From NCBI GenBank assembly GCA_045660625.1, contig JAZREF010000026.1, forward strand, positions 49,342 to 113,341: 64,000 bases of DNA, in the 5' to 3' direction. This document shows positions 1-64,000 of this stretch, piece after piece (position 1 is the stretch's first letter; each line of letters starts with the position of its first letter). The position numbers and the translations under genes were made by a program. The DNA is from Acutalibacteraceae bacterium (GTDB lineage Bacteria; Bacillota; Clostridia; Oscillospirales; Acutalibacteraceae). Under the pieces are notes generated by a model. It was not told where the DNA came from and did no database searches. It worked only from the letters and a program-made list of their open reading frames with translations.

Positions 1-1152
1 AGTCATAGCGCCATCATTGTTACCGCCGTTGTTGGTGGTGTAAGCATCCACAACCAACAGATTCTTCATGGAAACAGTGGTGCTCATAATCAGCTCGGCG
101 TAGTTGAAGGTCTTGGTCTCGGTGATGTCATCATCCAGAGAAACCAGAACCTCAACATCCATAGTGCCATCGGCAAACATAGCAGGATCCATCTCCTGGT
201 TGCCTGCAGCGTTGCCGGTGCTGATCACGGTGGTATTGCTGGGATCGTTGGGCTTGAACTCGCGGAAGCTCACGTCGGAAACCTGCCAGGTGCCACCATT
301 CTCATAGTACTGAGCGGTGCCGACCACGCGGACGCGGTTACCCACAGCCAGGTTGTTCAGCAGAGCGCCGGTCTCAAAGCCATAGTACACGGCCATACCG
401 TAGTACATATCGGTATCCTCGTCGTACTCCTCAACGTAAACAGAGTTGTTATTGTTGCGGGTCACGACGCCCTCAAAAGCAACCTTGCGGTTCTCGTACA
501 AGGAAATGTTGGTACGCAGATCCTTCAGGGTGACCTGATAAGCATCGCCGTAGTAGAAACCGGGATCCTTCTCGCCGGAGAAGACGTGCAGTTTCTCGCG
601 CTTAGCCTGCTGGAAAGCATTGGAAGCAGCCTGGCCGTAGAGATCATCCACGGTACCGCAAGCAATGGACAGACCATTCTGGATCAGCTCCAGGTTCAGG
701 CAGCGATAATCGGCGTCGTCGGTAGGCTTGTACCACACGTACACCAGATGACGGCCACCAGAGGAGTCCATATTCCACTTGTCGTCGTTGGACTCGACCA
801 TAATGGCGGCGGCGTTCATCAGCTTCTCCTTGGTGAAGGAGGAAGCCTTCTTACCCCACTCCTCAATCTTACCGGTGGATTCGGGGGTGTTAACGCCCAT
901 GTAGCGAGCCTTCAGCACGCCGCCCTCGGCGACGTCGTTAGGCACGTTGAAGTGAGTGGTGTCACCATCGATGTAAGCATGGACGGTGACTTCCAACTTC
1001 TTGGTGTTGGAGTTCAGATCCAACTTAGTCTTCTCCACGTAGTCCACGAAGGTGGGACCCTCGGAGCCATCATTGGAATCCCCGCCGCAACCGGCTGTGC
1101 ATGCAACCAGCATGCACAGCACGGCCAGGAGAGAAATCCATCTCTTCATCAT
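1..1152 (-). CDS. Secreted thermonuclease (staphylococcal-nuclease/SNase-like) lipoprotein; 3' end cut by window edge
   Basis: Not in the ORF track because it runs off the edge. My translation from ATG 1152 gives MMKRWISLLAVLCMLVACTAGCGG (lipobox), then ...VHAYIDGDTTHFNV..ARYMGVNTPES..EWGKKASSFTKEKL..GGRHLVWVWY..LELIQNGLS. These match the SNase blocks (DGDT; R-x-x-G-V-[DN]-TPE; GR-x-L-x-[YW]). The start could lie as far up as 1170. Confidence 0.75.
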   Translation of the reverse strand, partial: MMKRWISLLAVLCMLVACTAGCGGDSNDGSEGPTFVDYVEKTKLDLNSNTKKLEVTVHAYIDGDTTHFNVPNDVAEGGVLKARYMGVNTPESTGKIEEWGKKASSFTKEKLMNAAAIMVESNDDKWNMDSSGGRHLVYVWYKPTDDADYRCLNLELIQNGLSIACGTVDDLYGQAASNAFQQAKREKLHVFSGEKDPGFYYGDAYQVTLKDLRTNISLYENRKVAFEGVVTRNNNNSVYVEEYDEDTDMYYGMAVYYGFETGALLNNLAVGNRVRVVGTAQYYENGGTWQVSDVSFREFKPNDPSNTTVISTGNAAGNQEMDPAMFADGTMDVEVLVSLDDDITETKTFNYAELIMSTTVSMKNLLVVDAYTTNNGGNNDGAMT

Positions 1153-1169
1153 TTTAACATTCATATGCA

Positions 1170-2591
1170 TTAGTACTCACACTCTTCCAGAGCTTCCTTG
1201 AACGCCTTATTGATCAGAGCGTCCACCTCAGCGTCGCTGTTAGCGGGAGAACCCAGACACTTCAGCATCAGCTTACCGGCCTCCTCACGAGCGGTGGAGG
1301 AACCGTTGAAAGCGGGAGACACGAAGTAGTCGTCACGGCCCTGGATACCAACGTAAACGCACTGGGGAATCAGGTACTCCTTACCATTGCGGTTGCCCAG
1401 CCACTGCTTGTAGTACTCATTCTCAACGACAGACTCCAGAACGGGCATGTAACCGGAGGTCATGGAGAACTCAGCCTGGAAATCAACATTGGTGCACAGG
1501 AACTTGACGAACAGCCAAGAAGCGATGACCTGCTCATCGGTGGTGTCCTTGCCCTTCAGGATGCACAGGCTGGGACCCTGAGAGATGGTCTTCTTGTTGT
1601 TGGTATCAGCCTGAGGAATGGGAGCAACGCCAACCTCGAAAGCGAAGCTACCGTCAGCAGTGTCGTTGTTGGACATCTGATAAGAAGCACCGCCGGAGGA
1701 ACCGACGCACATATAGCAACGCTTATCGGTGGTCTCAACGAACAGGTTGGAGGTGTAGCTACCGTACAGCTCCTGGGTGGTGAAGTAACCCTTCTGATAG
1801 TACTCACGCAGCTCCTTAACGATGGCCTTGTTCTCATCGTTGTTGAAGAGATACTCGCCGCCATTGTCAGCGCTGGTGAAGCCGGTCTTCATCTGCTCGC
1901 ACAGGGTGATGAACCAGTTGTCCTCAGAGTCGTAACCCAAGGGATAATCGTTGGGGCGCAGCTCCTTGATCTTGGCGCAGGTAGCCCACAGCTCGTCCCA
2001 AGTGGTGGGAACGGACAGGTTGTTCTCCTCAAAGAAGGTCTTGTCATAGTACAGAACCTCGGTGGACTTGCTCAGGGGCATGGTGTACATCTTGTCGTCG
2101 CCGTAAACCTTACCCTCGTTGTAGTAGGACTTCACGAAGTCGTCCTTCTGAGCCTGGGTCAGACCGATAACCTCGCCCTCCAGACCGATAACCTCAGCAT
2201 CACTGTCGATCAGGTCATCCAAAATGACAACAGACTTAGCGATGTTGTACATAGCCACGTGGTCGGGATAGTTGTAAGCGATGTTGGGAGGGCTACCGCC
2301 GGCAATCTCAGTGTTGATCTGGCCGTTGATATCGCCCCAACCACCAGCGGACTGATGGGTGATGGTGATGTTGGGATAGATTTTGTTGAACTCTGCAATG
2401 TAGGTGTTCAGAACCTCCTGCAGCTTCTGACCCATGGTATGGGTGAAGGTGATCTCAACGGAAGTGTCCTTGTCGAAAGGCTGCACGTTAACAGTGTTGT
2501 CAACGCCGGAGCCTCTTCTGCAGCCTGCCATGGTGCAAATGCTGAACAGCATCACAACAGCCAACAGAACAGAAAGAATTTTTTTCTGCAT
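1170..2591 (-). CDS. ABC transporter extracellular solute-binding lipoprotein (family 1, sugar type)
   Basis: 473-aa ORF with lipobox MQKKILSVLLAVVMLFSICTMAGC. Size and composition fit family-1 SBPs. It sits directly downstream of two MalFG-type permeases and a MalK-type ATPase. Confidence 0.85.
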   Translation of the reverse strand: MQKKILSVLLAVVMLFSICTMAGCRRGSGVDNTVNVQPFDKDTSVEITFTHTMGQKLQEVLNTYIAEFNKIYPNITITHQSAGGWGDINGQINTEIAGGSPPNIAYNYPDHVAMYNIAKSVVILDDLIDSDAEVIGLEGEVIGLTQAQKDDFVKSYYNEGKVYGDDKMYTMPLSKSTEVLYYDKTFFEENNLSVPTTWDELWATCAKIKELRPNDYPLGYDSEDNWFITLCEQMKTGFTSADNGGEYLFNNDENKAIVKELREYYQKGYFTTQELYGSYTSNLFVETTDKRCYMCVGSSGGASYQMSNNDTADGSFAFEVGVAPIPQADTNNKKTISQGPSLCILKGKDTTDEQVIASWLFVKFLCTNVDFQAEFSMTSGYMPVLESVVENEYYKQWLGNRNGKEYLIPQCVYVGIQGRDDYFVSPAFNGSSTAREEAGKLMLKCLGSPANSDAEVDALINKAFKEALEECEY

Positions 2592-2638
2592 ATGAATCGT
2601 TCCTCTCTAAAAAATATATAACAAGCACGATGTGCTTA

Positions 2639-3547
2639 TTAACCCTTGATACCGCTGCGGCTGACGCCCTTCATAATGTACTTGCGCAAGAACAAGAACA
2701 CCAGGAACAACGGAGCGGACACGATGGCAACGGCGGCCATCTGGACGGGAATCTCGGTCTGACCGTTCACGTCGGTAAATGCGTTACGCAAACCGTTGGT
2801 AATCAGACGGTGAGCCTCGTCGTTGGCAACCAGCTTGGGCCACACGTAAGAGTTCCAAGCGCCCATCATCTTGAGGATGGTGATGGAGATTAACGTGGGC
2901 AGCGCCAGAGGAATCATCACCTTCCACAGGTACTTGAAATCCTTGGTGCCGTCAACCTTGGCAGCCAGATACAACTCATTGGGAATCTGCATGAAATTCT
3001 GTCGCAGCAGATAAATGTAGAACACGCTCACCAGGAAGGGAACAATCAGCGCGGTAAAGGTGTTCTTCCACTGCAGGTCACTAACGGTAATGTAGTTAGT
3101 GATGGTGAACAACTCGCCGGGCAGCATCATCGTGGCCAGCAGCAGACCGAACAGGGTCTCCTTGCCCTTAAACTCAAGACGAGCAAAGGCAAACGCGGAC
3201 AGGATGGTGATCACCAAACTCAGCAGGGTGGAAACCACACCCACGTACAGGGTGTTCATAAACAGCGTACCCAGATTAGCCTGGGAGAAGGCGCGAGCAT
3301 AGTTGCTCCACATCACCTCATGGGGCCAGAAGGTGGGAATCGCCTGGCGATACTCACTGCTGGTCTTCAAGGAGGAGATAATCATCCAGTAGAAGGGGAA
3401 CAGAACGATCACGGCCATAATCAGCAAAAACGCATAGGTGCAGGTTTTTGCCATAACCGTACGAATCTTCTGACTGGTGGAAACCAATCGCATATCACGC
3501 GCCTGCATCACATTATTAGCATCAGTAATTTTAGACATAGGCGTCAC
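2639..3547 (-). CDS. ABC transporter permease (MalG/UgpE-like)
   Basis: 302 aa with multiple TM segments. EAA-loop-like AAKVDGTKDFKYLWKVMIPLALP. SD AGAGGTGA lies upstream of ATG 3547. Confidence 0.85.
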   Translation of the reverse strand: MTPMSKITDANNVMQARDMRLVSTSQKIRTVMAKTCTYAFLLIMAVIVLFPFYWMIISSLKTSSEYRQAIPTFWPHEVMWSNYARAFSQANLGTLFMNTLYVGVVSTLLSLVITILSAFAFARLEFKGKETLFGLLLATMMLPGELFTITNYITVSDLQWKNTFTALIVPFLVSVFYIYLLRQNFMQIPNELYLAAKVDGTKDFKYLWKVMIPLALPTLISITILKMMGAWNSYVWPKLVANDEAHRLITNGLRNAFTDVNGQTEIPVQMAAVAIVSAPLFLVFLFLRKYIMKGVSRSGIKG

Positions 3548-3550
3548 CTC

Positions 3551-4501
3551 TTAATAATGGACGAGTTTCTTGATGCCGTAGTTGTTGATCAACGTCACCA
3601 AGAGGATGATACCGAACAGAACCAGAGCGCCGGCACTGGCCAAGCCCTGAGAATCCTTTTCGATAGCATTGTACACATATCCAACCATGGTATTCAACAA
3701 GCCGGGCTCGTGGGTGGGACCCATCTTATCACCGAAGATACCGATGATGCTGGAATATTCCTTGAAACCACCGATGAAACCGGTAATGATAACGTAAGCC
3801 AGCATGGGAGACAGCAGCGGAACCGTCACACGAGTCAGAACACGCCACTTGGGAGTGCTATCCACCTTGGCGGCGTCGTAGTACTGCTTGTTAATGCTCT
3901 GCAGACCGCCCAGCAGGATCAGAATCTTGAAGGGCAGTGCGTTCCACACGATGTAAACGATCATGACGATCATATTCGCCGTGTAAGTAGACTCCTGGTT
4001 GATCCAGCTGATGGGCTCGATGTTGAGCAGCTGCAGGAAGTTGTTAACAATACCCCAGTTGTCAGCAGAAACGGAACCGTCAGTGAAAGAACCGCTGAAA
4101 CCGACAATGTTAAACATGGCCGCGAACACCATACCGATAGCAATCGAGTTGGTGACGTAAGGCAGGAAGAAGATGGTCTGCAAGGTCTTCTGCAGGGGCT
4201 TGATGGAGTTCAGAGCTACCGCAATCAGCAGAGCCAAGATGGTGGAAATCGGAACGGTGGTCACGCACAGCAGAATGGTGTTCTTCAAGCACTGAGTAAA
4301 CTTACCGTACTGAAGCACCTTCTCGTAGTTACCCAGACCAAACTCAAAGGTAGCACCGCCGACCTCGCGCATAGCACCGTAACCTTCCAGGAAGGAGATG
4401 CGCACAGTATTAATAATAGGATACACAGTAAATACCAGCAGCAGGACAATCGCCGGCAGCAGGTACAACCATGCTTTCCATTGATGTTTACTTTCTACCA
4501 T
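3551..4501 (-). CDS. ABC transporter permease (MalF/UgpA-like)
   Basis: 316 aa with multiple TM segments. EAA loop AAKVDSTPKWRVLTRVTVPLLSP. Confidence 0.85.
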   Translation of the reverse strand: MVESKHQWKAWLYLLPAIVLLLVFTVYPIINTVRISFLEGYGAMREVGGATFEFGLGNYEKVLQYGKFTQCLKNTILLCVTTVPISTILALLIAVALNSIKPLQKTLQTIFFLPYVTNSIAIGMVFAAMFNIVGFSGSFTDGSVSADNWGIVNNFLQLLNIEPISWINQESTYTANMIVMIVYIVWNALPFKILILLGGLQSINKQYYDAAKVDSTPKWRVLTRVTVPLLSPMLAYVIITGFIGGFKEYSSIIGIFGDKMGPTHEPGLLNTMVGYVYNAIEKDSQGLASAGALVLFGIILLVTLINNYGIKKLVHY

Positions 4502-4502
4502 A

Positions 4503-5606
4503 TTAGTTCACCTCGTACAGGACGCGCTCCTCGGTCTCCTTATTGAAGAGGAAGAACTTGTGAGGCTTCACGTTGAAGCGGACAGTCTCCAGAGAAGTGT
4601 CAACCTTAATGTCGGAGTTGATAATGGCACGAATCACAGGGTTGATGGAAGCGGGATGGGTGCAAACCACGCTGGAGTCACGACCCATAACCTCAACGCT
4701 GTTCAGGGAGCAGGTCAGAGCGCCGTCAGCGGCAGGCTCAAGACCCTCGGGACGAATACCGATGTAAACCTCCTGATCCTCCACACCGGACACATTCAGC
4801 ACGGCGTCGTCACCGATGTAAACCACACCGGCCTCCACACGGCCCTCCAGCACGTTGATGGGAGGAGTACCCAAGAACTTAGCAACAAACAGGTTCTGAG
4901 GATCGTCGTACACAACCTGAGGAGCACCAATCTGCTGCACAACACCCAGCTTCATAACCACGATCATATCGGAAATGGACATAGCCTCTTCCTGGTCGTG
5001 AGTAACGAACACGGTGGTGATGCCGGTCTCCTTCTGGATGCGGCGGATCTCCTCACGGGTCTGCAGACGCAGACGAGCGTCCAGGTTGGACAGAGGCTCG
5101 TCCAGCAGCAGAACTCTGGGCATCTTAACCAGAGCACGGGCGATAGCAACACGCTGCTGCTGACCGCCGGACAACTCGCTGGGCTTGCGCTCCATCAGCT
5201 CATCAATCTGAACCAAACGGGCAGCCTCGTAAGCACGCTCCAGCATAGCCTTCTTGGACATCTTGTCCTTACCCTTCAGGTTCTGCAGGGGGAACAGAAT
5301 ATTCTGCTTAACAGTCATATGGGGATACAGAGCGTAGTTCTGGAACACCAGACCAATACCTCTATTCTCGGTGGACAGGTTGGTGACATCGTCATCACCG
5401 AAATAGATCTTGCCGGAGGTGGGCTTCTGCAGACCACTGATCATATACAGAGTGGTACTCTTACCGCAACCGGAGGGGCCCAGCAGACCGATCAGCTTGC
5501 CATCGGGGATCTCAAAATTGAAATCATTCACCGCGACAACTTCTTTGCCCGCCTTCTTATCTCGGCTGGGGAAGACTTTTGTCAAATTTTCCAAAACAAC
5601 TTTCAT
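4503..5606 (-). CDS. ABC transporter ATP-binding protein (MalK/MsmX/UgpC-like)
   Basis: Walker A GPSGCGKST, signature LSGGQQQRVAIARAL, Walker B LLLDEPLSNLD, plus a C-terminal regulatory extension. Confidence 0.9.
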   Translation of the reverse strand: MKVVLENLTKVFPSRDKKAGKEVVAVNDFNFEIPDGKLIGLLGPSGCGKSTTLYMISGLQKPTSGKIYFGDDDVTNLSTENRGIGLVFQNYALYPHMTVKQNILFPLQNLKGKDKMSKKAMLERAYEAARLVQIDELMERKPSELSGGQQQRVAIARALVKMPRVLLLDEPLSNLDARLRLQTREEIRRIQKETGITTVFVTHDQEEAMSISDMIVVMKLGVVQQIGAPQVVYDDPQNLFVAKFLGTPPINVLEGRVEAGVVYIGDDAVLNVSGVEDQEVYIGIRPEGLEPAADGALTCSLNSVEVMGRDSSVVCTHPASINPVIRAIINSDIKVDTSLETVRFNVKPHKFFLFNKETEERVLYEVN

Positions 5607-5647
5607 TTCTTTTCCCTTCCCTTATATAAAATTATTTCGGGTACCAA

Positions 5648-6421
5648 TTAATACGCAGCTCGCGCCGCTTCTTTTGCGTGGAGTTCTTTAATGTACTCCA
5701 GCTGCTCTTCTTTCGTCTCAAAGATCATCTGACTGGCGAAATCCACCGCCACAGTGCCCGCCAACACATCGTGCAGGAGAGCACCGTTCTTAGCGACAGC
5801 CAAGCAAAGGACCTGAGCGATTAACAGCACCAGCAGGACAGCGATGCCCACGATGCTGATTGAGCCAAACCAATAAAGGTTAATAAAGAGGAAGATGGGA
5901 ATCATCAATTCCACAGCATATTTGCCCAACACGGAGCGAACGAACATCTGCAAACGAGAGATCTTAACACCATCCACCCGCATCAGGGCGATGCCGAAAA
6001 TCTTTTTGCCCAACGTTTGTCCGTTGCCCAGCATATAGGGCACCAACAATTCCATCAGCAGCACGCCAAACAGCACACTGAAGGTGACGGTGAGCAGCGG
6101 TAAATGATTGGTCATATTGACCGCACGCATCAGGGATGCATCTTTGCTCATCGCTTGTTGCACCAATTGGTATTGCTGACGATAACTCTCTTTCTCAGCA
6201 TCGGTCATCGCCTCGTACTTTGCGTTGGACAAAGGCAACTCGATGCCATATTCCTCGCCGTACTGCTGGTACGCCGTCGTTACCTGCTCAGCATAGTCGT
6301 CGTATCCGAATACCGCCGTCAGACCGGTGGCCGCACCGGCAACAATGATCGCCAGGAGAATGAAATCAAACAAAGCCGCGGAGATACGCTTCCACAAACT
6401 GGCTTTCTGTAAATCAGTCAC
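5648..6421 (-). CDS. RDD-family membrane protein
   Basis: N-terminal WKRISAALFDFILL pattern and GQTLGKKIFGIALMRVDG loop, with several TM segments. This is a typical RDD-domain layout. Function unknown. Confidence 0.6.
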   Translation of the reverse strand: MTDLQKASLWKRISAALFDFILLAIIVAGAATGLTAVFGYDDYAEQVTTAYQQYGEEYGIELPLSNAKYEAMTDAEKESYRQQYQLVQQAMSKDASLMRAVNMTNHLPLLTVTFSVLFGVLLMELLVPYMLGNGQTLGKKIFGIALMRVDGVKISRLQMFVRSVLGKYAVELMIPIFLFINLYWFGSISIVGIAVLLVLLIAQVLCLAVAKNGALLHDVLAGTVAVDFASQMIFETKEEQLEYIKELHAKEAARAAY

Positions 6422-6433
6422 GCGCTCACCCCC

Positions 6434-7546
6434 TTACACCTGCAATTTACTGCAAATCTGGTCTACCGCCTGATCGCAGTAGTCAAATTTGACGGTGTAA
6501 TCGCAAATCTCGGTGTTACGCATTTCCATTTCGATGGAAAGCAGGCGATTCGCCTTGTCCTCGACGGTGGATTCCTTGTTCAGAATGTCGGTAATCAATT
6601 CGCGACGATCACGTTTCACAAAAATGGTCACGACGTGAGGGAACAGCGTCTTCAGCGACATAGCGCCACAGATATCCATCACTGTCAGTACGTGTTTGCC
6701 ATCCGAGAGGATACGCTCAACGTCTGCGCGCTTACAACCGTAGGAATGATGTGCGTAACGAGTGGATTCGAACAACTCTCCCCTATCGCACATCTGTCGG
6801 AACTCCTCTTCCGACACATAGTGGTAACCGGCGTCAGGGCGATTGGCCACCGATTCATCGGTGGTGTAGCTGATCAGCTTCTCAAAAGCATCCGAGCGTT
6901 TCAGCAAACCGCGCGCCACCTCGTTCTTGCCGCTTCCCGAAGGACCGACCAGCACCACGATGCTGGGCTCCTTCAGCGTAAAGGTGTCGGCATTAACACT
7001 GTAACTTCCGGCGATAACCTCGACCAGTTTCAAAAACTCGTCGTAATTGTTTACCGCCAAGATACCGGTAGCCTCCTGATTCCAGGGGCGACGCATCAAG
7101 ATGGGATAGGCCGCGGACGATTGGATCACATTATGCATGCCATCGTCAAACAAGATGTCCACGTCAATCTTGTCCTTACGAGAACCAATCAGGATGTGGT
7201 CCTGCGGAATCTCGGGAAACTCCTCAAGGATACGCTGAAAACGAAGGGTCATATACTCAGGCCACACAGCGGTAGAGATGAACACCTCAGTCATCTGCGA
7301 CAACTTCTGCACGAATTCACGTGCCCCCTTGATCGGAGGCTGATTGCGGAAAAACTCCGGGTCGTTCATAAACTCAAAGATCACATCTGCACGTGTACCC
7401 AAACGACCCCAGCGATTCACCTCGTGAATGGTCAGCGGAGGATCAAATTGATATTTTTCATTAGCCAGACGGATGGCGTATGGGACGCATTCCAGCAGGA
7501 GGTCGTCCACGTCCAACGCCGTCGATAGGCGAAAACTTCTATTCAT
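6434..7546 (-). CDS. Fusion protein: NT5C-type 5'(3')-deoxyribonucleotidase (HAD) + degenerate guanylate-kinase-like P-loop domain (paralog 1)
   Basis: The track ORF runs to 7624. I prefer ATG 7546 (MNRSFRLSTALDVDDLL) by alignment to the paralog. N-half: HAD motif I D-V-D-D and ILFDD. C-half: GPSGSGKN P-loop and a Gmk-like fold, but the Gmk S-x-TTR/PRPGE and lid RGRG motifs are replaced (SYTTDESVANRPD; ILNKESTVED). Confidence 0.75.
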   Translation of the reverse strand: MNRSFRLSTALDVDDLLLECVPYAIRLANEKYQFDPPLTIHEVNRWGRLGTRADVIFEFMNDPEFFRNQPPIKGAREFVQKLSQMTEVFISTAVWPEYMTLRFQRILEEFPEIPQDHILIGSRKDKIDVDILFDDGMHNVIQSSAAYPILMRRPWNQEATGILAVNNYDEFLKLVEVIAGSYSVNADTFTLKEPSIVVLVGPSGSGKNEVARGLLKRSDAFEKLISYTTDESVANRPDAGYHYVSEEEFRQMCDRGELFESTRYAHHSYGCKRADVERILSDGKHVLTVMDICGAMSLKTLFPHVVTIFVKRDRRELITDILNKESTVEDKANRLLSIEMEMRNTEICDYTVKFDYCDQAVDQICSKLQV

Positions 7547-7731
7547 AAACGCCTGCTTTCTCTCATAGGAAAATGAGGTTCTGCATTCCTGTGATAAAAC
7601 GCAAAATAGCACATAGGACCTCACAGTAAGCCTATTATGATTTATGTTATCACAACGGCATCAAAAACGCAAGCATATTTTTGTAGTTTTACAAAGATTT
7701 GCGTCGTTTTTACAGCACCAAAAAATAATTC

Positions 7732-7760
7732 TTGTCAACCAACGCACTTTTATGTATAAT
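7732..7760 (+). promoter_or_regulatory. Sigma-A-type promoter for NT5C-GK paralog 2
   Basis: TTGTCA (7732-7737), 17-nt spacer, TATAAT (7755-7760). Confidence 0.55.
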
Positions 7761-7770
7761 GAATTACTAC

Positions 7771-7807
7771 CCAATCACGTCGAAAAGGCGAGCAACTGCG
7801 TGATTGG
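7771..7807 (+). promoter_or_regulatory. 5'-leader stem-loop (9-bp perfect stem)
   Basis: CCAATCACG (7771-7779) pairs with CGTGATTGG (7799-7807). It lies between the -10 box and the RBS. Confidence 0.4.
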
Positions 7808-7837
7808 ATGAATACAACGAAAAAAGGAGGCCCTCAG

Positions 7838-8950
7838 ATGAGCAGAAAATATCGCCTTGCAACCGCGCTGGACGTAGACGATTTATTGATGGAATGCACC
7901 GCCTACGCCATTCGCTTGGCAAACGAAAAGCACCACTTCGATCCCCCAATGTCTATTTACGAAAAATCGACCTGGGGACCTATCGGATCTCGCATCGACA
8001 CCATTTACGATTACTTCAAAGATCCCGAGTTCTATCGTACGCAGCCGGCGTACAAAGGAGCCCGTGAATTCGTGCACAAATTGTCACAGATGACCGACGT
8101 GTACATTGCTACTGCCGTCCCCCCGGAATTCATGGGAATTCGCGCCGAACGCATCATGGAAGAGTTCCCTGAAATCCCCCGCGACCACATCTACATGGGC
8201 GCCGGAAAAGACAAGATCAAAGTGGACATTTTGTTCGACGACGCGATGCATAATATTGTCTCCTCCCCCGCCAAATTCCCCATTTTGATGCGCCGTCCCT
8301 GGAACCAAGAAGCCACCGGTTTGCTGGCAGTGAACAACTACGACGAATTCCTGAAATTGGTCGAAGTTATCGCCGACAGTTACAGTGTAAACGCAAACTC
8401 CTTTACACCCAAAAATCCCAGTGTTGTCGTGCTTGTAGGCCCCTCCGGCAGCGGTAAATCCAAGATTGCCGCCCAGCTGTTGAGCCAGACGGATAAGTTC
8501 GAAAAATTGATCAGTTACACCACCAATGACCCCACCGCAGTCGAGGTAAACGAGTGGTATAACTACGTTTCTTTGGACACTTTCCGTGAGATGTGCGACA
8601 GCGGTGAAATGTTCCAATCCACTATGTACGCAGGCCATGGTTATGGCTCTCGCAAAGCAGACGTGGAGGAGATTTTGTCGCAAGGAAAACGTGTTCTGAC
8701 CACGATGGATATCTGCGGAGCGATGTCACTTAAAACCAACTTCAAAAACGTCATCACCATCTACGTCAAACGCGACAAAAAAGCACTGATGCGCTCAATT
8801 CTGCGCAAAAATTCCTCCGACGAGGACAAGGTGAATCGCCTGATGGCCATCGAGCCCGAATTGCGCAACGAAAACTTGTGTGATTTTGTCATCGAATTCG
8901 ACACCTACGACCAGGCTGTTGAGCAATTGAAGGATATTTTGAAGATCTGA
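7838..8950 (+). CDS. Fusion protein: NT5C-type 5'(3')-deoxyribonucleotidase (HAD) + degenerate guanylate-kinase-like P-loop domain (paralog 2)
   Basis: The track ORF starts at 7808. AAGGAGG (7824-7830) lies 7 nt before ATG 7838 (MSRKYRLATALDVDDLL). Architecture matches 6434-7546: GPSGSGKS, SYTTNDPTAVEVN, ILRKNSSDED. Confidence 0.75.
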   Translation: MSRKYRLATALDVDDLLMECTAYAIRLANEKHHFDPPMSIYEKSTWGPIGSRIDTIYDYFKDPEFYRTQPAYKGAREFVHKLSQMTDVYIATAVPPEFMGIRAERIMEEFPEIPRDHIYMGAGKDKIKVDILFDDAMHNIVSSPAKFPILMRRPWNQEATGLLAVNNYDEFLKLVEVIADSYSVNANSFTPKNPSVVVLVGPSGSGKSKIAAQLLSQTDKFEKLISYTTNDPTAVEVNEWYNYVSLDTFREMCDSGEMFQSTMYAGHGYGSRKADVEEILSQGKRVLTTMDICGAMSLKTNFKNVITIYVKRDKKALMRSILRKNSSDEDKVNRLMAIEPELRNENLCDFVIEFDTYDQAVEQLKDILKI

Positions 8951-8976
8951 CGTGTGATTTGAAAGGGAGATTTCCA

Positions 8977-10680
8977 TTGAAAAAGGTATTATGCTTGTTG
9001 CTGGTTCTACTCGTTCTACTCTGCGGTTGTAACGCCGATGTAAAGGTAGATATCAACAACTCTACAACCCAAAGCAGTGCGACCGATGCATCAACCACCA
9101 ATGGCGGCTCGAACGGTACCACGGAGCAAAATGGCGATGCAAACGCCACCACCGGCGACGCCACCACGTCCGCCTCTCACTCCAATGGCACCACCTCCCC
9201 CACCACATCCAATGGTGATGCTGCAAGCACCACCACGCAAGCGCAAAAACCCGCCTGTGAGCACAAAGATGCCGACAATAACGAGATTTGCGACGTTTGC
9301 AATTCTTCCGTCTTGGTCATCTTCGATTTTTACAGCATCAATGACCTACACGGCAAATTTGCCGACGCTGACGGCAACATCGGCGTTGACGAGTTGACTA
9401 CCTACCTCAAAAACGCACGCAAAGAGAACCCCAACTCCATCTTCCTGTCCGCAGGCGATATGTGGCAGGGCAGCTCCGAGTCCAATATGACCAAGGGACA
9501 GATTCTGGTGGATTGGATGAACGAACTGGATTTCACCGCCATGACCATTGGCAACCACGAGTTCGACTGGGGCGAGGAATACGTCAAATCTAATGCCGCT
9601 ATGGCCGAATTCCCCTTTGTCGCTATCAACGTCTACGACCGCGAAACCAACAAATTAGTGGATTTCTGCACTCCCTCTGTGATGGTAGACCGCAACGGCA
9701 TTCAAATCGGTATCATCGGTGCCGCCGGCGACAACTACTCCTCCATCGCTGTTGATAAATGCGATGAGGTCTATTTCAAAACCGGCCGCGAATTGACGAA
9801 TCTCGTCAAAAGCGAGGCGGATCGACTGCGCCAGCAGGGTGCCGATTTCATCATCTACCTCCTACACGACGGTTACGGGCAATCCGGCAGCCGCTTCTTG
9901 ACCTCTTCCCAGATGTCTTCTTACTACGACGTGTCGCTTTCGCAAGGCTACGTCGATCTGGTTTTCGAAGCACACACCCATCAGGGCTATCGCGCCGAGG
10001 ATGAACACGGTGTGTATCACCTGCAGAACCGCGGCGATAACAAGGGAGGTATCTCCCACGTTGAGGTTGCCATTAACTCTGTCACGCTGAAAAGTCGTGT
10101 GAACACCGCCGAATTGGTCAACAACGCCGTGTATCAAAACCTGGATGACGACCCCATCGTTGAGCAATTGCTCGAAAAATACGAAGACCAAATCTCCGGC
10201 GCCAGCCGCGTACTGGGTTACAACAGCCGTTATCGCAACAGTTCCACACTGCTGCAAATCGTTGCTCAGCTCTATTACGAACTGGGTGAAAAGACCTGGG
10301 GTGATCAGTACGACATCGTTCTGGGCGGCGGATTTATGTCCGCCCGCAGCCCCTATAATCTGCAGGCAGGTGAAGTCACCTACGGCCAGCTTCAATCCAT
10401 CCTCCCCTTCGATAACCAGTTGACACTCTGTTCCGTTAAGGGCCGTGATTTGAAAAACAAGTTCATCAACACCAGTAACGACCGCTACTACATCTATTAC
10501 GGCGAGTATGGCAACAGCATCAAAAACAACATCGACAACAACAAGACCTACTACATCCTCACCGACAGCTACACTGCCTACTACGCATACAACAATTTAA
10601 CCGTGGTAGCCGAATACGATCCCAATGTTTTTGCTCGCGATCTGCTGGCAGAGTACATTGAGGCCGGCGGCTTCAATTAA
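8977..10680 (+). CDS. 5'-nucleotidase / metallophosphoesterase lipoprotein
   Basis: The track start is TTG 8959. TTG 8977, 6 nt after GAAAGGGAGA, gives the lipobox MKKVLCLLLVLLVLLCGC. An S/T/N-rich linker follows, then the motifs INDLHG, SAGDMWQGS, GNHEFD, HTHQ and a 5'-nucleotidase C-terminal-like half. Confidence 0.8.
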   Translation: MKKVLCLLLVLLVLLCGCNADVKVDINNSTTQSSATDASTTNGGSNGTTEQNGDANATTGDATTSASHSNGTTSPTTSNGDAASTTTQAQKPACEHKDADNNEICDVCNSSVLVIFDFYSINDLHGKFADADGNIGVDELTTYLKNARKENPNSIFLSAGDMWQGSSESNMTKGQILVDWMNELDFTAMTIGNHEFDWGEEYVKSNAAMAEFPFVAINVYDRETNKLVDFCTPSVMVDRNGIQIGIIGAAGDNYSSIAVDKCDEVYFKTGRELTNLVKSEADRLRQQGADFIIYLLHDGYGQSGSRFLTSSQMSSYYDVSLSQGYVDLVFEAHTHQGYRAEDEHGVYHLQNRGDNKGGISHVEVAINSVTLKSRVNTAELVNNAVYQNLDDDPIVEQLLEKYEDQISGASRVLGYNSRYRNSSTLLQIVAQLYYELGEKTWGDQYDIVLGGGFMSARSPYNLQAGEVTYGQLQSILPFDNQLTLCSVKGRDLKNKFINTSNDRYYIYYGEYGNSIKNNIDNNKTYYILTDSYTAYYAYNNLTVVAEYDPNVFARDLLAEYIEAGGFN

Positions 10681-10686
10681 TTCACC

Positions 10687-10722
10687 AAAAGCACCCGATA
10701 CGGCTGTATCGGGTGCTTTTTT
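10687..10722 (+). terminator. Rho-independent terminator after the 5'-nucleotidase gene
   Basis: GCACCCGATA-cggctg-TATCGGGTGC followed by TTTTTT. Confidence 0.8.
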
Positions 10723-10806
10723 GTGTCATTTTGCATAATTCGAAAGCCATTCTTGCAGAAAAGACCTGTTTCTTGTCCAAAATATCGTTTCTCATGCATA
10801 TTTTTG

Positions 10807-10835
10807 TTGACGAACTTGCTACTTTGTGGTAGTAT
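10807..10835 (+). promoter_or_regulatory. Sigma-A-type promoter (extended -10) for island genes A-B-C
   Basis: TTGACG (10807-10812), 17-nt spacer, TGgTAGTAT (-10 box at 10830-10835). Confidence 0.55.
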
Positions 10836-10846
10836 GTAAAAGTTAG

Positions 10847-10875
10847 AATAGAATATTATGCCCTAATATCTATTT
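10847..10875 (+). promoter_or_regulatory. AT-rich imperfect inverted repeat in the leader of island gene A
   Basis: AATAGAATATTA-tgccc-TAATATCTATTT. It could be an operator or a leader hairpin. Confidence 0.3.
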
Positions 10876-10911
10876 TAGAGCAAAATACGCATCAAATTTA
10901 GGAGGACATTT

Positions 10912-13695
10912 ATGAAAAGAAGTCTGAAAATCCTGTCTCTTCTGTTGGCCCTGGCTATGCTGCTGACGCTCGCCACTGCCTGCGGCAACGACGACGGGAA
11001 AAAGCAAAGTGACAAAGCCGGCCTCTCCGGTGACAACGGTAGCGGCGAAGCTACCGACTACACCGTCAGCCTGAAAACCGCCGGCGGCATGCCCATGGCA
11101 GGTATCGACGTGTATATCTACGCCGATTCTTCCAAGAGCGATATGAAAACCTTTGGACAGACCGATGAAAACGGCCTGGCGTCCTTTAACCTGCCTCAGA
11201 GCAGCCAGTACGCCGTCGTTCTCTCCGGCGTGCCCAAGGGCTACGATGTGAAGGATTCCTATTCCTTCTCCGGCACTACCGCCGTCATCACCCTGACCTC
11301 TACCCTCATCACCAACGAGGATCTCTCCTCTATGACTCTGAAGCTGGGCGACGTTATGTGCGACTTCACCGTCACCACTCCCGACGGCGAGAAGATTACT
11401 CTGTCCAAGATGCTGCAGGAGAAAAAGATGGTGCTGATCAACTTCTGGTATACCACCTGCAGCTGGTGTGTCACCGAGTTCCCCTATATGGAGCAGGCCT
11501 ACCAGCAGTATAAGGATGAGGTTGGTATCATCGCCGTCAACCCCCTGGGCGAAACCGACGCCGCCATCAAGGCTTTCCCCGCTAACTACAGCCTGGATTT
11601 GAGCTTCCCCTTGGCCGCTTGTCCTACCGCTTGGTCTCAGACTTTCGGCATTCAGGGTTATCCTACCTCTGTCATCGTGGACCGCTACGGCGTCATCACC
11701 CTGATCGAGTCCGGTGCTATCACCAGCCTGAATCCTTTTACCAGCCTGTTTGAGACCATGACTGCCGACGATTATCAGCAGAAGTTGTACAACAGCGTCG
11801 GTGAGCTGATTGTCAATCCCAAGCCCACCTACGAGATGGATACTCCCGAGAACGTTGCCGCTCTGCTGAACTCCGGCAAGATTCCCGTTACTTACCATGC
11901 CGAAACCGAAGAGAACAGCAAGGAGTATGCTTGGCCCTTCATCGCCACTGAGAAGAATGGCGTTAAGTGCTTGAAGGCCTCCAACCAGGGCATCGACTCC
12001 TCCTTCGGCGTTATCTACGCCGACGTCACCCTGAAGAAGGGTCAGGCTTTGGGTCTGGATTACTTAATGTCCAGCGAAAACGGCGCCGACACCTTCGTAG
12101 TAATCGTTAATGGCGAAGACATCTTCACCATCTCCGGCTACAACGACAAAGAGAAGTGGGAATCCTGCTTCCCCGTTGTCGCCGATAAGGACGGCACCTA
12201 TGAAGTGGCTCTGTTCTACCTGAAGGATGACAGCAACGCTGCCGGTGACGACACCGTCTACATCAAGAACGTGCGCATCGTGGATGCTTCTAAGATCTCC
12301 ACCCCCACCTACCTGCCTCGTCCCGCTGCCAAGCCCGTAAGCGATACCGATTACGAGTACGTCAAGCTGGTCTTCAACAGCGCTGACGGCTACTATCACG
12401 TTGGCTCCAAGAACGGTCCTCTGCTGTTGGCCGACCTGATGGGCTACACCGAGTTTAACGAAGAGGCTTCTGTTTGGGATCTGGCTTATGACGGCAAGAT
12501 TGTTGTCGGCGGCAAGGATTACAAAGAAGCTCTGACTCAGTATTGTAACTATGCCTCCAACTCCAAGGGCGGTCTTTGCACCGTCAACCAGGAGCTGATG
12601 GATCTGCTGAAGATCGTTGACTCTGCCGTCGGTTTCGACGATGCGGACACCAATGAGTGGCTGAAAATTTGTAAGTACTACGAGGCCTACGGCTCCAACG
12701 GCAAGCAGCTGGAGGATCCCATTAAGGGTCTGGCTACCTTCTCTGCTTTCACTGCTACCGAAGGCAAGAACGTTAAGAGCAACTACTTCTACTACGATCA
12801 GATTCTGATGCCTCGCGGCAAGCTGGCCAAGTTCGTGCCCAGCCGCTCCGGTGTGTATCGCATCACCTCTCGCAGCGAGTCCGCTCAGGGCGTAGATGGC
12901 TGGCTGTTCGGCAAGAACCACGAGGAACTGCTGGTTTACGAGCACGTTGAGAGAATGTACGAGGGCGACGAAGTCTCCATGGTTTATTACATGAAGAAGG
13001 GCGAGCCTTACTACATCGACATCGCCTTCTGGGATGTGTACGAGGTCGGTTACATCTACTACGATATCGAGTACGTTGCCTCCGAGTGGGATTACTTCCG
13101 TCTGTGCTCTCCCGGTTACTTCACCTACGACTCCGACGCTACCGGTAACGAGATGTATCACCTGATCGCCGGCGGTATCGACGTGGTGCTGGGCAGCGAC
13201 GGTATCTACTACGAGGATCTGGGCAACGGCAAGAAGGGCAGTAAGATCTACGCCGACTTCGTTGGTATCACCCCCATCTTCAGCACATCCATCCAGTCCA
13301 TGATCAAAATGGGCGGCTTCGACTTCTCCAAGTCTGAGGACGACCTGTATATCCTGAACGCTCTGAAGCAGAACGGCAACGACAAGGAAAAAACTAAGGC
13401 CTATCTGAAGCAGGAGTGGGGCGAGACTTACGAGGCCACCTACGAGGAGTATAAGGTTGACGAAGTCTTCGCCGGTAAGTACCACGGCACCGGCAAGGAT
13501 ATGACCGAAGACATCAAGAAGTTCGAGAAGCAGATTATCAAGAGCGGCGCCAAAGAGTTGCAGGGCTGCGTGGTCGTGACCAAGGAATTGGCCGATATTC
13601 TGCACAAGCTGATGGGCAAGTACACCTTCGAGGACGTGGACAACTCTTGGCTGAAGGTCTGCTATTACTACGATCACCTGGGCCCCAACGGCTAA
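10912..13695 (+). CDS. Island protein A (927 aa): lipoprotein with Ig-like domain + ResA/TlpA-like thioredoxin (CSWC) + large uncharacterised region carrying two 'DGYYH' modules
   Basis: AGGAGG RBS and lipobox LLTLATAC. Ig-like domain YTVSLKTAGGMPMAGIDVYIYAD..DENGLASFNL..YAVVLSGVPKGY. Trx module VLINFWYTTCSWCVTEFPYM...GYPTSVIVD. The C-terminal roughly 640 aa have no motif I can name. Confidence 0.8.
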   Translation: MKRSLKILSLLLALAMLLTLATACGNDDGKKQSDKAGLSGDNGSGEATDYTVSLKTAGGMPMAGIDVYIYADSSKSDMKTFGQTDENGLASFNLPQSSQYAVVLSGVPKGYDVKDSYSFSGTTAVITLTSTLITNEDLSSMTLKLGDVMCDFTVTTPDGEKITLSKMLQEKKMVLINFWYTTCSWCVTEFPYMEQAYQQYKDEVGIIAVNPLGETDAAIKAFPANYSLDLSFPLAACPTAWSQTFGIQGYPTSVIVDRYGVITLIESGAITSLNPFTSLFETMTADDYQQKLYNSVGELIVNPKPTYEMDTPENVAALLNSGKIPVTYHAETEENSKEYAWPFIATEKNGVKCLKASNQGIDSSFGVIYADVTLKKGQALGLDYLMSSENGADTFVVIVNGEDIFTISGYNDKEKWESCFPVVADKDGTYEVALFYLKDDSNAAGDDTVYIKNVRIVDASKISTPTYLPRPAAKPVSDTDYEYVKLVFNSADGYYHVGSKNGPLLLADLMGYTEFNEEASVWDLAYDGKIVVGGKDYKEALTQYCNYASNSKGGLCTVNQELMDLLKIVDSAVGFDDADTNEWLKICKYYEAYGSNGKQLEDPIKGLATFSAFTATEGKNVKSNYFYYDQILMPRGKLAKFVPSRSGVYRITSRSESAQGVDGWLFGKNHEELLVYEHVERMYEGDEVSMVYYMKKGEPYYIDIAFWDVYEVGYIYYDIEYVASEWDYFRLCSPGYFTYDSDATGNEMYHLIAGGIDVVLGSDGIYYEDLGNGKKGSKIYADFVGITPIFSTSIQSMIKMGGFDFSKSEDDLYILNALKQNGNDKEKTKAYLKQEWGETYEATYEEYKVDEVFAGKYHGTGKDMTEDIKKFEKQIIKSGAKELQGCVVVTKELADILHKLMGKYTFEDVDNSWLKVCYYYDHLGPNG

Positions 13696-13725
13696 TCCTA
13701 TCCCAATATTGAAAGGGGATTCTCT

Positions 13726-14952
13726 ATGAAAGTGTTTTCTAAGATTATGGCTGCTGTGCTGGCCGTAATTATGCTGTTTACCCTGTGCGCCTGCGGTAGC
13801 AACGACGGCGACAGCGGTATGGCAAAGTATCGTGTCAAAGTGCTGGATGGTGAGGGCAAGGCCCTCACCACCGGCGTGATCGTTAAGTTCATGAAGGATG
13901 GTCAGCAGATTGCCATGCAGCCCGTCAACGGCGAAGGCGTTGCGGAGAAGGAACTGGAAAAGGGCAATTACACCGTTGAGCTGACCTTCACCAACAGCGA
14001 AACGAGCGGTCATTACGACACCTCCGCCGCTGTGCTTACCGCAGACAAAACCGAGCTGGAACTGTCCTTGATCAACGCACTCGGCACCGAGAGCTACGAC
14101 CTGGTCGTTGGCGAGGAAACCTACACCGCTTTTGCCGTTAACGCCGGTAGCACCTACATCCCCGTCAAGGCTTCTAAGCGTAATTACTTCCTCTTCACCC
14201 CCACCGCCGCCGGTAACTACAAACTTTCCGTGGATAACAACGCTGTGAAGGTTGGTTACTATGGCTCTCCCTACTTCGTGCAGGCTTTGAGCGCTATTGA
14301 CGTCATCGACAATGCCGTCACCCTCTCTGTCAACGAAGGCTCTTTGGGCGGTACTTACGTTTTCGGCTTGGACGGCATTGATGCGGATACGAACGTGATT
14401 ATGAACATCATTCGTATCGGCGATCCCACTCTGTCTTTTGACGATCTCCCCTGGACCGAATATAAGACCTCTCATACTCCTGCTCCCTACACCCTGAATC
14501 TGGGTGGTAAGAGCCTGAAGTATATGGACATCAAGGGCAAGACCGAGGACTACAAAGTCATCTACAACGACGCCGACGGCTACTACCACTTTGGCACTGC
14601 CGACGGTCCTATCGTTTTGATGCATCTGGACAAAAAGGCCCCGAACCTCTCTCTGCAGACGGTTATTGAGGGCGACGGCCTCGGCGGTGGCGCTCCCATC
14701 CGCAAGTATTTCTTCGACGGCAAGGGCACCGCTCCCGAAAACCTGGTCAAGCGTGAGGACTACACCGACATCCTGCGCAACTATTTTGCAAACATGGATC
14801 CTAACGCCGGTGTGTATCCTCTGACGAAAGATCTGGAGTATATCATCAAAACTGCTTGCTCCGGCTGGTGGACCAAGGATGATCCCGACTACATCTTTAC
14901 CGATTGTAATCCCGAACTCGGCTGGATGTTCGCCCTGTGCTACGTTGGTTAA
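13726..14952 (+). CDS. Island protein B (408 aa): lipoprotein with Ig-like domain + beta-rich domain + one 'DGYYH' module
   Basis: RBS GAAAGGGGA and lipobox MLFTLCAC. Ig-like YRVKVLDGEGKALTTGVIVKF. C-terminal NDADGYYHFGTADGPIVLMHL ... PLTKDLEYIIKTAC...WMFALCYVG is paralogous to parts of A and D. Confidence 0.75.
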   Translation: MKVFSKIMAAVLAVIMLFTLCACGSNDGDSGMAKYRVKVLDGEGKALTTGVIVKFMKDGQQIAMQPVNGEGVAEKELEKGNYTVELTFTNSETSGHYDTSAAVLTADKTELELSLINALGTESYDLVVGEETYTAFAVNAGSTYIPVKASKRNYFLFTPTAAGNYKLSVDNNAVKVGYYGSPYFVQALSAIDVIDNAVTLSVNEGSLGGTYVFGLDGIDADTNVIMNIIRIGDPTLSFDDLPWTEYKTSHTPAPYTLNLGGKSLKYMDIKGKTEDYKVIYNDADGYYHFGTADGPIVLMHLDKKAPNLSLQTVIEGDGLGGGAPIRKYFFDGKGTAPENLVKREDYTDILRNYFANMDPNAGVYPLTKDLEYIIKTACSGWWTKDDPDYIFTDCNPELGWMFALCYVG

Positions 14953-14964
14953 GGAGTGAGCGAT

Positions 14965-17148
14965 ATGAAGACTATGATGAAACGATTGCTCACCCTGACC
15001 GCCTGCATGCTGTTGCTGGTTACAATGGTTGCAGGTTGCGGCAAAGAAGAGGATGCTGTCTTGCTGACCGGCTGTACGGTTAAAGTGCAAACCGAGGGCG
15101 GTGTGAAACTGGCTAACGTTGGCGTGTCCATCTACACCGACAAGGATAAAACCGAGCTCGTGGACTTCGCACGTACGAACGAGAGCGGAGTAGCGATGAT
15201 GAACGTTGCTATCCCCGCCGATAGCTGCGTATTCCTCACCGACTTGCCCGATGGCTACGAATTCAACGGCTACGTCACCATTGATCTCAAGGATAAGAAT
15301 CCTGTCATCACCTTGTCTGCCGGTCTCAAGACCGAGATGACCTCTATTAAACTGGGCGACGTGATGTTTGATTTCACCGTCACCGACCAGAACGGTACGG
15401 AGCACACGCTTTCTAAACTGTTGGAGAACAAAAAGGCGGTTGCCATCAATCTGTGGTACACCACCTGCGCTCCCTGTAAGATGGAGTTCCCCTTCCTCCA
15501 GCAGGCTTACAACGAGTATAGCGACGATATCGCGCTGGTGGCTATCACTCCTATGGATGATCCCGATTCCATCGCCGCCTTTGCCACCGAGAATGGTTTG
15601 ACCATTCCTATGGCCCCCTGTGACCCCAAGTGGAACGACTGGATGGTGGCCAACGCCTACGGCTACCCCACCACCATCATTGTGGACCGCTTCGGCACCG
15701 TTGCTTTCATCCACAGCGGCAGTATCGACAACAGCAAAACCTTTAAGAATATGTTTGACTTCTTCACGGCCGACGATTACGTCCAGACCACCGTGTCTGA
15801 CGTTATTCAGTTTGTAAAGGTTGAGGATGAGAACACCCTGGGCACTGCCGCCAACCCTTATGAGTACAGCGGTAGCACCGGTTTCTCCGTTGAGGTTGAG
15901 CCTGCTCAGACCGTGTACTACACCCTCTATGGTGTAGACGGCTTGAATCTGTCTGTCAACAGCGACACCCTCAGAATGATGTATAACGAGCAGGAATATA
16001 AACCCAATAAGGGTAATATCTCCTTTACTATTCGTGCCACCGATGTCACCGCTCCCGTGTTAGTCAGTTTCACTAACGTCGGCAGCGAAAAGGCTACCTA
16101 CAAGGTCGCCCTCACCTCCCCCGAGGGTTCCTCTGCCAACCCCATCACCATGAAGGATGGTAGCGTTACCGTGAAAATGGAGGAAGGCAACAACCGTGGC
16201 GTGTACTATCAGTACAAGGCAGCATACGAAGGCACCTTCACCCTGGAATGCAAAAACACGGTCAATTACACCGTTACCATCAAGAATCTGAACGGCAACG
16301 AAACCGCCACCTTGGATAAGAACACTAAGAAGGCGACCATTGACGTTCGTAAGAACGATAAGATTCAGATTGTGGTTACCGCTGTAGCAAAGGATGGCAA
16401 GTATCCCGCCACCGAGGCCAAGTTGAACGCCTCCAGTAAGAAGGAGGAAATTCCCGTAACCCCTCCCACCGGTAGCGGTAATAACAAGCCTTCCCTCAAC
16501 ACCAACGGCAAGCTGATCAATCCCGATGCTCCTATCGAGTTCGGTAGCGTGCTGAACTTTGACGCTGAGGTAAAGGCAGGCGAAATCGTGTTGTACCACG
16601 TATTCCGTGTCGGCGGCACCACCTTGCGTATTGCCGATCCCACCGCATACGTCATCTATCTGGATAAACTCTACACCCCCGACAGCAATGGTTACATCTA
16701 TATTCCCGTGACCACCAAGAGCCCCACCATCCCCGTCATCCTTCAAATTGGTAATGGCGGCACCGAGAACAAGACCTATCCCGTCAAGTTCTCCTTCCCC
16801 GAAGGTAGCGCTATGAATCCCTACGATATCGTTTCCGGCTCCTCTAAGGCAAATCTGGCCGCCGGCAACGAGCAGGGTGTATACTACCAAGGTGTTGCCG
16901 AAAAGAGCGGCAAGGTCACGATTACACTTAAGAACGTTACCAAGGGCGTAGAGTGTGACATCCGTGTTGATGTAACGGATGAAAACTACATTCCTCAACA
17001 GTATTTGCTCTCCCAGAGTGAGGACGGCAAAACGCTGACAGTGGACGTTGAGAAAGGCTATGAGATTGTCATCAATGTCGTTGCCATTCCCGATGAGGAA
17101 TACAAATATCCCGCTGCCACCGTTGAATTTACCGTTTCCTTCTCCTAA
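14965..17148 (+). CDS. Island protein C (~727 aa): lipoprotein with Ig-like domain + ResA/TlpA-like thioredoxin (CAPC) + four beta-sandwich-like repeats
   Basis: The track start is GTG 14956. AAGGAG (14951-14956) favours ATG 14965. Lipobox VTMVAGC. Trx module AINLWYTTCAPCKMEFPFL...GYPTTIIVD. Repeats are delimited by PEGS-x-x-NP. Confidence 0.8.
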   Translation: MKTMMKRLLTLTACMLLLVTMVAGCGKEEDAVLLTGCTVKVQTEGGVKLANVGVSIYTDKDKTELVDFARTNESGVAMMNVAIPADSCVFLTDLPDGYEFNGYVTIDLKDKNPVITLSAGLKTEMTSIKLGDVMFDFTVTDQNGTEHTLSKLLENKKAVAINLWYTTCAPCKMEFPFLQQAYNEYSDDIALVAITPMDDPDSIAAFATENGLTIPMAPCDPKWNDWMVANAYGYPTTIIVDRFGTVAFIHSGSIDNSKTFKNMFDFFTADDYVQTTVSDVIQFVKVEDENTLGTAANPYEYSGSTGFSVEVEPAQTVYYTLYGVDGLNLSVNSDTLRMMYNEQEYKPNKGNISFTIRATDVTAPVLVSFTNVGSEKATYKVALTSPEGSSANPITMKDGSVTVKMEEGNNRGVYYQYKAAYEGTFTLECKNTVNYTVTIKNLNGNETATLDKNTKKATIDVRKNDKIQIVVTAVAKDGKYPATEAKLNASSKKEEIPVTPPTGSGNNKPSLNTNGKLINPDAPIEFGSVLNFDAEVKAGEIVLYHVFRVGGTTLRIADPTAYVIYLDKLYTPDSNGYIYIPVTTKSPTIPVILQIGNGGTENKTYPVKFSFPEGSAMNPYDIVSGSSKANLAAGNEQGVYYQGVAEKSGKVTITLKNVTKGVECDIRVDVTDENYIPQQYLLSQSEDGKTLTVDVEKGYEIVINVVAIPDEEYKYPAATVEFTVSFS

Positions 17149-17154
17149 CAGTAT

Positions 17155-17191
17155 AAAGGCCGAATGGCATTAGCCATTCGGCCTTTTCTTT
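17155..17191 (+). terminator. Rho-independent terminator after island gene C
   Basis: GGCCGAATGGC-atta-GCCATTCGGCC followed by TTTTCTTT. Confidence 0.8.
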
Positions 17192-17237
17192 ACCTAAAGA
17201 ATATATATAAGTTTTTAATGAAAATCGTAAAAACCTC

Positions 17238-17266
17238 TTGCCTGTTTCACGCTAAAGTGATAAAAT
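17238..17266 (+). promoter_or_regulatory. Sigma-A-type promoter (extended -10) for island gene D
   Basis: TTGCCT, 17-nt spacer, TGaTAAAAT. Confidence 0.55.
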
Positions 17267-17309
17267 GAATCGTACTGATTTTATCTTTTACCAACAAGGA
17301 GGAATCACT

Positions 17310-18743
17310 ATGAAAAAATGGATCAGTATTTTGTGCATCGTTCTGATGCTTTGCTCCGCCATGACCGTTGCGGTCAACGCAGCAGGCGCCGGTACCCAGG
17401 AGGACCCGGTTGTCTTTGCCGGAGCGGACTTCAATATGGTTAAAATCCCCGCGGGTGCGACCTATTACGTCAGCTATACCGACAGTTTGGGGAATGCCAA
17501 GAGCCAGATTAGCATCAACTCTTCCACCGATCCCGAAGCTGGTTATGTAGTGACCTACGGCGATACCGTAGCGAACAGTGACGCTGACGGCTTCTGCAAT
17601 ATCGTCGCCGCTCCCGACGCTAATTTCACCTACAACCTGTCTATCCAGAACAATTCCACCAAACAGATCAACATCTTCATTAGCTTCTATGCTATCGCTC
17701 CCTATGAGATTTCCGATCTACCCCTGTATGAGGGTGAGAACGCTGTCACTACCCTGGCCGCTGATACCACTCTGTACGCTTTTGAACCTGCCGATTTGGG
17801 TGTCTACGAGATCGCTGTTGACAAAGAGGCAGTTCTCTCTCACTGGAACGGTTCCGTCTTCTACGTCACCGGTTTGAACAAAGAAACCACCGCCGGCAAG
17901 CTGGAGGTCATTTGCAGCGCACTGGGTCAGTCTCTGCTGATTGGTTTGAGTGGCGTTGACGCAGCCAACATTACCATCACCAGAACTGACGACTACGTCC
18001 CCGCCGCCTCTGTAGAGTACGTGACATACGAGAACAAGCACACTCCCATTGCCGGCTTCAAGCTACCCGCTGGCGAACTGACCGCTGTAGACATCACTGT
18101 TTCTCAAACCGTTATTCTGGGTGCTGACGGCTATTACCACTATGGTGACGCCAGTGGTCCCATCCTGTATGTGGATATGACCGGCACCACCTACGCCGAT
18201 CTGTACGAGTGCTACTATCCCTCTGCTGCCGAGCCTGCCGACCGTCTGCGCGGCACCTATGTGGGCGAGGATGGCAAGAAATACGGATATGACTTCATCA
18301 CCGCTATGAAGGCCTATGCCGACGCCTTGGATGAGAACGGCTACTACTACCTGACCGAGGACCTGGCCAACTACCTGCAGATGTATGGTAAGGATCAGGG
18401 CTGGTACAAGGCTGAGTACTCCCCCTTCGAGATCATTCAGAGTGGCAACTTCAACGCCGACTCCGCTTGGCTGGTATCTGCCTACTACATTCCCTCTGCC
18501 GATGGCGACGAGCCTGTCACCCCCGACGAGCCCGATGTTCCCGACACTCCTGTGGACCCCGAGGATCCCACCGAGCCCGAGACTCCTGACACTCCCGATG
18601 AGCCCGTTACCCCTGACGAGCCCACCGACGACAACGAGGAGTCCGAGAGCCCCGAAACCGGTGACGTGTCCGCCTTTGGCGCCGTTGCTGCTCTGCTGCT
18701 GTCCTCTGCAGGTGCTCTGACCCTGCGCAAAAAGCACAACTAA
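17310..18743 (+). CDS. Island protein D (~477 aa): secreted, sortase-anchored wall protein with beta-sandwich-like domains + 'DGYYH' module + P/T/E/D-rich stalk
   Basis: The track start 17265 lies inside the -10 box. AAGGAGG precedes ATG 17310 (MKKWISILCIVLMLCSAMTVAVNA signal peptide). The C-terminus is SPETG + hydrophobic stretch + RKKHN, a cell-wall sorting signal. Confidence 0.8.
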   Translation: MKKWISILCIVLMLCSAMTVAVNAAGAGTQEDPVVFAGADFNMVKIPAGATYYVSYTDSLGNAKSQISINSSTDPEAGYVVTYGDTVANSDADGFCNIVAAPDANFTYNLSIQNNSTKQINIFISFYAIAPYEISDLPLYEGENAVTTLAADTTLYAFEPADLGVYEIAVDKEAVLSHWNGSVFYVTGLNKETTAGKLEVICSALGQSLLIGLSGVDAANITITRTDDYVPAASVEYVTYENKHTPIAGFKLPAGELTAVDITVSQTVILGADGYYHYGDASGPILYVDMTGTTYADLYECYYPSAAEPADRLRGTYVGEDGKKYGYDFITAMKAYADALDENGYYYLTEDLANYLQMYGKDQGWYKAEYSPFEIIQSGNFNADSAWLVSAYYIPSADGDEPVTPDEPDVPDTPVDPEDPTEPETPDTPDEPVTPDEPTDDNEESESPETGDVSAFGAVAALLLSSAGALTLRKKHN

Positions 18744-18754
18744 TAAACCCATTG

Positions 18755-18792
18755 TCACGGGAACAGACGCGCTCTGTTCCCGTGATTTTTTT
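18755..18792 (+). terminator. Rho-independent terminator after island gene D
   Basis: TCACGGGAACAGA-cgcgc-TCTGTTCCCGTGA followed by TTTTTTT. Confidence 0.8.
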
Positions 18793-18802
18793 GAAGAAAT
18801 AC

Positions 18803-18831
18803 TTGCAATTTTGTTGTAAAAGTGCTATACT
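18803..18831 (+). promoter_or_regulatory. Sigma-A-type promoter (extended -10) for island genes E(-F)
   Basis: TTGCAA, 17-nt spacer, TGcTATACT. Confidence 0.55.
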
Positions 18832-18886
18832 ACATTGGATTTAAACGGCAAAGATCAAACAGTTCAATATTTAGGAGGACAAATTT

Positions 18887-19318
18887 ATGAAGATGAAGTC
18901 TATGCTTCTGGTTGCTCTGTGCGTGTGTATGACCATCTGTCTGTGCGCTTGCGGCGGCACCAGCACCGGTGACGATACCACCGGCAACACCACTACCACC
19001 ACTCAGAGCACCACCACCACTACCATTACCACTACGACCACTACCACTACCGTGGATGACGGTAAGGTAACCTACTCCGTCACCGTCCTGGATGAGAACG
19101 GCGCCCCTGTTCCCGGTGCTTTCGTTCAGCTGTGCCTGGAGGCCTGCATTCCCTGCATGACCAATGCTCAGGGCGTTGCAACCTACCCCAATATGGCTGA
19201 GGCCGACTACAAGGTCAGCTTCATTAATGTGCCCGCCGGCTATGAGCTGCCCACCGACAACTTCTACTTTGAGGACGGCTCCTACGAGATGACCCTCACC
19301 CTGCAGCTGGCTGCCTAA
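18887..19318 (+). CDS. Island protein E (143 aa): small lipoprotein, Thr-rich linker + Ig-like domain with a CLEACIPC cysteine cluster
   Basis: AGGAGG RBS and lipobox ICLCAC. Poly-T linker. Ig-like VTYSVTVLDENGAPVPGAFVQL..NAQGVATY..YKVSFINVPAGY. Confidence 0.75.
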   Translation: MKMKSMLLVALCVCMTICLCACGGTSTGDDTTGNTTTTTQSTTTTTITTTTTTTTVDDGKVTYSVTVLDENGAPVPGAFVQLCLEACIPCMTNAQGVATYPNMAEADYKVSFINVPAGYELPTDNFYFEDGSYEMTLTLQLAA

Positions 19319-19328
19319 TCCAATCGTT

Positions 19329-19365
19329 AAACCGCTCCGCACAGTTACGGTGGAGCGGTTTTTCT
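19329..19365 (+). terminator. Terminator or attenuator hairpin between island genes E and F
   Basis: ACCGCTCC...GGAGCGGT followed by TTTTT, only about 30 nt before the F start. No separate promoter for F is obvious. Confidence 0.6.
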
Positions 19366-19394
19366 CTACCAGCGATCAGAAAGGACCTCCCGAT

Positions 19395-20417
19395 ATGTAT
19401 AAGCGCCTATTGTGCATCTGTCTTTGCAGCCTTATGCTGACCGGCTGCGGCGCGAACGCTCCGCAGACTGACAGCGTTGCAACTACAACGACCAGCTCCA
19501 CGACCACCACTACGCAAAGCACAGAAAGCCCCACCACTACCGTCACCGAGTCGACAACGCAGACGACATTGAACACGACAAAAGAGTCTACCACCGCGAA
19601 TCTCAGCGATGCCACTACTCTGACGACGACCAATGTAACGACAAATACTACGACTTCGGTTTCAATCGCTCCTTCCACCACTACTACGGATGCCAATAGC
19701 ATCACTTTCAAGGTGACGGTGCGTGAAAACGTGCATAAACAAACCGTCAGCGGCGTTCGCGTCACCGTATATGTGGACGAGAACGCTGAAAACTCCGGCT
19801 CCGCCACCACCGATCAGCAGGGTGTGGCGCGCATAGCGCTACAACGAGGCTCCAGTTATCGTGTGGAACTCGCCAATCTGCCCAGTGGATACGAAGCGAA
19901 TGCGTTTTACACCTTTGCCACCACCACCGCCAACATTACCATTCGTCAAGCCGCCGTCCAAGACGAGAAAGATCACAGCAAAGCCCAATATGAAGAGGGG
20001 CGGAAAATGACCGACTTTTCGTTGACGGATATCGACGGTAACACCTATCAATTGTCCGATTTGTGTGCAGAAAAGCAATTGATTGTGTTGGACTTCTGGT
20101 ACACCACCTGCGAGCCCTGCAAAATGGAGTTCCCCTACTTCGAATCCGCCGTGCAGAAATACGGCGATAAGCTATCCTTGCTCGCTGTCAACCCCATCAA
20201 TGATGACCGGGCAATGTCCGCACTGCGTCAGCAGTTCGGCTCCTCCATTACCTTCCCGATGCTGAAAGATACCTGCAACCTCTACCTAGGATTCGCGGTG
20301 ACGGCCTATCCGACCACGGTATTCATCAACTCCAACGGCGTCATCTTAGACATCCACGAGGGGGCCTATGTCAGCGAGGAAGCCTTCCTCTCCGCCATCC
20401 AACGATATCTGCATTAA
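19395..20417 (+). CDS. Island protein F (~340 aa): lipoprotein, Thr-rich linker + Ig-like domain + ResA/TlpA-like thioredoxin (CEPC)
   Basis: The track start is GTG 19350. ATG 19395 gives the lipobox MYKRLLCICLCSLMLTGC. The Trx module LIVLDFWYTTCEPCKMEFPYFESAV...AYPTTVFIN closely resembles B. subtilis ResA (FWGTWCEPCKKEFPYM). Confidence 0.8.
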   Translation: MYKRLLCICLCSLMLTGCGANAPQTDSVATTTTSSTTTTTQSTESPTTTVTESTTQTTLNTTKESTTANLSDATTLTTTNVTTNTTTSVSIAPSTTTTDANSITFKVTVRENVHKQTVSGVRVTVYVDENAENSGSATTDQQGVARIALQRGSSYRVELANLPSGYEANAFYTFATTTANITIRQAAVQDEKDHSKAQYEEGRKMTDFSLTDIDGNTYQLSDLCAEKQLIVLDFWYTTCEPCKMEFPYFESAVQKYGDKLSLLAVNPINDDRAMSALRQQFGSSITFPMLKDTCNLYLGFAVTAYPTTVFINSNGVILDIHEGAYVSEEAFLSAIQRYLH

Positions 20418-20423
20418 CAAAGC

Positions 20424-20462
20424 AAAAAGCCGTGCTGCTTATCGCAGCACGGCTTTTTTATT
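20424..20462. terminator. Bidirectional terminator shared by island gene F (+) and spoVM (-)
   Basis: AGCCGTGCTGC-ttatc-GCAGCACGGCT, flanked by an A-tract and a T-tract. Confidence 0.75.
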
Positions 20463-20550
20463 ATTCTTCTCGCGATTCCTTACGAATACCAAATAAACGA
20501 CGTAAAACACCGCTTAAAACCTTAGGGCTCTTCACAACCACCACACGCAT
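20461..20550 (-). CDS. spoVM: Stage V sporulation protein M homolog (29 aa, below ORF-track cutoff)
   Basis: My translation is MRVVVVKSPKVLSGVLRRLFGIRKESREE. B. subtilis SpoVM, as I recall it, is MKFYTIKLPKFLGGIVRAMLGSFRKD. The pattern K-x-PK-x-L-x-G-x-x-R-x-x-x-G-x-x-RK is shared. An RBS GAAGAGAGG lies upstream. The position downstream of thiN matches B. subtilis synteny. Confidence 0.7.
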   Translation of the reverse strand: MRVVVVKSPKVLSGVLRRLFGIRKESREE

Positions 20551-20567
20551 ACGATAACCGCCTCTCT

Positions 20568-20720
20568 TCATCGTCGGTCACACAGGCCGCATAGAATCAA
20601 GGCGATACCCAATGTGGCAATCACCAGCTTGGTTGGAAACAAAAAGCAGGCGAGCAAACCCACCCCAAACGAAACCAGGCAGATTTGCATCCCATAACCA
20701 TTTCGGCGTTGTCGTCTCAT
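20568..20720 (-). CDS. Small hydrophobic membrane peptide (50 aa), hypothetical
   Basis: My translation is MRRQRRNGYGMQICLVSFGVGLLACFLFPTKLVIATLGIALILCGLCDRR. RBS AGGGGGA lies about 7 nt upstream. It lies between thiN and spoVM. No homology recognised. Confidence 0.4.
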   Translation of the reverse strand: MRRQRRNGYGMQICLVSFGVGLLACFLFPTKLVIATLGIALILCGLCDRR

Positions 20721-20786
20721 GGCATCATCCCCCTATGCTACCATATTGTGCCTAATAACAAGGTATGCATAGAGGGGAAATCTGTG

Positions 20787-21416
20787 TTACTCTTTCGAGA
20801 AATACAGCATCAACAATCCCGATTTAAACGAGAGGCACGCATCCTCCCCCTCCCACTCGTTGCTGACGCACAGAGCGTCAAACGGAGAAAGAATGTAATC
20901 GGAAACAGAGTATTTGAACCCGTCCAAAAACAAGCCGGTCACATCACCGCCATAGGCAAAGAGGGAAACCTTCTCCCCCTCGCAGGCGGGATAAATGTAG
21001 CTGCCGGGAGTGAGCATATGAATTTCATTCCCACCATCGGCCAGCACGACGTCACACCCACGCCGCGCATAGTCCGCGGCCGTAGCCATAGCGGCCTGCT
21101 GATGGTCCAAGCGACCACCGGTGCAGCCCAATAACATGAAGGAGCGATAGCCCTTCTCATAGGCCAATCGCATCGCCTCTGCCGTGTCGGTGATATCCTT
21201 TTCGGTGGGAAGAGAAACACACTCCACCCCATCCGGCATAGACGGCACACCCAGCGAATCGAAATCCGCCACCAGCATCGCAGGGGCAACACCCATCTGC
21301 TCAGCCAATCGCCAACCGCCGTCAGCAGCCACAAAGTAATCATCAGGAAGCAAGTAACCGTTCAAAGCAGACGGATTTTCCACCGGTCCAGCAGATAAAA
21401 TCACACAGCGACTCAT
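20787..21416 (-). CDS. thiN: Thiamine pyrophosphokinase
   Basis: CVILSAGPV...VAADGG...ADFDS...EKD.TD motifs. ATG 21416 overlaps the rsgA stop by 1 nt; the track GTG 21428 is the alternative start. Synteny is with rsgA. Confidence 0.8.
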   Translation of the reverse strand: MSRCVILSAGPVENPSALNGYLLPDDYFVAADGGWRLAEQMGVAPAMLVADFDSLGVPSMPDGVECVSLPTEKDITDTAEAMRLAYEKGYRSFMLLGCTGGRLDHQQAAMATAADYARRGCDVVLADGGNEIHMLTPGSYIYPACEGEKVSLFAYGGDVTGLFLDGFKYSVSDYILSPFDALCVSNEWEGEDACLSFKSGLLMLYFSKE

Positions 21417-22297
21417 TACTTCTCCCACTCCTTCTTATCCTTCACGGCCTCATACATCGTCACATAGCTCTCATAACGACTAGTGGCAATTTCGCCCGCA
21501 TCCACCGCCTGGCGAACAGCACAATTCGGCTCCTTATAATGGGCGCAGCCGAAGAAACGGCACTTCCCCTCATAGGGTTCGAACTCACGGAAACAAGACG
21601 CCAACTCGTCCTTATCAATTGATTCCACTTGCTCCATATCCAAGGAAGAGAAACCGGGAGTATCCACCAAATAGCCGTCTGCCAAACGATACAGCGTCGC
21701 CGTACGCGTCGTATGACGGCCGCGCCCCAACTTCTCGCTGATTTCGCCGGTGGAGAGATCCAACGTAGGATCGATACCATTGAGGATGCTGCTCTTACCC
21801 ACACCGGAGTTGCCGGCGAACACGCAAATCTGTCCGGCCAAGCGGAGGCGCAGGGGCTCCAGCGTCTGCGGATCGGTCGCCGACACGGTAAAGCACTCTA
21901 AACCGGTGGAGTGGTAAATGCGCTCCAACTCGGACGGATCACCCAAATCGCTCTTATTGATGACGATAATGGGGCAAATCCCCTTTTTCTCCGCCACGGC
22001 AATCATCTTATCTAATACCAAAGTATTGGTTTTTGGATGGCATACAGAAGCAACCAGCACCAACACGTCCAAGTTGGCCACAGGCGGACGCACCAGCACG
22101 TTCTTCCGCTCCAGCACCTCTTCCAAAACACCCGTGCCATCCTCTTGAACCGCAATCACCACGCGATCGCCTGCAACGGGAGTAATGCCTTGCCGACGGA
22201 AGGCGCCTCTGGCGCGGCACGTATAGACCGCATCGGCGGCCTCTACATAGTAGAAGCCGCCGATCGAACGTACAATAATACCTTGTAACGTATTCAT
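21416..22297 (-). CDS. rsgA: Ribosome small-subunit-dependent GTPase A
   Basis: OB-fold N-terminus, circularly permuted GTPase (NKSDL ... GNSGVGKSS), and a C-terminal Zn knuckle CRFFGCAHYKEPNCAV. Confidence 0.9.
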   Translation of the reverse strand: MNTLQGIIVRSIGGFYYVEAADAVYTCRARGAFRRQGITPVAGDRVVIAVQEDGTGVLEEVLERKNVLVRPPVANLDVLVLVASVCHPKTNTLVLDKMIAVAEKKGICPIIVINKSDLGDPSELERIYHSTGLECFTVSATDPQTLEPLRLRLAGQICVFAGNSGVGKSSILNGIDPTLDLSTGEISEKLGRGRHTTRTATLYRLADGYLVDTPGFSSLDMEQVESIDKDELASCFREFEPYEGKCRFFGCAHYKEPNCAVRQAVDAGEIATSRYESYVTMYEAVKDKKEWEK

Positions 22298-22309
22298 TCA
22301 CTCACCCTA

Positions 22310-24649
22310 TTATCCTTCAACGGGAACGTCGCCCGCGTCCGCAGAACCGCCGCTGACGTACATCACGATGGTCGAACCCTCGACCAAACTGTCGCCTGCA
22401 TTCAGCTCTACGCCATCGAAGACGATGCGAAGAACCACACCTTCTGTGTAGCCGGAACCAACCTCGATCTCTTCCGTCACCACAAAGCCCAAGTTTTCCA
22501 AATCCGCGCGAACAATCGATGCAGATACGCCAACGGGGCTATATTCAGGCAAGGTAACCATCTTGATCGGCTTGGGAGTAATGCCCTCCAAATAGTCGTT
22601 CTGCGTCACGATAGTGGCCACACCTGCAACGGGGTCAATCTGCATCACGACGTAACTCTGGAAGCTCTTGCCGGAACCACTCTCGCGAATGGCCACCTCA
22701 AAATAATAAGGGGTCTCAGCGGGATGGTCAGTCAGATTGAAGGACAGTTTCTCAGTCGTATACTGGGGCTTAATGCCGCCGGCAAACTTCTGCACCAGCT
22801 CGCTGTTACCCTTGCCGTTGACATTGACCTGCACGTCGATCATCAGAGATGTGTTGGGCCAAGGCAGGTCGACAGACACGTTCTGCAGGCCGCTGCTGAC
22901 AATCAAGGTGATACTGACATCGGGAGCCAGCTTTTCAGGCAATGTTTCCTGACGGGTACCACCAACGGCGATAGCCATCACCTTGCCCTTTTCGGCAAAA
23001 GCCGTGTCGGTATAGTTCTCCACCTTGAAATCAATAATACCGGTAAAGCCTTCGTCAGCCAAGAATGCGGCGGCTTCGTCTTTGGCACGGCCAATGATGG
23101 GAGGAACGTCAATGGGCTCCACCGTAGAAGGGCCGCTACTGACGTACATAGTCACCTTTTTGCCGTAAGGATAAGCCTTGCCAAGTTCGATATCGATACC
23201 AATCACATAATCCTTGGCAATCTCACTGTTACTCTGGGCCACCTCGGAAACCTTGAAACCCGTGTTCTGCAACAGGGCGTGAATTTCATCCTTATGCTTG
23301 CCAACGATCTCCGCCTTCAAATTCAGCGAAATATCATCGGGGGTCGCGTTGTTCACATAAAGAGTGATGGTGGAACCCTGCTTAACCTCTTCACCGGCAG
23401 CGGGACGCTGTTTGAAGACTTCGCCCACGGCGCGGGTGGGATCGTTGGCATCCTCCCACTCGACTTTAAACTTGAAATCTTCTGCGTATTGGGGATTATC
23501 CTTGATCTCTTCAGCATACATCATGCCGATGAATTTCTCAACGCGGACCATCTCCGCCTTCTTCTGGAAGCGGTTCTTGAACAGAACCACGCCACCAACG
23601 GCAACACCCAACATCACCAAAATAATCGCAACAATGGAAATGGGCACCAGAGAGCCGAAGAAAGCACCCTTTTTCTTCTTTTCCTTCGGGACAGGGGCGG
23701 CAGCGCCATCCGTCTTCTTGGACTGCTCGGGTACCTCGCCACGGACGCGGGTGATGGCGTCCACATAGCGCGTGGGAGTCTCATCAACCATATAGGTGTA
23801 CTCGAACTTGATGGAGGGATTCTTCTTAAACTCATCAAAATCACTGAGCATCTCAGCAGCGGACTGATAACGCTTAGCCATATCCTTCTGCATAGCCTTC
23901 AGAGTGATCTGCTCCAGGCCCTCAGGGATCTCGGGATTGATGAGGTGAGGCGCCTTAGCCTCCGACTGCATCTGCATAATTGCCACGGACACGGCGTTAT
24001 CCGCCTCGAAGGGCAGGCAACCGGTCAGAATCTCATACAGCATAATGCCGACAGAGTAAAGGTCCGTCTTCTCATCGGTGATCTCACCACGTGCCTGCTC
24101 AGGGCTGATATAATGCACCGAGCCAATGGCCTTGTTGCCATCCACCGTGGCCTTCATATCGTTGCGGGTCAAACGAGCAATACCGAAATCGGTCACCTTG
24201 ATAGTGCCATCAGAAAGCAGCATAATATTCTGCGGCTTGATGTCACGGTGCACGATGCCCTTATCGTGAGCATGCTGTAACGCGCGCAAAATCTGGACAG
24301 AGAAGTGCACCGCCTCTTTCCAGCGAATGTCTTTGCGCTGGTCAAGGTACTCCTTCAGCGTGATACCGTCGATATACTCCATCACGATATACTGCAGGCG
24401 CTCGCCAAAACCAACATCCAGCACCTTAACGATATTCGGATGGTTCAAAATTGCAATTGCCTTCGACTCATTACGGAATCGACGCACGAACTCCTCGTTA
24501 TTGATAAATTCGTCCTTCAAAATCTTAACGGCAACCGTGCGATCGTCTACGGAATCGTATGCCTTGTACACATACGCCATACCGCCGACGCCGATCAACT
24601 CGCGCATTTCGTAACGGCCGTCCAGACGTTTGCCCAAATATTTATCCAT
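22310..24649 (-). CDS. prkC: Ser/Thr protein kinase with extracellular PASTA repeats
   Basis: Hanks kinase motifs (GVGGMAYVYKA, HRDIKPQN, DFGIA), one TM segment (about aa 335-357), and several PASTA-like repeats ending ...STITLYVN / VTMYVSSG / IVMYVSGG. Confidence 0.9.
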   Translation of the reverse strand: MDKYLGKRLDGRYEMRELIGVGGMAYVYKAYDSVDDRTVAVKILKDEFINNEEFVRRFRNESKAIAILNHPNIVKVLDVGFGERLQYIVMEYIDGITLKEYLDQRKDIRWKEAVHFSVQILRALQHAHDKGIVHRDIKPQNIMLLSDGTIKVTDFGIARLTRNDMKATVDGNKAIGSVHYISPEQARGEITDEKTDLYSVGIMLYEILTGCLPFEADNAVSVAIMQMQSEAKAPHLINPEIPEGLEQITLKAMQKDMAKRYQSAAEMLSDFDEFKKNPSIKFEYTYMVDETPTRYVDAITRVRGEVPEQSKKTDGAAAPVPKEKKKKGAFFGSLVPISIVAIILVMLGVAVGGVVLFKNRFQKKAEMVRVEKFIGMMYAEEIKDNPQYAEDFKFKVEWEDANDPTRAVGEVFKQRPAAGEEVKQGSTITLYVNNATPDDISLNLKAEIVGKHKDEIHALLQNTGFKVSEVAQSNSEIAKDYVIGIDIELGKAYPYGKKVTMYVSSGPSTVEPIDVPPIIGRAKDEAAAFLADEGFTGIIDFKVENYTDTAFAEKGKVMAIAVGGTRQETLPEKLAPDVSITLIVSSGLQNVSVDLPWPNTSLMIDVQVNVNGKGNSELVQKFAGGIKPQYTTEKLSFNLTDHPAETPYYFEVAIRESGSGKSFQSYVVMQIDPVAGVATIVTQNDYLEGITPKPIKMVTLPEYSPVGVSASIVRADLENLGFVVTEEIEVGSGYTEGVVLRIVFDGVELNAGDSLVEGSTIVMYVSGGSADAGDVPVEG

Positions 24650-24693
24650 AGCCGAAATCCTCTTCTTTCTGCATATAATCCGCGACCGAAAGG

Positions 24694-25422
24694 TCAGTCA
24701 ATATCCATCAGAGTGACGGTGATATTATCCATTCCGCCGCCGTCCAGCGCCGCACGCACCAAGGCCTGAGTAGCCTCTTCCGTAGGCCGAGCCAGAAGGC
24801 GAACCATATCAGCCGCGCTTACCTCATTGGTCAAGCCGTCTGTGCATAGCAACAGACGATCGCCGGCAATCAAGGTAATCTCATCATACTCGCCGTACTC
24901 CTCGCTGACAACGCCCAGAGCGCGAGTGATGTAATTCTTTCGAGGATGAGAGCGTGCCTCTTCTTCGGTAATTTGGCCGCTCTCAATCATTTCCTGAACC
25001 ACGGAATGATCACGGGTAATTTGGGTCAACACACCGTCTCTAAACAGATACAGACGGCTGTCACCAACGTGGGATATGTAGGCGGTATCACCACAGGTAA
25101 TGGCAGCCACCACCGTGGTTCCCATACCGCTGAGCATCTCCTCACGCTGGGCACGATCGTATACACCGATATTAGCGGTAGCCATCGCGCTGGTCAGCAG
25201 ATGCTCAGGAGAAACCTGGCCGGTACCCTCGCGATAAGCATCGCGAATACGAGAACCGATAACCTCTACGGCGATTTTACTGGCAATGTTGCCACCGTTG
25301 GCACCGCCCATGCCATCACACACGACCGCGTACTGCGTCGTATCGTTCAGGGTACCGTATTCCAATGCGTCCTGATTGTTCTCACGAACAAAACCAATGT
25401 GAGTTTGTCCAAATACGTTCAT
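24694..25422 (-). CDS. stp: PP2C-family Ser/Thr phosphatase
   Basis: RENNQDA, VCDGMGG and LLCTDGL motifs. It pairs with prkC, as prpC-prkC do in Bacillus. Confidence 0.9.
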   Translation of the reverse strand: MNVFGQTHIGFVRENNQDALEYGTLNDTTQYAVVCDGMGGANGGNIASKIAVEVIGSRIRDAYREGTGQVSPEHLLTSAMATANIGVYDRAQREEMLSGMGTTVVAAITCGDTAYISHVGDSRLYLFRDGVLTQITRDHSVVQEMIESGQITEEEARSHPRKNYITRALGVVSEEYGEYDEITLIAGDRLLLCTDGLTNEVSAADMVRLLARPTEEATQALVRAALDGGGMDNITVTLMDID

Positions 25423-26501
25423 GACAATGCCTCCTTTCTGTCCTTGTCAGGACGAACGTTATCCAATGATTCCTGCTGATCTTGCTGACGACGCAACTGA
25501 CCGCAGGATGCGTTGATATCCGATCCTAACGTGCGGCGAACCGTGACGTTAATCCCCTTCTTCTCCAGCACGTCCATAAAAGAGCGAATGCGTTCACGGG
25601 AACTGCGCTGCTGCGCCTTACCCTTCACGGCATTAACGGGAATCAAATTAACGTGGCACAACATACCGTGCAAACGATCCGCCAACTCGGCGGCGTGAGC
25701 GTCGGAATCGTTGAGTCCATCGATCATCGCGTACTCAAAGGATATGCGACGTCCTGTCGCGTCGATGTAATCGCGACACGCACGCAACAATTCGTCAATC
25801 GGCCAGCGGCGATTGACCGGCATAGAACGAGAACGAATCTCGTCGTTGGGCGCGTGTAAAGAAATCGACAAAGTAAGGGGAATCTGCTCCTCCATCAGGC
25901 GATAAATGCCGGGCACCACGCCACAGGTGGACAAGGAAATATGGCGCATTCCGATGTGAACGCCGCCCTCTTCGCCCAGCATACGCAAGAAACGAACGAC
26001 CTGCTCGTAGTTGTCCAACGGCTCGCCCATACCCATTAGCACGATGGAGGACACGCGCACGCCGGTGTCCTGCTGGGCCGCTTCGATCTGACCAATCATC
26101 TCAGCCGCCGACAGATTGCGGATAAATCCGCCCATACCGGTAGCACAGAAGGTACAGCCCATCTTACAGCCAACCTGAGTGGATAGGCACTGACTCCATC
26201 CATGCTTGTACTGCATAAGGACGGATTCGACGGTCTCACCATCGTCCAATTCAAAAAGATACTTAACCGTCCCATCAATGGCGGATACCAATTTGCGCAA
26301 AATCTTGACGCCGGGAACGGTGTACATCTCGGCCAAGGCCTGGCGCAAATCTTTGGGGAGATTCGTCATATCATCAAAATTCGTGACTCCCCTATCCAGC
26401 CACTCGCGAATCTGTTTGGCGCGAAACGCCGGATATCCGTGAGATTTCAGCTGTGCCGTCAACTCTTCCTGCGGAAGAGAACGCAAATCGATCGTCGCCA
26501 A
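25419..26501 (-). CDS. rlmN: 23S rRNA (adenine2503-C2)-methyltransferase, radical SAM
   Basis: CKMGCTFCATG radical-SAM cluster motif, a C-terminal SCGQL motif, and synteny. Confidence 0.9.
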   Translation of the reverse strand: MATIDLRSLPQEELTAQLKSHGYPAFRAKQIREWLDRGVTNFDDMTNLPKDLRQALAEMYTVPGVKILRKLVSAIDGTVKYLFELDDGETVESVLMQYKHGWSQCLSTQVGCKMGCTFCATGMGGFIRNLSAAEMIGQIEAAQQDTGVRVSSIVLMGMGEPLDNYEQVVRFLRMLGEEGGVHIGMRHISLSTCGVVPGIYRLMEEQIPLTLSISLHAPNDEIRSRSMPVNRRWPIDELLRACRDYIDATGRRISFEYAMIDGLNDSDAHAAELADRLHGMLCHVNLIPVNAVKGKAQQRSSRERIRSFMDVLEKKGINVTVRRTLGSDINASCGQLRRQQDQQESLDNVRPDKDRKEALS

Positions 26502-26517
26502 ACAAATTCACCTCTTT

Positions 26518-27852
26518 TCAAAACTTTTTTACAAATCCTGCGATAAAGAAACCATCCGTGCCGTGCACGTGAGGAAACAGCGTAATTTGATGAGAACCGG
26601 GCAATCCGCTTTGCTCAAAGCAAGTACTCAGCGGTAAATTGCGAGGTGCAAACTCCGTGTTTTGCTCCAAAAATGCCGCGACGACCGCCTCGTTCTCTTC
26701 AGGACGCAAGGTGCAGGTCGAATACTGCAAAACACCACCGGGCTTCACCAATTTAGCCGCCTGCTGCAAAATCTGCAGCTGCAGAGCAGGTAAATCAGCA
26801 AACTCCTCAGGGGTTTTGTATCGAATTTCCGGCTTGCGACGGATGACGCCCATACCGGAGCAAGGTACGTCGCACACCACGCGGTCGTACACGCCAATCT
26901 CATCGGAATTGGGATCCTGCGATGCGTCCTTTTGACGAACTGAAATGCAGGAAAAGCCATAGCGTGCGACACGCTCTGACATAGCACGACACTTATGATC
27001 GTGCAAGTCGCCGGCGACCACCATACCATCATTGTGCATATACTGAGCGACCGTCATTGTTTTACCACCGGGAGCCGCGCACACATCGGCAAGCCGCTCG
27101 CCGGGTTGCGCACTCAGAGCCAAACTGCACCATTGCGAAGCCAGGTCCTGGAAATAGTAATGCGTTGACAATTCATCAGGCAAATTATGTAACGCGCCCA
27201 CGGTCTGTACGCACACTGCATCAGGCAAGTGCGGTATCCGTTGATAGGCAACAGCCGCCTCATCCAATCGACAACAAAACGTCTCCGTGTCGGTCACGTT
27301 CGTATTGACGCGCAGATAGGCAGGCGGTGCATCATTGATGGCAGAGAGTAAGCCGTGTAGCACCTCTTCACCATAAGCACTACGCCACGCGCGAATCCAC
27401 GCGCGGGGAACAGAATAGCGAATCTCCAAGCCCTTATCGGTTTGAGGCAGGTCGGCCAGCAATCCTTTGTAACGGCGCTCCACCTGACGGAGCACACCGT
27501 TGACAAAGCCGGAGAGACGACTGCAACCGAAGCCACGGGTCTGCCCCACCGCCTCATTGATGGCGGCGAAAGTGGGAATTTTATCCATATACACCAGCTG
27601 ATAGGCGCCCACGCGTAAAATCTCACGCACGGCGGCGTCCATCTGCTTAACCGGTGTAGAAGAGGTCTGATTCAGCAGATAATCCAAAGTCAGTCGTCGC
27701 TCGGTCACGCCATAGAGCAGTCGCGCCGCAAAGCCGCGATCCGCACCAGATAAATCCGAACTCTCCAACATCTCGTCAAGGACGATGTTGGAGTATCCGC
27801 CCTGCTCTTGAATCTTCAGCAAAGCCGCTACCGCGGCGTCACGGGCGGTCAT
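26518..27852 (-). CDS. rsmB: 16S rRNA (cytosine967-C5)-methyltransferase
   Basis: NusB-like N-terminus. SAM-MTase motifs DVCAAPGGKT, DVPCSGMG and YSTCTL. Confidence 0.9.
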   Translation of the reverse strand: MTARDAAVAALLKIQEQGGYSNIVLDEMLESSDLSGADRGFAARLLYGVTERRLTLDYLLNQTSSTPVKQMDAAVREILRVGAYQLVYMDKIPTFAAINEAVGQTRGFGCSRLSGFVNGVLRQVERRYKGLLADLPQTDKGLEIRYSVPRAWIRAWRSAYGEEVLHGLLSAINDAPPAYLRVNTNVTDTETFCCRLDEAAVAYQRIPHLPDAVCVQTVGALHNLPDELSTHYYFQDLASQWCSLALSAQPGERLADVCAAPGGKTMTVAQYMHNDGMVVAGDLHDHKCRAMSERVARYGFSCISVRQKDASQDPNSDEIGVYDRVVCDVPCSGMGVIRRKPEIRYKTPEEFADLPALQLQILQQAAKLVKPGGVLQYSTCTLRPEENEAVVAAFLEQNTEFAPRNLPLSTCFEQSGLPGSHQITLFPHVHGTDGFFIAGFVKKF

Positions 27853-28550
27853 TAGTCACGGCGGCTACGATTGCCGCTAACCATCAAAATCAAACGCAAC
27901 AAACTCATCAAAGACACAAACAACGCCGCAACATAGGTCAGCGCCGCGGCGGTCAGCACCTTCTTCACGCCCTTCAGCTCCTCTTCAGAGAAGCGGCCAC
28001 TGGCAGCCAAAGCCACAACCGCACGGCGAGAGGCGTTGAATTCCACAGGAAGCGTAACCAACTGGAACAGCGTCGCCACGCTAAACAAGGCAATACCCGC
28101 ATATGCCAGCGGATCCATCGCCATCACGATGCCTAAAAGAATCAGAATCGGAGACAAGCCGGAGGCGAAGTTGGTAACAGGCACCATCGCCGTACGCACC
28201 TTGACAGGTGCGTAACCTTTGGCATGTTGCAGAGCATGGCCGGTCTCATGGGCCGCCACACCCACAGCAGCCACCGTCGCACGTCCGTAAACGGGAGCGG
28301 ACAAACGAATCGTGTTGCTACGCGGATCAAAATGATCGCTCAACGAACCGGGCACCGACTCCAAACCGGTATGAATGCCATTTGCCTGCTGAATGAGGCG
28401 ACTGGCATCTGCGCCGGTCAAGCCACAGCTGACCGCACGATCGCTATATTTGCTGAATGTGGATTTCACCTTATACTGCGCCCACAGAGACACAAGCAAC
28501 GCAGGCAACACCAGAACGAGGTACCAATAATCCAGATAGAAAAAAGGCAA
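27852..28550 (-). CDS. Membrane zinc metallopeptidase (YugP-like)
   Basis: 232 aa with flanking TM segments and an HExxH site (AAHETGHALQH). Confidence 0.75.
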   Translation of the reverse strand: MPFFYLDYWYLVLVLPALLVSLWAQYKVKSTFSKYSDRAVSCGLTGADASRLIQQANGIHTGLESVPGSLSDHFDPRSNTIRLSAPVYGRATVAAVGVAAHETGHALQHAKGYAPVKVRTAMVPVTNFASGLSPILILLGIVMAMDPLAYAGIALFSVATLFQLVTLPVEFNASRRAVVALAASGRFSEEELKGVKKVLTAAALTYVAALFVSLMSLLRLILMVSGNRSRRD

Positions 28551-28567
28551 AACGATGCATCCTTTCG

Positions 28568-29494
28568 TTAATCAATCAAGCTACTGCCCACCGCAATGGG
28601 ATGACCACGCAGATAATCGGCCGCCGCCATACGACGGGAGCCTTCTGCCTGGATTTCATCCAAAATCAAGGATTTGCCATCACCGCAAGCCACCGTCAGC
28701 GGCTGAGCGGTAATCACAGTACCGGGGGCGGCATCAGTAGCCTCACCCACGCGGCTGACAAACACCTTCATCACCTTACCATCCACGCGGCAGGTAGCTA
28801 CAGGCCAAGGATTCATACCGCGCACTTGATTGTGTAGGGTACGAGCAGGCTTAGTCCAATCCAGCGGACACATACTCTTATCCAGCATCGAAGCATAGCA
28901 AGCGCCCTCGGTAGGCTGAGGGATAGGTGTAAGTGTACCCGCCACCAACTCGTCGAGAGTACGGCTGAGCAAATCCGCGCCATCCTGCGCCAACAAGTCG
29001 AATAACTCGCCGCCGGTGATGGTATCGTCCAACGGACGGCTGAAGGTCAGCAGCATATCGCCGGTGTCCACACCCTCGTCCAGCAGCATCGTGGTCACAC
29101 CGGCCTCGGCGTCACCATTGAGCACCGCCCATTGCACAGGAGCGGCACCGCGATAGCGAGGCAGCAAGGAGCCGTGCACATTGATGCATCCATTGGGGGT
29201 CAAATCCAAAATCGCCTTAGGCAGAATCTTACCATACGCCACCACGATAATGGCGTCGGCATTTTCCTCTGCCAAGCGGGCACGAGCCTCTTCCGTACGC
29301 ATAGAGGTAGGCTGATACACCTCGATGGTGTGCGCCAAGGCGCACACCTTTACAGCAGGCGGGGTCATAATCTGCTTGCGTCCCACCGGCTTATCCGGCT
29401 GAGTCACCACCAAGGACACATGGTGTCCGTCGGCAATCAGCCTCTCTAAACTGGGCACGGCAAAATCCGGCGTACCCATAAAAATCAATTTCAT
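28568..29494 (-). CDS. fmt: Methionyl-tRNA formyltransferase
   Basis: MKLIFMGTPDFAV N-terminus from ATG 29494 (the track GTG is 29506), INVHGSLLPRYRGAAP motif, and pairing with def. Confidence 0.9.
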   Translation of the reverse strand: MKLIFMGTPDFAVPSLERLIADGHHVSLVVTQPDKPVGRKQIMTPPAVKVCALAHTIEVYQPTSMRTEEARARLAEENADAIIVVAYGKILPKAILDLTPNGCINVHGSLLPRYRGAAPVQWAVLNGDAEAGVTTMLLDEGVDTGDMLLTFSRPLDDTITGGELFDLLAQDGADLLSRTLDELVAGTLTPIPQPTEGACYASMLDKSMCPLDWTKPARTLHNQVRGMNPWPVATCRVDGKVMKVFVSRVGEATDAAPGTVITAQPLTVACGDGKSLILDEIQAEGSRRMAAADYLRGHPIAVGSSLID

Positions 29495-29519
29495 TTCCGT
29501 ACCCACCTTTCACTCGAAA

Positions 29520-29987
29520 TCAGTTGCCGATCTCGTCGGGAGCCAGCATACGCTCCACCTTAGACTTAAACAGAATACCATCCATATGGTCATTCTCGTG
29601 GTCGGCACACTCTGCAGCCAAACCGTCCAAAGTCAAAATGAAATATTTGCCCTCACGATTCTGCGCCTGCAACTTAACCACCGCGGGACGGCGGATCAGG
29701 CCGTACTCACCGGGACTGGAGAGGCAACCCTCCACGCACTCCTGCTCGCCACGGCGCTCCAAAATCTTGGGGTTGATACACTCCTTGAGACCATCACCGG
29801 TGTCCATAATGAACACACGTCGCTGAACACCAATCTGGGGCGCGGCCAAGCCCACGCCACCGGATTTAATCAAAGTGTCGCGCATATCGTCCAGCAATAC
29901 CCACAGTCTCTCATCGAATTTTTCCACGGGCTTGCAAACTTTATGCAACACGTCTTCTTTTTCGGTTAAAATCGTCCGAATTGCCAT
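29520..29987 (-). CDS. def: Peptide deformylase
   Basis: GVGLAAPQIG, EGCLS and HENDH motifs. Confidence 0.9.
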   Translation of the reverse strand: MAIRTILTEKEDVLHKVCKPVEKFDERLWVLLDDMRDTLIKSGGVGLAAPQIGVQRRVFIMDTGDGLKECINPKILERRGEQECVEGCLSSPGEYGLIRRPAVVKLQAQNREGKYFILTLDGLAAECADHENDHMDGILFKSKVERMLAPDEIGN

Positions 29988-30012
29988 AATCCAGACTCCT
30001 TTCTAAACGGCA

Positions 30013-32463
30013 TCACAACATAGATGCCGGATTAATGTCTACGTAAACGGTAACTCCCCGCGCCATCGGATCGCTATTCAGTGTATGCATCAATTCACGC
30101 ACCAAATCACGCATCGGTTTGGTATTACGCGCTTTAACCAGCATCTTATAGCGATATTTGCCCGCCACCTTAACCACCGCGGCAGGTGTGGGATCCAAAG
30201 CAATCATCGGCAGATCGATATGGCTCATCGCGGCGGCACGCAACAACTCCAGCATCCGTCGGGATGCCTGACGCACCCGCTGCTCCTGCAATCCGGTAAA
30301 GCCGAACAGGAACAGATCCGCATAAGGCGGATAGTGCATCATCTTACGCGACGCGATCTCCAAGCCAAAGAAATCGGTGTAATTTTGCTCTGCCGCCAGC
30401 TCGATGACGGGATTGTCGGGAGTATAGGTCTGCACCACCGCCAAACCCTGCTCGCTCCGACGACCGGCGCGGCCGATCACCTGGGTCAGCAAGGCAAAAG
30501 TGGTTTCGTAACTGCGGTAATCGTCGCCATACAACGACTGATCCGCCGACAGTACACCCACCAAACCCACGTTGGGGAAATCCAATCCCTTGGCCACCAT
30601 CTGGGTGCCGATCATAATGCGATATTTGCCCTCGGCAAAGTCACGGAATTTCTCCTCATAAGAGGAGCGGGACATAGTGGTGTCCGTATCCATGCGCAAC
30701 ACGGGGATATCGGGAAACAACTGCGCCAACTCGTCCTCCACCAACTGAGTACCCAAACCGCAGAATCGAATCTTATCCGATCCGCAGGTGGGACACTGCT
30801 TCGGCACCGGCTGACTGTGACCGCAATAGTGGCACATCAGGCGATTGTTGGCACGATGATAGGTCAGCGAAATGCTGCAGGAGGGGCAGGTCAACACCTG
30901 GCCGCAACTGCGGCAAGAAAGGTGGGTGTGATACCCACGACGATTGAGCAACAATATCACCTGCTGCTCATTATCCAGGCAGTTTTGCATACGCTGAAGC
31001 AGCGTGGGCCCCAATACGGACTCCCCCACCTCTTCGCCGCGCAGATCCACCACCTCCACCTGTGGCAACTGCACATCGCCGTAGCGATGGGTCAGTTCCA
31101 GCAAGGTGTAACGGCCGGACTTGGCCGCGTGATAACTCTCCACCGAAGGGGTGGCAGAGGTCATCAGCAACAATGCGTTATGATGGGCACAGCGGAAGCG
31201 TGCCACATCACGGGCGTGATAACGAGGGTTGGACTCCGACTTGTAGGTATGCTCCTGTTCCTCGTCCATCACAATGAGACCCAACTCATCGCAGGGGGCA
31301 AACACCGCCGAGCGGGTACCCACCACAATGCGAGCCTCTCCCCTCTTGATACGTTTCCACTCATCCATACGCTCACCGATGGCAAGGCTACTATGCAGCA
31401 CCGCCACTCGACGACCGTACTTCTGCAAAAACAAACCCATCATCTGAGGGGTCAGGGAAATCTCAGGCACCAGCACGATAACCTGACGGCCATCCTCCAG
31501 CACCCGATCAATGAGATTCATGTACACCGACGTCTTACCGCTACCGGTGACGCCGTACAGCAAGGCAGCGTTGGCCTTGTGTGCCGTGTAAAGTTCCAAC
31601 AAATGGTCATAGGCCTGTTGCTGCTCATCATTGAGCGCACGAGACACAATGGGCGGTGCGGGCTCAGAGGCATCGTACGGAGTACGCAACACCTCTGCAT
31701 CGTAAATCTGCACCAATTCCTTTTGCGCCAATGCATTGACCACCGCAGGGGTCACGCCGGAGAAATAGCACACCTCTTTGACAGAGGCAGCGCCAACATC
31801 CTCCAGCAGGGTGAGCACCGACTGCTGCTTTTCGGTCAATTTGGGCCTTTCGGCATCGGGGTCACGGGGCAACAGACGCACAGTACGCACCGTAGCATCG
31901 CCGGTGTGACGGAAGGCATCCACACCGCGCACCAGCACGCCCAAATCCAGCAAATGACGCAACGCAGGCGCATCCTCCTCCATACCCAAACGGCGGAGCA
32001 GGGTTTCCTGATCCGCTCCCGCGGGGCATTTTGACACAAACGCCAGTATCTGGCGCTCGTTGGGAGTCAGCGTCTCCAGCACCTCGGGTGCCACGTCTAC
32101 TGCGGGACGTAACACAGGCTTCACCTGCAGATACAGACCCGTGGGCAACATAGCACGGACGGCGTCAAACAACGTACAGAAGGTGCGCTCCTGCATAAAG
32201 CGAGCCAGCGCCACCATCTCAGGGCTGAGCAGCGGCTGAGCGTCCATCACAGATGACACCAACTTCAGTCCCGCGGTCTGCTCCTGCTGCACGCAATCCA
32301 TCACCAAACCCTGACGGGTGCGGTTGCCGCCGCCAAAAGGCACCAGCACACGCACGCCAATCTGCGGCTCGCCTAATGTTTCAGGCCACAAATAAGAGTA
32401 CAGCTTGTCAAAGGAAAAAGTAGCCTGCTCTACTGCAATATGTACCACGGTAGTTGCAGACAT
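30013..32463 (-). CDS. priA: Primosomal protein N' (replication restart helicase)
   Basis: Walker A GVTGSGKT, DEEH box and Cys-rich Zn region (CRSCG..CPSC..CHYCG..CPTCG). AAGGAGGG precedes ATG 32463; the track start 32520 overlaps rpoZ. Confidence 0.9.
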   Translation of the reverse strand: MSATTVVHIAVEQATFSFDKLYSYLWPETLGEPQIGVRVLVPFGGGNRTRQGLVMDCVQQEQTAGLKLVSSVMDAQPLLSPEMVALARFMQERTFCTLFDAVRAMLPTGLYLQVKPVLRPAVDVAPEVLETLTPNERQILAFVSKCPAGADQETLLRRLGMEEDAPALRHLLDLGVLVRGVDAFRHTGDATVRTVRLLPRDPDAERPKLTEKQQSVLTLLEDVGAASVKEVCYFSGVTPAVVNALAQKELVQIYDAEVLRTPYDASEPAPPIVSRALNDEQQQAYDHLLELYTAHKANAALLYGVTGSGKTSVYMNLIDRVLEDGRQVIVLVPEISLTPQMMGLFLQKYGRRVAVLHSSLAIGERMDEWKRIKRGEARIVVGTRSAVFAPCDELGLIVMDEEQEHTYKSESNPRYHARDVARFRCAHHNALLLMTSATPSVESYHAAKSGRYTLLELTHRYGDVQLPQVEVVDLRGEEVGESVLGPTLLQRMQNCLDNEQQVILLLNRRGYHTHLSCRSCGQVLTCPSCSISLTYHRANNRLMCHYCGHSQPVPKQCPTCGSDKIRFCGLGTQLVEDELAQLFPDIPVLRMDTDTTMSRSSYEEKFRDFAEGKYRIMIGTQMVAKGLDFPNVGLVGVLSADQSLYGDDYRSYETTFALLTQVIGRAGRRSEQGLAVVQTYTPDNPVIELAAEQNYTDFFGLEIASRKMMHYPPYADLFLFGFTGLQEQRVRQASRRMLELLRAAAMSHIDLPMIALDPTPAAVVKVAGKYRYKMLVKARNTKPMRDLVRELMHTLNSDPMARGVTVYVDINPASML

Positions 32464-32486
32464 CACTTTTCCCTCCTTACAGTTTC

Positions 32487-32690
32487 TTACTCCTCGCTGG
32501 TGGATGCGAACAGGGTGCAATCCCCTGCCTTGAAGTCCTTGATGGCCAGGCTCACGGTCTTCTCCACCAGGATCTCCTTGTTCTCCTCTGCCTCCTCGGC
32601 AATCTGACGGGCACGCTTGGCTACGCCAACCACAACGGCGTAACGGCTATTCTTGCCCTGCAACTCTTCGATATCACTGGGTGCTAACAT
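32487..32690 (-). CDS. rpoZ: DNA-directed RNA polymerase subunit omega
   Basis: 67 aa. NSRYAVVVGVAKRARQI matches the omega core. Synteny gmk-rpoZ-priA. Confidence 0.85.
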   Translation of the reverse strand: MLAPSDIEELQGKNSRYAVVVGVAKRARQIAEEAEENKEILVEKTVSLAIKDFKAGDCTLFASTSEE

Positions 32691-33309
32691 CTTTCAGTAC
32701 CTCCAAAATAGTATTTTCCATACGGGAATACCGCATGTTTTCTGCATCGATGATGGTGTTGATGCGGCCAACCGCCTTCTCCACCTCATCGTTGAGCACA
32801 ATGTATTGATAGCGGAATGCGCGGCTCAGCTCATACTGAGAGGTCTTCATCCGCTTTTGGATAACCTCTTCCGGCTCGGTGCCACGTCCACGCAGACGGC
32901 GCTCCAACTCCTCGAAAGAGGGAATCGAGATAAAGATGGACACCACGTCAGAGCGATGATCCATTACCTTTTCGGCGCCCTGCACCTCAATCTCCAGCAT
33001 CACGTTCTTGCCCTCATTGAGCAAGCGACGAATGGGAGCTTCGGGGGTGCCGTAAAAATTGCCGTTGTATTCGGCGTATTCCAAAAAGCCATCTTCTTCG
33101 ATGGTCTTCTGAAACTCTTCACGAGTGACGAAATGGTAGTGGTAACCATCGATCTCACCGGGGCGGGGAGCGCGGGTGGTCATAGACACCGACAGCACCG
33201 TATCGTCACGGCTGGCCAGCAAGGACTTCATAATCGTACCCTTGCCCGAGCCGGAAGGACCGGAAAAGATGATCAGCAAACCTTTTTTACTCTTGTTCAT
33301 CGGCGTCAT
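32674..33309 (-). CDS. gmk: Guanylate kinase
   Basis: [31 protein letters not shown] and lid [11 protein letters not shown] 33300 is an alternative start. Confidence 0.9.
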
Positions 33310-33550
33310 CCTCCTGACTGTCTCCCATACGGTTAGCCACCGTCTCCGGTTGCACCGAAGACAAAATCACGTGTTCACTATCCATCACCAGTACCGCACG
33401 GGTGCGGCGGCCATAGGTGGCATCGATGAGGGTGCCACGCTCCTTGGCGTCCTGAATGATACGCTTAATAGGAGCGGATTCGGGGCTGACGATGGCCACC
33501 AAACGACCGGCCGCCACCATATTGCCAAAACCTATGTTGATCAGTTTCAT
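33287..33550 (-). CDS. remA: RemA-family regulator (DUF370)
   Basis: [53 protein letters not shown] is the canonical RemA sequence. GGGGGAGGA precedes ATG 33550. Confidence 0.85.
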
Positions 33551-33570
33551 TGTCATTCCTCCCCCGTGGG

Positions 33571-34449
33571 TTACTCGATGTTCTGAATCTGCTCGCGGAT
33601 CTTCTCAATCTCCGCTTTGATATCCACCACGATGCGGGTCAGCGCCAGATCGCTACACTTGGAACCGATGGTGTTGGTCTCGCGGTTGATCTCCTGTACC
33701 AGGAAGTCCAGCTTACGCCCGATGGCCTCGTCGCTGTTAATCAACTGCTCCAGCTGATCCAAGTGGCTGCATAGGCGCACCGTCTCCTCTGCCACCGCCA
33801 CCTTATCGGCGAACACGGCAGCCTCATTGAGCAAACGAGCCTCATCAACAGGAACACCGTTTAGCAAGTCGCGAATGCGAGCCTCCACCTTCTCCATATG
33901 GGTGCGAACGGTATCGGGAGACTTTTCCTCCACCACGGCCACCGCCTGGCGAATCGTATTAGCACGGGAGAGCACATCCTCGCGCATGCGGGCGCCCTCC
34001 ACCTCGCGCATCGCCACAAAGCGAGCCAAAGCGATGTCAGCCACCTGGCTGACGGCAGCCCATACGGCATTCTCATCCACCTGTGCCTGACGCACAGTCA
34101 GCACGTCGGGATAGCGAGACAACGCCGTCGCAGACACGTCGTCGCGCAGGCCGTAACGCTCGTTCAAATCGCGCAGAGCTTTGAGATAACTCTCGGCCAA
34201 CGCGTGATCCACCGTCACCTCACTGCCGGCGGTCTCCAAGGCCTGAATCTGCACGTACACATCCACCTTACCGCGGCTGATGCGCTGCTGCATCAAATTC
34301 TTCAACTTATCGTCCAGGAAAGCGTAGCCGCGAGGCAGACGAGAGGAATATTCGAAATAGCGATGATTGACAGACTTGATCTCCACCACAATGGACAGGC
34401 CGTCTACAATCTCCTGACCACGGCCATAGCCGGTCATACTGCGTATCAT
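33571..34449 (-). CDS. yicC: YicC/YloC-family stress-induced endoribonuclease
   Basis: [12 protein letters not shown]-terminus from ATG 34449 (AAGGAG lies 8 nt upstream; the track GTG is 34458). C-terminal EINRE.NTIGSK motif. Confidence 0.85.
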
Positions 34450-34504
34450 ATCGGTCACTCCTTAATCAAAAAAGGTAAAACTCACCTATTTTTAGTCACC
34501 GTAC

Positions 34505-34533
34505 ATTATACCAGCAAATCATCATAAAGTCAA
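34505..34533 (-). promoter_or_regulatory. Consensus sigma-A promoter for the yicC-remA-gmk-rpoZ-priA... cluster
   Basis: On the minus strand: TTGACT (34533-34528), 17-nt spacer, TGgTATAAT (34510-34505). Confidence 0.6.
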
Positions 34534-34567
34534 GCAAACGATAAGTATTTAATTTAAATACGCGCGT

Positions 34568-34600
34568 AAAAAAGGCTGTCGCATCAGCGACAGCCTTTTT
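34568..34600 (-). terminator. Terminator after the DUF3006 gene
   Basis: GGCTGTCGC-atca-GCGACAGCC with flanking A/T tracts. Confidence 0.75.
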
Positions 34601-34609
34601 AGCCATTCA

Positions 34610-34825
34610 TTAACGTCGGCGCAAACGCTCCTGCATCGCTTTGATACGCTCGCGACGCGCCTGCTCCTCGGCTATGTCTTCAATATACGCATCCGATTCG
34701 CGACGATATACTCTGCCACGTTGCGGTTCGCCGGGCAATTCGGTCAACAACACATCCACACTGACGCCGTCGTCGTCAACCAGAACCGACCACTCCCCCT
34801 CGATGCGGTCTAAACTGTAATACAT
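34610..34825 (-). CDS. DUF3006-like small protein
   Basis: 71 aa. MYYSLDRIEGEWSVLVDDDG pattern. It has the usual partnership with a ComEC-type MBL hydrolase. Confidence 0.6.
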   Translation of the reverse strand: MYYSLDRIEGEWSVLVDDDGVSVDVLLTELPGEPQRGRVYRRESDAYIEDIAEEQARRERIKAMQERLRRR

Positions 34826-34828
34826 CCG

Positions 34829-35782
34829 TCAATCACCATTCTCCGTTTCCATAGTCAGCTCGGTGCCATCCGTGTAAAATACGATATCGCCACATCTGTC
34901 CGCACGAAAATAATCGATATCGCGCTCAATCAGGCGCTGTAACGTTTGATCGTGGGGATGATTGTACTGATTGAATTCACCACAAGTAATCACCGCAAAC
35001 TCAGGATCGACGGCATCCAAGAAGGCACGAGAACTGGAGGATTTGCTGCCGTGGTGGCCCACTTTCAGCACATCCGCCTTCACGTTGAATCCCTTGGTCA
35101 TAATCTGGCGTTCAAGAGCTTCATCCGCATCACCGGTAAACATAAAGGCGCGATCACCAAACGTCAAGCGCGTCACAATCGACATATCGTTGGTCTCCTC
35201 AGACTCTTCGAAAGGAGAAAGGATCTGCACACGCGCCGTGCCCAACTCGTACACGTCACCGGGACGAGCTTCCACAATCTCCACGCCACGCTCGTCCAAC
35301 GCCTCCAACATCGATTCGTAGACGAAGGTTGTGGGTTCTGCCCCCTCAGGCATATAGGCCATCACGAACCGCTCGACCTCAATTTTCTCAATAACGGTGG
35401 ACATACCGCCGATGTGATCCGCATCCGGATGAGTCGCAATCACCAAATCCAACTTGTCAATATGATGACGATTGAGATAATCCATCACCACATCTTTGGA
35501 CGAGCGTTCGCCAGCGTCAATCAGCATATTGCGGTCTTCTTGACGCACCAGAATGCAATCCGCGTTGCCCACGTCGATAAAATGCACCTGCAATTCACCC
35601 TCGGGAACAACCGCGTCGGGTGCTAGATTTAAAAAAACGTATATGTCATTCCACCCGTTGAACGAAATGTTGGGGATTTTGCCCAACAATGTCACCAACA
35701 AGCAAATCACGACCGCACAAACGGCCAAAATCAGGCGTTTGCGTGTCTCTTTCGACAGCTTTTTACTACGTCCTTGCGCCAT
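34829..35782 (-). CDS. Membrane-anchored MBL-fold metallo-hydrolase (ComEC C-terminal-domain-like)
   Basis: N-terminal TM segment. VHFIDVGNADCILV, THPDADHIGG and KVGHHGS motifs. Confidence 0.8.
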   Translation of the reverse strand: MAQGRSKKLSKETRKRLILAVCAVVICLLVTLLGKIPNISFNGWNDIYVFLNLAPDAVVPEGELQVHFIDVGNADCILVRQEDRNMLIDAGERSSKDVVMDYLNRHHIDKLDLVIATHPDADHIGGMSTVIEKIEVERFVMAYMPEGAEPTTFVYESMLEALDERGVEIVEARPGDVYELGTARVQILSPFEESEETNDMSIVTRLTFGDRAFMFTGDADEALERQIMTKGFNVKADVLKVGHHGSKSSSSRAFLDAVDPEFAVITCGEFNQYNHPHDQTLQRLIERDIDYFRADRCGDIVFYTDGTELTMETENGD

Positions 35783-35802
35783 AAAACAGACCTCTCAACA
35801 GA

Positions 35803-38241
35803 TTATTCCGTCTCGTTGTTCATACTCATTTCGATCCACTGCTGACGGGTAATCAGCACCTTGCGCGGCTTACTGCCCTCGCTGGGGCCGATGATGCCTC
35901 GCTGCTCCATCTGATCGATAATACGACCGGCACGAGCATAGCCAAAGCGCAGTTTGCGCTGCAACATCGAGGTAGAGATGCTGCCCGCCTCCACGGCAAT
36001 CTCAATGGCCTGAGGCAACGCTTCATCCGTCTCATCGCCTTCGTCATCGTCATCGCGACCGGCCGATTTACCGGCAGATGCCGCCTGCTTCTCAATCTCC
36101 TCCATCACCTGCTGGTCATACTCTTGCTCCTGACCACCATTCTTGAGGAAATCAATGACACGCTCAATCTCTTGGTTAGAAACGTAGCAGCCCTGCACAC
36201 GCAGAGGCTTCGCCTGACCAACGGGCATAAACAGCATATCGCCGTTACCCAACAGTTTCTCAGCGCCAACGCCGTCCAAAATGGTACGGCTATCGACGCC
36301 GCTGGCCACAGTCAGAGCCAAACGACTGGGGATGTTACCCTTAATCAAGCCGGTGATGACGTCAACAGAGGGACGCTGAGTCGCGATCACCATATGCATA
36401 CCGGCGGCACGGGCCATCTGTGCCAGACGGCAGATGGAGTCTTCCACCTCGTTGCCTGCCGCCATCATCAGGTCGGCCAACTCGTCAATCACAATCATAA
36501 TCAGCGGCAGAGGCGGGAATTTGCCGTCACGACGGGCCAATTCGTTGTAGTCGCCAATGTCGCGCGCCTTTGCATCCGCAAACATCTGGTAACGCTTGAG
36601 CATCTCATTCACTGCCCAGCCCAGAGCAGCGGCCGCCTTACGAGGATCGGTCACCACGGGAATCAGCAGGTGCGGAATACCGTTATAAACGCCAAATTCG
36701 ACCTTCTTGGGGTCGATCAAAATCATTTTGACCTCATCGGGACGCGCGCGGAACAGCACCGACTGAATCATCGAGTTGGTGCACACCGACTTACCAGAAC
36801 CGGTGGTACCCGCAATCAGCAGGTGCGGCATCTTCGCCAGATCCGCCATCACCAGACGGCCCTCGATATCCTGACCCAATGCAACTGTCAACTTGCCCTT
36901 TGCAGAGCGATACTCGGAAGTATCCAGCAGAGAGCGCAATTTGACCGTGCGGCGCGCCTTGTTCGGCACCTCGATACCCACAGCCGCCTTATTGGGGATG
37001 GGAGCCTCGATACGCACGCCCGTCGTCGCCAAACGCAGGGCAATATCATCGGACAGACCGGTGATACGGCTGATTTTCACGCCGGCGCTGGGTACCAACT
37101 CATAACGAGTGACAGAAGGACCGCAGGTCACATCGCCCAGCTCGGTGCTGATGCCGAAATCCTTCAGCGTATTCACCAGCAACTTGCCGGTGGCCATACG
37201 ATCGCCGTCCTGCAGGCGCGCATCCTCACCGGCGGCGCCACGATCCAGCAGAGTCAACGGAGGATAGTGATAGATTACTTCCTGGACAGGCTCCTCTTCG
37301 GCCATCTCCAGTTCTTCTTTCAATTCCTTCTCCGCCTCTTCTGCGGTCATCATCTCTTCTTCCGACTCGTCATTGGCGGCGTCATCCAACGCCACGCCGG
37401 CGCGCTGCAACGCATCCAACTTATCGGAATCCACGCTTACGGGAGCATCGACAGAAATATCGGGCGGCGCAAAGGTGTCCACGGATACCGACTCCACCTC
37501 AGGTTCTGCGGTCGGCTCATCCTTCTTGGTCTGACGGCGGCGGCGACCATAGCCCTCGCCCATATCCACGTCAATTTCTTTACTCCGCTCCTTGCGAATA
37601 CGATCCGACGTGGCGGTAATGGCGGTTTCAATCGACTCTTTCGTCTTCTCCACCGGCTTCTTCATCGTGCGAATCACCGACAGCAAAGTGGTGCCGGTAA
37701 TCAACATCAAGAATACAACCGTCGAGAGAATCAGCACAATGGCGGCACCGGTATCACCGAACAGTTTCTCCACGGGCCAGCCCAACAACACGCCGATCAC
37801 GCCGCTGCCACGATAAGACTGGCCGCGCTCAAAGCAGAGCTTCATCGCATCCGCAAAGCTATAACCAGAGGAACTCACCGTGCAAGAATAGATCGAGCTA
37901 TTCAGCAAAAGCGCGAACACACCACTCTGCCACACGCGGGTGCGGATATTGGCCGCATCCTTCTCCAGCGCCAGCATAATGGACACAAATGCCATCAGCA
38001 CCGGCAAAACGCAGGCGCTAAAGCTCAATAAACCAAGCAGCGTATTATGTAACCACGTCCACAGGAATTCTCCCTTGATAACCGACATGCAGAAAACCAA
38101 GATCGACACCGCTAACAAAATCAGCGCGTAAATCTGCTGCTGAGCATCCTGCTGCGCACGGGTAGAATGCTGCGCCGCCTTACGCGACGTCGTGCGCTTA
38201 GAAGAACTCTTTTTACGCAACACTTTCTTCTTCGTAGCCAT
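35803..38241 (-). CDS. ftsK: DNA translocase FtsK/SpoIIIE
   Basis: N-terminal TM segments, an acidic linker, motor domain GTTGSGKSV / VIDELADL, and a C-terminal gamma winged helix (LQRKLRFGYARAGRIIDQME). Confidence 0.9.
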   Translation of the reverse strand: MATKKKVLRKKSSSKRTTSRKAAQHSTRAQQDAQQQIYALILLAVSILVFCMSVIKGEFLWTWLHNTLLGLLSFSACVLPVLMAFVSIMLALEKDAANIRTRVWQSGVFALLLNSSIYSCTVSSSGYSFADAMKLCFERGQSYRGSGVIGVLLGWPVEKLFGDTGAAIVLILSTVVFLMLITGTTLLSVIRTMKKPVEKTKESIETAITATSDRIRKERSKEIDVDMGEGYGRRRRQTKKDEPTAEPEVESVSVDTFAPPDISVDAPVSVDSDKLDALQRAGVALDDAANDESEEEMMTAEEAEKELKEELEMAEEEPVQEVIYHYPPLTLLDRGAAGEDARLQDGDRMATGKLLVNTLKDFGISTELGDVTCGPSVTRYELVPSAGVKISRITGLSDDIALRLATTGVRIEAPIPNKAAVGIEVPNKARRTVKLRSLLDTSEYRSAKGKLTVALGQDIEGRLVMADLAKMPHLLIAGTTGSGKSVCTNSMIQSVLFRARPDEVKMILIDPKKVEFGVYNGIPHLLIPVVTDPRKAAAALGWAVNEMLKRYQMFADAKARDIGDYNELARRDGKFPPLPLIMIVIDELADLMMAAGNEVEDSICRLAQMARAAGMHMVIATQRPSVDVITGLIKGNIPSRLALTVASGVDSRTILDGVGAEKLLGNGDMLFMPVGQAKPLRVQGCYVSNQEIERVIDFLKNGGQEQEYDQQVMEEIEKQAASAGKSAGRDDDDEGDETDEALPQAIEIAVEAGSISTSMLQRKLRFGYARAGRIIDQMEQRGIIGPSEGSKPRKVLITRQQWIEMSMNNETE

Positions 38242-38288
38242 TTATGTATCCTCCATCAATCAAAAATCTTTGCCATATGTAACGCCCG

Positions 38289-39002
38289 TTACGGGCTAAC
38301 TTTACCTTTGTCAATCAACGCATAAAGGGCATCTAACGCCTCGTGCAAGGAGCCTAAACGATCGATCAAACCCTCACCCACCGCTTCGACACCGTCCAAA
38401 ATGCTGCCAACGTCCGTAACCAATTCGCCGGTATTCATACACAGCTCACGAAATCGTTCGGCAGACATACGCGAATGCGAGCAAACAAAATCAACGATGC
38501 GATCCTGCATACGCTGAAAGTGGGTGAATGCCTGCGGCACCCCCAACACTAATCCGTTCACCCTGACGGGATGAATGGTCATCGTGGCCGAAGGAACCAT
38601 AAAGGAACAATCAGCCGCCACAGCCAACGGGACACCGATGGAATGTCCACCACCCAGCACCAAGGAAACTGTGGGCTTGTCCAACCCAGCAATCAATTCC
38701 GCCAAGGCTAACCCTGCCTCGATATCCCCACCTACGGTGTTCAAAATCAAGAGCAACCCATCAATTTCCGGACTTTCTTCCACGGCTATCAACTGCGGAA
38801 TCATATGCTCGTATTTGGTGGATTTCGTCTCCGGCGGCAAGGTGTAATGTCCCTCGATCTGACCGACGATTGTCATGCAGTGTATCCGATAGCGTCCATT
38901 GTCGGTAATCACCGATCCGGTGTCCTCAATCAGTTGCATACACTGGTCTAAAGAAGTCGTTTTTTCATCCGTCGTCGACTCCATCTGCTGCGCGTCACTC
39001 AT
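38289..39002 (-). CDS. tepA: ClpP-family protein, TepA-like
   Basis: IVGQIEGH..TKYEHMIPQLIAVEE..LNTVGGDIEAGLA..GGGHSIGVP..TMTIHPVR closely parallels B. subtilis TepA. ATG 39002 follows GGGGTGA. The track N-terminal extension crosses a terminator and a promoter. Confidence 0.75.
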   Translation of the reverse strand: MSDAQQMESTTDEKTTSLDQCMQLIEDTGSVITDNGRYRIHCMTIVGQIEGHYTLPPETKSTKYEHMIPQLIAVEESPEIDGLLLILNTVGGDIEAGLALAELIAGLDKPTVSLVLGGGHSIGVPLAVAADCSFMVPSATMTIHPVRVNGLVLGVPQAFTHFQRMQDRIVDFVCSHSRMSAERFRELCMNTGELVTDVGSILDGVEAVGEGLIDRLGSLHEALDALYALIDKGKVSP

Positions 39003-39056
39003 TCCATCACCCCGCCATAGTATACGACGACACAATAGAAATATGTAACCAATGTA

Positions 39057-39085
39057 ATTATAACGCAATATCTTGTGGTTTTCAA
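39057..39085 (-). promoter_or_regulatory. Sigma-A-type promoter for tepA-like/ftsK operon
   Basis: On the minus strand: TTGAAA, 17-nt spacer, TATAAT. Confidence 0.55.
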
Positions 39086-39090
39086 GTATA

Positions 39091-39124
39091 AAATAGAAAA
39101 GAGCGCAGATATCCATCTGCGCTC
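39091..39124 (-). terminator. Terminator after nfnB
   Basis: GAGCGCAGAT-atcc-ATCTGCGCTC with a T-tract on the minus strand. Confidence 0.7.
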
Positions 39125-39135
39125 TTTATGTTGCA

Positions 39136-40530
39136 TTATTCTTTGTCGCCACTCATATACTTGTCCATGGCGGCGGCGGCGGTTTTACCCGCTCCCATAG
39201 CCAGAATCACAGTGGCCGCACCGGTGACGGCATCACCACCAGCAAACACACCGGGACGGCTGGTGGCGCCTTCTGCATCCGTCACAACACCGCCAAACGA
39301 CTGCGTATCCAAACCGTTTGTCGTGGATTTGATCAACGGATTGGGCGAGGTACCGATCGCCATAATGACCGTATCGGCATCGATGACGAAGTCGCTGTTT
39401 TCCTTCACAACGGGTCTGCGGCGACCGGAGGCATCGGGCTCACCCAACGCCATCTCGACACAACGCACGCCTGCCACGCAACGATTCTCATCCGCCAGGA
39501 TTTCCACAGGGTTCGAGAGGAATCGGAACACGATTCCCTCCTCCATGGCGTGCTCGACCTCTTCGGCGCGGGCGGGCAGTTCTTCGGCGGAGCGGCGATA
39601 AACAATCGTCACCTCATCCGCGCCCAAACGCAACGCGCAACGCGCCGCATCCATAGCCACGTTGCCGCCGCCAACCACAACCACACGACGACCGGAATGG
39701 ATCGGGGTCGGATTGTCGGGCAGATACGCCTTCATCAAATTCACGCGGGTCAAGAACTCGTTGGCGGAATAGACGCCGCCCAAGTTCTCGCCGGGTATGT
39801 TCATAAAGCGGGGCAAACCGGCACCGGTACCGATGAACACGGTCTCGAAGCCCTGCTCTTCCATCAACTCGTCAATCGACAGAACGCGACCGATCACCAT
39901 ATTGGTCATCAGGCGCAAGCCCTGCTCCTGCAAGCGACAGATTTCCTGCTGAACGATGGACTTAGGCAAACGGAACTCGGGAATACCATACACCAACACA
40001 CCGCCAGCCGTATGCAGAGCCTCGAACATCGTTACGTCGTAACCCATACGCAGCAAATCGCCGGCACAGGCCAGTCCGGCAGGGCCGGAACCGATCACCG
40101 CCGCGCGATGGCCGTTACGCGCCATCTCCGCGGAAGCGCCGCTCTGCTGGGCATTGTGCCAATCCGCCACAAACCGCTCTAAGCGGCCAATGGCCACCGG
40201 TTCACCGTTCTTTCCGCGAACACAACGACTCTCACACTGGCTCTCCTGCGGGCACACGCGGCCGCACACCGCCGGCAAGGAACTGCTGCGCGAAATCACC
40301 TCGAATGCGGCCTCAAAATTGCCCTTGGCCACCTCTGCAATAAAGGCGGGAATATCCACCTGCACAGGGCAACCGCCCGTACAGGGCTTGTGCTTACATT
40401 GTAGGCAACGCCCTGCCTCTTCGATAGCCTGCTCGGGCGTATATCCCGTAGTAACCTCAAAAAAGTCGCGGCGACGCTGCTCTGGGGCGCGAGTAGGCAT
40501 AGGCATTTTGTTAGGAGACAAATTGGCCAT
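39136..40530 (-). CDS. nfnB: NADH-dependent reduced ferredoxin:NADP oxidoreductase large subunit (GltD-like)
   Basis: Start at MANLSPNK. Two Fe-S Cys clusters (CLQCKHKPC..GCP; CGRVCPQESQCE), two Rossmann motifs GSGPAGL / VVGGGNVAMD, and pairing with a small FAD/NAD subunit. Confidence 0.7.
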   Translation of the reverse strand: MANLSPNKMPMPTRAPEQRRRDFFEVTTGYTPEQAIEEAGRCLQCKHKPCTGGCPVQVDIPAFIAEVAKGNFEAAFEVISRSSSLPAVCGRVCPQESQCESRCVRGKNGEPVAIGRLERFVADWHNAQQSGASAEMARNGHRAAVIGSGPAGLACAGDLLRMGYDVTMFEALHTAGGVLVYGIPEFRLPKSIVQQEICRLQEQGLRLMTNMVIGRVLSIDELMEEQGFETVFIGTGAGLPRFMNIPGENLGGVYSANEFLTRVNLMKAYLPDNPTPIHSGRRVVVVGGGNVAMDAARCALRLGADEVTIVYRRSAEELPARAEEVEHAMEEGIVFRFLSNPVEILADENRCVAGVRCVEMALGEPDASGRRRPVVKENSDFVIDADTVIMAIGTSPNPLIKSTTNGLDTQSFGGVVTDAEGATSRPGVFAGGDAVTGAATVILAMGAGKTAAAAMDKYMSGDKE

Positions 40531-40531
40531 A

Positions 40532-41374
40532 TTATCGCACCTCCTGACCGAACAGATTACAGGCACGCTCATAGGCGTGACGCTCCTGTTCGCGATACAG
40601 ACGGCTGCGCTCCATCGCCTCATCAAAATCAACCTGATGGCCGTCAAATTCAGGGCCGTCCACACAAGCGAAGCGCGTCTTACCACCCACGGTCAAGCGG
40701 CAACCGCCGCACATACCGGTACCGTCTATCATCACGGGATTCATGCTCACCACAGTCTTGATGCCGTATTCTTTGGTCAGCAGACTGACAAATTTCATCA
40801 TCGGTAGAGGGCCAATCGCGATGACTTCATCGTACACTTCGCCGGATTCAATCAAGCGACGCAACGCCTCGGTCACCAGTCCCTTTTCACCATAAGAACC
40901 GTCATCGGTCATCACGAACAAGCGGTCGCTGACGGCAGCAAACTCATCCTGCAGAATGACCAGGTCGCTGTTACGGTAACCCACGACGCAGTGCACCTCG
41001 GCACCCTGCTCGTGCAGTTTCTTAGCCACAGGATAGGCGATGGCCGTACCGACACCGCCACCGATCACCGCCACCTTCTTCAGGCCTTCGGTTTCGGTTG
41101 CGCGACCAAGAGGGCCCACAAAATCCTGCAGGCACTCCCCTACCGACATATAACTCAAGGCCAGCGTGGTAGCGCCGGCGATTTGGAAAATAATAGTAAT
41201 CGTGCCGGCTGCGCGGTCGTAGTCAGCAACCGTCAGCGGAATGCGCTCGCCATCCTCCGACACACGCAGAATCACAAACTGACCGGCCTGCGCCTTGGCG
41301 GCTACCAGCGGTGCTTTGATCACCATCCGCACCACGGCAGGACACAAAATTTCTTTTTGCAAAATCTTGAACAA
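40532..41374 (-). CDS. nfnA: NfnA-type sulfide/dihydroorotate dehydrogenase-like FAD/NAD-binding subunit
   Basis: (M)FKILQKE start at TTG 41374 (the track GTG is 41380), RIPLTV flavin motif, GGGVGTA motif, and C-terminal 2Fe-2S Cys (CGGCR..C). Confidence 0.7.
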   Translation of the reverse strand: MFKILQKEILCPAVVRMVIKAPLVAAKAQAGQFVILRVSEDGERIPLTVADYDRAAGTITIIFQIAGATTLALSYMSVGECLQDFVGPLGRATETEGLKKVAVIGGGVGTAIAYPVAKKLHEQGAEVHCVVGYRNSDLVILQDEFAAVSDRLFVMTDDGSYGEKGLVTEALRRLIESGEVYDEVIAIGPLPMMKFVSLLTKEYGIKTVVSMNPVMIDGTGMCGGCRLTVGGKTRFACVDGPEFDGHQVDFDEAMERSRLYREQERHAYERACNLFGQEVR

Positions 41375-41399
41375 ACGCACTCACTCTTTCTGTCACATA

Positions 41400-42608
41400 T
41401 CATCGGCTCGACTGATGTCTTTGCAACATCAGCAAGCCTATAATCAACAACATCGGGAACGCCATACACACCGCGAAACCACCACGCATAGCCGCCGCAG
41501 AAACCCAAGCCGATGCGGTCAACCGATCAGTTACCGCACCAACCAGCATCGGCGCCGTCGCGCAGCCGACATCACCACACAATGCCAAGACGGCGAACAT
41601 AGAGGTGCCACCGGACGGGAAGCGCGCCGAGCTCAAGCTGAGCATACCGGGCCACATCGGGCCGATACACCAGCCACACAAGCAAAATCCCAGCAGCGAA
41701 ACAACCGCATTCGGCACGAATACAATGACAGCGTAACTGACCAGACAACCAATGGCGTGCCAAATCAGCAAACGGCGCGGATCACGCCGACGGGTCATAC
41801 GCGCAAACGACACACGAGACAGACCCTGAAACACGGCGAAAGCGCAAGGCCCCAGCAAATCGCCGACCGCTTTGGGAATGCCCAGGTTATGCTCGGCGAA
41901 AAAGGACGCCCATTGGGCGGGTGCCAGCTCCGCCGCACCGGAAAACAACATCAGCGCCATCAACAGCCAAAACAAGCTAAACCGCATCACCGAAGAAGCC
42001 GTAGAATCGGTTTGTATCTCCTCAGGTTTAGGAGGGATGGGCACCAACATGAACATAAGCGCCGTCAACACGGGAACCTGCGCCCATAGCAGCACCAACA
42101 AACGCCAGTGCTCAACACCAACCCATACGAAAAACAAGGTTGAAAGCGCAATAACAGCCACCACGCCCCAACAGTAGAAGGAATGGAGGAGGCTCATCTC
42201 CCCCACCTTGCCCTCTTCGGGAATGGCATCCACCATCGGACTGATCAATACCTCAATTAAGCCTCCGCCAATTGAAAACAAAGCGGCGGATACCAGCACG
42301 CCCACATACGGATTGGACATCCGCGCAGGCAATATGCATAGCAAAACCAAGCCCAAAGCAGATACGGAAAAAGCAACGACACTGCCAGTCCGATAGGACA
42401 TAAACTTGCCGAATCTAGCCGCCAGCAAATCCACAACGATTTGGATCACAAACAGGAGCGTCGCCAAAAAGCCAAGTTGCGACAAAGTAACCGAAAATTC
42501 ATTCTGAAATCTCAGATAGAGCAACGGCAACAAATTAATGGATATCGCCTGTGTGATGTATCCCAAATAACAAGCAACCTTAGTTCTCTTGTACGAAACT
42601 CGGCTCAT
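41400..42608 (-). CDS. MFS transporter
   Basis: 402 aa with about 12 TM segments and MFS-like loop motifs. It ends only about 20 nt upstream of nfnA. Confidence 0.75.
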   Translation of the reverse strand: MSRVSYKRTKVACYLGYITQAISINLLPLLYLRFQNEFSVTLSQLGFLATLLFVIQIVVDLLAARFGKFMSYRTGSVVAFSVSALGLVLLCILPARMSNPYVGVLVSAALFSIGGGLIEVLISPMVDAIPEEGKVGEMSLLHSFYCWGVVAVIALSTLFFVWVGVEHWRLLVLLWAQVPVLTALMFMLVPIPPKPEEIQTDSTASSVMRFSLFWLLMALMLFSGAAELAPAQWASFFAEHNLGIPKAVGDLLGPCAFAVFQGLSRVSFARMTRRRDPRRLLIWHAIGCLVSYAVIVFVPNAVVSLLGFCLCGWCIGPMWPGMLSLSSARFPSGGTSMFAVLALCGDVGCATAPMLVGAVTDRLTASAWVSAAAMRGGFAVCMAFPMLLIIGLLMLQRHQSSR

Positions 42609-42717
42609 AGTGACGCTCCCATTCCCCTAATCTTGTATAGTCTACCAGTTATTGCGGTAAAAAGCAACCGCTCACACCGGAATTTTTACAAAATTTCCGT
42701 CTTTTTGAAGGATGTCG

Positions 42718-42746
42718 TTGCATTTTCGCCCTTTTGGGTCTATAAT
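42718..42746 (+). promoter_or_regulatory. Sigma-A-type promoter for mtaB operon
   Basis: TTGCAT, 17-nt spacer, TATAAT. Confidence 0.55.
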
Positions 42747-42783
42747 GTATAATTGAGTTTTTATACGATACGAGGAAACTGCT

Positions 42784-44073
42784 ATGTTAGTTGCTTTTCA
42801 CACCGCCGGATGCAAGGTGAATCAATATGAAACCCAGGCTATGCGTCGCCAACTTGAATTGGCCGGTTACGAAACCTGTGAATATGTGCCCGAGCAGACC
42901 CGCGCCGACGCGCTGGTCATCAATTCCTGCACCGTGACCGGAGAGAGCGACCGCAAGCTGCGCCAATTTTTGCGGCGTTGCCGTCGCGACCTCCCCGATG
43001 GCGTTATCATCCTGTGTGGTTGTATGTCCCAGGCGTATCCCGACGCAGCCTTCGCGCTGCCTGAGGTGGATATCGTACTGGGCAACGCCGTCCGCAGCGA
43101 TCTGTTGCCTAAGTTAGAGGAATACTTGGCGGAGAAGCAGCGCATTTGCTGCGTGCCGCCCCATACCGCGGTCTATGAAGAGATGGAAATCGATGCGTTC
43201 CAAGGCCGCACCCGCGCCTTTGTCAAAATTCAAGACGGTTGCAACCGTTTCTGTTCCTACTGCATCATCCCCTACGCCCGCGGCCGTGTACGCTCTCGCA
43301 AGCCTGAGGATATCACGTCGGAATTGACCCGATTGGCTGCTAACGGCTATAAAGAGGTGGTATTGGTAGGCATCAACCTGACCGCCTACGGTCAGGATTG
43401 TAACCTGACCATAGCCGACGCCGTGGACGCCGCGTGCGCGGTAGAGGGCATTGAACGGGTTCGCTTGGGTTCTTTGGAACCGGATTTCATCACCGACGAC
43501 GTCATCGCCCGTATGAAGGCGCAACCCAAACTGTGCCCTCAGTTCCATCTGGCTCTGCAAAGCGGATGCAACGCCACCCTCAAACGTATGAATCGCCATT
43601 ACACTACCGAGGAATACGCCGATTTGTGCGCTCGTCTCCGACATCATTTCCCCGATTGTGCCATCACCACCGACATTATGGTAGGATTCCCCGGGGAAAC
43701 CCAAGAGGAGTTCGAGGAAACCTGCCGATTTATGGAATCCATCGCGTTTGCCCAGGCTCACGTATTTGCCTATTCCCGTCGTGCCGGCACCAGAGCCGAT
43801 CGTATGCCCGATCAGGTGGATAACAGCGAAAAAAGAACGCGTAGCAAAGCCATGCAGACCATCTGCAACCGCAGTGCCAACACCTATGCCGAGCGGTATG
43901 TTGGGCAGATTGTCAACGTGCTGCTGGAAACGCCTTATCCCGACGGCATCACCGATGGCCACACCGATACGTATCTGACGGTTATGGTAAAGACCACCAA
44001 GCCAGAGGGAACCATTATCCCCGTTAAAATCACCGCCTGCAAAGCCGGTTCGCTCTACGGCGAAGAAGCCTAA
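42784..44073 (+). CDS. mtaB: tRNA t6A37 methylthiotransferase (MiaB-like, MtaB type)
   Basis: N-terminal GCKVNQYE, radical SAM CNRFCSYCIIP, and a TRAM-like C-terminus. Confidence 0.8.
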   Translation: MLVAFHTAGCKVNQYETQAMRRQLELAGYETCEYVPEQTRADALVINSCTVTGESDRKLRQFLRRCRRDLPDGVIILCGCMSQAYPDAAFALPEVDIVLGNAVRSDLLPKLEEYLAEKQRICCVPPHTAVYEEMEIDAFQGRTRAFVKIQDGCNRFCSYCIIPYARGRVRSRKPEDITSELTRLAANGYKEVVLVGINLTAYGQDCNLTIADAVDAACAVEGIERVRLGSLEPDFITDDVIARMKAQPKLCPQFHLALQSGCNATLKRMNRHYTTEEYADLCARLRHHFPDCAITTDIMVGFPGETQEEFEETCRFMESIAFAQAHVFAYSRRAGTRADRMPDQVDNSEKRTRSKAMQTICNRSANTYAERYVGQIVNVLLETPYPDGITDGHTDTYLTVMVKTTKPEGTIIPVKITACKAGSLYGEEA

Positions 44074-44099
44074 CATCACCACGAAAGGAGGCGTCAACG

Positions 44100-44900
44100 A
44101 TGCCGTTATACTTCACGAAACCACGGCGTTGGCCGCCTTCTAAACCGGTTCAGTATGCCGTGTCGGTCATCGCCATACTGGCTGCCCTTGCTTTGCTAAT
44201 CACCTGGCTGGCACTCGGCTTTGGCGGCAATGATGCGACGCAAAGCGACTCCACCACCGACGGCACCGAAAAGCCCGTCGTTTTACCGGATTCTGCCTAC
44301 TGTATGGTGATTATCAAAGATGTGGGATACGAGCGCTTTGCCTTAGTCGAGAGCGACCCCAACGGCGGCGTCATTGAGATTACGCCCATGTCCCCCACAA
44401 CTGAGTTTAACGGCACTGCCCTGGCGAATATTTTGCAGAAACAAGGCCCTATCGGCGTGACAAAGGCGATTGCGGCGTTGACCAATCTGCCTGTGAGTCA
44501 CTATCTGTCCTTCTCCATCGCCAACGCGGAAAACTTTTTCACGAAGTTGGGCGAAAATCTCTCCTTCACCCTGTCCGAAGAAATCGCTTATAAGGACGAC
44601 AACGGCGCCACAGTGCGACTGCGAGCCGAATCGTTGCAATTGACCCCAAAACAGATCGCGGCGTTGCTTCAATATCAGCAGTGGGAAAACGCCCAAGCAT
44701 ACGACACCATCTGTGCCGAAATCACGGCGGCGGTAATCAACCAATGCTTGATGCCCGACCGCTCTCTTAAAGGGTATTTTGAACTACTCTCCAACCACGC
44801 ATCTACCGATTTGCGCATCGATCATTTCAATGCTTATCAAACCGGATTGGAACACCTCGCATCCGTCAACGACGGCAAGATAGCCGTTATCTCGAACTAA
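44100..44900 (+). CDS. Membrane-anchored hypothetical protein (weak, degenerate LytR/CpsA/Psr-like pattern)
   Basis: AAGGAGG RBS, one N-terminal TM segment, extracellular domain. Only a loose LCP-like pattern (…LPVSHYLSF…), with no catalytic Arg motifs recognised. Confidence 0.5.
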   Translation: MPLYFTKPRRWPPSKPVQYAVSVIAILAALALLITWLALGFGGNDATQSDSTTDGTEKPVVLPDSAYCMVIIKDVGYERFALVESDPNGGVIEITPMSPTTEFNGTALANILQKQGPIGVTKAIAALTNLPVSHYLSFSIANAENFFTKLGENLSFTLSEEIAYKDDNGATVRLRAESLQLTPKQIAALLQYQQWENAQAYDTICAEITAAVINQCLMPDRSLKGYFELLSNHASTDLRIDHFNAYQTGLEHLASVNDGKIAVISN

Positions 44901-44927
44901 TACCATCCCCATCGTATAGGAGTAGCT

Positions 44928-46133
44928 ATGACAAAAGTGAAATGGCTTGCTCTCGTTTGCGTATTGGCGCTATCCATCGGCGGTTGCACGATTACGACCA
45001 CTCCGCCGGCAACACCCAGCGCCGACGCCATACAAGTAAACGGAGCCAAGTATCAAAGCGAATATTACCAATATCTGCAATACCGTCATCTGGCTAACGA
45101 CGAGCAGAAATGCTACGGTCAAATCTACACGGCTTTGCGCGACCACGGTATGGATGACAACACCATAACCGGCGCCGACGGCCAGCTGTGCCCCGGCATA
45201 CGCATCGCCATCTCCGACGTACAACTCAATCAAGAGGCGTTATCCCGCGTTTTCGAGGCCTTCCTACACGATAATCCCCAGTTTTTCTACCTGGATCGCA
45301 CCTATAGTTTGGAAGGACACGAGATCAATGGCCAAAACGTGTACGACACGCTGGTGTTACAATTCACCATGACAGCCGATCAACGCTCGAACGCATCCGA
45401 CCAGCTGGAGACGGCCATTCAGATCATTCTCGACGACCTGCCGCTCTCAACCGACCATTATGATACGGAGATCTATCTCCACGACCGACTTATGGCTCTG
45501 TGCACCTATGACGACCAAGCTGCGGAGGCTTCGTCGCAAGAATTTGCGGATGCCTACTCGGCCTATGGCGCTCTCGTCAATGGCAAAGCGGTCTGCGAAG
45601 GGTATGCAAAAGCGATGCAGTTGCTGTTGCATCGCGTCTCCATCCCCGCCACCGTCGTATTGGGGCACTCCTTGGATGACGGCATTCCGCATATGTGGAA
45701 CCTGGTCAACATCAATGGTGCCTACTACTATTTGGATCCCACGTGGAACGACAACGACGCGCAACCGACCTACGCCTATTTCAACATCACCTCGGATATG
45801 TTGTCGCGCACTCACGTCATAGATTCTCAACTGTACACCGAATCCTGTACCGCCACCAAAGATAATTACTTTGTGCGCAACCAGACATATATCGACTCCT
45901 ACGACCGCGACACCATCGCTGAGGCGATAGCAGGATGCATCCGCGATGGCGACACCGTTGTACATCTGCAATTTGAAAAAGGAAAGTACGAAAACGCGCT
46001 GCTATTCCTGAAAAACGCCACCCTCACGCAAAAAATGGTGAACAGTCACTTGTATCCGGACAAGACGATGTGGGACTACGAACTGTACACGTTCAGTGGA
46101 CAAAACGTCATCACCATTCGCAAAGCAAAATAA
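44928..46133 (+). CDS. Transglutaminase-like (Cys-His-Asp core) lipoprotein
   Basis: Lipobox LSIGGC. GKAVCEGYAKAMQLLL ... HMWNLVNINGAYYYLDPTW is the transglutaminase-core signature. Confidence 0.7.
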   Translation: MTKVKWLALVCVLALSIGGCTITTTPPATPSADAIQVNGAKYQSEYYQYLQYRHLANDEQKCYGQIYTALRDHGMDDNTITGADGQLCPGIRIAISDVQLNQEALSRVFEAFLHDNPQFFYLDRTYSLEGHEINGQNVYDTLVLQFTMTADQRSNASDQLETAIQIILDDLPLSTDHYDTEIYLHDRLMALCTYDDQAAEASSQEFADAYSAYGALVNGKAVCEGYAKAMQLLLHRVSIPATVVLGHSLDDGIPHMWNLVNINGAYYYLDPTWNDNDAQPTYAYFNITSDMLSRTHVIDSQLYTESCTATKDNYFVRNQTYIDSYDRDTIAEAIAGCIRDGDTVVHLQFEKGKYENALLFLKNATLTQKMVNSHLYPDKTMWDYELYTFSGQNVITIRKAK

Positions 46134-46170
46134 AAGAAGGGCTGTGCATAACGCACAGCCCTTCTTTTTT
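46131..46170. terminator. Bidirectional terminator between the convergent transglutaminase-like gene and cdaR
   Basis: GAAGGGCTGTGC-ataac-GCACAGCCCTTC with A/T tracts on both sides. Confidence 0.8.
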
Positions 46171-47488
46171 ACTCTTCTACAATGCTGATTTCAATCTTGT
46201 ATCCATCCACGCCATAGTAGGCCCAGACCGAATCGCTGTCAACCTCAACGCGCACAGACACCTTTTGATTGTGGACAGGCTGCAAGCCTTGTCCATCGAT
46301 GACAATGCGCACCTTTTTAGGGTCAATCTTCTTCAATACAGAAGAAGGACCGCACAGGGTAATCTCCAGAGGCTGATTCGTCTCGGGTTTCACGATATAG
46401 CCCTCGGGGCAATTCTCCACCACGATGTTATCGGTGGAAATCGGGACGGACAACGTCTTATTGGTGTAACCGGATAAATCCATCGCCACAGTCAGCGTCA
46501 CGCTGTTGCCAAACGGCAAGACACTACCGGTCTCGTCCAAAGTGATCACGTTGTTAACGTCCTTTTTTTCAGCCAACAACTGGTCGAAATCAACGGTGAG
46601 TCCCGCACGGACCACGTCCATATACTCTTCCAGCTCGTTGGGAATGGCCCACAACTCAATATGATCCTTGGACAACGTCACCTTGTCATAGAGCGTCTCA
46701 GGGGCGTTCTTGATGTTCAGGTAGACGGACTCTTTATAATACTCCATCACAGGCACAACCACGTGCACCCTGCTATTCTCGGTGTTGAGGAAGGAAATAG
46801 ACTCGACGGGACGGTCGTACTGATCGTAAGCCACCAAATCCGCGCTGAAAGAGGCCGTCTCAGACAACTGAGCCTCGTCGGAAACGATAGCAGCAATACG
46901 CGCGATACGCGCAATTGCCGATTTAGGTCCACTCACTGTAACGGCACCATCCGTAATGGCGGTTCCACTGAGAGAAGGTGTACCGAATCGCAACTGCTCG
47001 GTGTTGGTCACCGACAGTTTGGGCATCTCGACATTATCGGGAGTTAACGCAAACGGCTTCTCGCTCCACACATCGCAGGTTACGCTGATGGCGTTGTTCG
47101 TACCCTTGGGGCCGACCACGCTCAACACCTTATAATTGCCCGTATTGGATACACGCAACGGCAACGTATACGTGCCCTCTTTGAGAATCGCGCCGGTATC
47201 CGCCACGACGGTAATATCCTTCGCCGTCAGCATACCGATCACCGAGCGGGGACCCTCCACGGTAATGGTCGCCACCGCATCGGCACCATCGACAATGCGC
47301 AAATTCAAATCTTCACTAGCGTAGGGAGTCAGCGCCACAGTGACAGGCACGTTGCCAATCACGCGCTGCTCGGCGTTGCCCTGATTGTAAACCACCAAAA
47401 ACCAAATCACGATAGCCAGGATCAAAGAAACCAGCATCATCAATTTATCTTTACGGAGAAGGTGGCTGAAAGAAAGATGTTTTTTCAT
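46169..47488 (-). CDS. cdaR: CdaA regulatory protein (YbbR-domain repeats)
   Basis: MKKHLSF start overlaps the cdaA stop by 1 nt. One TM segment, then repeated YbbR-like beta modules. Synteny with cdaA. Confidence 0.7.
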   Translation of the reverse strand: MKKHLSFSHLLRKDKLMMLVSLILAIVIWFLVVYNQGNAEQRVIGNVPVTVALTPYASEDLNLRIVDGADAVATITVEGPRSVIGMLTAKDITVVADTGAILKEGTYTLPLRVSNTGNYKVLSVVGPKGTNNAISVTCDVWSEKPFALTPDNVEMPKLSVTNTEQLRFGTPSLSGTAITDGAVTVSGPKSAIARIARIAAIVSDEAQLSETASFSADLVAYDQYDRPVESISFLNTENSRVHVVVPVMEYYKESVYLNIKNAPETLYDKVTLSKDHIELWAIPNELEEYMDVVRAGLTVDFDQLLAEKKDVNNVITLDETGSVLPFGNSVTLTVAMDLSGYTNKTLSVPISTDNIVVENCPEGYIVKPETNQPLEITLCGPSSVLKKIDPKKVRIVIDGQGLQPVHNQKVSVRVEVDSDSVWAYYGVDGYKIEISIVEE

Positions 47489-48378
47489 CACTTCTTCTCC
47501 TTTCTGGCCAGGCGCAATTTGCGAATCTTCTTCAAAGATTCCGGCTCCTCGTCGTTCCACAGGATGCGATCGGCCAACGTCTTAATCAGCGTCTCGCGGG
47601 TGAAGTTACGCTTGAGCTCGCCGGCCTCGGCGATAGAGATCATACCCGTCTCCTCAGACAAAATAACCACAATAGCATCGGACTCTTCGCTCATGCCGAC
47701 ACCGGCACGATGACGAGTACCCAGCTCACGGCTGATCTGTAGGTTGTTGGTCAACGGCAGAATGCAAGAGGCCGCATACACCTTGCCGTCGCGGATAATC
47801 ATCGCGCCGTCGTGCAAGGGAGCCTTGTTGTAGAACACGGCAGAAATCAACGCCGCAGAAGGCTCTGCCTCGATAATGGTACCGGTGCGAACAATCTCGC
47901 CCAAACGGGTGGAGCGCTCCATCACCACCAGAGCGCCCATCTTCTGCTTCTGCAGAATCTCCAGCGCGTCGGCCGTCTCCTCGATCGCCTTATTCCACTG
48001 CTCGATATGGGTGGCGTTGTTCTCTGCCTTGAAACCGCCGAAAATGCGAGCAAGGCCGCTACGAGAATTACCGGCCTGCTCCAGAGCGCGGCGCACCTCA
48101 GGCTGGAACACCACAATCAGCAGCAACAGACCGTTGTCAAACAACGCCTGCAGCAGGTACTGAACCGTCTTCAACTCAAACAAGGAGGCGGCAATGTAGA
48201 CGACCACAAGAATCAAAATGCCACGCAGCAACTGCTCGGCGCGGGAATCACGCACCAAACGGATGATGAAGTAGAAAAAGATTGCTACCAACAGAATATC
48301 CAACGTATCCGATATCCAGTTGTAGGTGACAAAGAAGCCAACAATTTGCTGCCAAAGATTCACAAAAAACGCGGCCAT
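47488..48378 (-). CDS. cdaA: Diadenylate cyclase (c-di-AMP synthase)
   Basis: AGGAGG lies 7 nt before ATG 48378 (MAAFFVNLW). Three TM segments. DAC motifs HDGAMII, GTRHRAG, SEETG. Confidence 0.9.
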   Translation of the reverse strand: MAAFFVNLWQQIVGFFVTYNWISDTLDILLVAIFFYFIIRLVRDSRAEQLLRGILILVVVYIAASLFELKTVQYLLQALFDNGLLLLIVVFQPEVRRALEQAGNSRSGLARIFGGFKAENNATHIEQWNKAIEETADALEILQKQKMGALVVMERSTRLGEIVRTGTIIEAEPSAALISAVFYNKAPLHDGAMIIRDGKVYAASCILPLTNNLQISRELGTRHRAGVGMSEESDAIVVILSEETGMISIAEAGELKRNFTRETLIKTLADRILWNDEEPESLKKIRKLRLARKEKK

Positions 48379-48480
48379 TCTTTTACCTCCTCGTACTGTA
48401 AAGTCTTCAAAGTTATGAGCAACCGATGGCATCATCGGCCTATACAAACCCATTTTAGTCCATTATAACATAAATTCCTA

Positions 48481-49629
48481 TTAGTGCAACGATTTTTCCG
48501 CAATTTGCAAAAAAACTTTACAAATGCGCCGCGCCTCCTCTTCCGTCGAAAAAATCGAGGGCGCCAATCGCACTGTCCCGCCCTCGATTGTGCCAAAATG
48601 GCGATGTGCCGCAGGCGCGCAATGCCAACCTGCGCGCACAGCAATATTGTGCTCGTCCAGCCACGCCCCTACCTGCTCCGATGGTGTGTTTTTCACATTC
48701 AGCGACATAACGGGACCCATTTTGCCCACACAAGGTCTCGCGGTGTAAAAGCAGAATGCAGGATGATCAAACAGTTGATCATACACATACTGCAAACATC
48801 GAATCTCGTGCCGATGGATTGCCGTAATCCCCCTGCTTTTCACAAAATCAATACCGGCGCGAATACCACAGATTCCCGACACATTTAGAGTACCGCTCTC
48901 CAATCGGTCAGGGAATTCGTCGGGCTGTGCCAGCGACAAAGAGTGACTGCCAGTACCTCCACGAATCAGTGGTTCGATGAAAGCGGAAGTTCGGCATAAT
49001 AACAATCCCGTTCCCATCGGCGCATATAGTCCCTTGTGAGGTGCTACACACAAAAAGTCGATTTCGTCGGCTTCCATATTGATGGGCAGAATGCCGGCAC
49101 TCTGCGCCGCATCCACGCAGAATAACAATCCATATTGATGAGCCAGTTTTCCTAATTTTTGTATCGGAAGGGTGACGCCAAAAACATTGGAAGCGTGGGT
49201 ACACATCAGCAGTTTCGTGTTCGGCCGAATTGCCCGACGGAATCGTTCCACCAGTTCGTCCTCGTCCGCGCACCAATTGACCACGTCGTAGCGTAGCACC
49301 GCTCCCGATAAAGCGTTTAGCGGACGCATCACGGCATTATGCTCCAAATCCGACGTAAGCACCCGTTCGTTCTCCCCCAACACACCGCGAATCACCGTGT
49401 TGATGGCAGCCGTACAGTTCGACGTGAAGACGACGCTGCTTATATCAGCGAGTCCAAAGAAGTCAGCCACTGCTCGACGACATTCGTACACCTGCTCAGC
49501 GGCTATCAAAGACATTTTATGGCCGGATCGGCCGGGATTCGCACCGTAAAGTGCATTTGCTTTACACGACGCAACCCGCACAGTTGACGGCTTTGGAAAG
49601 GTGGTCGCTGCATTATCCCAATAAATCAT
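48481..49629 (-). CDS. Class-V aminotransferase / cysteine-desulfurase-family PLP enzyme
   Basis: 382 aa. PLP-lysine context VAPHKGLYAPMGTG and overall NifS/CsdA-like layout. Confidence 0.7.
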   Translation of the reverse strand: MIYWDNAATTFPKPSTVRVASCKANALYGANPGRSGHKMSLIAAEQVYECRRAVADFFGLADISSVVFTSNCTAAINTVIRGVLGENERVLTSDLEHNAVMRPLNALSGAVLRYDVVNWCADEDELVERFRRAIRPNTKLLMCTHASNVFGVTLPIQKLGKLAHQYGLLFCVDAAQSAGILPINMEADEIDFLCVAPHKGLYAPMGTGLLLCRTSAFIEPLIRGGTGSHSLSLAQPDEFPDRLESGTLNVSGICGIRAGIDFVKSRGITAIHRHEIRCLQYVYDQLFDHPAFCFYTARPCVGKMGPVMSLNVKNTPSEQVGAWLDEHNIAVRAGWHCAPAAHRHFGTIEGGTVRLAPSIFSTEEEARRICKVFLQIAEKSLH

Positions 49630-49640
49630 TCTCTCACCCC

Positions 49641-49862
49641 TTACATCGCATCCGTCACACGAATCACGCGAACACCGCGCTGTTTCAGTACGTGTTCAGC
49701 CTTCTTCACGTCACCGGTAACCAACAGACTGTAACCACATCCATCCCCGACAGAGGGGTGTTGCGAGCGGTGAAGATATGCGCGCATCCCCTGCTCTTCC
49801 AGCAGCTGTTTACCTCGCATCGCATTGGTCACCGATCCGACGTGTATATAAAAATTAGGCAT
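49641..49862 (-). CDS. DUF3343-like small protein (putative S/Se carrier-like)
   Basis: GGAGGGGAG precedes ATG 49862 (MPNFYIHVGS...). Conserved GCGYSL motif. Adjacent to the class-V aminotransferase. Confidence 0.55.
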   Translation of the reverse strand: MPNFYIHVGSVTNAMRGKQLLEEQGMRAYLHRSQHPSVGDGCGYSLLVTGDVKKAEHVLKQRGVRVIRVTDAM

Positions 49863-49933
49863 TTTCTCCCCTCCCATCGGTCTGTCCTAATCCCATAGTA
49901 TGCAAATCAATCCCATCGGCAACAAAATCCATC

Positions 49934-49962
49934 TTGACGGAATGCAGAATATAGGGTATCAT
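49934..49962 (+). promoter_or_regulatory. Sigma-A-type promoter for the DUF1292 gene (and possibly the downstream RNA)
   Basis: TTGACG, 17-nt spacer, TATCAT. Confidence 0.5.
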
Positions 49963-49991
49963 TACAATATCGAAGAAAAGGAGTGAATACT

Positions 49992-50303
49992 ATGTCTGAA
50001 GAGTTTGGCAATAACATCGTATCCGTTCTGGACGATGAAGGTAAAGAGCATCAGTTTGAGCTGCTGGACGCCATCGAGACCGACGACGGTCGTTACGTGG
50101 CGCTGCTGCCCATCTACACCGAGGCCGATGAGGCTATCGAGGATGACGGCGAGCTGGTCATCCTTGAAGTGGTTAACGACGAGGGCGAGGATCTGCTGGT
50201 TCCCATCGAGGACGACGAGACCTTCGACGAGATCGCTGAGATCTTTGAGGAACGCCTGAGCGATTACTACGAGATCAACGAGGAACCCGCTCCCCTGAGC
50301 TAA
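49992..50303 (+). CDS. DUF1292-family acidic protein
   Basis: AAAGGAG lies 8 nt before ATG 49992. VSVLDDEGKEHQFELLDAIETDDGRYVALLP is the DUF1292 signature. Confidence 0.75.
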   Translation: MSEEFGNNIVSVLDDEGKEHQFELLDAIETDDGRYVALLPIYTEADEAIEDDGELVILEVVNDEGEDLLVPIEDDETFDEIAEIFEERLSDYYEINEEPAPLS

Positions 50304-50309
50304 TGATTA

Positions 50310-50495
50310 TCCTGCTGTGCTCGCGGACTGTCGTCTTTTAACCCTACTACACTTTGTAAACGGGAATCCTGCTCCGTCTGTGGAGTGCAGACCTCCCCGC
50401 CTCGGCGGGACGAAGGGAGCCAGAAAGAGATGGGCGATACCCACCCTGCTGTATATAGTAGCAGGTTATGCCGACGACATTACGACACGGCGGGA
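50310..50495 (+). ncRNA. Candidate rod-shaped small RNA (6S-like fold); identity unconfirmed
   Basis: Non-coding gap with long-range pairing: 50310-50323 with 50483-50495 (13 bp, 1 bulge, 2 G.U), 50330-35 with 50473-78, 50339-43 with 50464-68, and 50347-50 with 50458-61. These enclose an A/U-rich 11/11-nt internal loop (50351-61 / 50447-57) and a GC-rich apical part. The G.U pairs favour the + strand. A terminator hairpin follows. Confidence 0.35.
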
Positions 50496-50504
50496 CTATT
50501 GTAA

Positions 50505-50550
50505 AAGCAAGAAGCACCCGACACCAATTTGGTGTCGGGTGCTTTTCTTA
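50505..50550. terminator. Bidirectional terminator between the candidate RNA (+) and rlmH (-)
   Basis: AGCACCCGACACC-aattt-GGTGTCGGGTGCT with flanking A/T-rich tracts. Confidence 0.75.
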
Positions 50551-51030
50551 TTTGTGATATTTGCCTCCGGAAGAAATCTGGAAGGCACGATACACCTGCT
50601 CCAGCACCATTACGCGTGCCAACTGATGCGGGAATGTCATCGGCGACATTGACAGGCGCAATACCGCACGATTCTTCACTGCATCCGAGAGACCCCAAGA
50701 GCCACCGATGACGAAGGTAATGTGACTGGTGCCATCCACCGCCAACTTCTGCACACGCGCCGCCAAGGCGGGAGAATCCAATTCCTTTCCCTCAATACAC
50801 AGCGGTATCACGGCACTATCGCGCGGGATTTGATCCAGCAAACGCTTGCCCTCAGCCTCAATGGTAGCCGCAATCTGTGCGGCGGAGGGATTGTCAGGCA
50901 AACGCTCTTCCGCCACCTCAATCAAGCGAAAACGGCAAAAAGCGCCCAACCGCTTTTCATATTCCGCGCAGGCATCGCGCCAATACGCCTCTTTCAGCTT
51001 GCCGACGCACAGCAGCGTGATATTCAGCAT
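50548..51030 (-). CDS. rlmH: 23S rRNA (pseudouridine1915-N3)-methyltransferase (SPOUT)
   Basis: 160 aa, MLNITLLCVGKLKE...EYEKRL...FVIGGSWGL, a typical RlmH. Confidence 0.9.
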   Translation of the reverse strand: MLNITLLCVGKLKEAYWRDACAEYEKRLGAFCRFRLIEVAEERLPDNPSAAQIAATIEAEGKRLLDQIPRDSAVIPLCIEGKELDSPALAARVQKLAVDGTSHITFVIGGSWGLSDAVKNRAVLRLSMSPMTFPHQLARVMVLEQVYRAFQISSGGKYHK

Positions 51031-51043
51031 ACTACTCCCTCCA

Positions 51044-51838
51044 TCAGAAATAGATTACAGGCGTATCGCCTGTGGGTTTCGCCACAGACAGCAAGCAATC
51101 TCTGCCCACCGCAACACCGGCGGACGTCAACGCACTCGATGCACAACCCAGCGCCAGTTCAGGCGTGTTGTTATGCTCGCTCAGGTGAGCCAGGACAATA
51201 CGATTCGCTCCCGCCGACACCAACGCCGGCAATACGGCGGCGCACTCTTGGTTAGACAGGTGGCCGCCGTAGCCGCGAATACGCTGAATCAACCAATATG
51301 GATATGGACCGTTGCGCAACATTTCCGGGTCGTGATTGGATTCGATATGTACCGTCTGACAACCCAAAATCGCCTGCAGAACCGAATCGGGAAGATAGCC
51401 CAAGTCGGTGGTCATTGCCAGCGAACGGCCGTCCTCGCTATCGATGCGATAGCCATAACACTGACGACTGTCATGGGGCGTTTCGAAAGAGGAAACGCGG
51501 AGTCCCGCCACAGTCACAGACTGCTGGGACGGCAGCATAAAAATCTTACTGTTGCAAGGAAGCTTATCCTGCTCAGCCAGTGCGTCTAGGGTACCCTCGG
51601 ACGCCACCACAGGCCATCCAAATTGCTTGCTAAGCACCTGTAAACCTGCCACGTGATCGGAATGTTCGTGGGTCAACAGCACCGCACGAATGGTGGAGGG
51701 GTCGATATCTCGCTCTGACAGAGCCGTTTTGATCCTTTTTGCGGACACACCGGCATCGATCAGAATGCCGCCATCCGCCGTACCGACGTAGGTGCAGTTA
51801 CCTGTGCTACCGGAAAATAACGGACAATACCGCAGCAT
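51044..51838 (-). CDS. MBL-fold metallo-hydrolase (YycJ/WalJ-like)
   Basis: LTHEHSDHVAG motif. It lies upstream of rlmH, as yycJ-rlmH do in Bacillus. Confidence 0.8.
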   Translation of the reverse strand: MLRYCPLFSGSTGNCTYVGTADGGILIDAGVSAKRIKTALSERDIDPSTIRAVLLTHEHSDHVAGLQVLSKQFGWPVVASEGTLDALAEQDKLPCNSKIFMLPSQQSVTVAGLRVSSFETPHDSRQCYGYRIDSEDGRSLAMTTDLGYLPDSVLQAILGCQTVHIESNHDPEMLRNGPYPYWLIQRIRGYGGHLSNQECAAVLPALVSAGANRIVLAHLSEHNNTPELALGCASSALTSAGVAVGRDCLLSVAKPTGDTPVIYF

Positions 51839-51854
51839 CTAGTTCCCCTCCTTT

Positions 51855-51899
51855 CAATAAGAACGCCGCAGAAACCGCCTATGGCAGTATCTGCGGCGT
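51855..51899 (-). terminator. Possible terminator after murA
   Basis: ACGCCGCAG ... CTGCGGCGT (9-bp stem, long loop) with a weak T-tract. Confidence 0.4.
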
Positions 51900-51914
51900 C
51901 ACATACAACGACGA

Positions 51915-53180
51915 TCAGTCTTCCTCTTCAATCAGAGAAATCTCAGCGCCCAAACGAATCAATTTCTTCACAATATTCTCATAACCGCGCTCAATATAGC
52001 GGATATTATCAATCTCGGTGACGCCCTCTGCAGCCAGACCGGCAATCACCATAGCCGCACCGGCGCGCAGGTCATAAGAAGTGACACTGGCGGCCGTCAA
52101 CTTGTCCACGCCGGTGATGGTGGCGGAATTGCCGTTGACCTCGATCTTGGCGCCCATTCGATTGAGCTCCTCGGTATAGCGGAAACGGTTCTCCCAAATA
52201 CCCTCGGTGATGTGGCTCACACCCTGCGCCAAGCACAGAAGCACCGCAATCTGCGGCTGCATATCGGTGGGAAAGCCGGGATGAGGCATCGTCTTAATAT
52301 TGCAGTGCTGAAGAGGTTCGCTGCAACGCACGCGCACCGCGTCATCCATCTCCTCTACCCAAGCACCCATCTCAATCAACTTAGCCGTGATGGACTCCAA
52401 GTGCTTCGGAATGACGTTACGCACCAACACGTCGCCGCGGGTCGCCACCGCCATAGCCATATAGGTACCCGCCTCGATCTGATCGGGGATGATGGAATAA
52501 TTTGCGCTATGCAAATACTGGGTGCCGCGAATCTTAATCACGTCGGTACCCGCACCGCGGATATCGGCGCCCATCGTGTTCAAAAAGTTGGCCAGGTCAA
52601 CGATATGAGGCTCCTTGGCCGCATTCTCGATGATGGTCATACCCATAGCACGCACAGCGGCCAGCATAATGTTGACGGTAGCACCAACACTGACGGTATC
52701 CAGATAAATGGAATTACCCATCAGCTGGTTGCACTGGACCTCAATGCAATCCCCCTCAACAGGATTTACCTCGGCGCCCAGCGCACGAAACCCCTTCAGG
52801 TGCAGGTCCATCGGGCGCTCGCCAAACCAACAACCGCCCGGCATCGGAACGCGAGCACGGCCGCTCTTGCCCAACAAAGCGCCGATGAAATAATACGATG
52901 CACGCATACTGCGAGCCAGATCGTCGTTCACCTCGCAGGTGTTGACAGTGGTGGGGTCGATCTCCACCGTATGCTCGTTGATACGGGTGACCTTGGCACC
53001 GAGCGACTCCAGCAACAGCAAGGAAGTGGCGACATCTTTGATATTCGGAATATTCTCAATGCGGCAAGGCTCGTCCGCCAGCAGAGCGGCAGGAAGAATC
53101 GCTACCACCGCATTTTTGGCGCCGCTGATATCCACCGCGCCGGACAGCGGAATACCGCCGTTAATTCTATACTTTCTCAC
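51915..53180 (-). CDS. murA: UDP-N-acetylglucosamine 1-carboxyvinyltransferase
   Basis: RINGGIPLSGAVDISGAKNA N-terminus. Start uncertain: GTG 53180 preferred, track ATG 53237. Full-length MurA-like sequence. Confidence 0.9.
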   Translation of the reverse strand: MRKYRINGGIPLSGAVDISGAKNAVVAILPAALLADEPCRIENIPNIKDVATSLLLLESLGAKVTRINEHTVEIDPTTVNTCEVNDDLARSMRASYYFIGALLGKSGRARVPMPGGCWFGERPMDLHLKGFRALGAEVNPVEGDCIEVQCNQLMGNSIYLDTVSVGATVNIMLAAVRAMGMTIIENAAKEPHIVDLANFLNTMGADIRGAGTDVIKIRGTQYLHSANYSIIPDQIEAGTYMAMAVATRGDVLVRNVIPKHLESITAKLIEMGAWVEEMDDAVRVRCSEPLQHCNIKTMPHPGFPTDMQPQIAVLLCLAQGVSHITEGIWENRFRYTEELNRMGAKIEVNGNSATITGVDKLTAASVTSYDLRAGAAMVIAGLAAEGVTEIDNIRYIERGYENIVKKLIRLGAEISLIEEED

Positions 53181-53335
53181 TATAGAAACACCCCTGATAG
53201 CAAATAATCTCAGCAATAGGGCTGACTTAATAGGCATAATTACCGTTGCAAACAGTTGTTATACTATTCGCCCGTAGCATTATACCACATTTGCCACCAA
53301 AAGTAAATAAATATTTTACAAAAAAGCAGAATCCG

Positions 53336-54508
53336 TTATCCTTCGTATCGCAACGCTTCTACCGGGCGCATTCCGGCCGCCTGATAGGCCGGATAGGCGC
53401 CAAATACGGTGCCCAACAACAAAGTAAGCAGGAATACACCCACCAGCTTTTGCGCAGAAAAGATGACAGGAACACCCAGTGTCCAGCACCCCACCACCAC
53501 GATGCCGCACCCCAACAGCAATCCTGCCAACGCGCCCAGCGCACTCATCAACAAAGCACCGGCCAAAAACTCCGCCATAATGCGCTGCCGCGTGGCTCCG
53601 ATGGCTTTCTTAACACCGATTTCGCGGGTGCGCTCGTGGACCGATGACAACATCACCGTCAGTATGCCGAATCCCGAAACCAACAAGGAAACGCCTCCGA
53701 TGGCGGCCAAAACCATTGACAAAATATCTGCCAGCGCATTCAATCGAGCACGCTGTGTGGCCAAATCTTCGGTGGTTAATTTGCCGTACTCCTCCCCCGT
53801 CTTCGCCAACACGTCTTCGATGCCTGCCGCCACCGTTTCCGACGCCTCACCAGACCGCAGTCGCACCGCGATTTGATCAAACTCATACTCCCCCGTCGCT
53901 TGCTGCTGTGTTGTATAGGGCAGGTATACCATATACGGAATCAGCGCGGTTACGTTTTGCAATAAACTACTGCCGGTTGCCGTCACCCCCACCACAACGA
54001 CGTCCAGCACTCCGTCTTCGTAAAATAGGGACAGCGTCTGCCCAACGATATTGGAGCGCCCAAATGCTTCGCGTGCCAAAGCTTCGTCTACCACGCACAC
54101 ATTACTTTGCGCCGCAACGTCTTGCGCCACCAGCATCCGCCCGTGAAGCAAGCGCAACGATATCACCTGATCCGCACCGGAATCAATGCCGCATCCTACC
54201 ACAGAATACGACTCTCCGGCCGCAACAGCGGAAGCGAACTGCAAAGACAGCGGCATAGCCTGCCGTACTGACGAAAGATTGCGTATGGTGGTCAACGCCG
54301 AAACAGTCAATCCATCTGTCGCACTAATCGAAAGGCCGTCAATACCCATACTTTCCAGTTCGTTCTGAATGGCGTGACTCCCTACACCGCTAATGCCGAT
54401 CACCAACACCACCATAGCCGTGCCGATAGCAATACTGCTGACCGTAAGCAGCGTGCGCAAACGTCGGCGTCCCAGCGCAACCCACGCGCTACGCCACAAT
54501 CCGCTCAC
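53336..54508 (-). CDS. ABC transporter permease, MacB/FtsX type
   Basis: 390 aa: N-terminal TM segment, periplasmic core domain, and a C-terminal FtsX 3-TM bundle (KKAIGATRQRI...). Confidence 0.8.
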   Translation of the reverse strand: MSGLWRSAWVALGRRRLRTLLTVSSIAIGTAMVVLVIGISGVGSHAIQNELESMGIDGLSISATDGLTVSALTTIRNLSSVRQAMPLSLQFASAVAAGESYSVVGCGIDSGADQVISLRLLHGRMLVAQDVAAQSNVCVVDEALAREAFGRSNIVGQTLSLFYEDGVLDVVVVGVTATGSSLLQNVTALIPYMVYLPYTTQQQATGEYEFDQIAVRLRSGEASETVAAGIEDVLAKTGEEYGKLTTEDLATQRARLNALADILSMVLAAIGGVSLLVSGFGILTVMLSSVHERTREIGVKKAIGATRQRIMAEFLAGALLMSALGALAGLLLGCGIVVVGCWTLGVPVIFSAQKLVGVFLLTLLLGTVFGAYPAYQAAGMRPVEALRYEG

Positions 54509-55413
54509 GAGGTCACCTCCAAAACGACGGCACCGTCAGCCCTCACCTGTTCCGAATCCAAAACGACTCTTTGACCATTCCACTCCTCACCTGTCAGCAG
54601 AAGACCGCTTGGCACCGACACCGCCTGCACGACGTATTGTTTGCGCGCCACGCCGTCTTTCAACAAGTAAACATAAGACCCCTCTTCGTCTGCCAGCACC
54701 GCCTCGTAGGGGATCACATACCCCTCCTCTGTCACCGATGTAATCACCGTCACCTTTGCGGACAAACCCAACCGAAAAGAGGCGTCAACCTGATCCTCAT
54801 CCAAGGTCACAATCCCCGCCACCATTGGAACCGAACCATCCGCAGACGCCGCACAGGAAACCTCCGTTAATTTTCCCATATACGCCGTTTGATTCAAACC
54901 ATCGCCGCTGATGCGGACGGCCATCCCTTCACCAATCGTGCGCAAATCCTTTTCACGGATGGCGACGCGAATCTGCAAATCGCAAGGCCGAACAATCCAA
55001 GCGCAGGGTGTTCCCGCCTTCAGCGTCTTGCCACTCTCGGCAGACACTTGCGCTACGATGCCATCCTCCGGCGCCACCAATTCTGTCTCCAATGCAGCCA
55101 ACGCCACTTGAGTCGGTATATCTGTCGTCGCGGCAGAGGTGGCCTCTTTGTCAATGACCGCCAACACATCCCCCTTCGCTACGCGCTGACCTACCGTCAC
55201 GCGCACATCGGCAATCTGACACGCCACCGGCACAAATACCCCCACGCCATCCGCCGCCTCAATCACACCATTGCACGACACCGTCTGCTCTACTCGCGTG
55301 GGAGTCAGAACCGTCGTGGTTACAGTAGGCGGTTGGTCGGGTATGGCTCTCCACAGAACGATCCCTATTGCCACCATCGCGGCCAAAACGATGCAAAACC
55401 ATCTCTTTTTCAT
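54505..55413 (-). CDS. HlyD/MacA-family periplasmic adaptor (membrane-fusion) protein
   Basis: N-terminal TM anchor and lipoyl/beta-barrel-like segments (V.V.VGQRV.KGDVL). Overlaps the permease start by 4 nt. Confidence 0.75.
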   Translation of the reverse strand: MKKRWFCIVLAAMVAIGIVLWRAIPDQPPTVTTTVLTPTRVEQTVSCNGVIEAADGVGVFVPVACQIADVRVTVGQRVAKGDVLAVIDKEATSAATTDIPTQVALAALETELVAPEDGIVAQVSAESGKTLKAGTPCAWIVRPCDLQIRVAIREKDLRTIGEGMAVRISGDGLNQTAYMGKLTEVSCAASADGSVPMVAGIVTLDEDQVDASFRLGLSAKVTVITSVTEEGYVIPYEAVLADEEGSYVYLLKDGVARKQYVVQAVSVPSGLLLTGEEWNGQRVVLDSEQVRADGAVVLEVTS

Positions 55414-55507
55414 TTGCAGTCACCTCACATAAATTCACCCCTATTGTGCGGCAACGGCCCGCAAATATGTGTCGCCAAACCACGAAATCAATGGTGTGTT
55501 TTGGCAA

Positions 55508-55540
55508 TAGAAAAACCGACCTGTAACCAGGTCGGTTCTC
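55508..55540 (-). terminator. Terminator after the LOG gene
   Basis: AACCGACCTG-taac-CAGGTCGGTT with a T-tract on the minus strand. Confidence 0.75.
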
Positions 55541-55542
55541 TA

Positions 55543-56115
55543 TCAAATATATTTGGTTTCGGTCACGTCCACCGCGTGAGAAGCAGCTTCCAGCTGGGCC
55601 AACACCTCTTCGGGAGTGGTAGCAAAGGTTAACAAAGAGAGGCAGGTGTCGCGCATAAAACCATCCTTGACCAAGCCATCCAAAATATCGTACAGGCGAT
55701 CGAAAAAGCCGTCGATATTAAAGAGGATGATCGGCTTTTGATGTCTGCCCAACTGCTTGAGGGTGTAGATCTCGAAAAACTCCTCGTAGGTGCCGATACC
55801 ACCGGGGGTGACGATAAAGGCGTCCGAGCGTTCCTCCATAATTTGCTTGCGCTGGCGCATCGTCTCGGTGTACACCATCTCGTCGCATTTATCGTAGAGA
55901 ATGCCGTCCACATTGAGGAACTCCGGCACCACACCTACGATATGACCGCCACAGCGGGTCATACCACGAGCGGCGGCGCCCATTAAGCCGCAACCGCCGG
56001 CGCCGTAAACCAAGCCGTGGCCGGCCTTTGCCAACTCCTCGCCCAGAACCTCGGTAGCGGCTATATATTTTTGATCGATTTGATTGCTGGATGCTCCGTA
56101 TAAACACACGTTCAT
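55543..56115 (-). CDS. LOG-family (TIGR00730-like) nucleotide phosphoribohydrolase
   Basis: GAGGCGLMG and PGGIGTYEE motifs. Confidence 0.8.
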   Translation of the reverse strand: MNVCLYGASSNQIDQKYIAATEVLGEELAKAGHGLVYGAGGCGLMGAAARGMTRCGGHIVGVVPEFLNVDGILYDKCDEMVYTETMRQRKQIMEERSDAFIVTPGGIGTYEEFFEIYTLKQLGRHQKPIILFNIDGFFDRLYDILDGLVKDGFMRDTCLSLLTFATTPEEVLAQLEAASHAVDVTETKYI

Positions 56116-57839
56116 CGTTCCATCGCTCCTTTTATCTCATCAGCCAAGGCGCGCATACGCACCTCATCCACTTTACATACTCTACGGTCGTAACTATACA
56201 GACCGTTGGTTTCATCCTCCACGTCGGACAACTGGGTATACACCGCACCGCACAGGCCACGAGAAACGACAGGGATAATCTCCTTGCGATACAGTTCCTC
56301 CACCGCATCCATATAGGCGCTCTGCTCGCTGAACAGGCGATAGCCATAGGTCTTCTCAACATTGAACACGTGACCCTCCGGCTTGTAGGAATAGCCGCCA
56401 AACTCGGACAAAAACACCGGCTTGTCCCCCGCCTTAAAACGATAGGGTTTGAAGTACACGTGCTCGCTGACAACGTCGCTGTCCGCGCCCTTAAACCAAC
56501 CGGAGGCAGTGTCAATGAAACGGGTGCTATCCTGCTCTTTCAGCAGTTCGTACATCCGCTGGCTGTCAAACTGACCCCAACCCTCGTTAAAGATGGTCCA
56601 GCCAACGATGCAAGGGTGCTTTTTCAGTTGCTTCACCGTCTGTGTCATCGCCATTTTGAAAGCTGCACGAGTCGCTTTATCCCGATGCAGGTGCTTATCG
56701 CACAGTTTCTTCATACCGATGGTGGGCAACGCGGTGTCGCGCAAGAAAGAATAACGGCCGTTATTCACCATATCCTGCCACACTAACATACCGAGGCGGT
56801 CACAGTCGTAGTAGAATTGTTCCGCCTCAATTTTGATATGCTTACGCAGAGTATTGAATCCCAAGGCCTGCATTTTCTCGGCGTCCCACGCATAGCAGGT
56901 AGGCAACGGCGGAGTAAACAAACCATCACTCCAATACCCCTGATCCAACACGGCATGGAAAAAGATCGGCTTACCGTTAAGACACATACGAGGAATACCG
57001 TTGATAATACGAGTGTCCAAGGTGCGAATGGCGAAATAGGACTTCACCTCGTCCTCAGCCGTTTTTACAATATACTCATACAAATACGGATCTTCGGGAC
57101 ACCACAGACGCGGATTGCTCAAATCCACCCGTGCTACTCCATTGCGCAAAGCGCACTCCAACACACCGTCGGGTGTCGTGACGGAGACAGTGCCGTCGGT
57201 GACACCATCTACATCAATGGTGACGCCCTTCTCATCGGCAGTGACGTTCAGGGCACACACGTACTCAGCGGGCACACTCTCCAGCCACACCGTCTGCCAG
57301 ATGCCGCTGACCGGCGTGTACCACATGCCACCACGCTTATACTTTTGCTTACCATAGGGCAGTTGCGCCATGTCCAAGTAGTCCTCAACACGAACCACCA
57401 GTTCATTTTCTTCCTGTAGATAATCGGTGATATCTAGCCAAACGGGCAAATAACCCCCTACATGACTGCCCACATCCACACCGTTGACCCATACGGTAGT
57501 CACTTGATCCACCGCACCAATATGCAGTATGACGCGGTCCTTTTGAAATCCTTCAGGCAAGGAAAAGGTGCGGTGATAGAAGAGATAACTGCCCTTTGGC
57601 GGTACCTCATGCACACCCGACAATAGGCTTTCAGGGCAATAAGGTACACGGATGGATTTGTCGTAGGTCACGGGGGCGGTATGCTCCTTGCTCACCGCAA
57701 AATCCCACCAGCCGTTGAGGCACAGGTAGGAATCACGGCGCATAGTCGGACGGGGATATACTTCCCATGGGATGCGGTCGTGATCAGCGGCCAGGCGCTC
57801 ACCGGACGGTGTATAGAGGTCAATGGTTTGATTTTTCAT
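56112..57839 (-). CDS. Glycoside hydrolase family 2 enzyme
   Basis: GGGAGAGGAAACGGG precedes ATG 57839 (MKNQTIDLY). GH2 sugar-binding, Ig-like and TIM-barrel regions, with acid/base NEGWG and nucleophile SEFGG. Confidence 0.8.
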   Translation of the reverse strand: MKNQTIDLYTPSGERLAADHDRIPWEVYPRPTMRRDSYLCLNGWWDFAVSKEHTAPVTYDKSIRVPYCPESLLSGVHEVPPKGSYLFYHRTFSLPEGFQKDRVILHIGAVDQVTTVWVNGVDVGSHVGGYLPVWLDITDYLQEENELVVRVEDYLDMAQLPYGKQKYKRGGMWYTPVSGIWQTVWLESVPAEYVCALNVTADEKGVTIDVDGVTDGTVSVTTPDGVLECALRNGVARVDLSNPRLWCPEDPYLYEYIVKTAEDEVKSYFAIRTLDTRIINGIPRMCLNGKPIFFHAVLDQGYWSDGLFTPPLPTCYAWDAEKMQALGFNTLRKHIKIEAEQFYYDCDRLGMLVWQDMVNNGRYSFLRDTALPTIGMKKLCDKHLHRDKATRAAFKMAMTQTVKQLKKHPCIVGWTIFNEGWGQFDSQRMYELLKEQDSTRFIDTASGWFKGADSDVVSEHVYFKPYRFKAGDKPVFLSEFGGYSYKPEGHVFNVEKTYGYRLFSEQSAYMDAVEELYRKEIIPVVSRGLCGAVYTQLSDVEDETNGLYSYDRRVCKVDEVRMRALADEIKGAMER

Positions 57840-57996
57840 CCCGTTTCCTCTCCCTTTCAATCTTCTTGCTAAAATTATAACACAAGATTCGTCCGGATGC
57901 AAGAAAAACGGGCGGTTTAGCGCCTAAACCCTCCGACAAGCATATAAACTTTACACCTGACAACCCTTGTAATATCAATGGTTTTCCCTATGTGCA

Positions 57997-58027
57997 AGAA
58001 AAAGCACCCACTCAACGAGTGGGTGCT
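57997..58027 (-). terminator. Terminator after ppa
   Basis: AGCACCCACTC-aac-GAGTGGGTGCT with a T-tract on the minus strand. Confidence 0.75.
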
Positions 58028-58040
58028 TAGATGACAGTTA

Positions 58041-58586
58041 TTATGCCTTGTGAGCCTTGCAGAACACCTCGACATAACGATCGATGGCCTCGTCAATGAC
58101 CTTCAGAGCGTCGGTACGAGCGGCAATCTCGTTAACCGCAGTGGTCTTATGCTCCAGATTCTTATACACGGTAAAGAAGTGGCGCATCTCGTCAAAAACG
58201 TGGGTGGGCAGATCGTCCATATCCTTGTACATATTGTAGTTGGGATCCTTGAAGGGAATCGCCACAATCTTCTCGTCGTTGCGGTCACCGTCGATCATAT
58301 TGATCACGCCAACGGGATAGGCGCGCACCAGCGTCATAGGCTCGATGGGCTCGGAGCACAGCAGCACCACGTCCAGCGGGTCGCCGTCGTCACCGTAGGT
58401 GCGAGGAATGAAGCCGTAGTTCGCAGGATAGTGAGTGGAGGTGTAGAGAACGCGATCCAGTTTCAGCATACCGGTCTCTTTGTCCAGCTCGTACTTCGTC
58501 TTGCTGCCCTTAGAAATCTCGATAACGCAGACAAAATCCTCCGCATGGATACGGGCAGGGTCAATATTATGCCAAATGTTTGCCAT
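58041..58586 (-). CDS. ppa: Inorganic pyrophosphatase (family I)
   Basis: EISKGSKTKYE, YPANYGFIP and DGDPLDVVLL motifs. Confidence 0.9.
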   Translation of the reverse strand: MANIWHNIDPARIHAEDFVCVIEISKGSKTKYELDKETGMLKLDRVLYTSTHYPANYGFIPRTYGDDGDPLDVVLLCSEPIEPMTLVRAYPVGVINMIDGDRNDEKIVAIPFKDPNYNMYKDMDDLPTHVFDEMRHFFTVYKNLEHKTTAVNEIAARTDALKVIDEAIDRYVEVFCKAHKA

Positions 58587-58647
58587 TGTACATAGCTCCT
58601 TCCGCCGTTTTTACCATTTTATCACACTAAAATCCAAATGTAAAGGC

Positions 58648-59058
58648 TTATTTTTCAATATATTCCGTGCCAAAAGCATAGGGCAGCAACTCGCCCAGCG
58701 TGCACTCGGTGTAACTGCTCTCCCCCGACACCATCAGGACAGGCATATCCTTGCCGCAGAACTCCGCCATCACCTGACGGCACACACCGCAAGGCGGGAA
58801 CGCACCGGTAATCGCCCCGTCCTTGCCGCCACAGATGGCGATCATCGCGAAATCGCGGTCACCCTCGCTGACCGCCTTAAAGATGGCGGTGCGCTCGGCG
58901 CACACAGTGGGGGTGTAGGAGGCGTTCTCAATGTTACAGCCGGTGTACACCTTGCCGTCCGCTGTCAGCAGGGCGGCGCCCACCTTGTAACCGGAATAAG
59001 GGGCATATGCTTTGCCCATCGCCTGGATGGCGGCGGCGCACAACGCTTCTCTCGTCAT
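58648..59058 (-). CDS. cdd: Cytidine deaminase
   Basis: CAERTAI and PCGVCRQ zinc motifs. GGAGGG lies 6 nt before ATG 59058, which overlaps the deoB stop. Confidence 0.85.
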   Translation of the reverse strand: MTREALCAAAIQAMGKAYAPYSGYKVGAALLTADGKVYTGCNIENASYTPTVCAERTAIFKAVSEGDRDFAMIAICGGKDGAITGAFPPCGVCRQVMAEFCGKDMPVLMVSGESSYTECTLGELLPYAFGTEYIEK

Positions 59059-60230
59059 CACACGCCCTCCTTCTTCACCAGCGGCCACAGACTCTCGCCG
59101 GCGCCACCATAGGGAACACCCAGATACTCCGCCACGGTGGCGGCGATATCGGAATAGGTAGAGCGAGTGCCCAGATTCACGGGGTTAACAGGAGCACCGT
59201 ACATCACCAGCGGTACATACTCGCGGGTGTGGTCGGTATGGGAGTCGCCGGGGTCACAGCCGTGGTCGGCGGTGATCATAAGAATATCCTCCTCCCCCAT
59301 CTTCTCCATAAAAGCAGGGAGCCAGCTATCAAAGGCGGTCAGGGCGGCGGCATAGCCGTCCACATCCTGACGATGGCCGTACAGCATATCGAAATCCACC
59401 AGATTCACAAAGCACAGGCCCTCAAAATCGGTCTGCACCGCCTTCAACGCCATCTCCATACCCTCACCATTACCGTGGGTCAGGTCGCAACGGGTGATAC
59501 CCTGAGCGGCGAAAATGTCGGAAATCTTACCCACGCCCCACACCGTCTGACCGGTGGCAGCAATGGCATCCAGCAAGGTGGCTGCGGGAGGCTCGAGGGA
59601 GAAATCACGGCGATTAGCGGTACGCTTAAAATCGGGATCGCTACCCGTAAAGGGGCGGGCAATCACGCGACCCACACCGTGCTCGCCACGGAGAATCTCA
59701 CGAGCGATGCGGCAGTACTCATACAACTGCTCCAGCGGCACCACGTCCTCGTGGGCGGCAATCTGGAATACGCTATCGGCGGAGGTGTAGACGATTAAAT
59801 CGCCGGTCTTTACGTGCTCGGCACCATAATCGGCGATGACCTCGGTACCGGAATAGGGCTTGTTACACAACACGCCACGACCGGTGGCGGTGGAAAAAGC
59901 CTCCAACACCTCGGCGGGGAAACCATTAGGATAAGTGGGCAGCGGCTTGGGAGAAATCACGCCTGCGATCTCCCAGTGGCCGATGGTGGTGTCCTTACCC
60001 ATAGACTGCTCCGCCAAGCGAGCCACAGCGGCGGTGGGAGCAGCCGTATAGGGCAGGTAATCCTGGCCGTCGATATTGCCCAGACCCATCTTCAGCAGGT
60101 TCTCGGCACAATATTTAGGCGACGCAGAGATGCGCTTCATAGTATGGCAATCGTGGTCGCCAAAGTTGGCGGCGTCGGGCAACTGACCGATACCGCAGGA
60201 GTCCAACACAATGAGAAATACCCGTTTCAC
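59058..60230 (-). CDS. deoB: Phosphopentomutase
   Basis: (M)KRVFLIVLDSCGIG from GTG 60230, 6 nt after GAGGAGGG. Metal-site motifs DHG. and GHR.D. Confidence 0.85.
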   Translation of the reverse strand: MKRVFLIVLDSCGIGQLPDAANFGDHDCHTMKRISASPKYCAENLLKMGLGNIDGQDYLPYTAAPTAAVARLAEQSMGKDTTIGHWEIAGVISPKPLPTYPNGFPAEVLEAFSTATGRGVLCNKPYSGTEVIADYGAEHVKTGDLIVYTSADSVFQIAAHEDVVPLEQLYEYCRIAREILRGEHGVGRVIARPFTGSDPDFKRTANRRDFSLEPPAATLLDAIAATGQTVWGVGKISDIFAAQGITRCDLTHGNGEGMEMALKAVQTDFEGLCFVNLVDFDMLYGHRQDVDGYAAALTAFDSWLPAFMEKMGEEDILMITADHGCDPGDSHTDHTREYVPLVMYGAPVNPVNLGTRSTYSDIAATVAEYLGVPYGGAGESLWPLVKKEGV

Positions 60231-60244
60231 GGTCTTCCCTCCTC

Positions 60245-60970
60245 TCAAGCCAAAGCCTTAGCAGTCTTGAGGGCCAACTCCATCATCTGGGTGAAGGAGT
60301 TCTGACGCTCCTCGGCGGTGGTGGCCTCACCGGTCACGATGTGATCGGAGATGGTGCACATAGCCAGCGCCTGCTTGCCGCAACGAGCGGCGTTCATATA
60401 CAGGGCGGCGGCCTCCATCTCGATGGCCATCACGCCCATCTTGGTCCAGGCGGCGTTGGCCTCAGCGCCGTTGTCGGCGTAGAAGGTGTCGGAGGACAGC
60501 ATATTGCCCACGTGGAAGGGCACACCCATCTCGGTGGCGATGTCGGCGCAGGTGCGCAGCACATTGTAGGAAGCGATGGGAGCATAAGTGCCGGGCAGGC
60601 CGTACTGAGAAGCATAGGCAGAGTTGGTGCAAGCGCCCTGACCCAGCACGATGTCGCGCACCTTGATGTCGGGATTCAGCGCACCGGCAGAGCCAACACG
60701 GATGATGGTCTTAACATCAAAGAAATTGAACAACTCGTAGGAATAAATGCCGATGGAGGGCATACCCATACCGCTGGCCATCACAGACACGGGAACACCC
60801 TCGTAGGTGCCGGTGTAGCCATGGATGCCGCGAACGTTGTTCACCAGCTTAGCGTCGGTGAGGAAATTCTCTGCGATGAACTTGGCACGCAGAGGGTCAC
60901 CGGGCATCAGCACGGTGGGAGCAAAATCAGCGGGAGTCGCGTTGATGTGAGGAGTGGGATAGTTAACCAT
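60245..60970 (-). CDS. deoD: Purine nucleoside phosphorylase, DeoD type
   Basis: PTPHI...LMPGDPLRAKFIAE...SGMGMPS...EMEAAAL motifs. Confidence 0.9.
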   Translation of the reverse strand: MVNYPTPHINATPADFAPTVLMPGDPLRAKFIAENFLTDAKLVNNVRGIHGYTGTYEGVPVSVMASGMGMPSIGIYSYELFNFFDVKTIIRVGSAGALNPDIKVRDIVLGQGACTNSAYASQYGLPGTYAPIASYNVLRTCADIATEMGVPFHVGNMLSSDTFYADNGAEANAAWTKMGVMAIEMEAAALYMNAARCGKQALAMCTISDHIVTGEATTAEERQNSFTQMMELALKTAKALA

Positions 60971-61012
60971 AATAGTACGTCCTTTCTTATGTGAATAATT
61001 TTACAAACTCAG

Positions 61013-61495
61013 TTAGTGTCCACGCAGATCGGTATCTAACCAATCCTGCGCCCAATCCGGCGCATCGCCCCAGGTGTAGACGATGTAATAACCGACGCCG
61101 TACTCGTCGTGACGAAACGCCAAGTCGCCGTGCTCAATAGCCAGAATCCGATTATCCAGTTGACCCGCAATCACACAATCGTACGATGCGTTGCGATAGG
61201 TTTGGTAATAAGCATCCAGGTCTTCCGGAGACAAATCGCTCTTGATGAGAATGGCGCCGAAATACTGTACACCATTACCGTTGCCCACCAGTTTGCCGGA
61301 CTTGGAGATAGATTCCACCAACTCGGTGCTTGCGGGAAGAGGAATGCGCTTAAGCTCCTTTTCCACGCCCAAGGCAATGGCATTATTGGCGACGGGAATA
61401 CCCACGGCAAACAGCAGCAGCACCACCGCCACAAACACCATAGCGACACGAATCCACAGGCGAAGCCGATTTTTATGCCTTTCTTGCAATGCCAT
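61013..61495 (-). CDS. Membrane-anchored hypothetical protein
   Basis: GGAGGTGGAAGG RBS, one N-terminal TM segment, extracytoplasmic domain of about 115 aa. No motif recognised. Confidence 0.55.
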   Translation of the reverse strand: MALQERHKNRLRLWIRVAMVFVAVVLLLFAVGIPVANNAIALGVEKELKRIPLPASTELVESISKSGKLVGNGNGVQYFGAILIKSDLSPEDLDAYYQTYRNASYDCVIAGQLDNRILAIEHGDLAFRHDEYGVGYYIVYTWGDAPDWAQDWLDTDLRGH

Positions 61496-61551
61496 CCTTC
61501 CACCTCCAGTATGGTTGATAGTCTATTATAACACATACGCGCACGAGATGC

Positions 61552-61584
61552 AACAAAAATCCCCCGACTGAGTCGGGGGATTTT
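61552..61584 (-). terminator. Terminator after copA
   Basis: TCCCCCGAC-tga-GTCGGGGGA with a T-tract on the minus strand. Confidence 0.8.
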
Positions 61585-61588
61585 AATT

Positions 61589-64000
61589 TTAGTCTAAAGT
61601 TTTGTAACCCTGGGCTTCCACGGCGGCCTTCAGCACGGCCACGTCCACGTCCTCAGATAGGGTGACGGTGGCGGTGCCGGCGGTGTGGCTGGCCACGGCG
61701 GCGATGACACCGGGAATCTCCTCAAGTGCCTTCTTCACGTGAGCCTCACAATGGGGGCACATCATACCCTCGACTTTGATGACTTTCTCCATAATGGTTT
61801 CCTCCTCTTTCTTTTCAGTATGTGTTGTGTGCAACTTAACCAAATTGAGCCGCAAGGCATTGGTGACCACGCAGAAACTGGACAGGCTCATAGCAGCGGC
61901 ACCAAACATCGGGTTCATCTCCCACCCCAACAGAGCGATAAACGCACCTGCCGCCAAGGGGATGCCGATGGTGTTGTAAATAAATGCCCAAAACAGATTT
62001 TGCCGAATATTACGCAGGGTGGCGCGTCCCAACCGCAGAGCGGCCGGCACGTCAGACAGTTGACTGCGGGTGAGCACTGCGTCCGCCGCATCCATAGCGA
62101 TGTCGGTGCCTGCGCCGATGGCGATACCCAGATGGGCGCGGGTCAGGGCGGGGGCGTCGTTGATGCCGTCGCCCACCATGGCGGTGGCTCCCTGATCCAT
62201 CAGGAGACGAATTTGTTCCTCTTTATCGGCAGGAAGCACGTCGGAAATAACCTTGTCCACCCCCACTTGCTTACCGATGGCGGCGGCAGTGCGGGCGTTG
62301 TCGCCGGTGAGCATCACCACGCGGATACCCATCCGCTGAAGCTCTGCCACCGCGGCAGGACTATTCTCTTTGATGCGATCCGCCACTGCGATGATACCCA
62401 GCAGGCGGTCGTCGGCGGCAAAGAACAGGGGCGTCTTCCCCTCCTCCGCCAAACGGTCTGCCAACCTCGCCGTTTCGATCGAAACAATGGTGTGTTCTTC
62501 AATAAACTGGCGGTTACCACCGCGGAGGGTGACCCCCTCCAACATAGCGGTCAAACCGTTACCGGGTAGGACGGCAAACTCCGTCACAGCAACGGAAGAA
62601 ACGCCTTTTTCTGCGCCGTATTCCCGCACAGCGGTACCCAGAGGATGCTCAGAGTGCTGCTCCAAGGCACAAGCTACATGCAACAGTTCCACCTCGTCGC
62701 CCAGAGGAAGCACATCCGTCACCTGGGGGTGTCCCTCGGTGATGGTGCCAGTCTTATCCAGCGCCACAATGCGAATGCGTCCCGCCTGCTCCAAGGCGGC
62801 GGCAGACTTAAACAAAATACCGTTCTTGGCGCCTACGCCGCTGCCCACCATAATGGCAACGGGGGTAGCCAAACCCAGCGCACAAGGGCAACTGATCACT
62901 AGCACAGAAATACCACGAGCAAAAGCGAAGCCCACATCCTGCCCCAGCAGCAGCCAAACGGCGGCGGTAATCACCGCAATCGCCATCACCACCGGCACAA
63001 AGATACCGGACACCTTATCCGCCAATTTGGCGATAGGTGCCTTAGTCGCGGCGGCGTCCTCCACCAACTGCACAATGCGAGAGAGGGTGGTGTTCTCCCC
63101 CACCTCGGTGGCACGACAGATGAGATAGCCGGAGCAATTGGTGGTGGCGGCAAAGACGCGGTCGTCTACCCGCTTGTCCACCGGCATACTCTCGCCGGTG
63201 AGAGCAGACTCAATGACCGCGCTCTCACCCTCGGTGACGATACCATCCACCGGGATGGTATCGCCGGGACGAACGATAAACACATCGCCCACCTGAAGAT
63301 CGTCCACAGGCACTACCTGCTCTTTGCCATCCCGCAGGACGGTGGCGGTGCGAGGGGCTAACTCCATCAGACCACGCAAGGCATCGGTGGTGCGTCCCTT
63401 AGAGCGCGCCTCCAGCATCTTACCCACCGTGATGAGGGTGAGGATCATCGCCGCCGACTCAAAATAGAGGTCGTGGAGAGCGTGATGACTCATAGTGAAG
63501 AGCACATAGGTGCTATACCCAAAGGCGGCGGCAGAGCCAAGTGCCACCAGCGTATCCATATTGGGAGAGCGTCTCCATAGGGCGGCAAAACCGCTGATGA
63601 AAAAACGACAGTTGATCACCATCACGATGGCGGCCAGCACCATCTGGGCAATGCCAATCCACAGAGGATGATCGGTTAAGAAAGTCGGCAACGGAAAGTG
63701 CCACATGGTGTATCCCATCGAGAGATACATCAGCACCAGCAAAAAGCCTATCGAGGCAAACAAACGCCGCAAAATGGCGGGAGTTTCGGTGTCGGCTAGA
63801 GCGGCTTTCTCGCCCTTGAGCGATGCGCCGTAGCCGGCGTACTCTACCGCGGCGATAATCTGCGCCGTGGTGGCAGAGCCACTCACCACCATAGAGTTTG
63901 TTAATAGGTTGACTGCGCAGCTGTCCACGCCCTCCACGGCGTTGACCGCCCGCTCCACCCGCGCGCTGCAGGCGGCGCAGGTCATACCTGTTACACGATA
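61589..64000 (-). CDS. copA: Copper-translocating P1B-type ATPase with N-terminal and C-terminal HMA domains; 5' end outside the window
   Basis: GMTCAACS (HMA; the reading frame stays open to 64000), TGES, CPC, DKTGT and GDGINDAP motifs. The C-terminus carries a second HMA domain (GMMCPHCE). Confidence 0.9.

What the first reader, a model, noticed from the sequence alone, without database searches (positions are those of the whole stretch)
10807..20462. Six-gene surface-protein island built around three ResA/TlpA-like thioredoxins fused to Ig-like domains
Seen in sequence:
- Six consecutive same-strand genes: A 10912-13695, B 13726-14952, C 14965-17148, D 17310-18743, E 18887-19318, F 19395-20417.
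- All six encode exported proteins. Five have lipoboxes. D has an SPase-I signal plus an SPETG sorting signal.
- A, C and F repeat the same N-terminal architecture: lipobox, optional S/T linker, a roughly 90-aa CarboxypepD_reg-style Ig-like domain, then a thioredoxin module (FWYTTC-x-x-C-x-x-EFPY ... YPT[ST]).
- That thioredoxin module is very close to B. subtilis ResA.
- B and E carry the Ig-like domain without a thioredoxin.

Established knowledge: ResA, StoA, TlpA and Etrx are extracytoplasmic thiol-disulfide reductases. They are normally single-domain and work with CcdA/DsbD on defined clients (cytochrome c, spore cortex, MsrAB).

Inference: three paralogous thioredoxin fusions, clustered with large cysteine-bearing proteins of unknown fold, form a surface redox/binding system. 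I cannot map it to any described pathway. No ccdA/dsbD, msrAB or cytochrome-maturation gene and no regulator lies in the window.
Basis: partly seen in the sequence, partly recalled or inferred. Interest (0 to 1): 0.75.

Follow-up and report, generated by a model that had tools for sequence, protein, structure and literature searches.

The report
Conserved surface thioredoxin lipoprotein gene cluster
Uncultured gut Clostridia carry a conserved set of cell-surface genes in which membrane-tethered thioredoxin enzymes are always paired with a previously undescribed protein module. This points to an uncharacterised surface disulfide-handling machine whose target is still unknown.

Summary
The six genes, their export signals and the three Ig-like + ResA/TlpA-type thioredoxin (Trx) modules are real.

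New here:
- **Shared module.** A's unassigned C-terminus, B and D share a beta-sandwich plus alpha/beta module ("S-M", motif DGYYH.G..GP). It has no Pfam, PDB-sequence or Foldseek relative.
- **Family size.** The module family has 1,084 clusters at 50% identity. In its long members, redoxin is the only recurrent catalytic partner (27 of 45).
- **Conserved unit.** The unit is A-B-C(+D)-E, not six genes. Among 57 related loci with enough flank, B follows A in 47, a second Trx gene occurs in 55, and an E-like gene in 52. In 33 loci the C- and D-type parts form one polypeptide. F occurs only in close relatives.
- **Hosts.** 206 species-level genomes carry an A relative. The best 80 are all gut MAGs (Faecousia, Oscillospiraceae, Acutalibacteraceae).
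- **Electron supply.** No ccdA/dsbD, msrAB or cytochrome-maturation gene is in the window or recurrent in relatives. In 23 of 54 related loci a NapH-like polyferredoxin-Trx fusion and a CD1871A-family CXXC membrane protein lie next to the island.

Best reading: a surface thiol-disulfide oxidoreductase assembly, probably reducing. Its target and electron source are unproven. It is a new variant of a known kind, of moderate interest.

The parts
10807..10835 (+). Sigma-70-type promoter-like site upstream of A (TTGACG-17-TAGTAT, with TG extension)
   Evidence: The -35 TTGACG and its surroundings are conserved in the closest relatives L001 and L025, and TATTGACG is the most frequent 8-mer upstream of A in 71 loci. 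Promoter-like sites in the region are not more numerous than chance (5 found, 10.8 expected), so position and conservation are the argument.
10912..13695 (+). Gene A, a 927-aa lipoprotein. Lipobox C24; Ig-like aa 46-128 (nt 11047-11295); ResA/TlpA-type Trx aa 140-285 (nt 11329-11766) with CSWC..EFP at nt 11458-11484 and cis-Pro YPT at nt 11659-11667; beta-sandwich As1 aa 320-460 (nt 11869-12291); module M1 aa 465-595 (nt 12304-12696, DGYYH at 12385-12399); sandwich S aa 612-731 (nt 12745-13104); module M2 aa 745-927 (nt 13144-13692).
   Evidence: (AF2 pLDDT 82.6). Most conserved island protein: median 54-59% identity over 80 loci, with the unassigned domains as conserved as the Trx. Conserved Cys: 183/186, 237, 353, 419, 556/587, 886/917.
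13726..14952 (+). Gene B, a 408-aa lipoprotein (LCAC23). Ig-like aa 32-118 (nt 13819-14079); beta-sandwich S aa 123-232 (nt 14092-14421); module M aa 264-408 (nt 14515-14949, DGYYH at 14575-14589). Invariant C378, C394 and C405.
   Evidence: AF2 pLDDT 87.4; B_M against A_M1: 97% probability, E 5e-11. No Pfam or PDB match. Follows A directly in 47 of 57 loci.
14965..17148 (+). Gene C, a 727-aa lipoprotein (VAGC25). Ig-like aa ~37-120 (nt 15073-15324); Trx aa ~125-265 (nt 15337-15759) with CAPC..EFP at nt 15466-15492; four beta-sandwich repeats R1-R4 (nt 15835-17145) arranged as a duplicated pair.
   Evidence: 36% identical to A over the N-terminal 300 aa; R1~R3 E 3e-12, R2~R4 E 3e-9. A second Trx gene is present in 55 of 57 loci.
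17238..17266 (+). Promoter-like site upstream of D
   Evidence: Lies in the 161-nt C-D gap.
17310..18743 (+). Gene D, a 477-aa secreted and probably sortase-anchored protein. SPase-I signal; N-terminal sandwich aa 25-140; S aa 141-232; M aa 233-400 (DGYYH at nt 18126-18140); Pro/Asp/Glu/Thr-rich stalk aa 401-445; SPETG at nt 18648-18662, followed by a hydrophobic stretch and RKKHN.
   Evidence: (B~D E 2e-11). In 33 of 57 loci the equivalent S-M module is fused to the C-type Trx protein. Related loci show SPATG, SPDTG, VPPTG and APATG.
18754..18786 (+). Intrinsic-terminator-like hairpin after D (14-bp stem followed by a T run)
18803..18831 (+). Promoter-like site upstream of E
18887..19318 (+). 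Gene E, a 143-aa lipoprotein (LCAC22). Thr-rich linker aa 23-56; Ig-like domain aa 58-143 carrying C83-x3-C87 (nt 19133-19156, CLEACIPC).
   Evidence: C83 and C87 are conserved in 96% of 67 E-family proteins (motif VQ.C...C.P..T...G.A). Present in 52 of 57 loci.
19395..20417 (+). Gene F, a 340-aa lipoprotein (LTGC18). Ser/Thr-rich linker aa 19-105; Ig-like aa 106-192 (nt 19710-19970); Trx aa 200-336 (nt 19992-20402) with CEPC..EFP at nt 20109-20135, the same CxxC as ResA.
   Evidence: A lineage-specific extra copy: a third Trx gene occurs in only 4 of 57 loci, and the family gave only 87 hits.
20424..20458 (.). Bidirectional terminator-like hairpin (15-bp stem) that closes the island

Best explanation
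The island encodes a multi-protein thiol-disulfide oxidoreductase assembly on the cell surface of uncultured gut Clostridia, mainly Oscillospiraceae.

Proposed layout:
- Lipid-anchored ResA/TlpA-type thioredoxin modules (A, C, F) sit next to the membrane behind a short Ig-like spacer.
- Each core Trx is fused to, or genetically coupled with, a distal beta-sandwich plus novel alpha/beta 'S-M' head. A carries two such modules in cis, B carries one, and D carries one that is fused to C in most relatives.
- E is a small lipoprotein with a conserved CxxxC.

Proposed mechanism:
- The Trx modules are kept reduced by a membrane electron donor encoded outside this window.
- They reduce disulfides in a target that the S-M heads hold or present.
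- That target is either an external disulfide-bearing substrate or the island's own cysteine-bearing modules (the M-module Cys pairs and E's CxxxC).

Shown: the gene set, the domain architecture, the Trx fold and active-site motifs, the co-conservation, the C/D fusion, and the family-wide Trx/S-M association.

Inferred: catalytic activity, the reducing direction, the role of the S-M heads, and the donor.
For: - Trx identity and reductase-type motifs (CxxC-x2-EFP with the ResA Glu, cis-Pro YPT), invariant across 46 A orthologues.
- All six proteins carry export and anchoring signals.
- Gene order A-B-Trx2-(S-M)-E is kept down to about 54% identity to A. Of 57 loci, 47 have B, 55 a second Trx gene, 52 an E-like gene, and 44 all three.
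- Rosetta-stone fusion of C-type Trx with a D-type S-M module in 33 of 57 loci.
- The S-M family has 1,084 clusters at 50% identity. The module almost always sits at the extreme C-terminus, and redoxin is the only recurrent catalytic partner (27 of 45 long members).
- A's unassigned domains are as conserved as its Trx (66-74% against 72% column identity). That fits a specific conserved function better than a variable adhesin.
- A candidate donor lies next to the island in 23 of 54 loci. It is a NapH-like polyferredoxin followed by a TM helix and a ResA-like Trx, together with a CD1871A-family CXXC membrane protein.
Against: - No activity, redox potential or substrate is known.
- The S-M module has no structural or sequence relative, so its role as a 'binding head' is a guess from its position and conservation.
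- The window itself encodes no electron donor.
- The polyferredoxin-Trx is a widespread independent module. None of 35 unbiased metagenome loci carrying it has an island nearby.
- ResA-like sequence motifs do not fix the direction of electron flow.
- A's CxxC varies between orthologues (CSWC, CGPC, CTWC, CTYC).
Confidence: 0.5

Rival explanations
1. The Trx modules are dedicated oxidative-folding or isomerisation catalysts, comparable to SdbA, MdbA or BdbD. They would form or shuffle the structural disulfides of the island's own exported cysteine-bearing modules. A membrane partner such as the NapH-like polyferredoxin would re-oxidise them, as DsbB or VKOR does.
For: - Exported modules carry conserved Cys pairs: A C556/C587 and C886/C917, B C378/C394/C405, E C83/C87.
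- From my own knowledge, Firmicutes generally avoid cysteines in exported proteins unless a disulfide catalyst is present.
- Also from my own knowledge, NapH-type proteins are quinol dehydrogenases and VKOR-Trx fusions exist, so a membrane-protein-Trx fusion could run in the oxidising direction.
Against: - All three modules keep the ResA-type C..C..EFP context with the acidic residue typical of reductants.
- D's M module has no Cys pair, yet it stays linked to a Trx.
- A strict anaerobe has no obvious terminal oxidant.
- Three paralogous catalysts, each fused to large domains, is excessive for folding a few disulfides.
Confidence: 0.2
2. The island is a surface antioxidant or repair system for a strict anaerobe. 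The Trx modules would detoxify oxidants or repair oxidised surface proteins, as the pneumococcal CcdA-Etrx-MsrAB2 pathways do.
For: - The best Pfam match is AhpC-TSA.
- Etrx1 and Etrx2 are structural neighbours.
- The hosts are gut anaerobes.
Against: - No msrA/B or ccdA gene is in the window or recurrent in 80 loci.
- The peroxiredoxin P...T..C context is absent around C183, which sits in NFWYTTC (direct reading).
- No PerR- or Rex-type box lies upstream of A in 71 loci.
- This reading gives the highly conserved S-M and As1 domains nothing to do.
Confidence: 0.12
3. These are mainly adhesins or wall-associated structural proteins (stalks of Ig-like and beta-sandwich domains), and the Trx modules are accessory or no longer catalytic.
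For: - Fold searches with B return only pilins and other tandem beta-sandwich surface proteins.
- D has a sortase-type anchor and a Pro-rich stalk.
- The long family members are rich in Big_1, SpaA and CarboxypepD_reg repeats.
Against: - CxxC, the Glu and the cis-Pro are invariant across 46 A orthologues.
- A is far more conserved than adhesins usually are.
- The fold-search matches are weak (TMq <= 0.22) and generic.
- The strict family-wide coupling to redoxin would be left unexplained.
Confidence: 0.08
4. F, and perhaps C, is simply the organism's ResA/StoA-type housekeeping reductase for cytochrome c maturation or spore-cortex synthesis, and lies beside unrelated surface genes by chance.
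For: - F has ResA's exact CEPC..EFPY motif.
- ResA and StoA are its best NCBIfam models (E 4e-22 and 1.5e-13).
- F has its own transcription unit with E.
Against: - Scores are far below the family cutoffs: 79 against 170 for ResA and 51 against 210 for StoA.
- No resBC or ccdA gene was found.
- F shares the island-specific Ig-like + Trx architecture with A and C.
- F occurs only in genomes that have the island.
- From my own knowledge, Oscillospiraceae are fermentative anaerobes not known to make c-type cytochromes.
Confidence: 0.05

Closest known systems
Bacillus subtilis ResA and the B. anthracis 'ResA' thiol-disulfide oxidoreductase (PDB 1su9/1st9, 4nmu)
   Same: - Same TlpA/ResA-type thioredoxin fold: TMt 0.73-0.87 for the 23 ResA and B. 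anthracis TDOR chains listed.
- Best sequence matches in the PDB, E 1e-12 to 3e-16.
- Same C-x-x-C-x-x-E-F-P active-site context and cis-Pro. F has the identical CEPC.
- Extracytoplasmic and membrane-tethered.
   Different: - Only 25-34% identical in Foldseek's alignments for A's Trx domain.
- NCBIfam ResA scores are 67-84 against a cutoff of 170.
- Lipid-anchored through a lipobox, where ResA uses a TM helix.
- Preceded by an Ig-like domain and, in A and C, followed by 450-640 aa of extra domains.
- No resBC or ccdA neighbours.
- The host lineage is not expected to make cytochrome c (my own knowledge).
Streptococcus pneumoniae Etrx1/Etrx2 with CcdA1/2 and MsrAB2 (PMC3914529)
   Same: - Surface-exposed thioredoxin-family lipoproteins of a Gram-positive bacterium.
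- Present as paralogues.
- Structural neighbours of A's Trx domain (4hqs, 4hqz, 2yp6).
   Different: - Etrx proteins are single-domain, are encoded with ccdA and msrAB2, and reduce MsrAB2.
- Here there is no ccdA or msrAB.
- The Trx modules here are fused or linked to S-M modules that pneumococci lack.
Bacteroidetes TlpA-like lipoproteins with an N-terminal beta-sandwich (for example PDB 2ls5, 2lrn, 4grf)
   Same: - Gut-bacterial, exported, multi-paralogue TlpA-like redoxins of unknown target.
- They appear among the structural matches.
   Different: - Different phylum and different accessory domains.
- No S-M module.
- No conserved A-B-C-E-type operon is known to me (my own knowledge, not tested here).
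DsbD/CcdA and VKOR-Trx or DsbB membrane redox relays
   Same: By analogy only. In 23 of 54 related loci a membrane protein with a fused extracytoplasmic Trx, the NapH-like polyferredoxin-Trx, lies next to the island. It could carry electrons across the membrane to or from the surface Trx modules.
   Different: - It is not homologous to DsbD, CcdA or VKOR.
- It carries Fer4_5 CX3CP motifs and two 4Fe-4S motifs.
- Neither the direction nor the mechanism of electron transfer is known.
- It is absent from this window.

Membership tests
TlpA/ResA-like extracytoplasmic thioredoxin-fold oxidoreductases (Pfam AhpC-TSA / Redoxin clan) | Profile match above the curated cutoff | tested here: met
   AhpC-TSA 51.7, 53.9 and 59.3 bits (cutoff 26). 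Redoxin 50.3, 47.3 and 51.7 bits (cutoff 26.6) for A, C and F.
TlpA/ResA-like extracytoplasmic thioredoxin-fold oxidoreductases (Pfam AhpC-TSA / Redoxin clan) | Thioredoxin fold with a CxxC active site and a cis-proline loop | tested here: met
   AF2 model of A against ResA, TDOR and Etrx structures: TMt 0.73-0.87, rmsd 2.0-4.7 A. CSWC, CAPC and CEPC plus YPT are present in A, C and F. C183, C186, E189, F190, P191, Y250, P251 and T252 are invariant in 46 orthologues.
TlpA/ResA-like extracytoplasmic thioredoxin-fold oxidoreductases (Pfam AhpC-TSA / Redoxin clan) | Export and membrane tethering | tested here: met
   Signal peptides with lipoboxes were read directly. No dedicated signal-peptide predictor was available.
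TlpA/ResA-like extracytoplasmic thioredoxin-fold oxidoreductases (Pfam AhpC-TSA / Redoxin clan) | Thiol-disulfide exchange activity | not testable with these tools
   Needs insulin or DTNB assays and a redox-potential measurement.
ResA proper (NCBIfam NF002854; cytochrome c maturation reductase) | Score at or above the family cutoff of 170 bits | tested here: not met
   84.1 (A), 66.9 (C) and 79.0 (F) bits.
ResA proper (NCBIfam NF002854; cytochrome c maturation reductase) | Genomic association with resB/resC (CcsBA) and ccdA | tested here: not met
   None among the 20 other window proteins scanned. None recurs within +/-10 kb in 80 related loci. The rest of the genome was not available.
StoA (NCBIfam NF041202; spore cortex thiol-disulfide oxidoreductase) | Score at or above the cutoff of 210 bits | tested here: not met
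   29.9 (A), 28.7 (C) and 50.9 (F) bits.
Etrx-CcdA-MsrAB2 type surface repair pathway | Trx lipoprotein encoded with ccdA and msrA/B | tested here: not met
   Lipoprotein Trx modules are present, but no ccdA or msrAB is in the window or recurrent in related loci. System definition taken from PMC3914529.
Peroxiredoxin (AhpC/BCP type) | Peroxidatic Cys in a P-x3-T/S-x2-C context | tested here: not met
   By direct reading, A has L-I-N-F-W-Y-T-T-C183, with no Pro at -7 and Tyr at -3. C and F read likewise. The best structural matches are ResA-type proteins, with Prx structures ranked lower and at poor rmsd.
Sortase-anchored cell-wall proteins (D) | C-terminal sorting signal: pentapeptide, then a hydrophobic segment, then a basic tail | tested here: inconclusive
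   SPETG, then DVSAFGAVAALLLSSAGALTL, then RKKHN, read directly. NCBIfam LPXTG_anchor scores 14.9 against 15.9, and Rumino_NPXTG 15.1 against 23.5. Orthologues show SPATG, SPDTG, VPPTG and APATG. No sortase gene was seen among the window proteins scanned.
CarboxypepD_reg / Big_1-type Ig-like domains | Profile match above cutoff, or matching fold | tested here: inconclusive
   Window proteins score below cutoff: Big_1 21.9 against 34.9 and CarboxypepD_reg 18.9 against 32.3. The beta-sandwich fold appears in both AF2 models. 3e8v matches B at TMt 0.75. Family members reach E 2.8e-46 for CarboxypepD_reg.
Any described family for the S-M module and A's As1 domain | A significant match in Pfam, NCBIfam, PDB sequences, PDB folds or viral folds | tested here: not met
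   Pfam and NCBIfam give nothing. PDB sequences give 0 hits at E <= 10. Foldseek against PDB and BFVD gives only generic sandwich hits with TMq <= 0.22. No library of predicted cellular structures (AlphaFold DB) and no HHpred were available.

The most novel reading that the evidence does not exclude
The island, together with the NapH-like polyferredoxin-Trx and CD1871A-family pair found beside it in many relatives, may form a ferredoxin-driven route that does not use CcdA or DsbD. It would move reducing power across the membrane to an extracellular disulfide reductase. The S-M heads would capture environmental disulfides such as cystine, oxidised thiols, or disulfide-rich host or dietary proteins. 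This would give strictly anaerobic gut Oscillospiraceae a way to regenerate extracellular thiols or to open up disulfide-locked protein substrates. A giant cell-envelope subtilase follows the island in 8 related loci, which fits the second idea.
Probability: 0.12. Interest if true: 0.85.

Novelty: new variant of a known kind. Interest (0 to 1): 0.52.

Why it matters
Extracytoplasmic thioredoxins are understood mainly through a few single-domain examples with defined clients: ResA, StoA, TlpA and Etrx.

Here a large group of uncultured gut Clostridia is involved. It comprises 206 species-level genomes, more than 2,200 A-type clusters at 90% identity, and 1,084 S-M clusters at 50% identity. This group keeps Trx modules coupled to a new, strongly conserved module family, with none of the known clients or donors nearby.

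If the reading is right, the cluster defines:
- a new accessory domain family for thiol-disulfide enzymes;
- a conserved surface redox complex in abundant but little-studied gut anaerobes;
- together with the neighbouring polyferredoxin-Trx, a candidate alternative to CcdA/DsbD for supplying or removing electrons at the Gram-positive surface.

It also yields concrete recombinant targets (three Trx modules, E's CxxxC domain, the S-M heads) for organisms that have no cultured representative among the best 80 loci.

Tried and rejected
- **Source contig.** Exact look-ups of A and of its 100%-identical cluster representative P0001 found no contig on record. The source genome could not be retrieved, so ccdA or polyferredoxin-Trx genes elsewhere in it could not be sought.
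- **PDB sequences.** Searches with the B profile and with A's C-terminus gave 0 hits at E <= 10.
- **Fold searches.**
  - Full-length A returned only Trx-domain matches.
  - B against PDB and BFVD returned only weak, generic tandem-sandwich matches.
  - Both structure-prediction slots were then spent, so the isolated M and As1 domains could not be searched alone.
- **Rfam.** The whole window gave no match, so there is no riboswitch clue.
- **PADLOC.** No defence-system match.
- **Regulator boxes.** Rex, PerR/Fur, Spx and FNR-type boxes are absent upstream of A in 71 loci.
- **Literature.** No paper mentions CD1871A. Nothing relevant turned up on polyferredoxin-thioredoxin fusions, Faecousia surface proteins, or extracellular disulfide reduction by TlpA-like proteins.
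- **Polyferredoxin-Trx as an island-specific part.** Rejected: 0 of 35 unbiased metagenome loci carrying it have an island nearby.
- **Long antisense ORFs as genes.** The ORFs over A-C (for example 12064-15714, minus strand, 1,216 aa) are shadow ORFs. They recur in related loci only as shadows of A and B (clusters 3, 5 and 8).
- **Beta-sandwich homology.** The sandwiches As1, S(A) and S(B) are not detectably homologous by sequence.

Full report
**1. The observation**

The six ORFs are present on the + strand at the stated coordinates. Gaps are short for A-B (30 nt) and B-C (12 nt), and longer for C-D (161 nt), D-E (143 nt) and E-F (76 nt).

Read directly, A, B, C, E and F start with signal peptides that end in lipoboxes: LATAC, LCAC, VAGC, LCAC and LTGC. 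D has an SPase-I-type signal. Its C-terminus is SPETG followed by a hydrophobic segment and RKKHN. NCBIfam's LPXTG and NPXTG anchor models score D just under their cutoffs.

Promoter-like sites precede A, D and E. Strong hairpin terminators follow D (18754-18786) and F (20424-20458). This suggests three transcription units: ABC, D and EF.

**2. The thioredoxin modules**

Pfam AhpC-TSA and Redoxin match A, C and F above cutoff. NCBIfam ranks ResA first for all three, but at 67-84 bits against a cutoff of 170. StoA, TlpA and DsbE models score lower still.

The AF2 model of A has mean pLDDT 82.6. Its residues 140-285 superpose on ResA, the B. anthracis TDOR, Etrx1/2 and FetE, at TMt 0.73-0.87 for the ResA-type chains. 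Sequence searches of the PDB give ResA-type proteins as best hits, at E 1e-12 to 3e-16. F's active-site stretch is almost identical to ResA's.

All three modules keep C-x-x-C-x-x-E-F-P and the YPT cis-proline loop. These residues are invariant in 46 A orthologues. The modules are therefore ResA/TlpA-type oxidoreductase domains. They do not meet the membership criteria for ResA, StoA or the Etrx pathway.

**3. The unassigned parts**

A 290-927, B, D and C 270-727 have no Pfam or NCBIfam match. They also have no PDB sequence relative, even at E <= 10.

They are related to each other, however:
- B and D are paralogues (E 2e-11).
- A's C-terminus hits both B and D around a DGYYH.G..GP motif, twice against D.
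- Profile-profile alignment gives A_M1 against B_M at 97% probability (E 5e-11), and A_M1 against A_M2 at 96%.

The AF2 models give these domain layouts (A at pLDDT 82.6, B at 87.4):

| Protein | Layout |
|---|---|
| A | Ig - Trx - sandwich As1 - M - sandwich S - M |
| B | Ig - S - M |

By homology, D is sandwich - S - M - Pro-rich stalk - sorting signal.

C's C-terminus is a duplicated pair of beta-sandwich repeats (R1~R3 E 3e-12, R2~R4 E 3e-9).

Foldseek with B against PDB and against viral models returns only generic tandem-sandwich proteins at TMq <= 0.22. The alpha/beta M module therefore has no recognisable relative in the libraries available.

E is a lipoprotein with a Thr-rich linker and an Ig-like domain. 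That domain carries a C-x3-C pair conserved in 96% of 67 family members.

**4. Comparative genomics**

A's full-length architecture recurs in more than 2,200 protein clusters. The top 120 are all about 920-1,000 aa long, except for a few shorter sequences on short contigs.

A scan of one genome per species found relatives in 206 genomes. The best 80 are all MAGs from ruminant, deer, chicken and human gut. They are labelled Faecousia, Oscillospiraceae or Acutalibacteraceae, with a few labelled Lachnospiraceae.

Composition of the 57 loci with at least 6 kb downstream of A:

| Feature | Loci | Share |
|---|---|---|
| B-type gene directly after A | 47 | 82% |
| At least one further Trx gene | 55 | 96% |
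| E-type gene | 52 | 91% |
| B, second Trx and E all present | 44 | 77% |
| Second Trx is one chain, Ig-Trx-repeats-(Ig)n-S-M | 33 | 58% |
| Third (F-like) Trx gene | 4 | 7% |

- The 33 single-chain cases show that the window's C and D are a split form of one protein.
- The upstream 5'-nucleotidase appears only in the nearest relatives.
- Minimal islands consist of A, a roughly 300-aa Ig-Trx protein and E.

A is the most conserved member, at a median 54-59% identity against 28-47% for the others. Its unassigned domains are as conserved as its Trx domain.

An exhaustive profile search with B found 1,084 clusters at 50% identity. The module is almost always at the extreme C-terminus of proteins between about 410 and 1,816 aa long. 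Among 45 long members, the only recurrent non-Ig domain is redoxin (27 of 45). The Trx/S-M coupling is therefore a property of the whole family.

**5. Electron supply**

The window has no ccdA/dsbD, msrAB, cytochrome-maturation, sortase or regulator gene among the 20 other proteins scanned. Its flanks are an ABC sugar-type transporter, an RDD protein, two NT5C-guanylate kinase fusions and a nucleotidase lipoprotein upstream. Thiamine pyrophosphokinase, RsgA, PknB and other housekeeping genes lie downstream. No CcdA-like membrane protein recurs in the 80 loci.

In 25 loci (23 of the 54 with at least 9 kb downstream) the island is followed by a convergent gene for a protein of about 490 aa. It has NapH/MauN-type Fer4_5 motifs, two 4Fe-4S motifs, one further TM helix preceded by a basic stretch, and a ResA-like Trx (NFWGTWCTPC..ELPYF). 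In 18 loci it is accompanied by a multi-pass membrane protein ending in a CD1871A-family CXXC motif.

This pair is a plausible membrane redox partner, but it is not specific to the island:
- None of 35 metagenome loci selected through the polyferredoxin-Trx has A- or B-type modules nearby.
- In some of them the Trx precedes the ferredoxin part or is a separate neighbouring gene.
- The pair is not encoded in this window.

**6. Mechanism**

The most economical reading is a surface thiol-disulfide oxidoreductase assembly. Membrane-proximal Trx modules act on cysteines of a target that the distal S-M heads bind or present. E's CxxxC domain and the M-module Cys pairs are candidate internal clients or relays.

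The ResA-type active-site context favours a reducing role, but sequence alone cannot settle the direction. An oxidative-folding role comparable to SdbA or MdbA is the main rival. An Etrx-like antioxidant role, a mainly adhesive role and a ResA/StoA housekeeping role for F are each less well supported. The evidence for and against each is listed under the rivals.

No riboswitch, defence signature or redox-regulator box narrows this further. The literature held nothing on this architecture. The closest characterised system is pneumococcal CcdA-Etrx-MsrAB2, whose defining partners are absent here.

**7. Verdict**

The finding is a new variant of a known kind: extracytoplasmic TlpA/ResA-type thioredoxins in a conserved, widespread and uncharacterised multi-protein context, with a new accessory module family. 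I score interest as moderate (0.52).

For a higher score: the cluster is abundant and strongly conserved in poorly understood gut anaerobes, and it offers testable recombinant targets. Against a higher score: multi-paralogue TlpA-like lipoproteins of unknown function are common in gut bacteria, and no substrate, activity or donor has been shown.

Noticed in passing
L023:17516-18991 (-), L073:11893-12660 (-), and 23 further related loci. Not in the window.: A protein of about 490 aa made of a NapH/MauN-like polyferredoxin (Fer4_5 CX3CP motifs and two 4Fe-4S motifs), an extra TM helix and a ResA-like Trx. In 18 loci a multi-pass membrane protein ending in a CD1871A-family CXXC motif lies next to it. 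The pair lies convergent to the island in 23 of 54 loci with enough flank. Relatives are widespread in metagenomes without the island, sometimes with the domain order swapped or the Trx as a separate gene. No paper mentions CD1871A.
   Followed up: partly
L035:14508-21773 (+) and 7 other loci with minimal islands: A giant (about 2,400-aa) membrane-anchored cell-envelope subtilase follows the island where B is absent. Domains: Peptidase_S8, PA, Fn3-like, Big_2 and seven BspA-type LRR repeats, with 25 Cys. A possible hint at proteolysis of disulfide-rich substrates.
   Followed up: partly
window 19133-19156 (E, CLEACIPC): E's Ig-like domain carries a C-x3-C pair conserved in 96% of 67 family members (motif VQ.C...C.P..T...G.A). 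This is unusual for a CarboxypepD_reg-like domain, and its role (structural, redox or metal-binding) is unknown.
   Followed up: partly
window 12160-12180 (A residue C419, WESCFPV): Several A orthologues (for example in L020, L036, L054, L064 and L079) have a second CxxC, W.SCYPC, in the As1 sandwich. The window's A has a single Cys there (SCFPV).
   Followed up: no
window 6434-7624 (-), 7808-8950 (+), 8959-10680 (+): Two divergently oriented paralogous fusions of an NT5C-type 5'-nucleotidase with guanylate kinase. They are followed by a lipoprotein of the metallophosphatase / 5'-nucleotidase family with a Thr/Ser-rich linker. This looks like a nucleotide-salvage cluster. The lipoprotein is linked to the island only in the closest relatives (L001, L025).
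   Followed up: partly
window 12064-15714 (-), 10870-11898 (-), 16060-16998 (-): Very long stop-free antisense ORFs (up to 1,216 aa) overlap A-C. They recur in related loci only as shadows of the sense genes, so they are artefacts of codon bias, not genes.
   Followed up: yes
L052, L055, L059 (second loci from genomes that also hold L017, L026 and L030): Some genomes carry a second, solitary copy of A without B, a second Trx or E beside it.
   Followed up: no
window 1-64000: GC skew is negative across the whole window (cumulative -3.2). Most housekeeping genes from 20.8 kb onward are on the minus strand. The island and the nucleotidase genes therefore appear to lie on the lagging strand.
   Followed up: no
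window 10830-10911 (5' leader of A): The leader of about 75 nt between the promoter-like site and A's start (GATAGAATAGAATATTATGCCCTA.TATCTATTTTA) is nearly identical in L001 and L025, although A is only 84-85% identical at protein level. It has no Rfam match.
   Followed up: no
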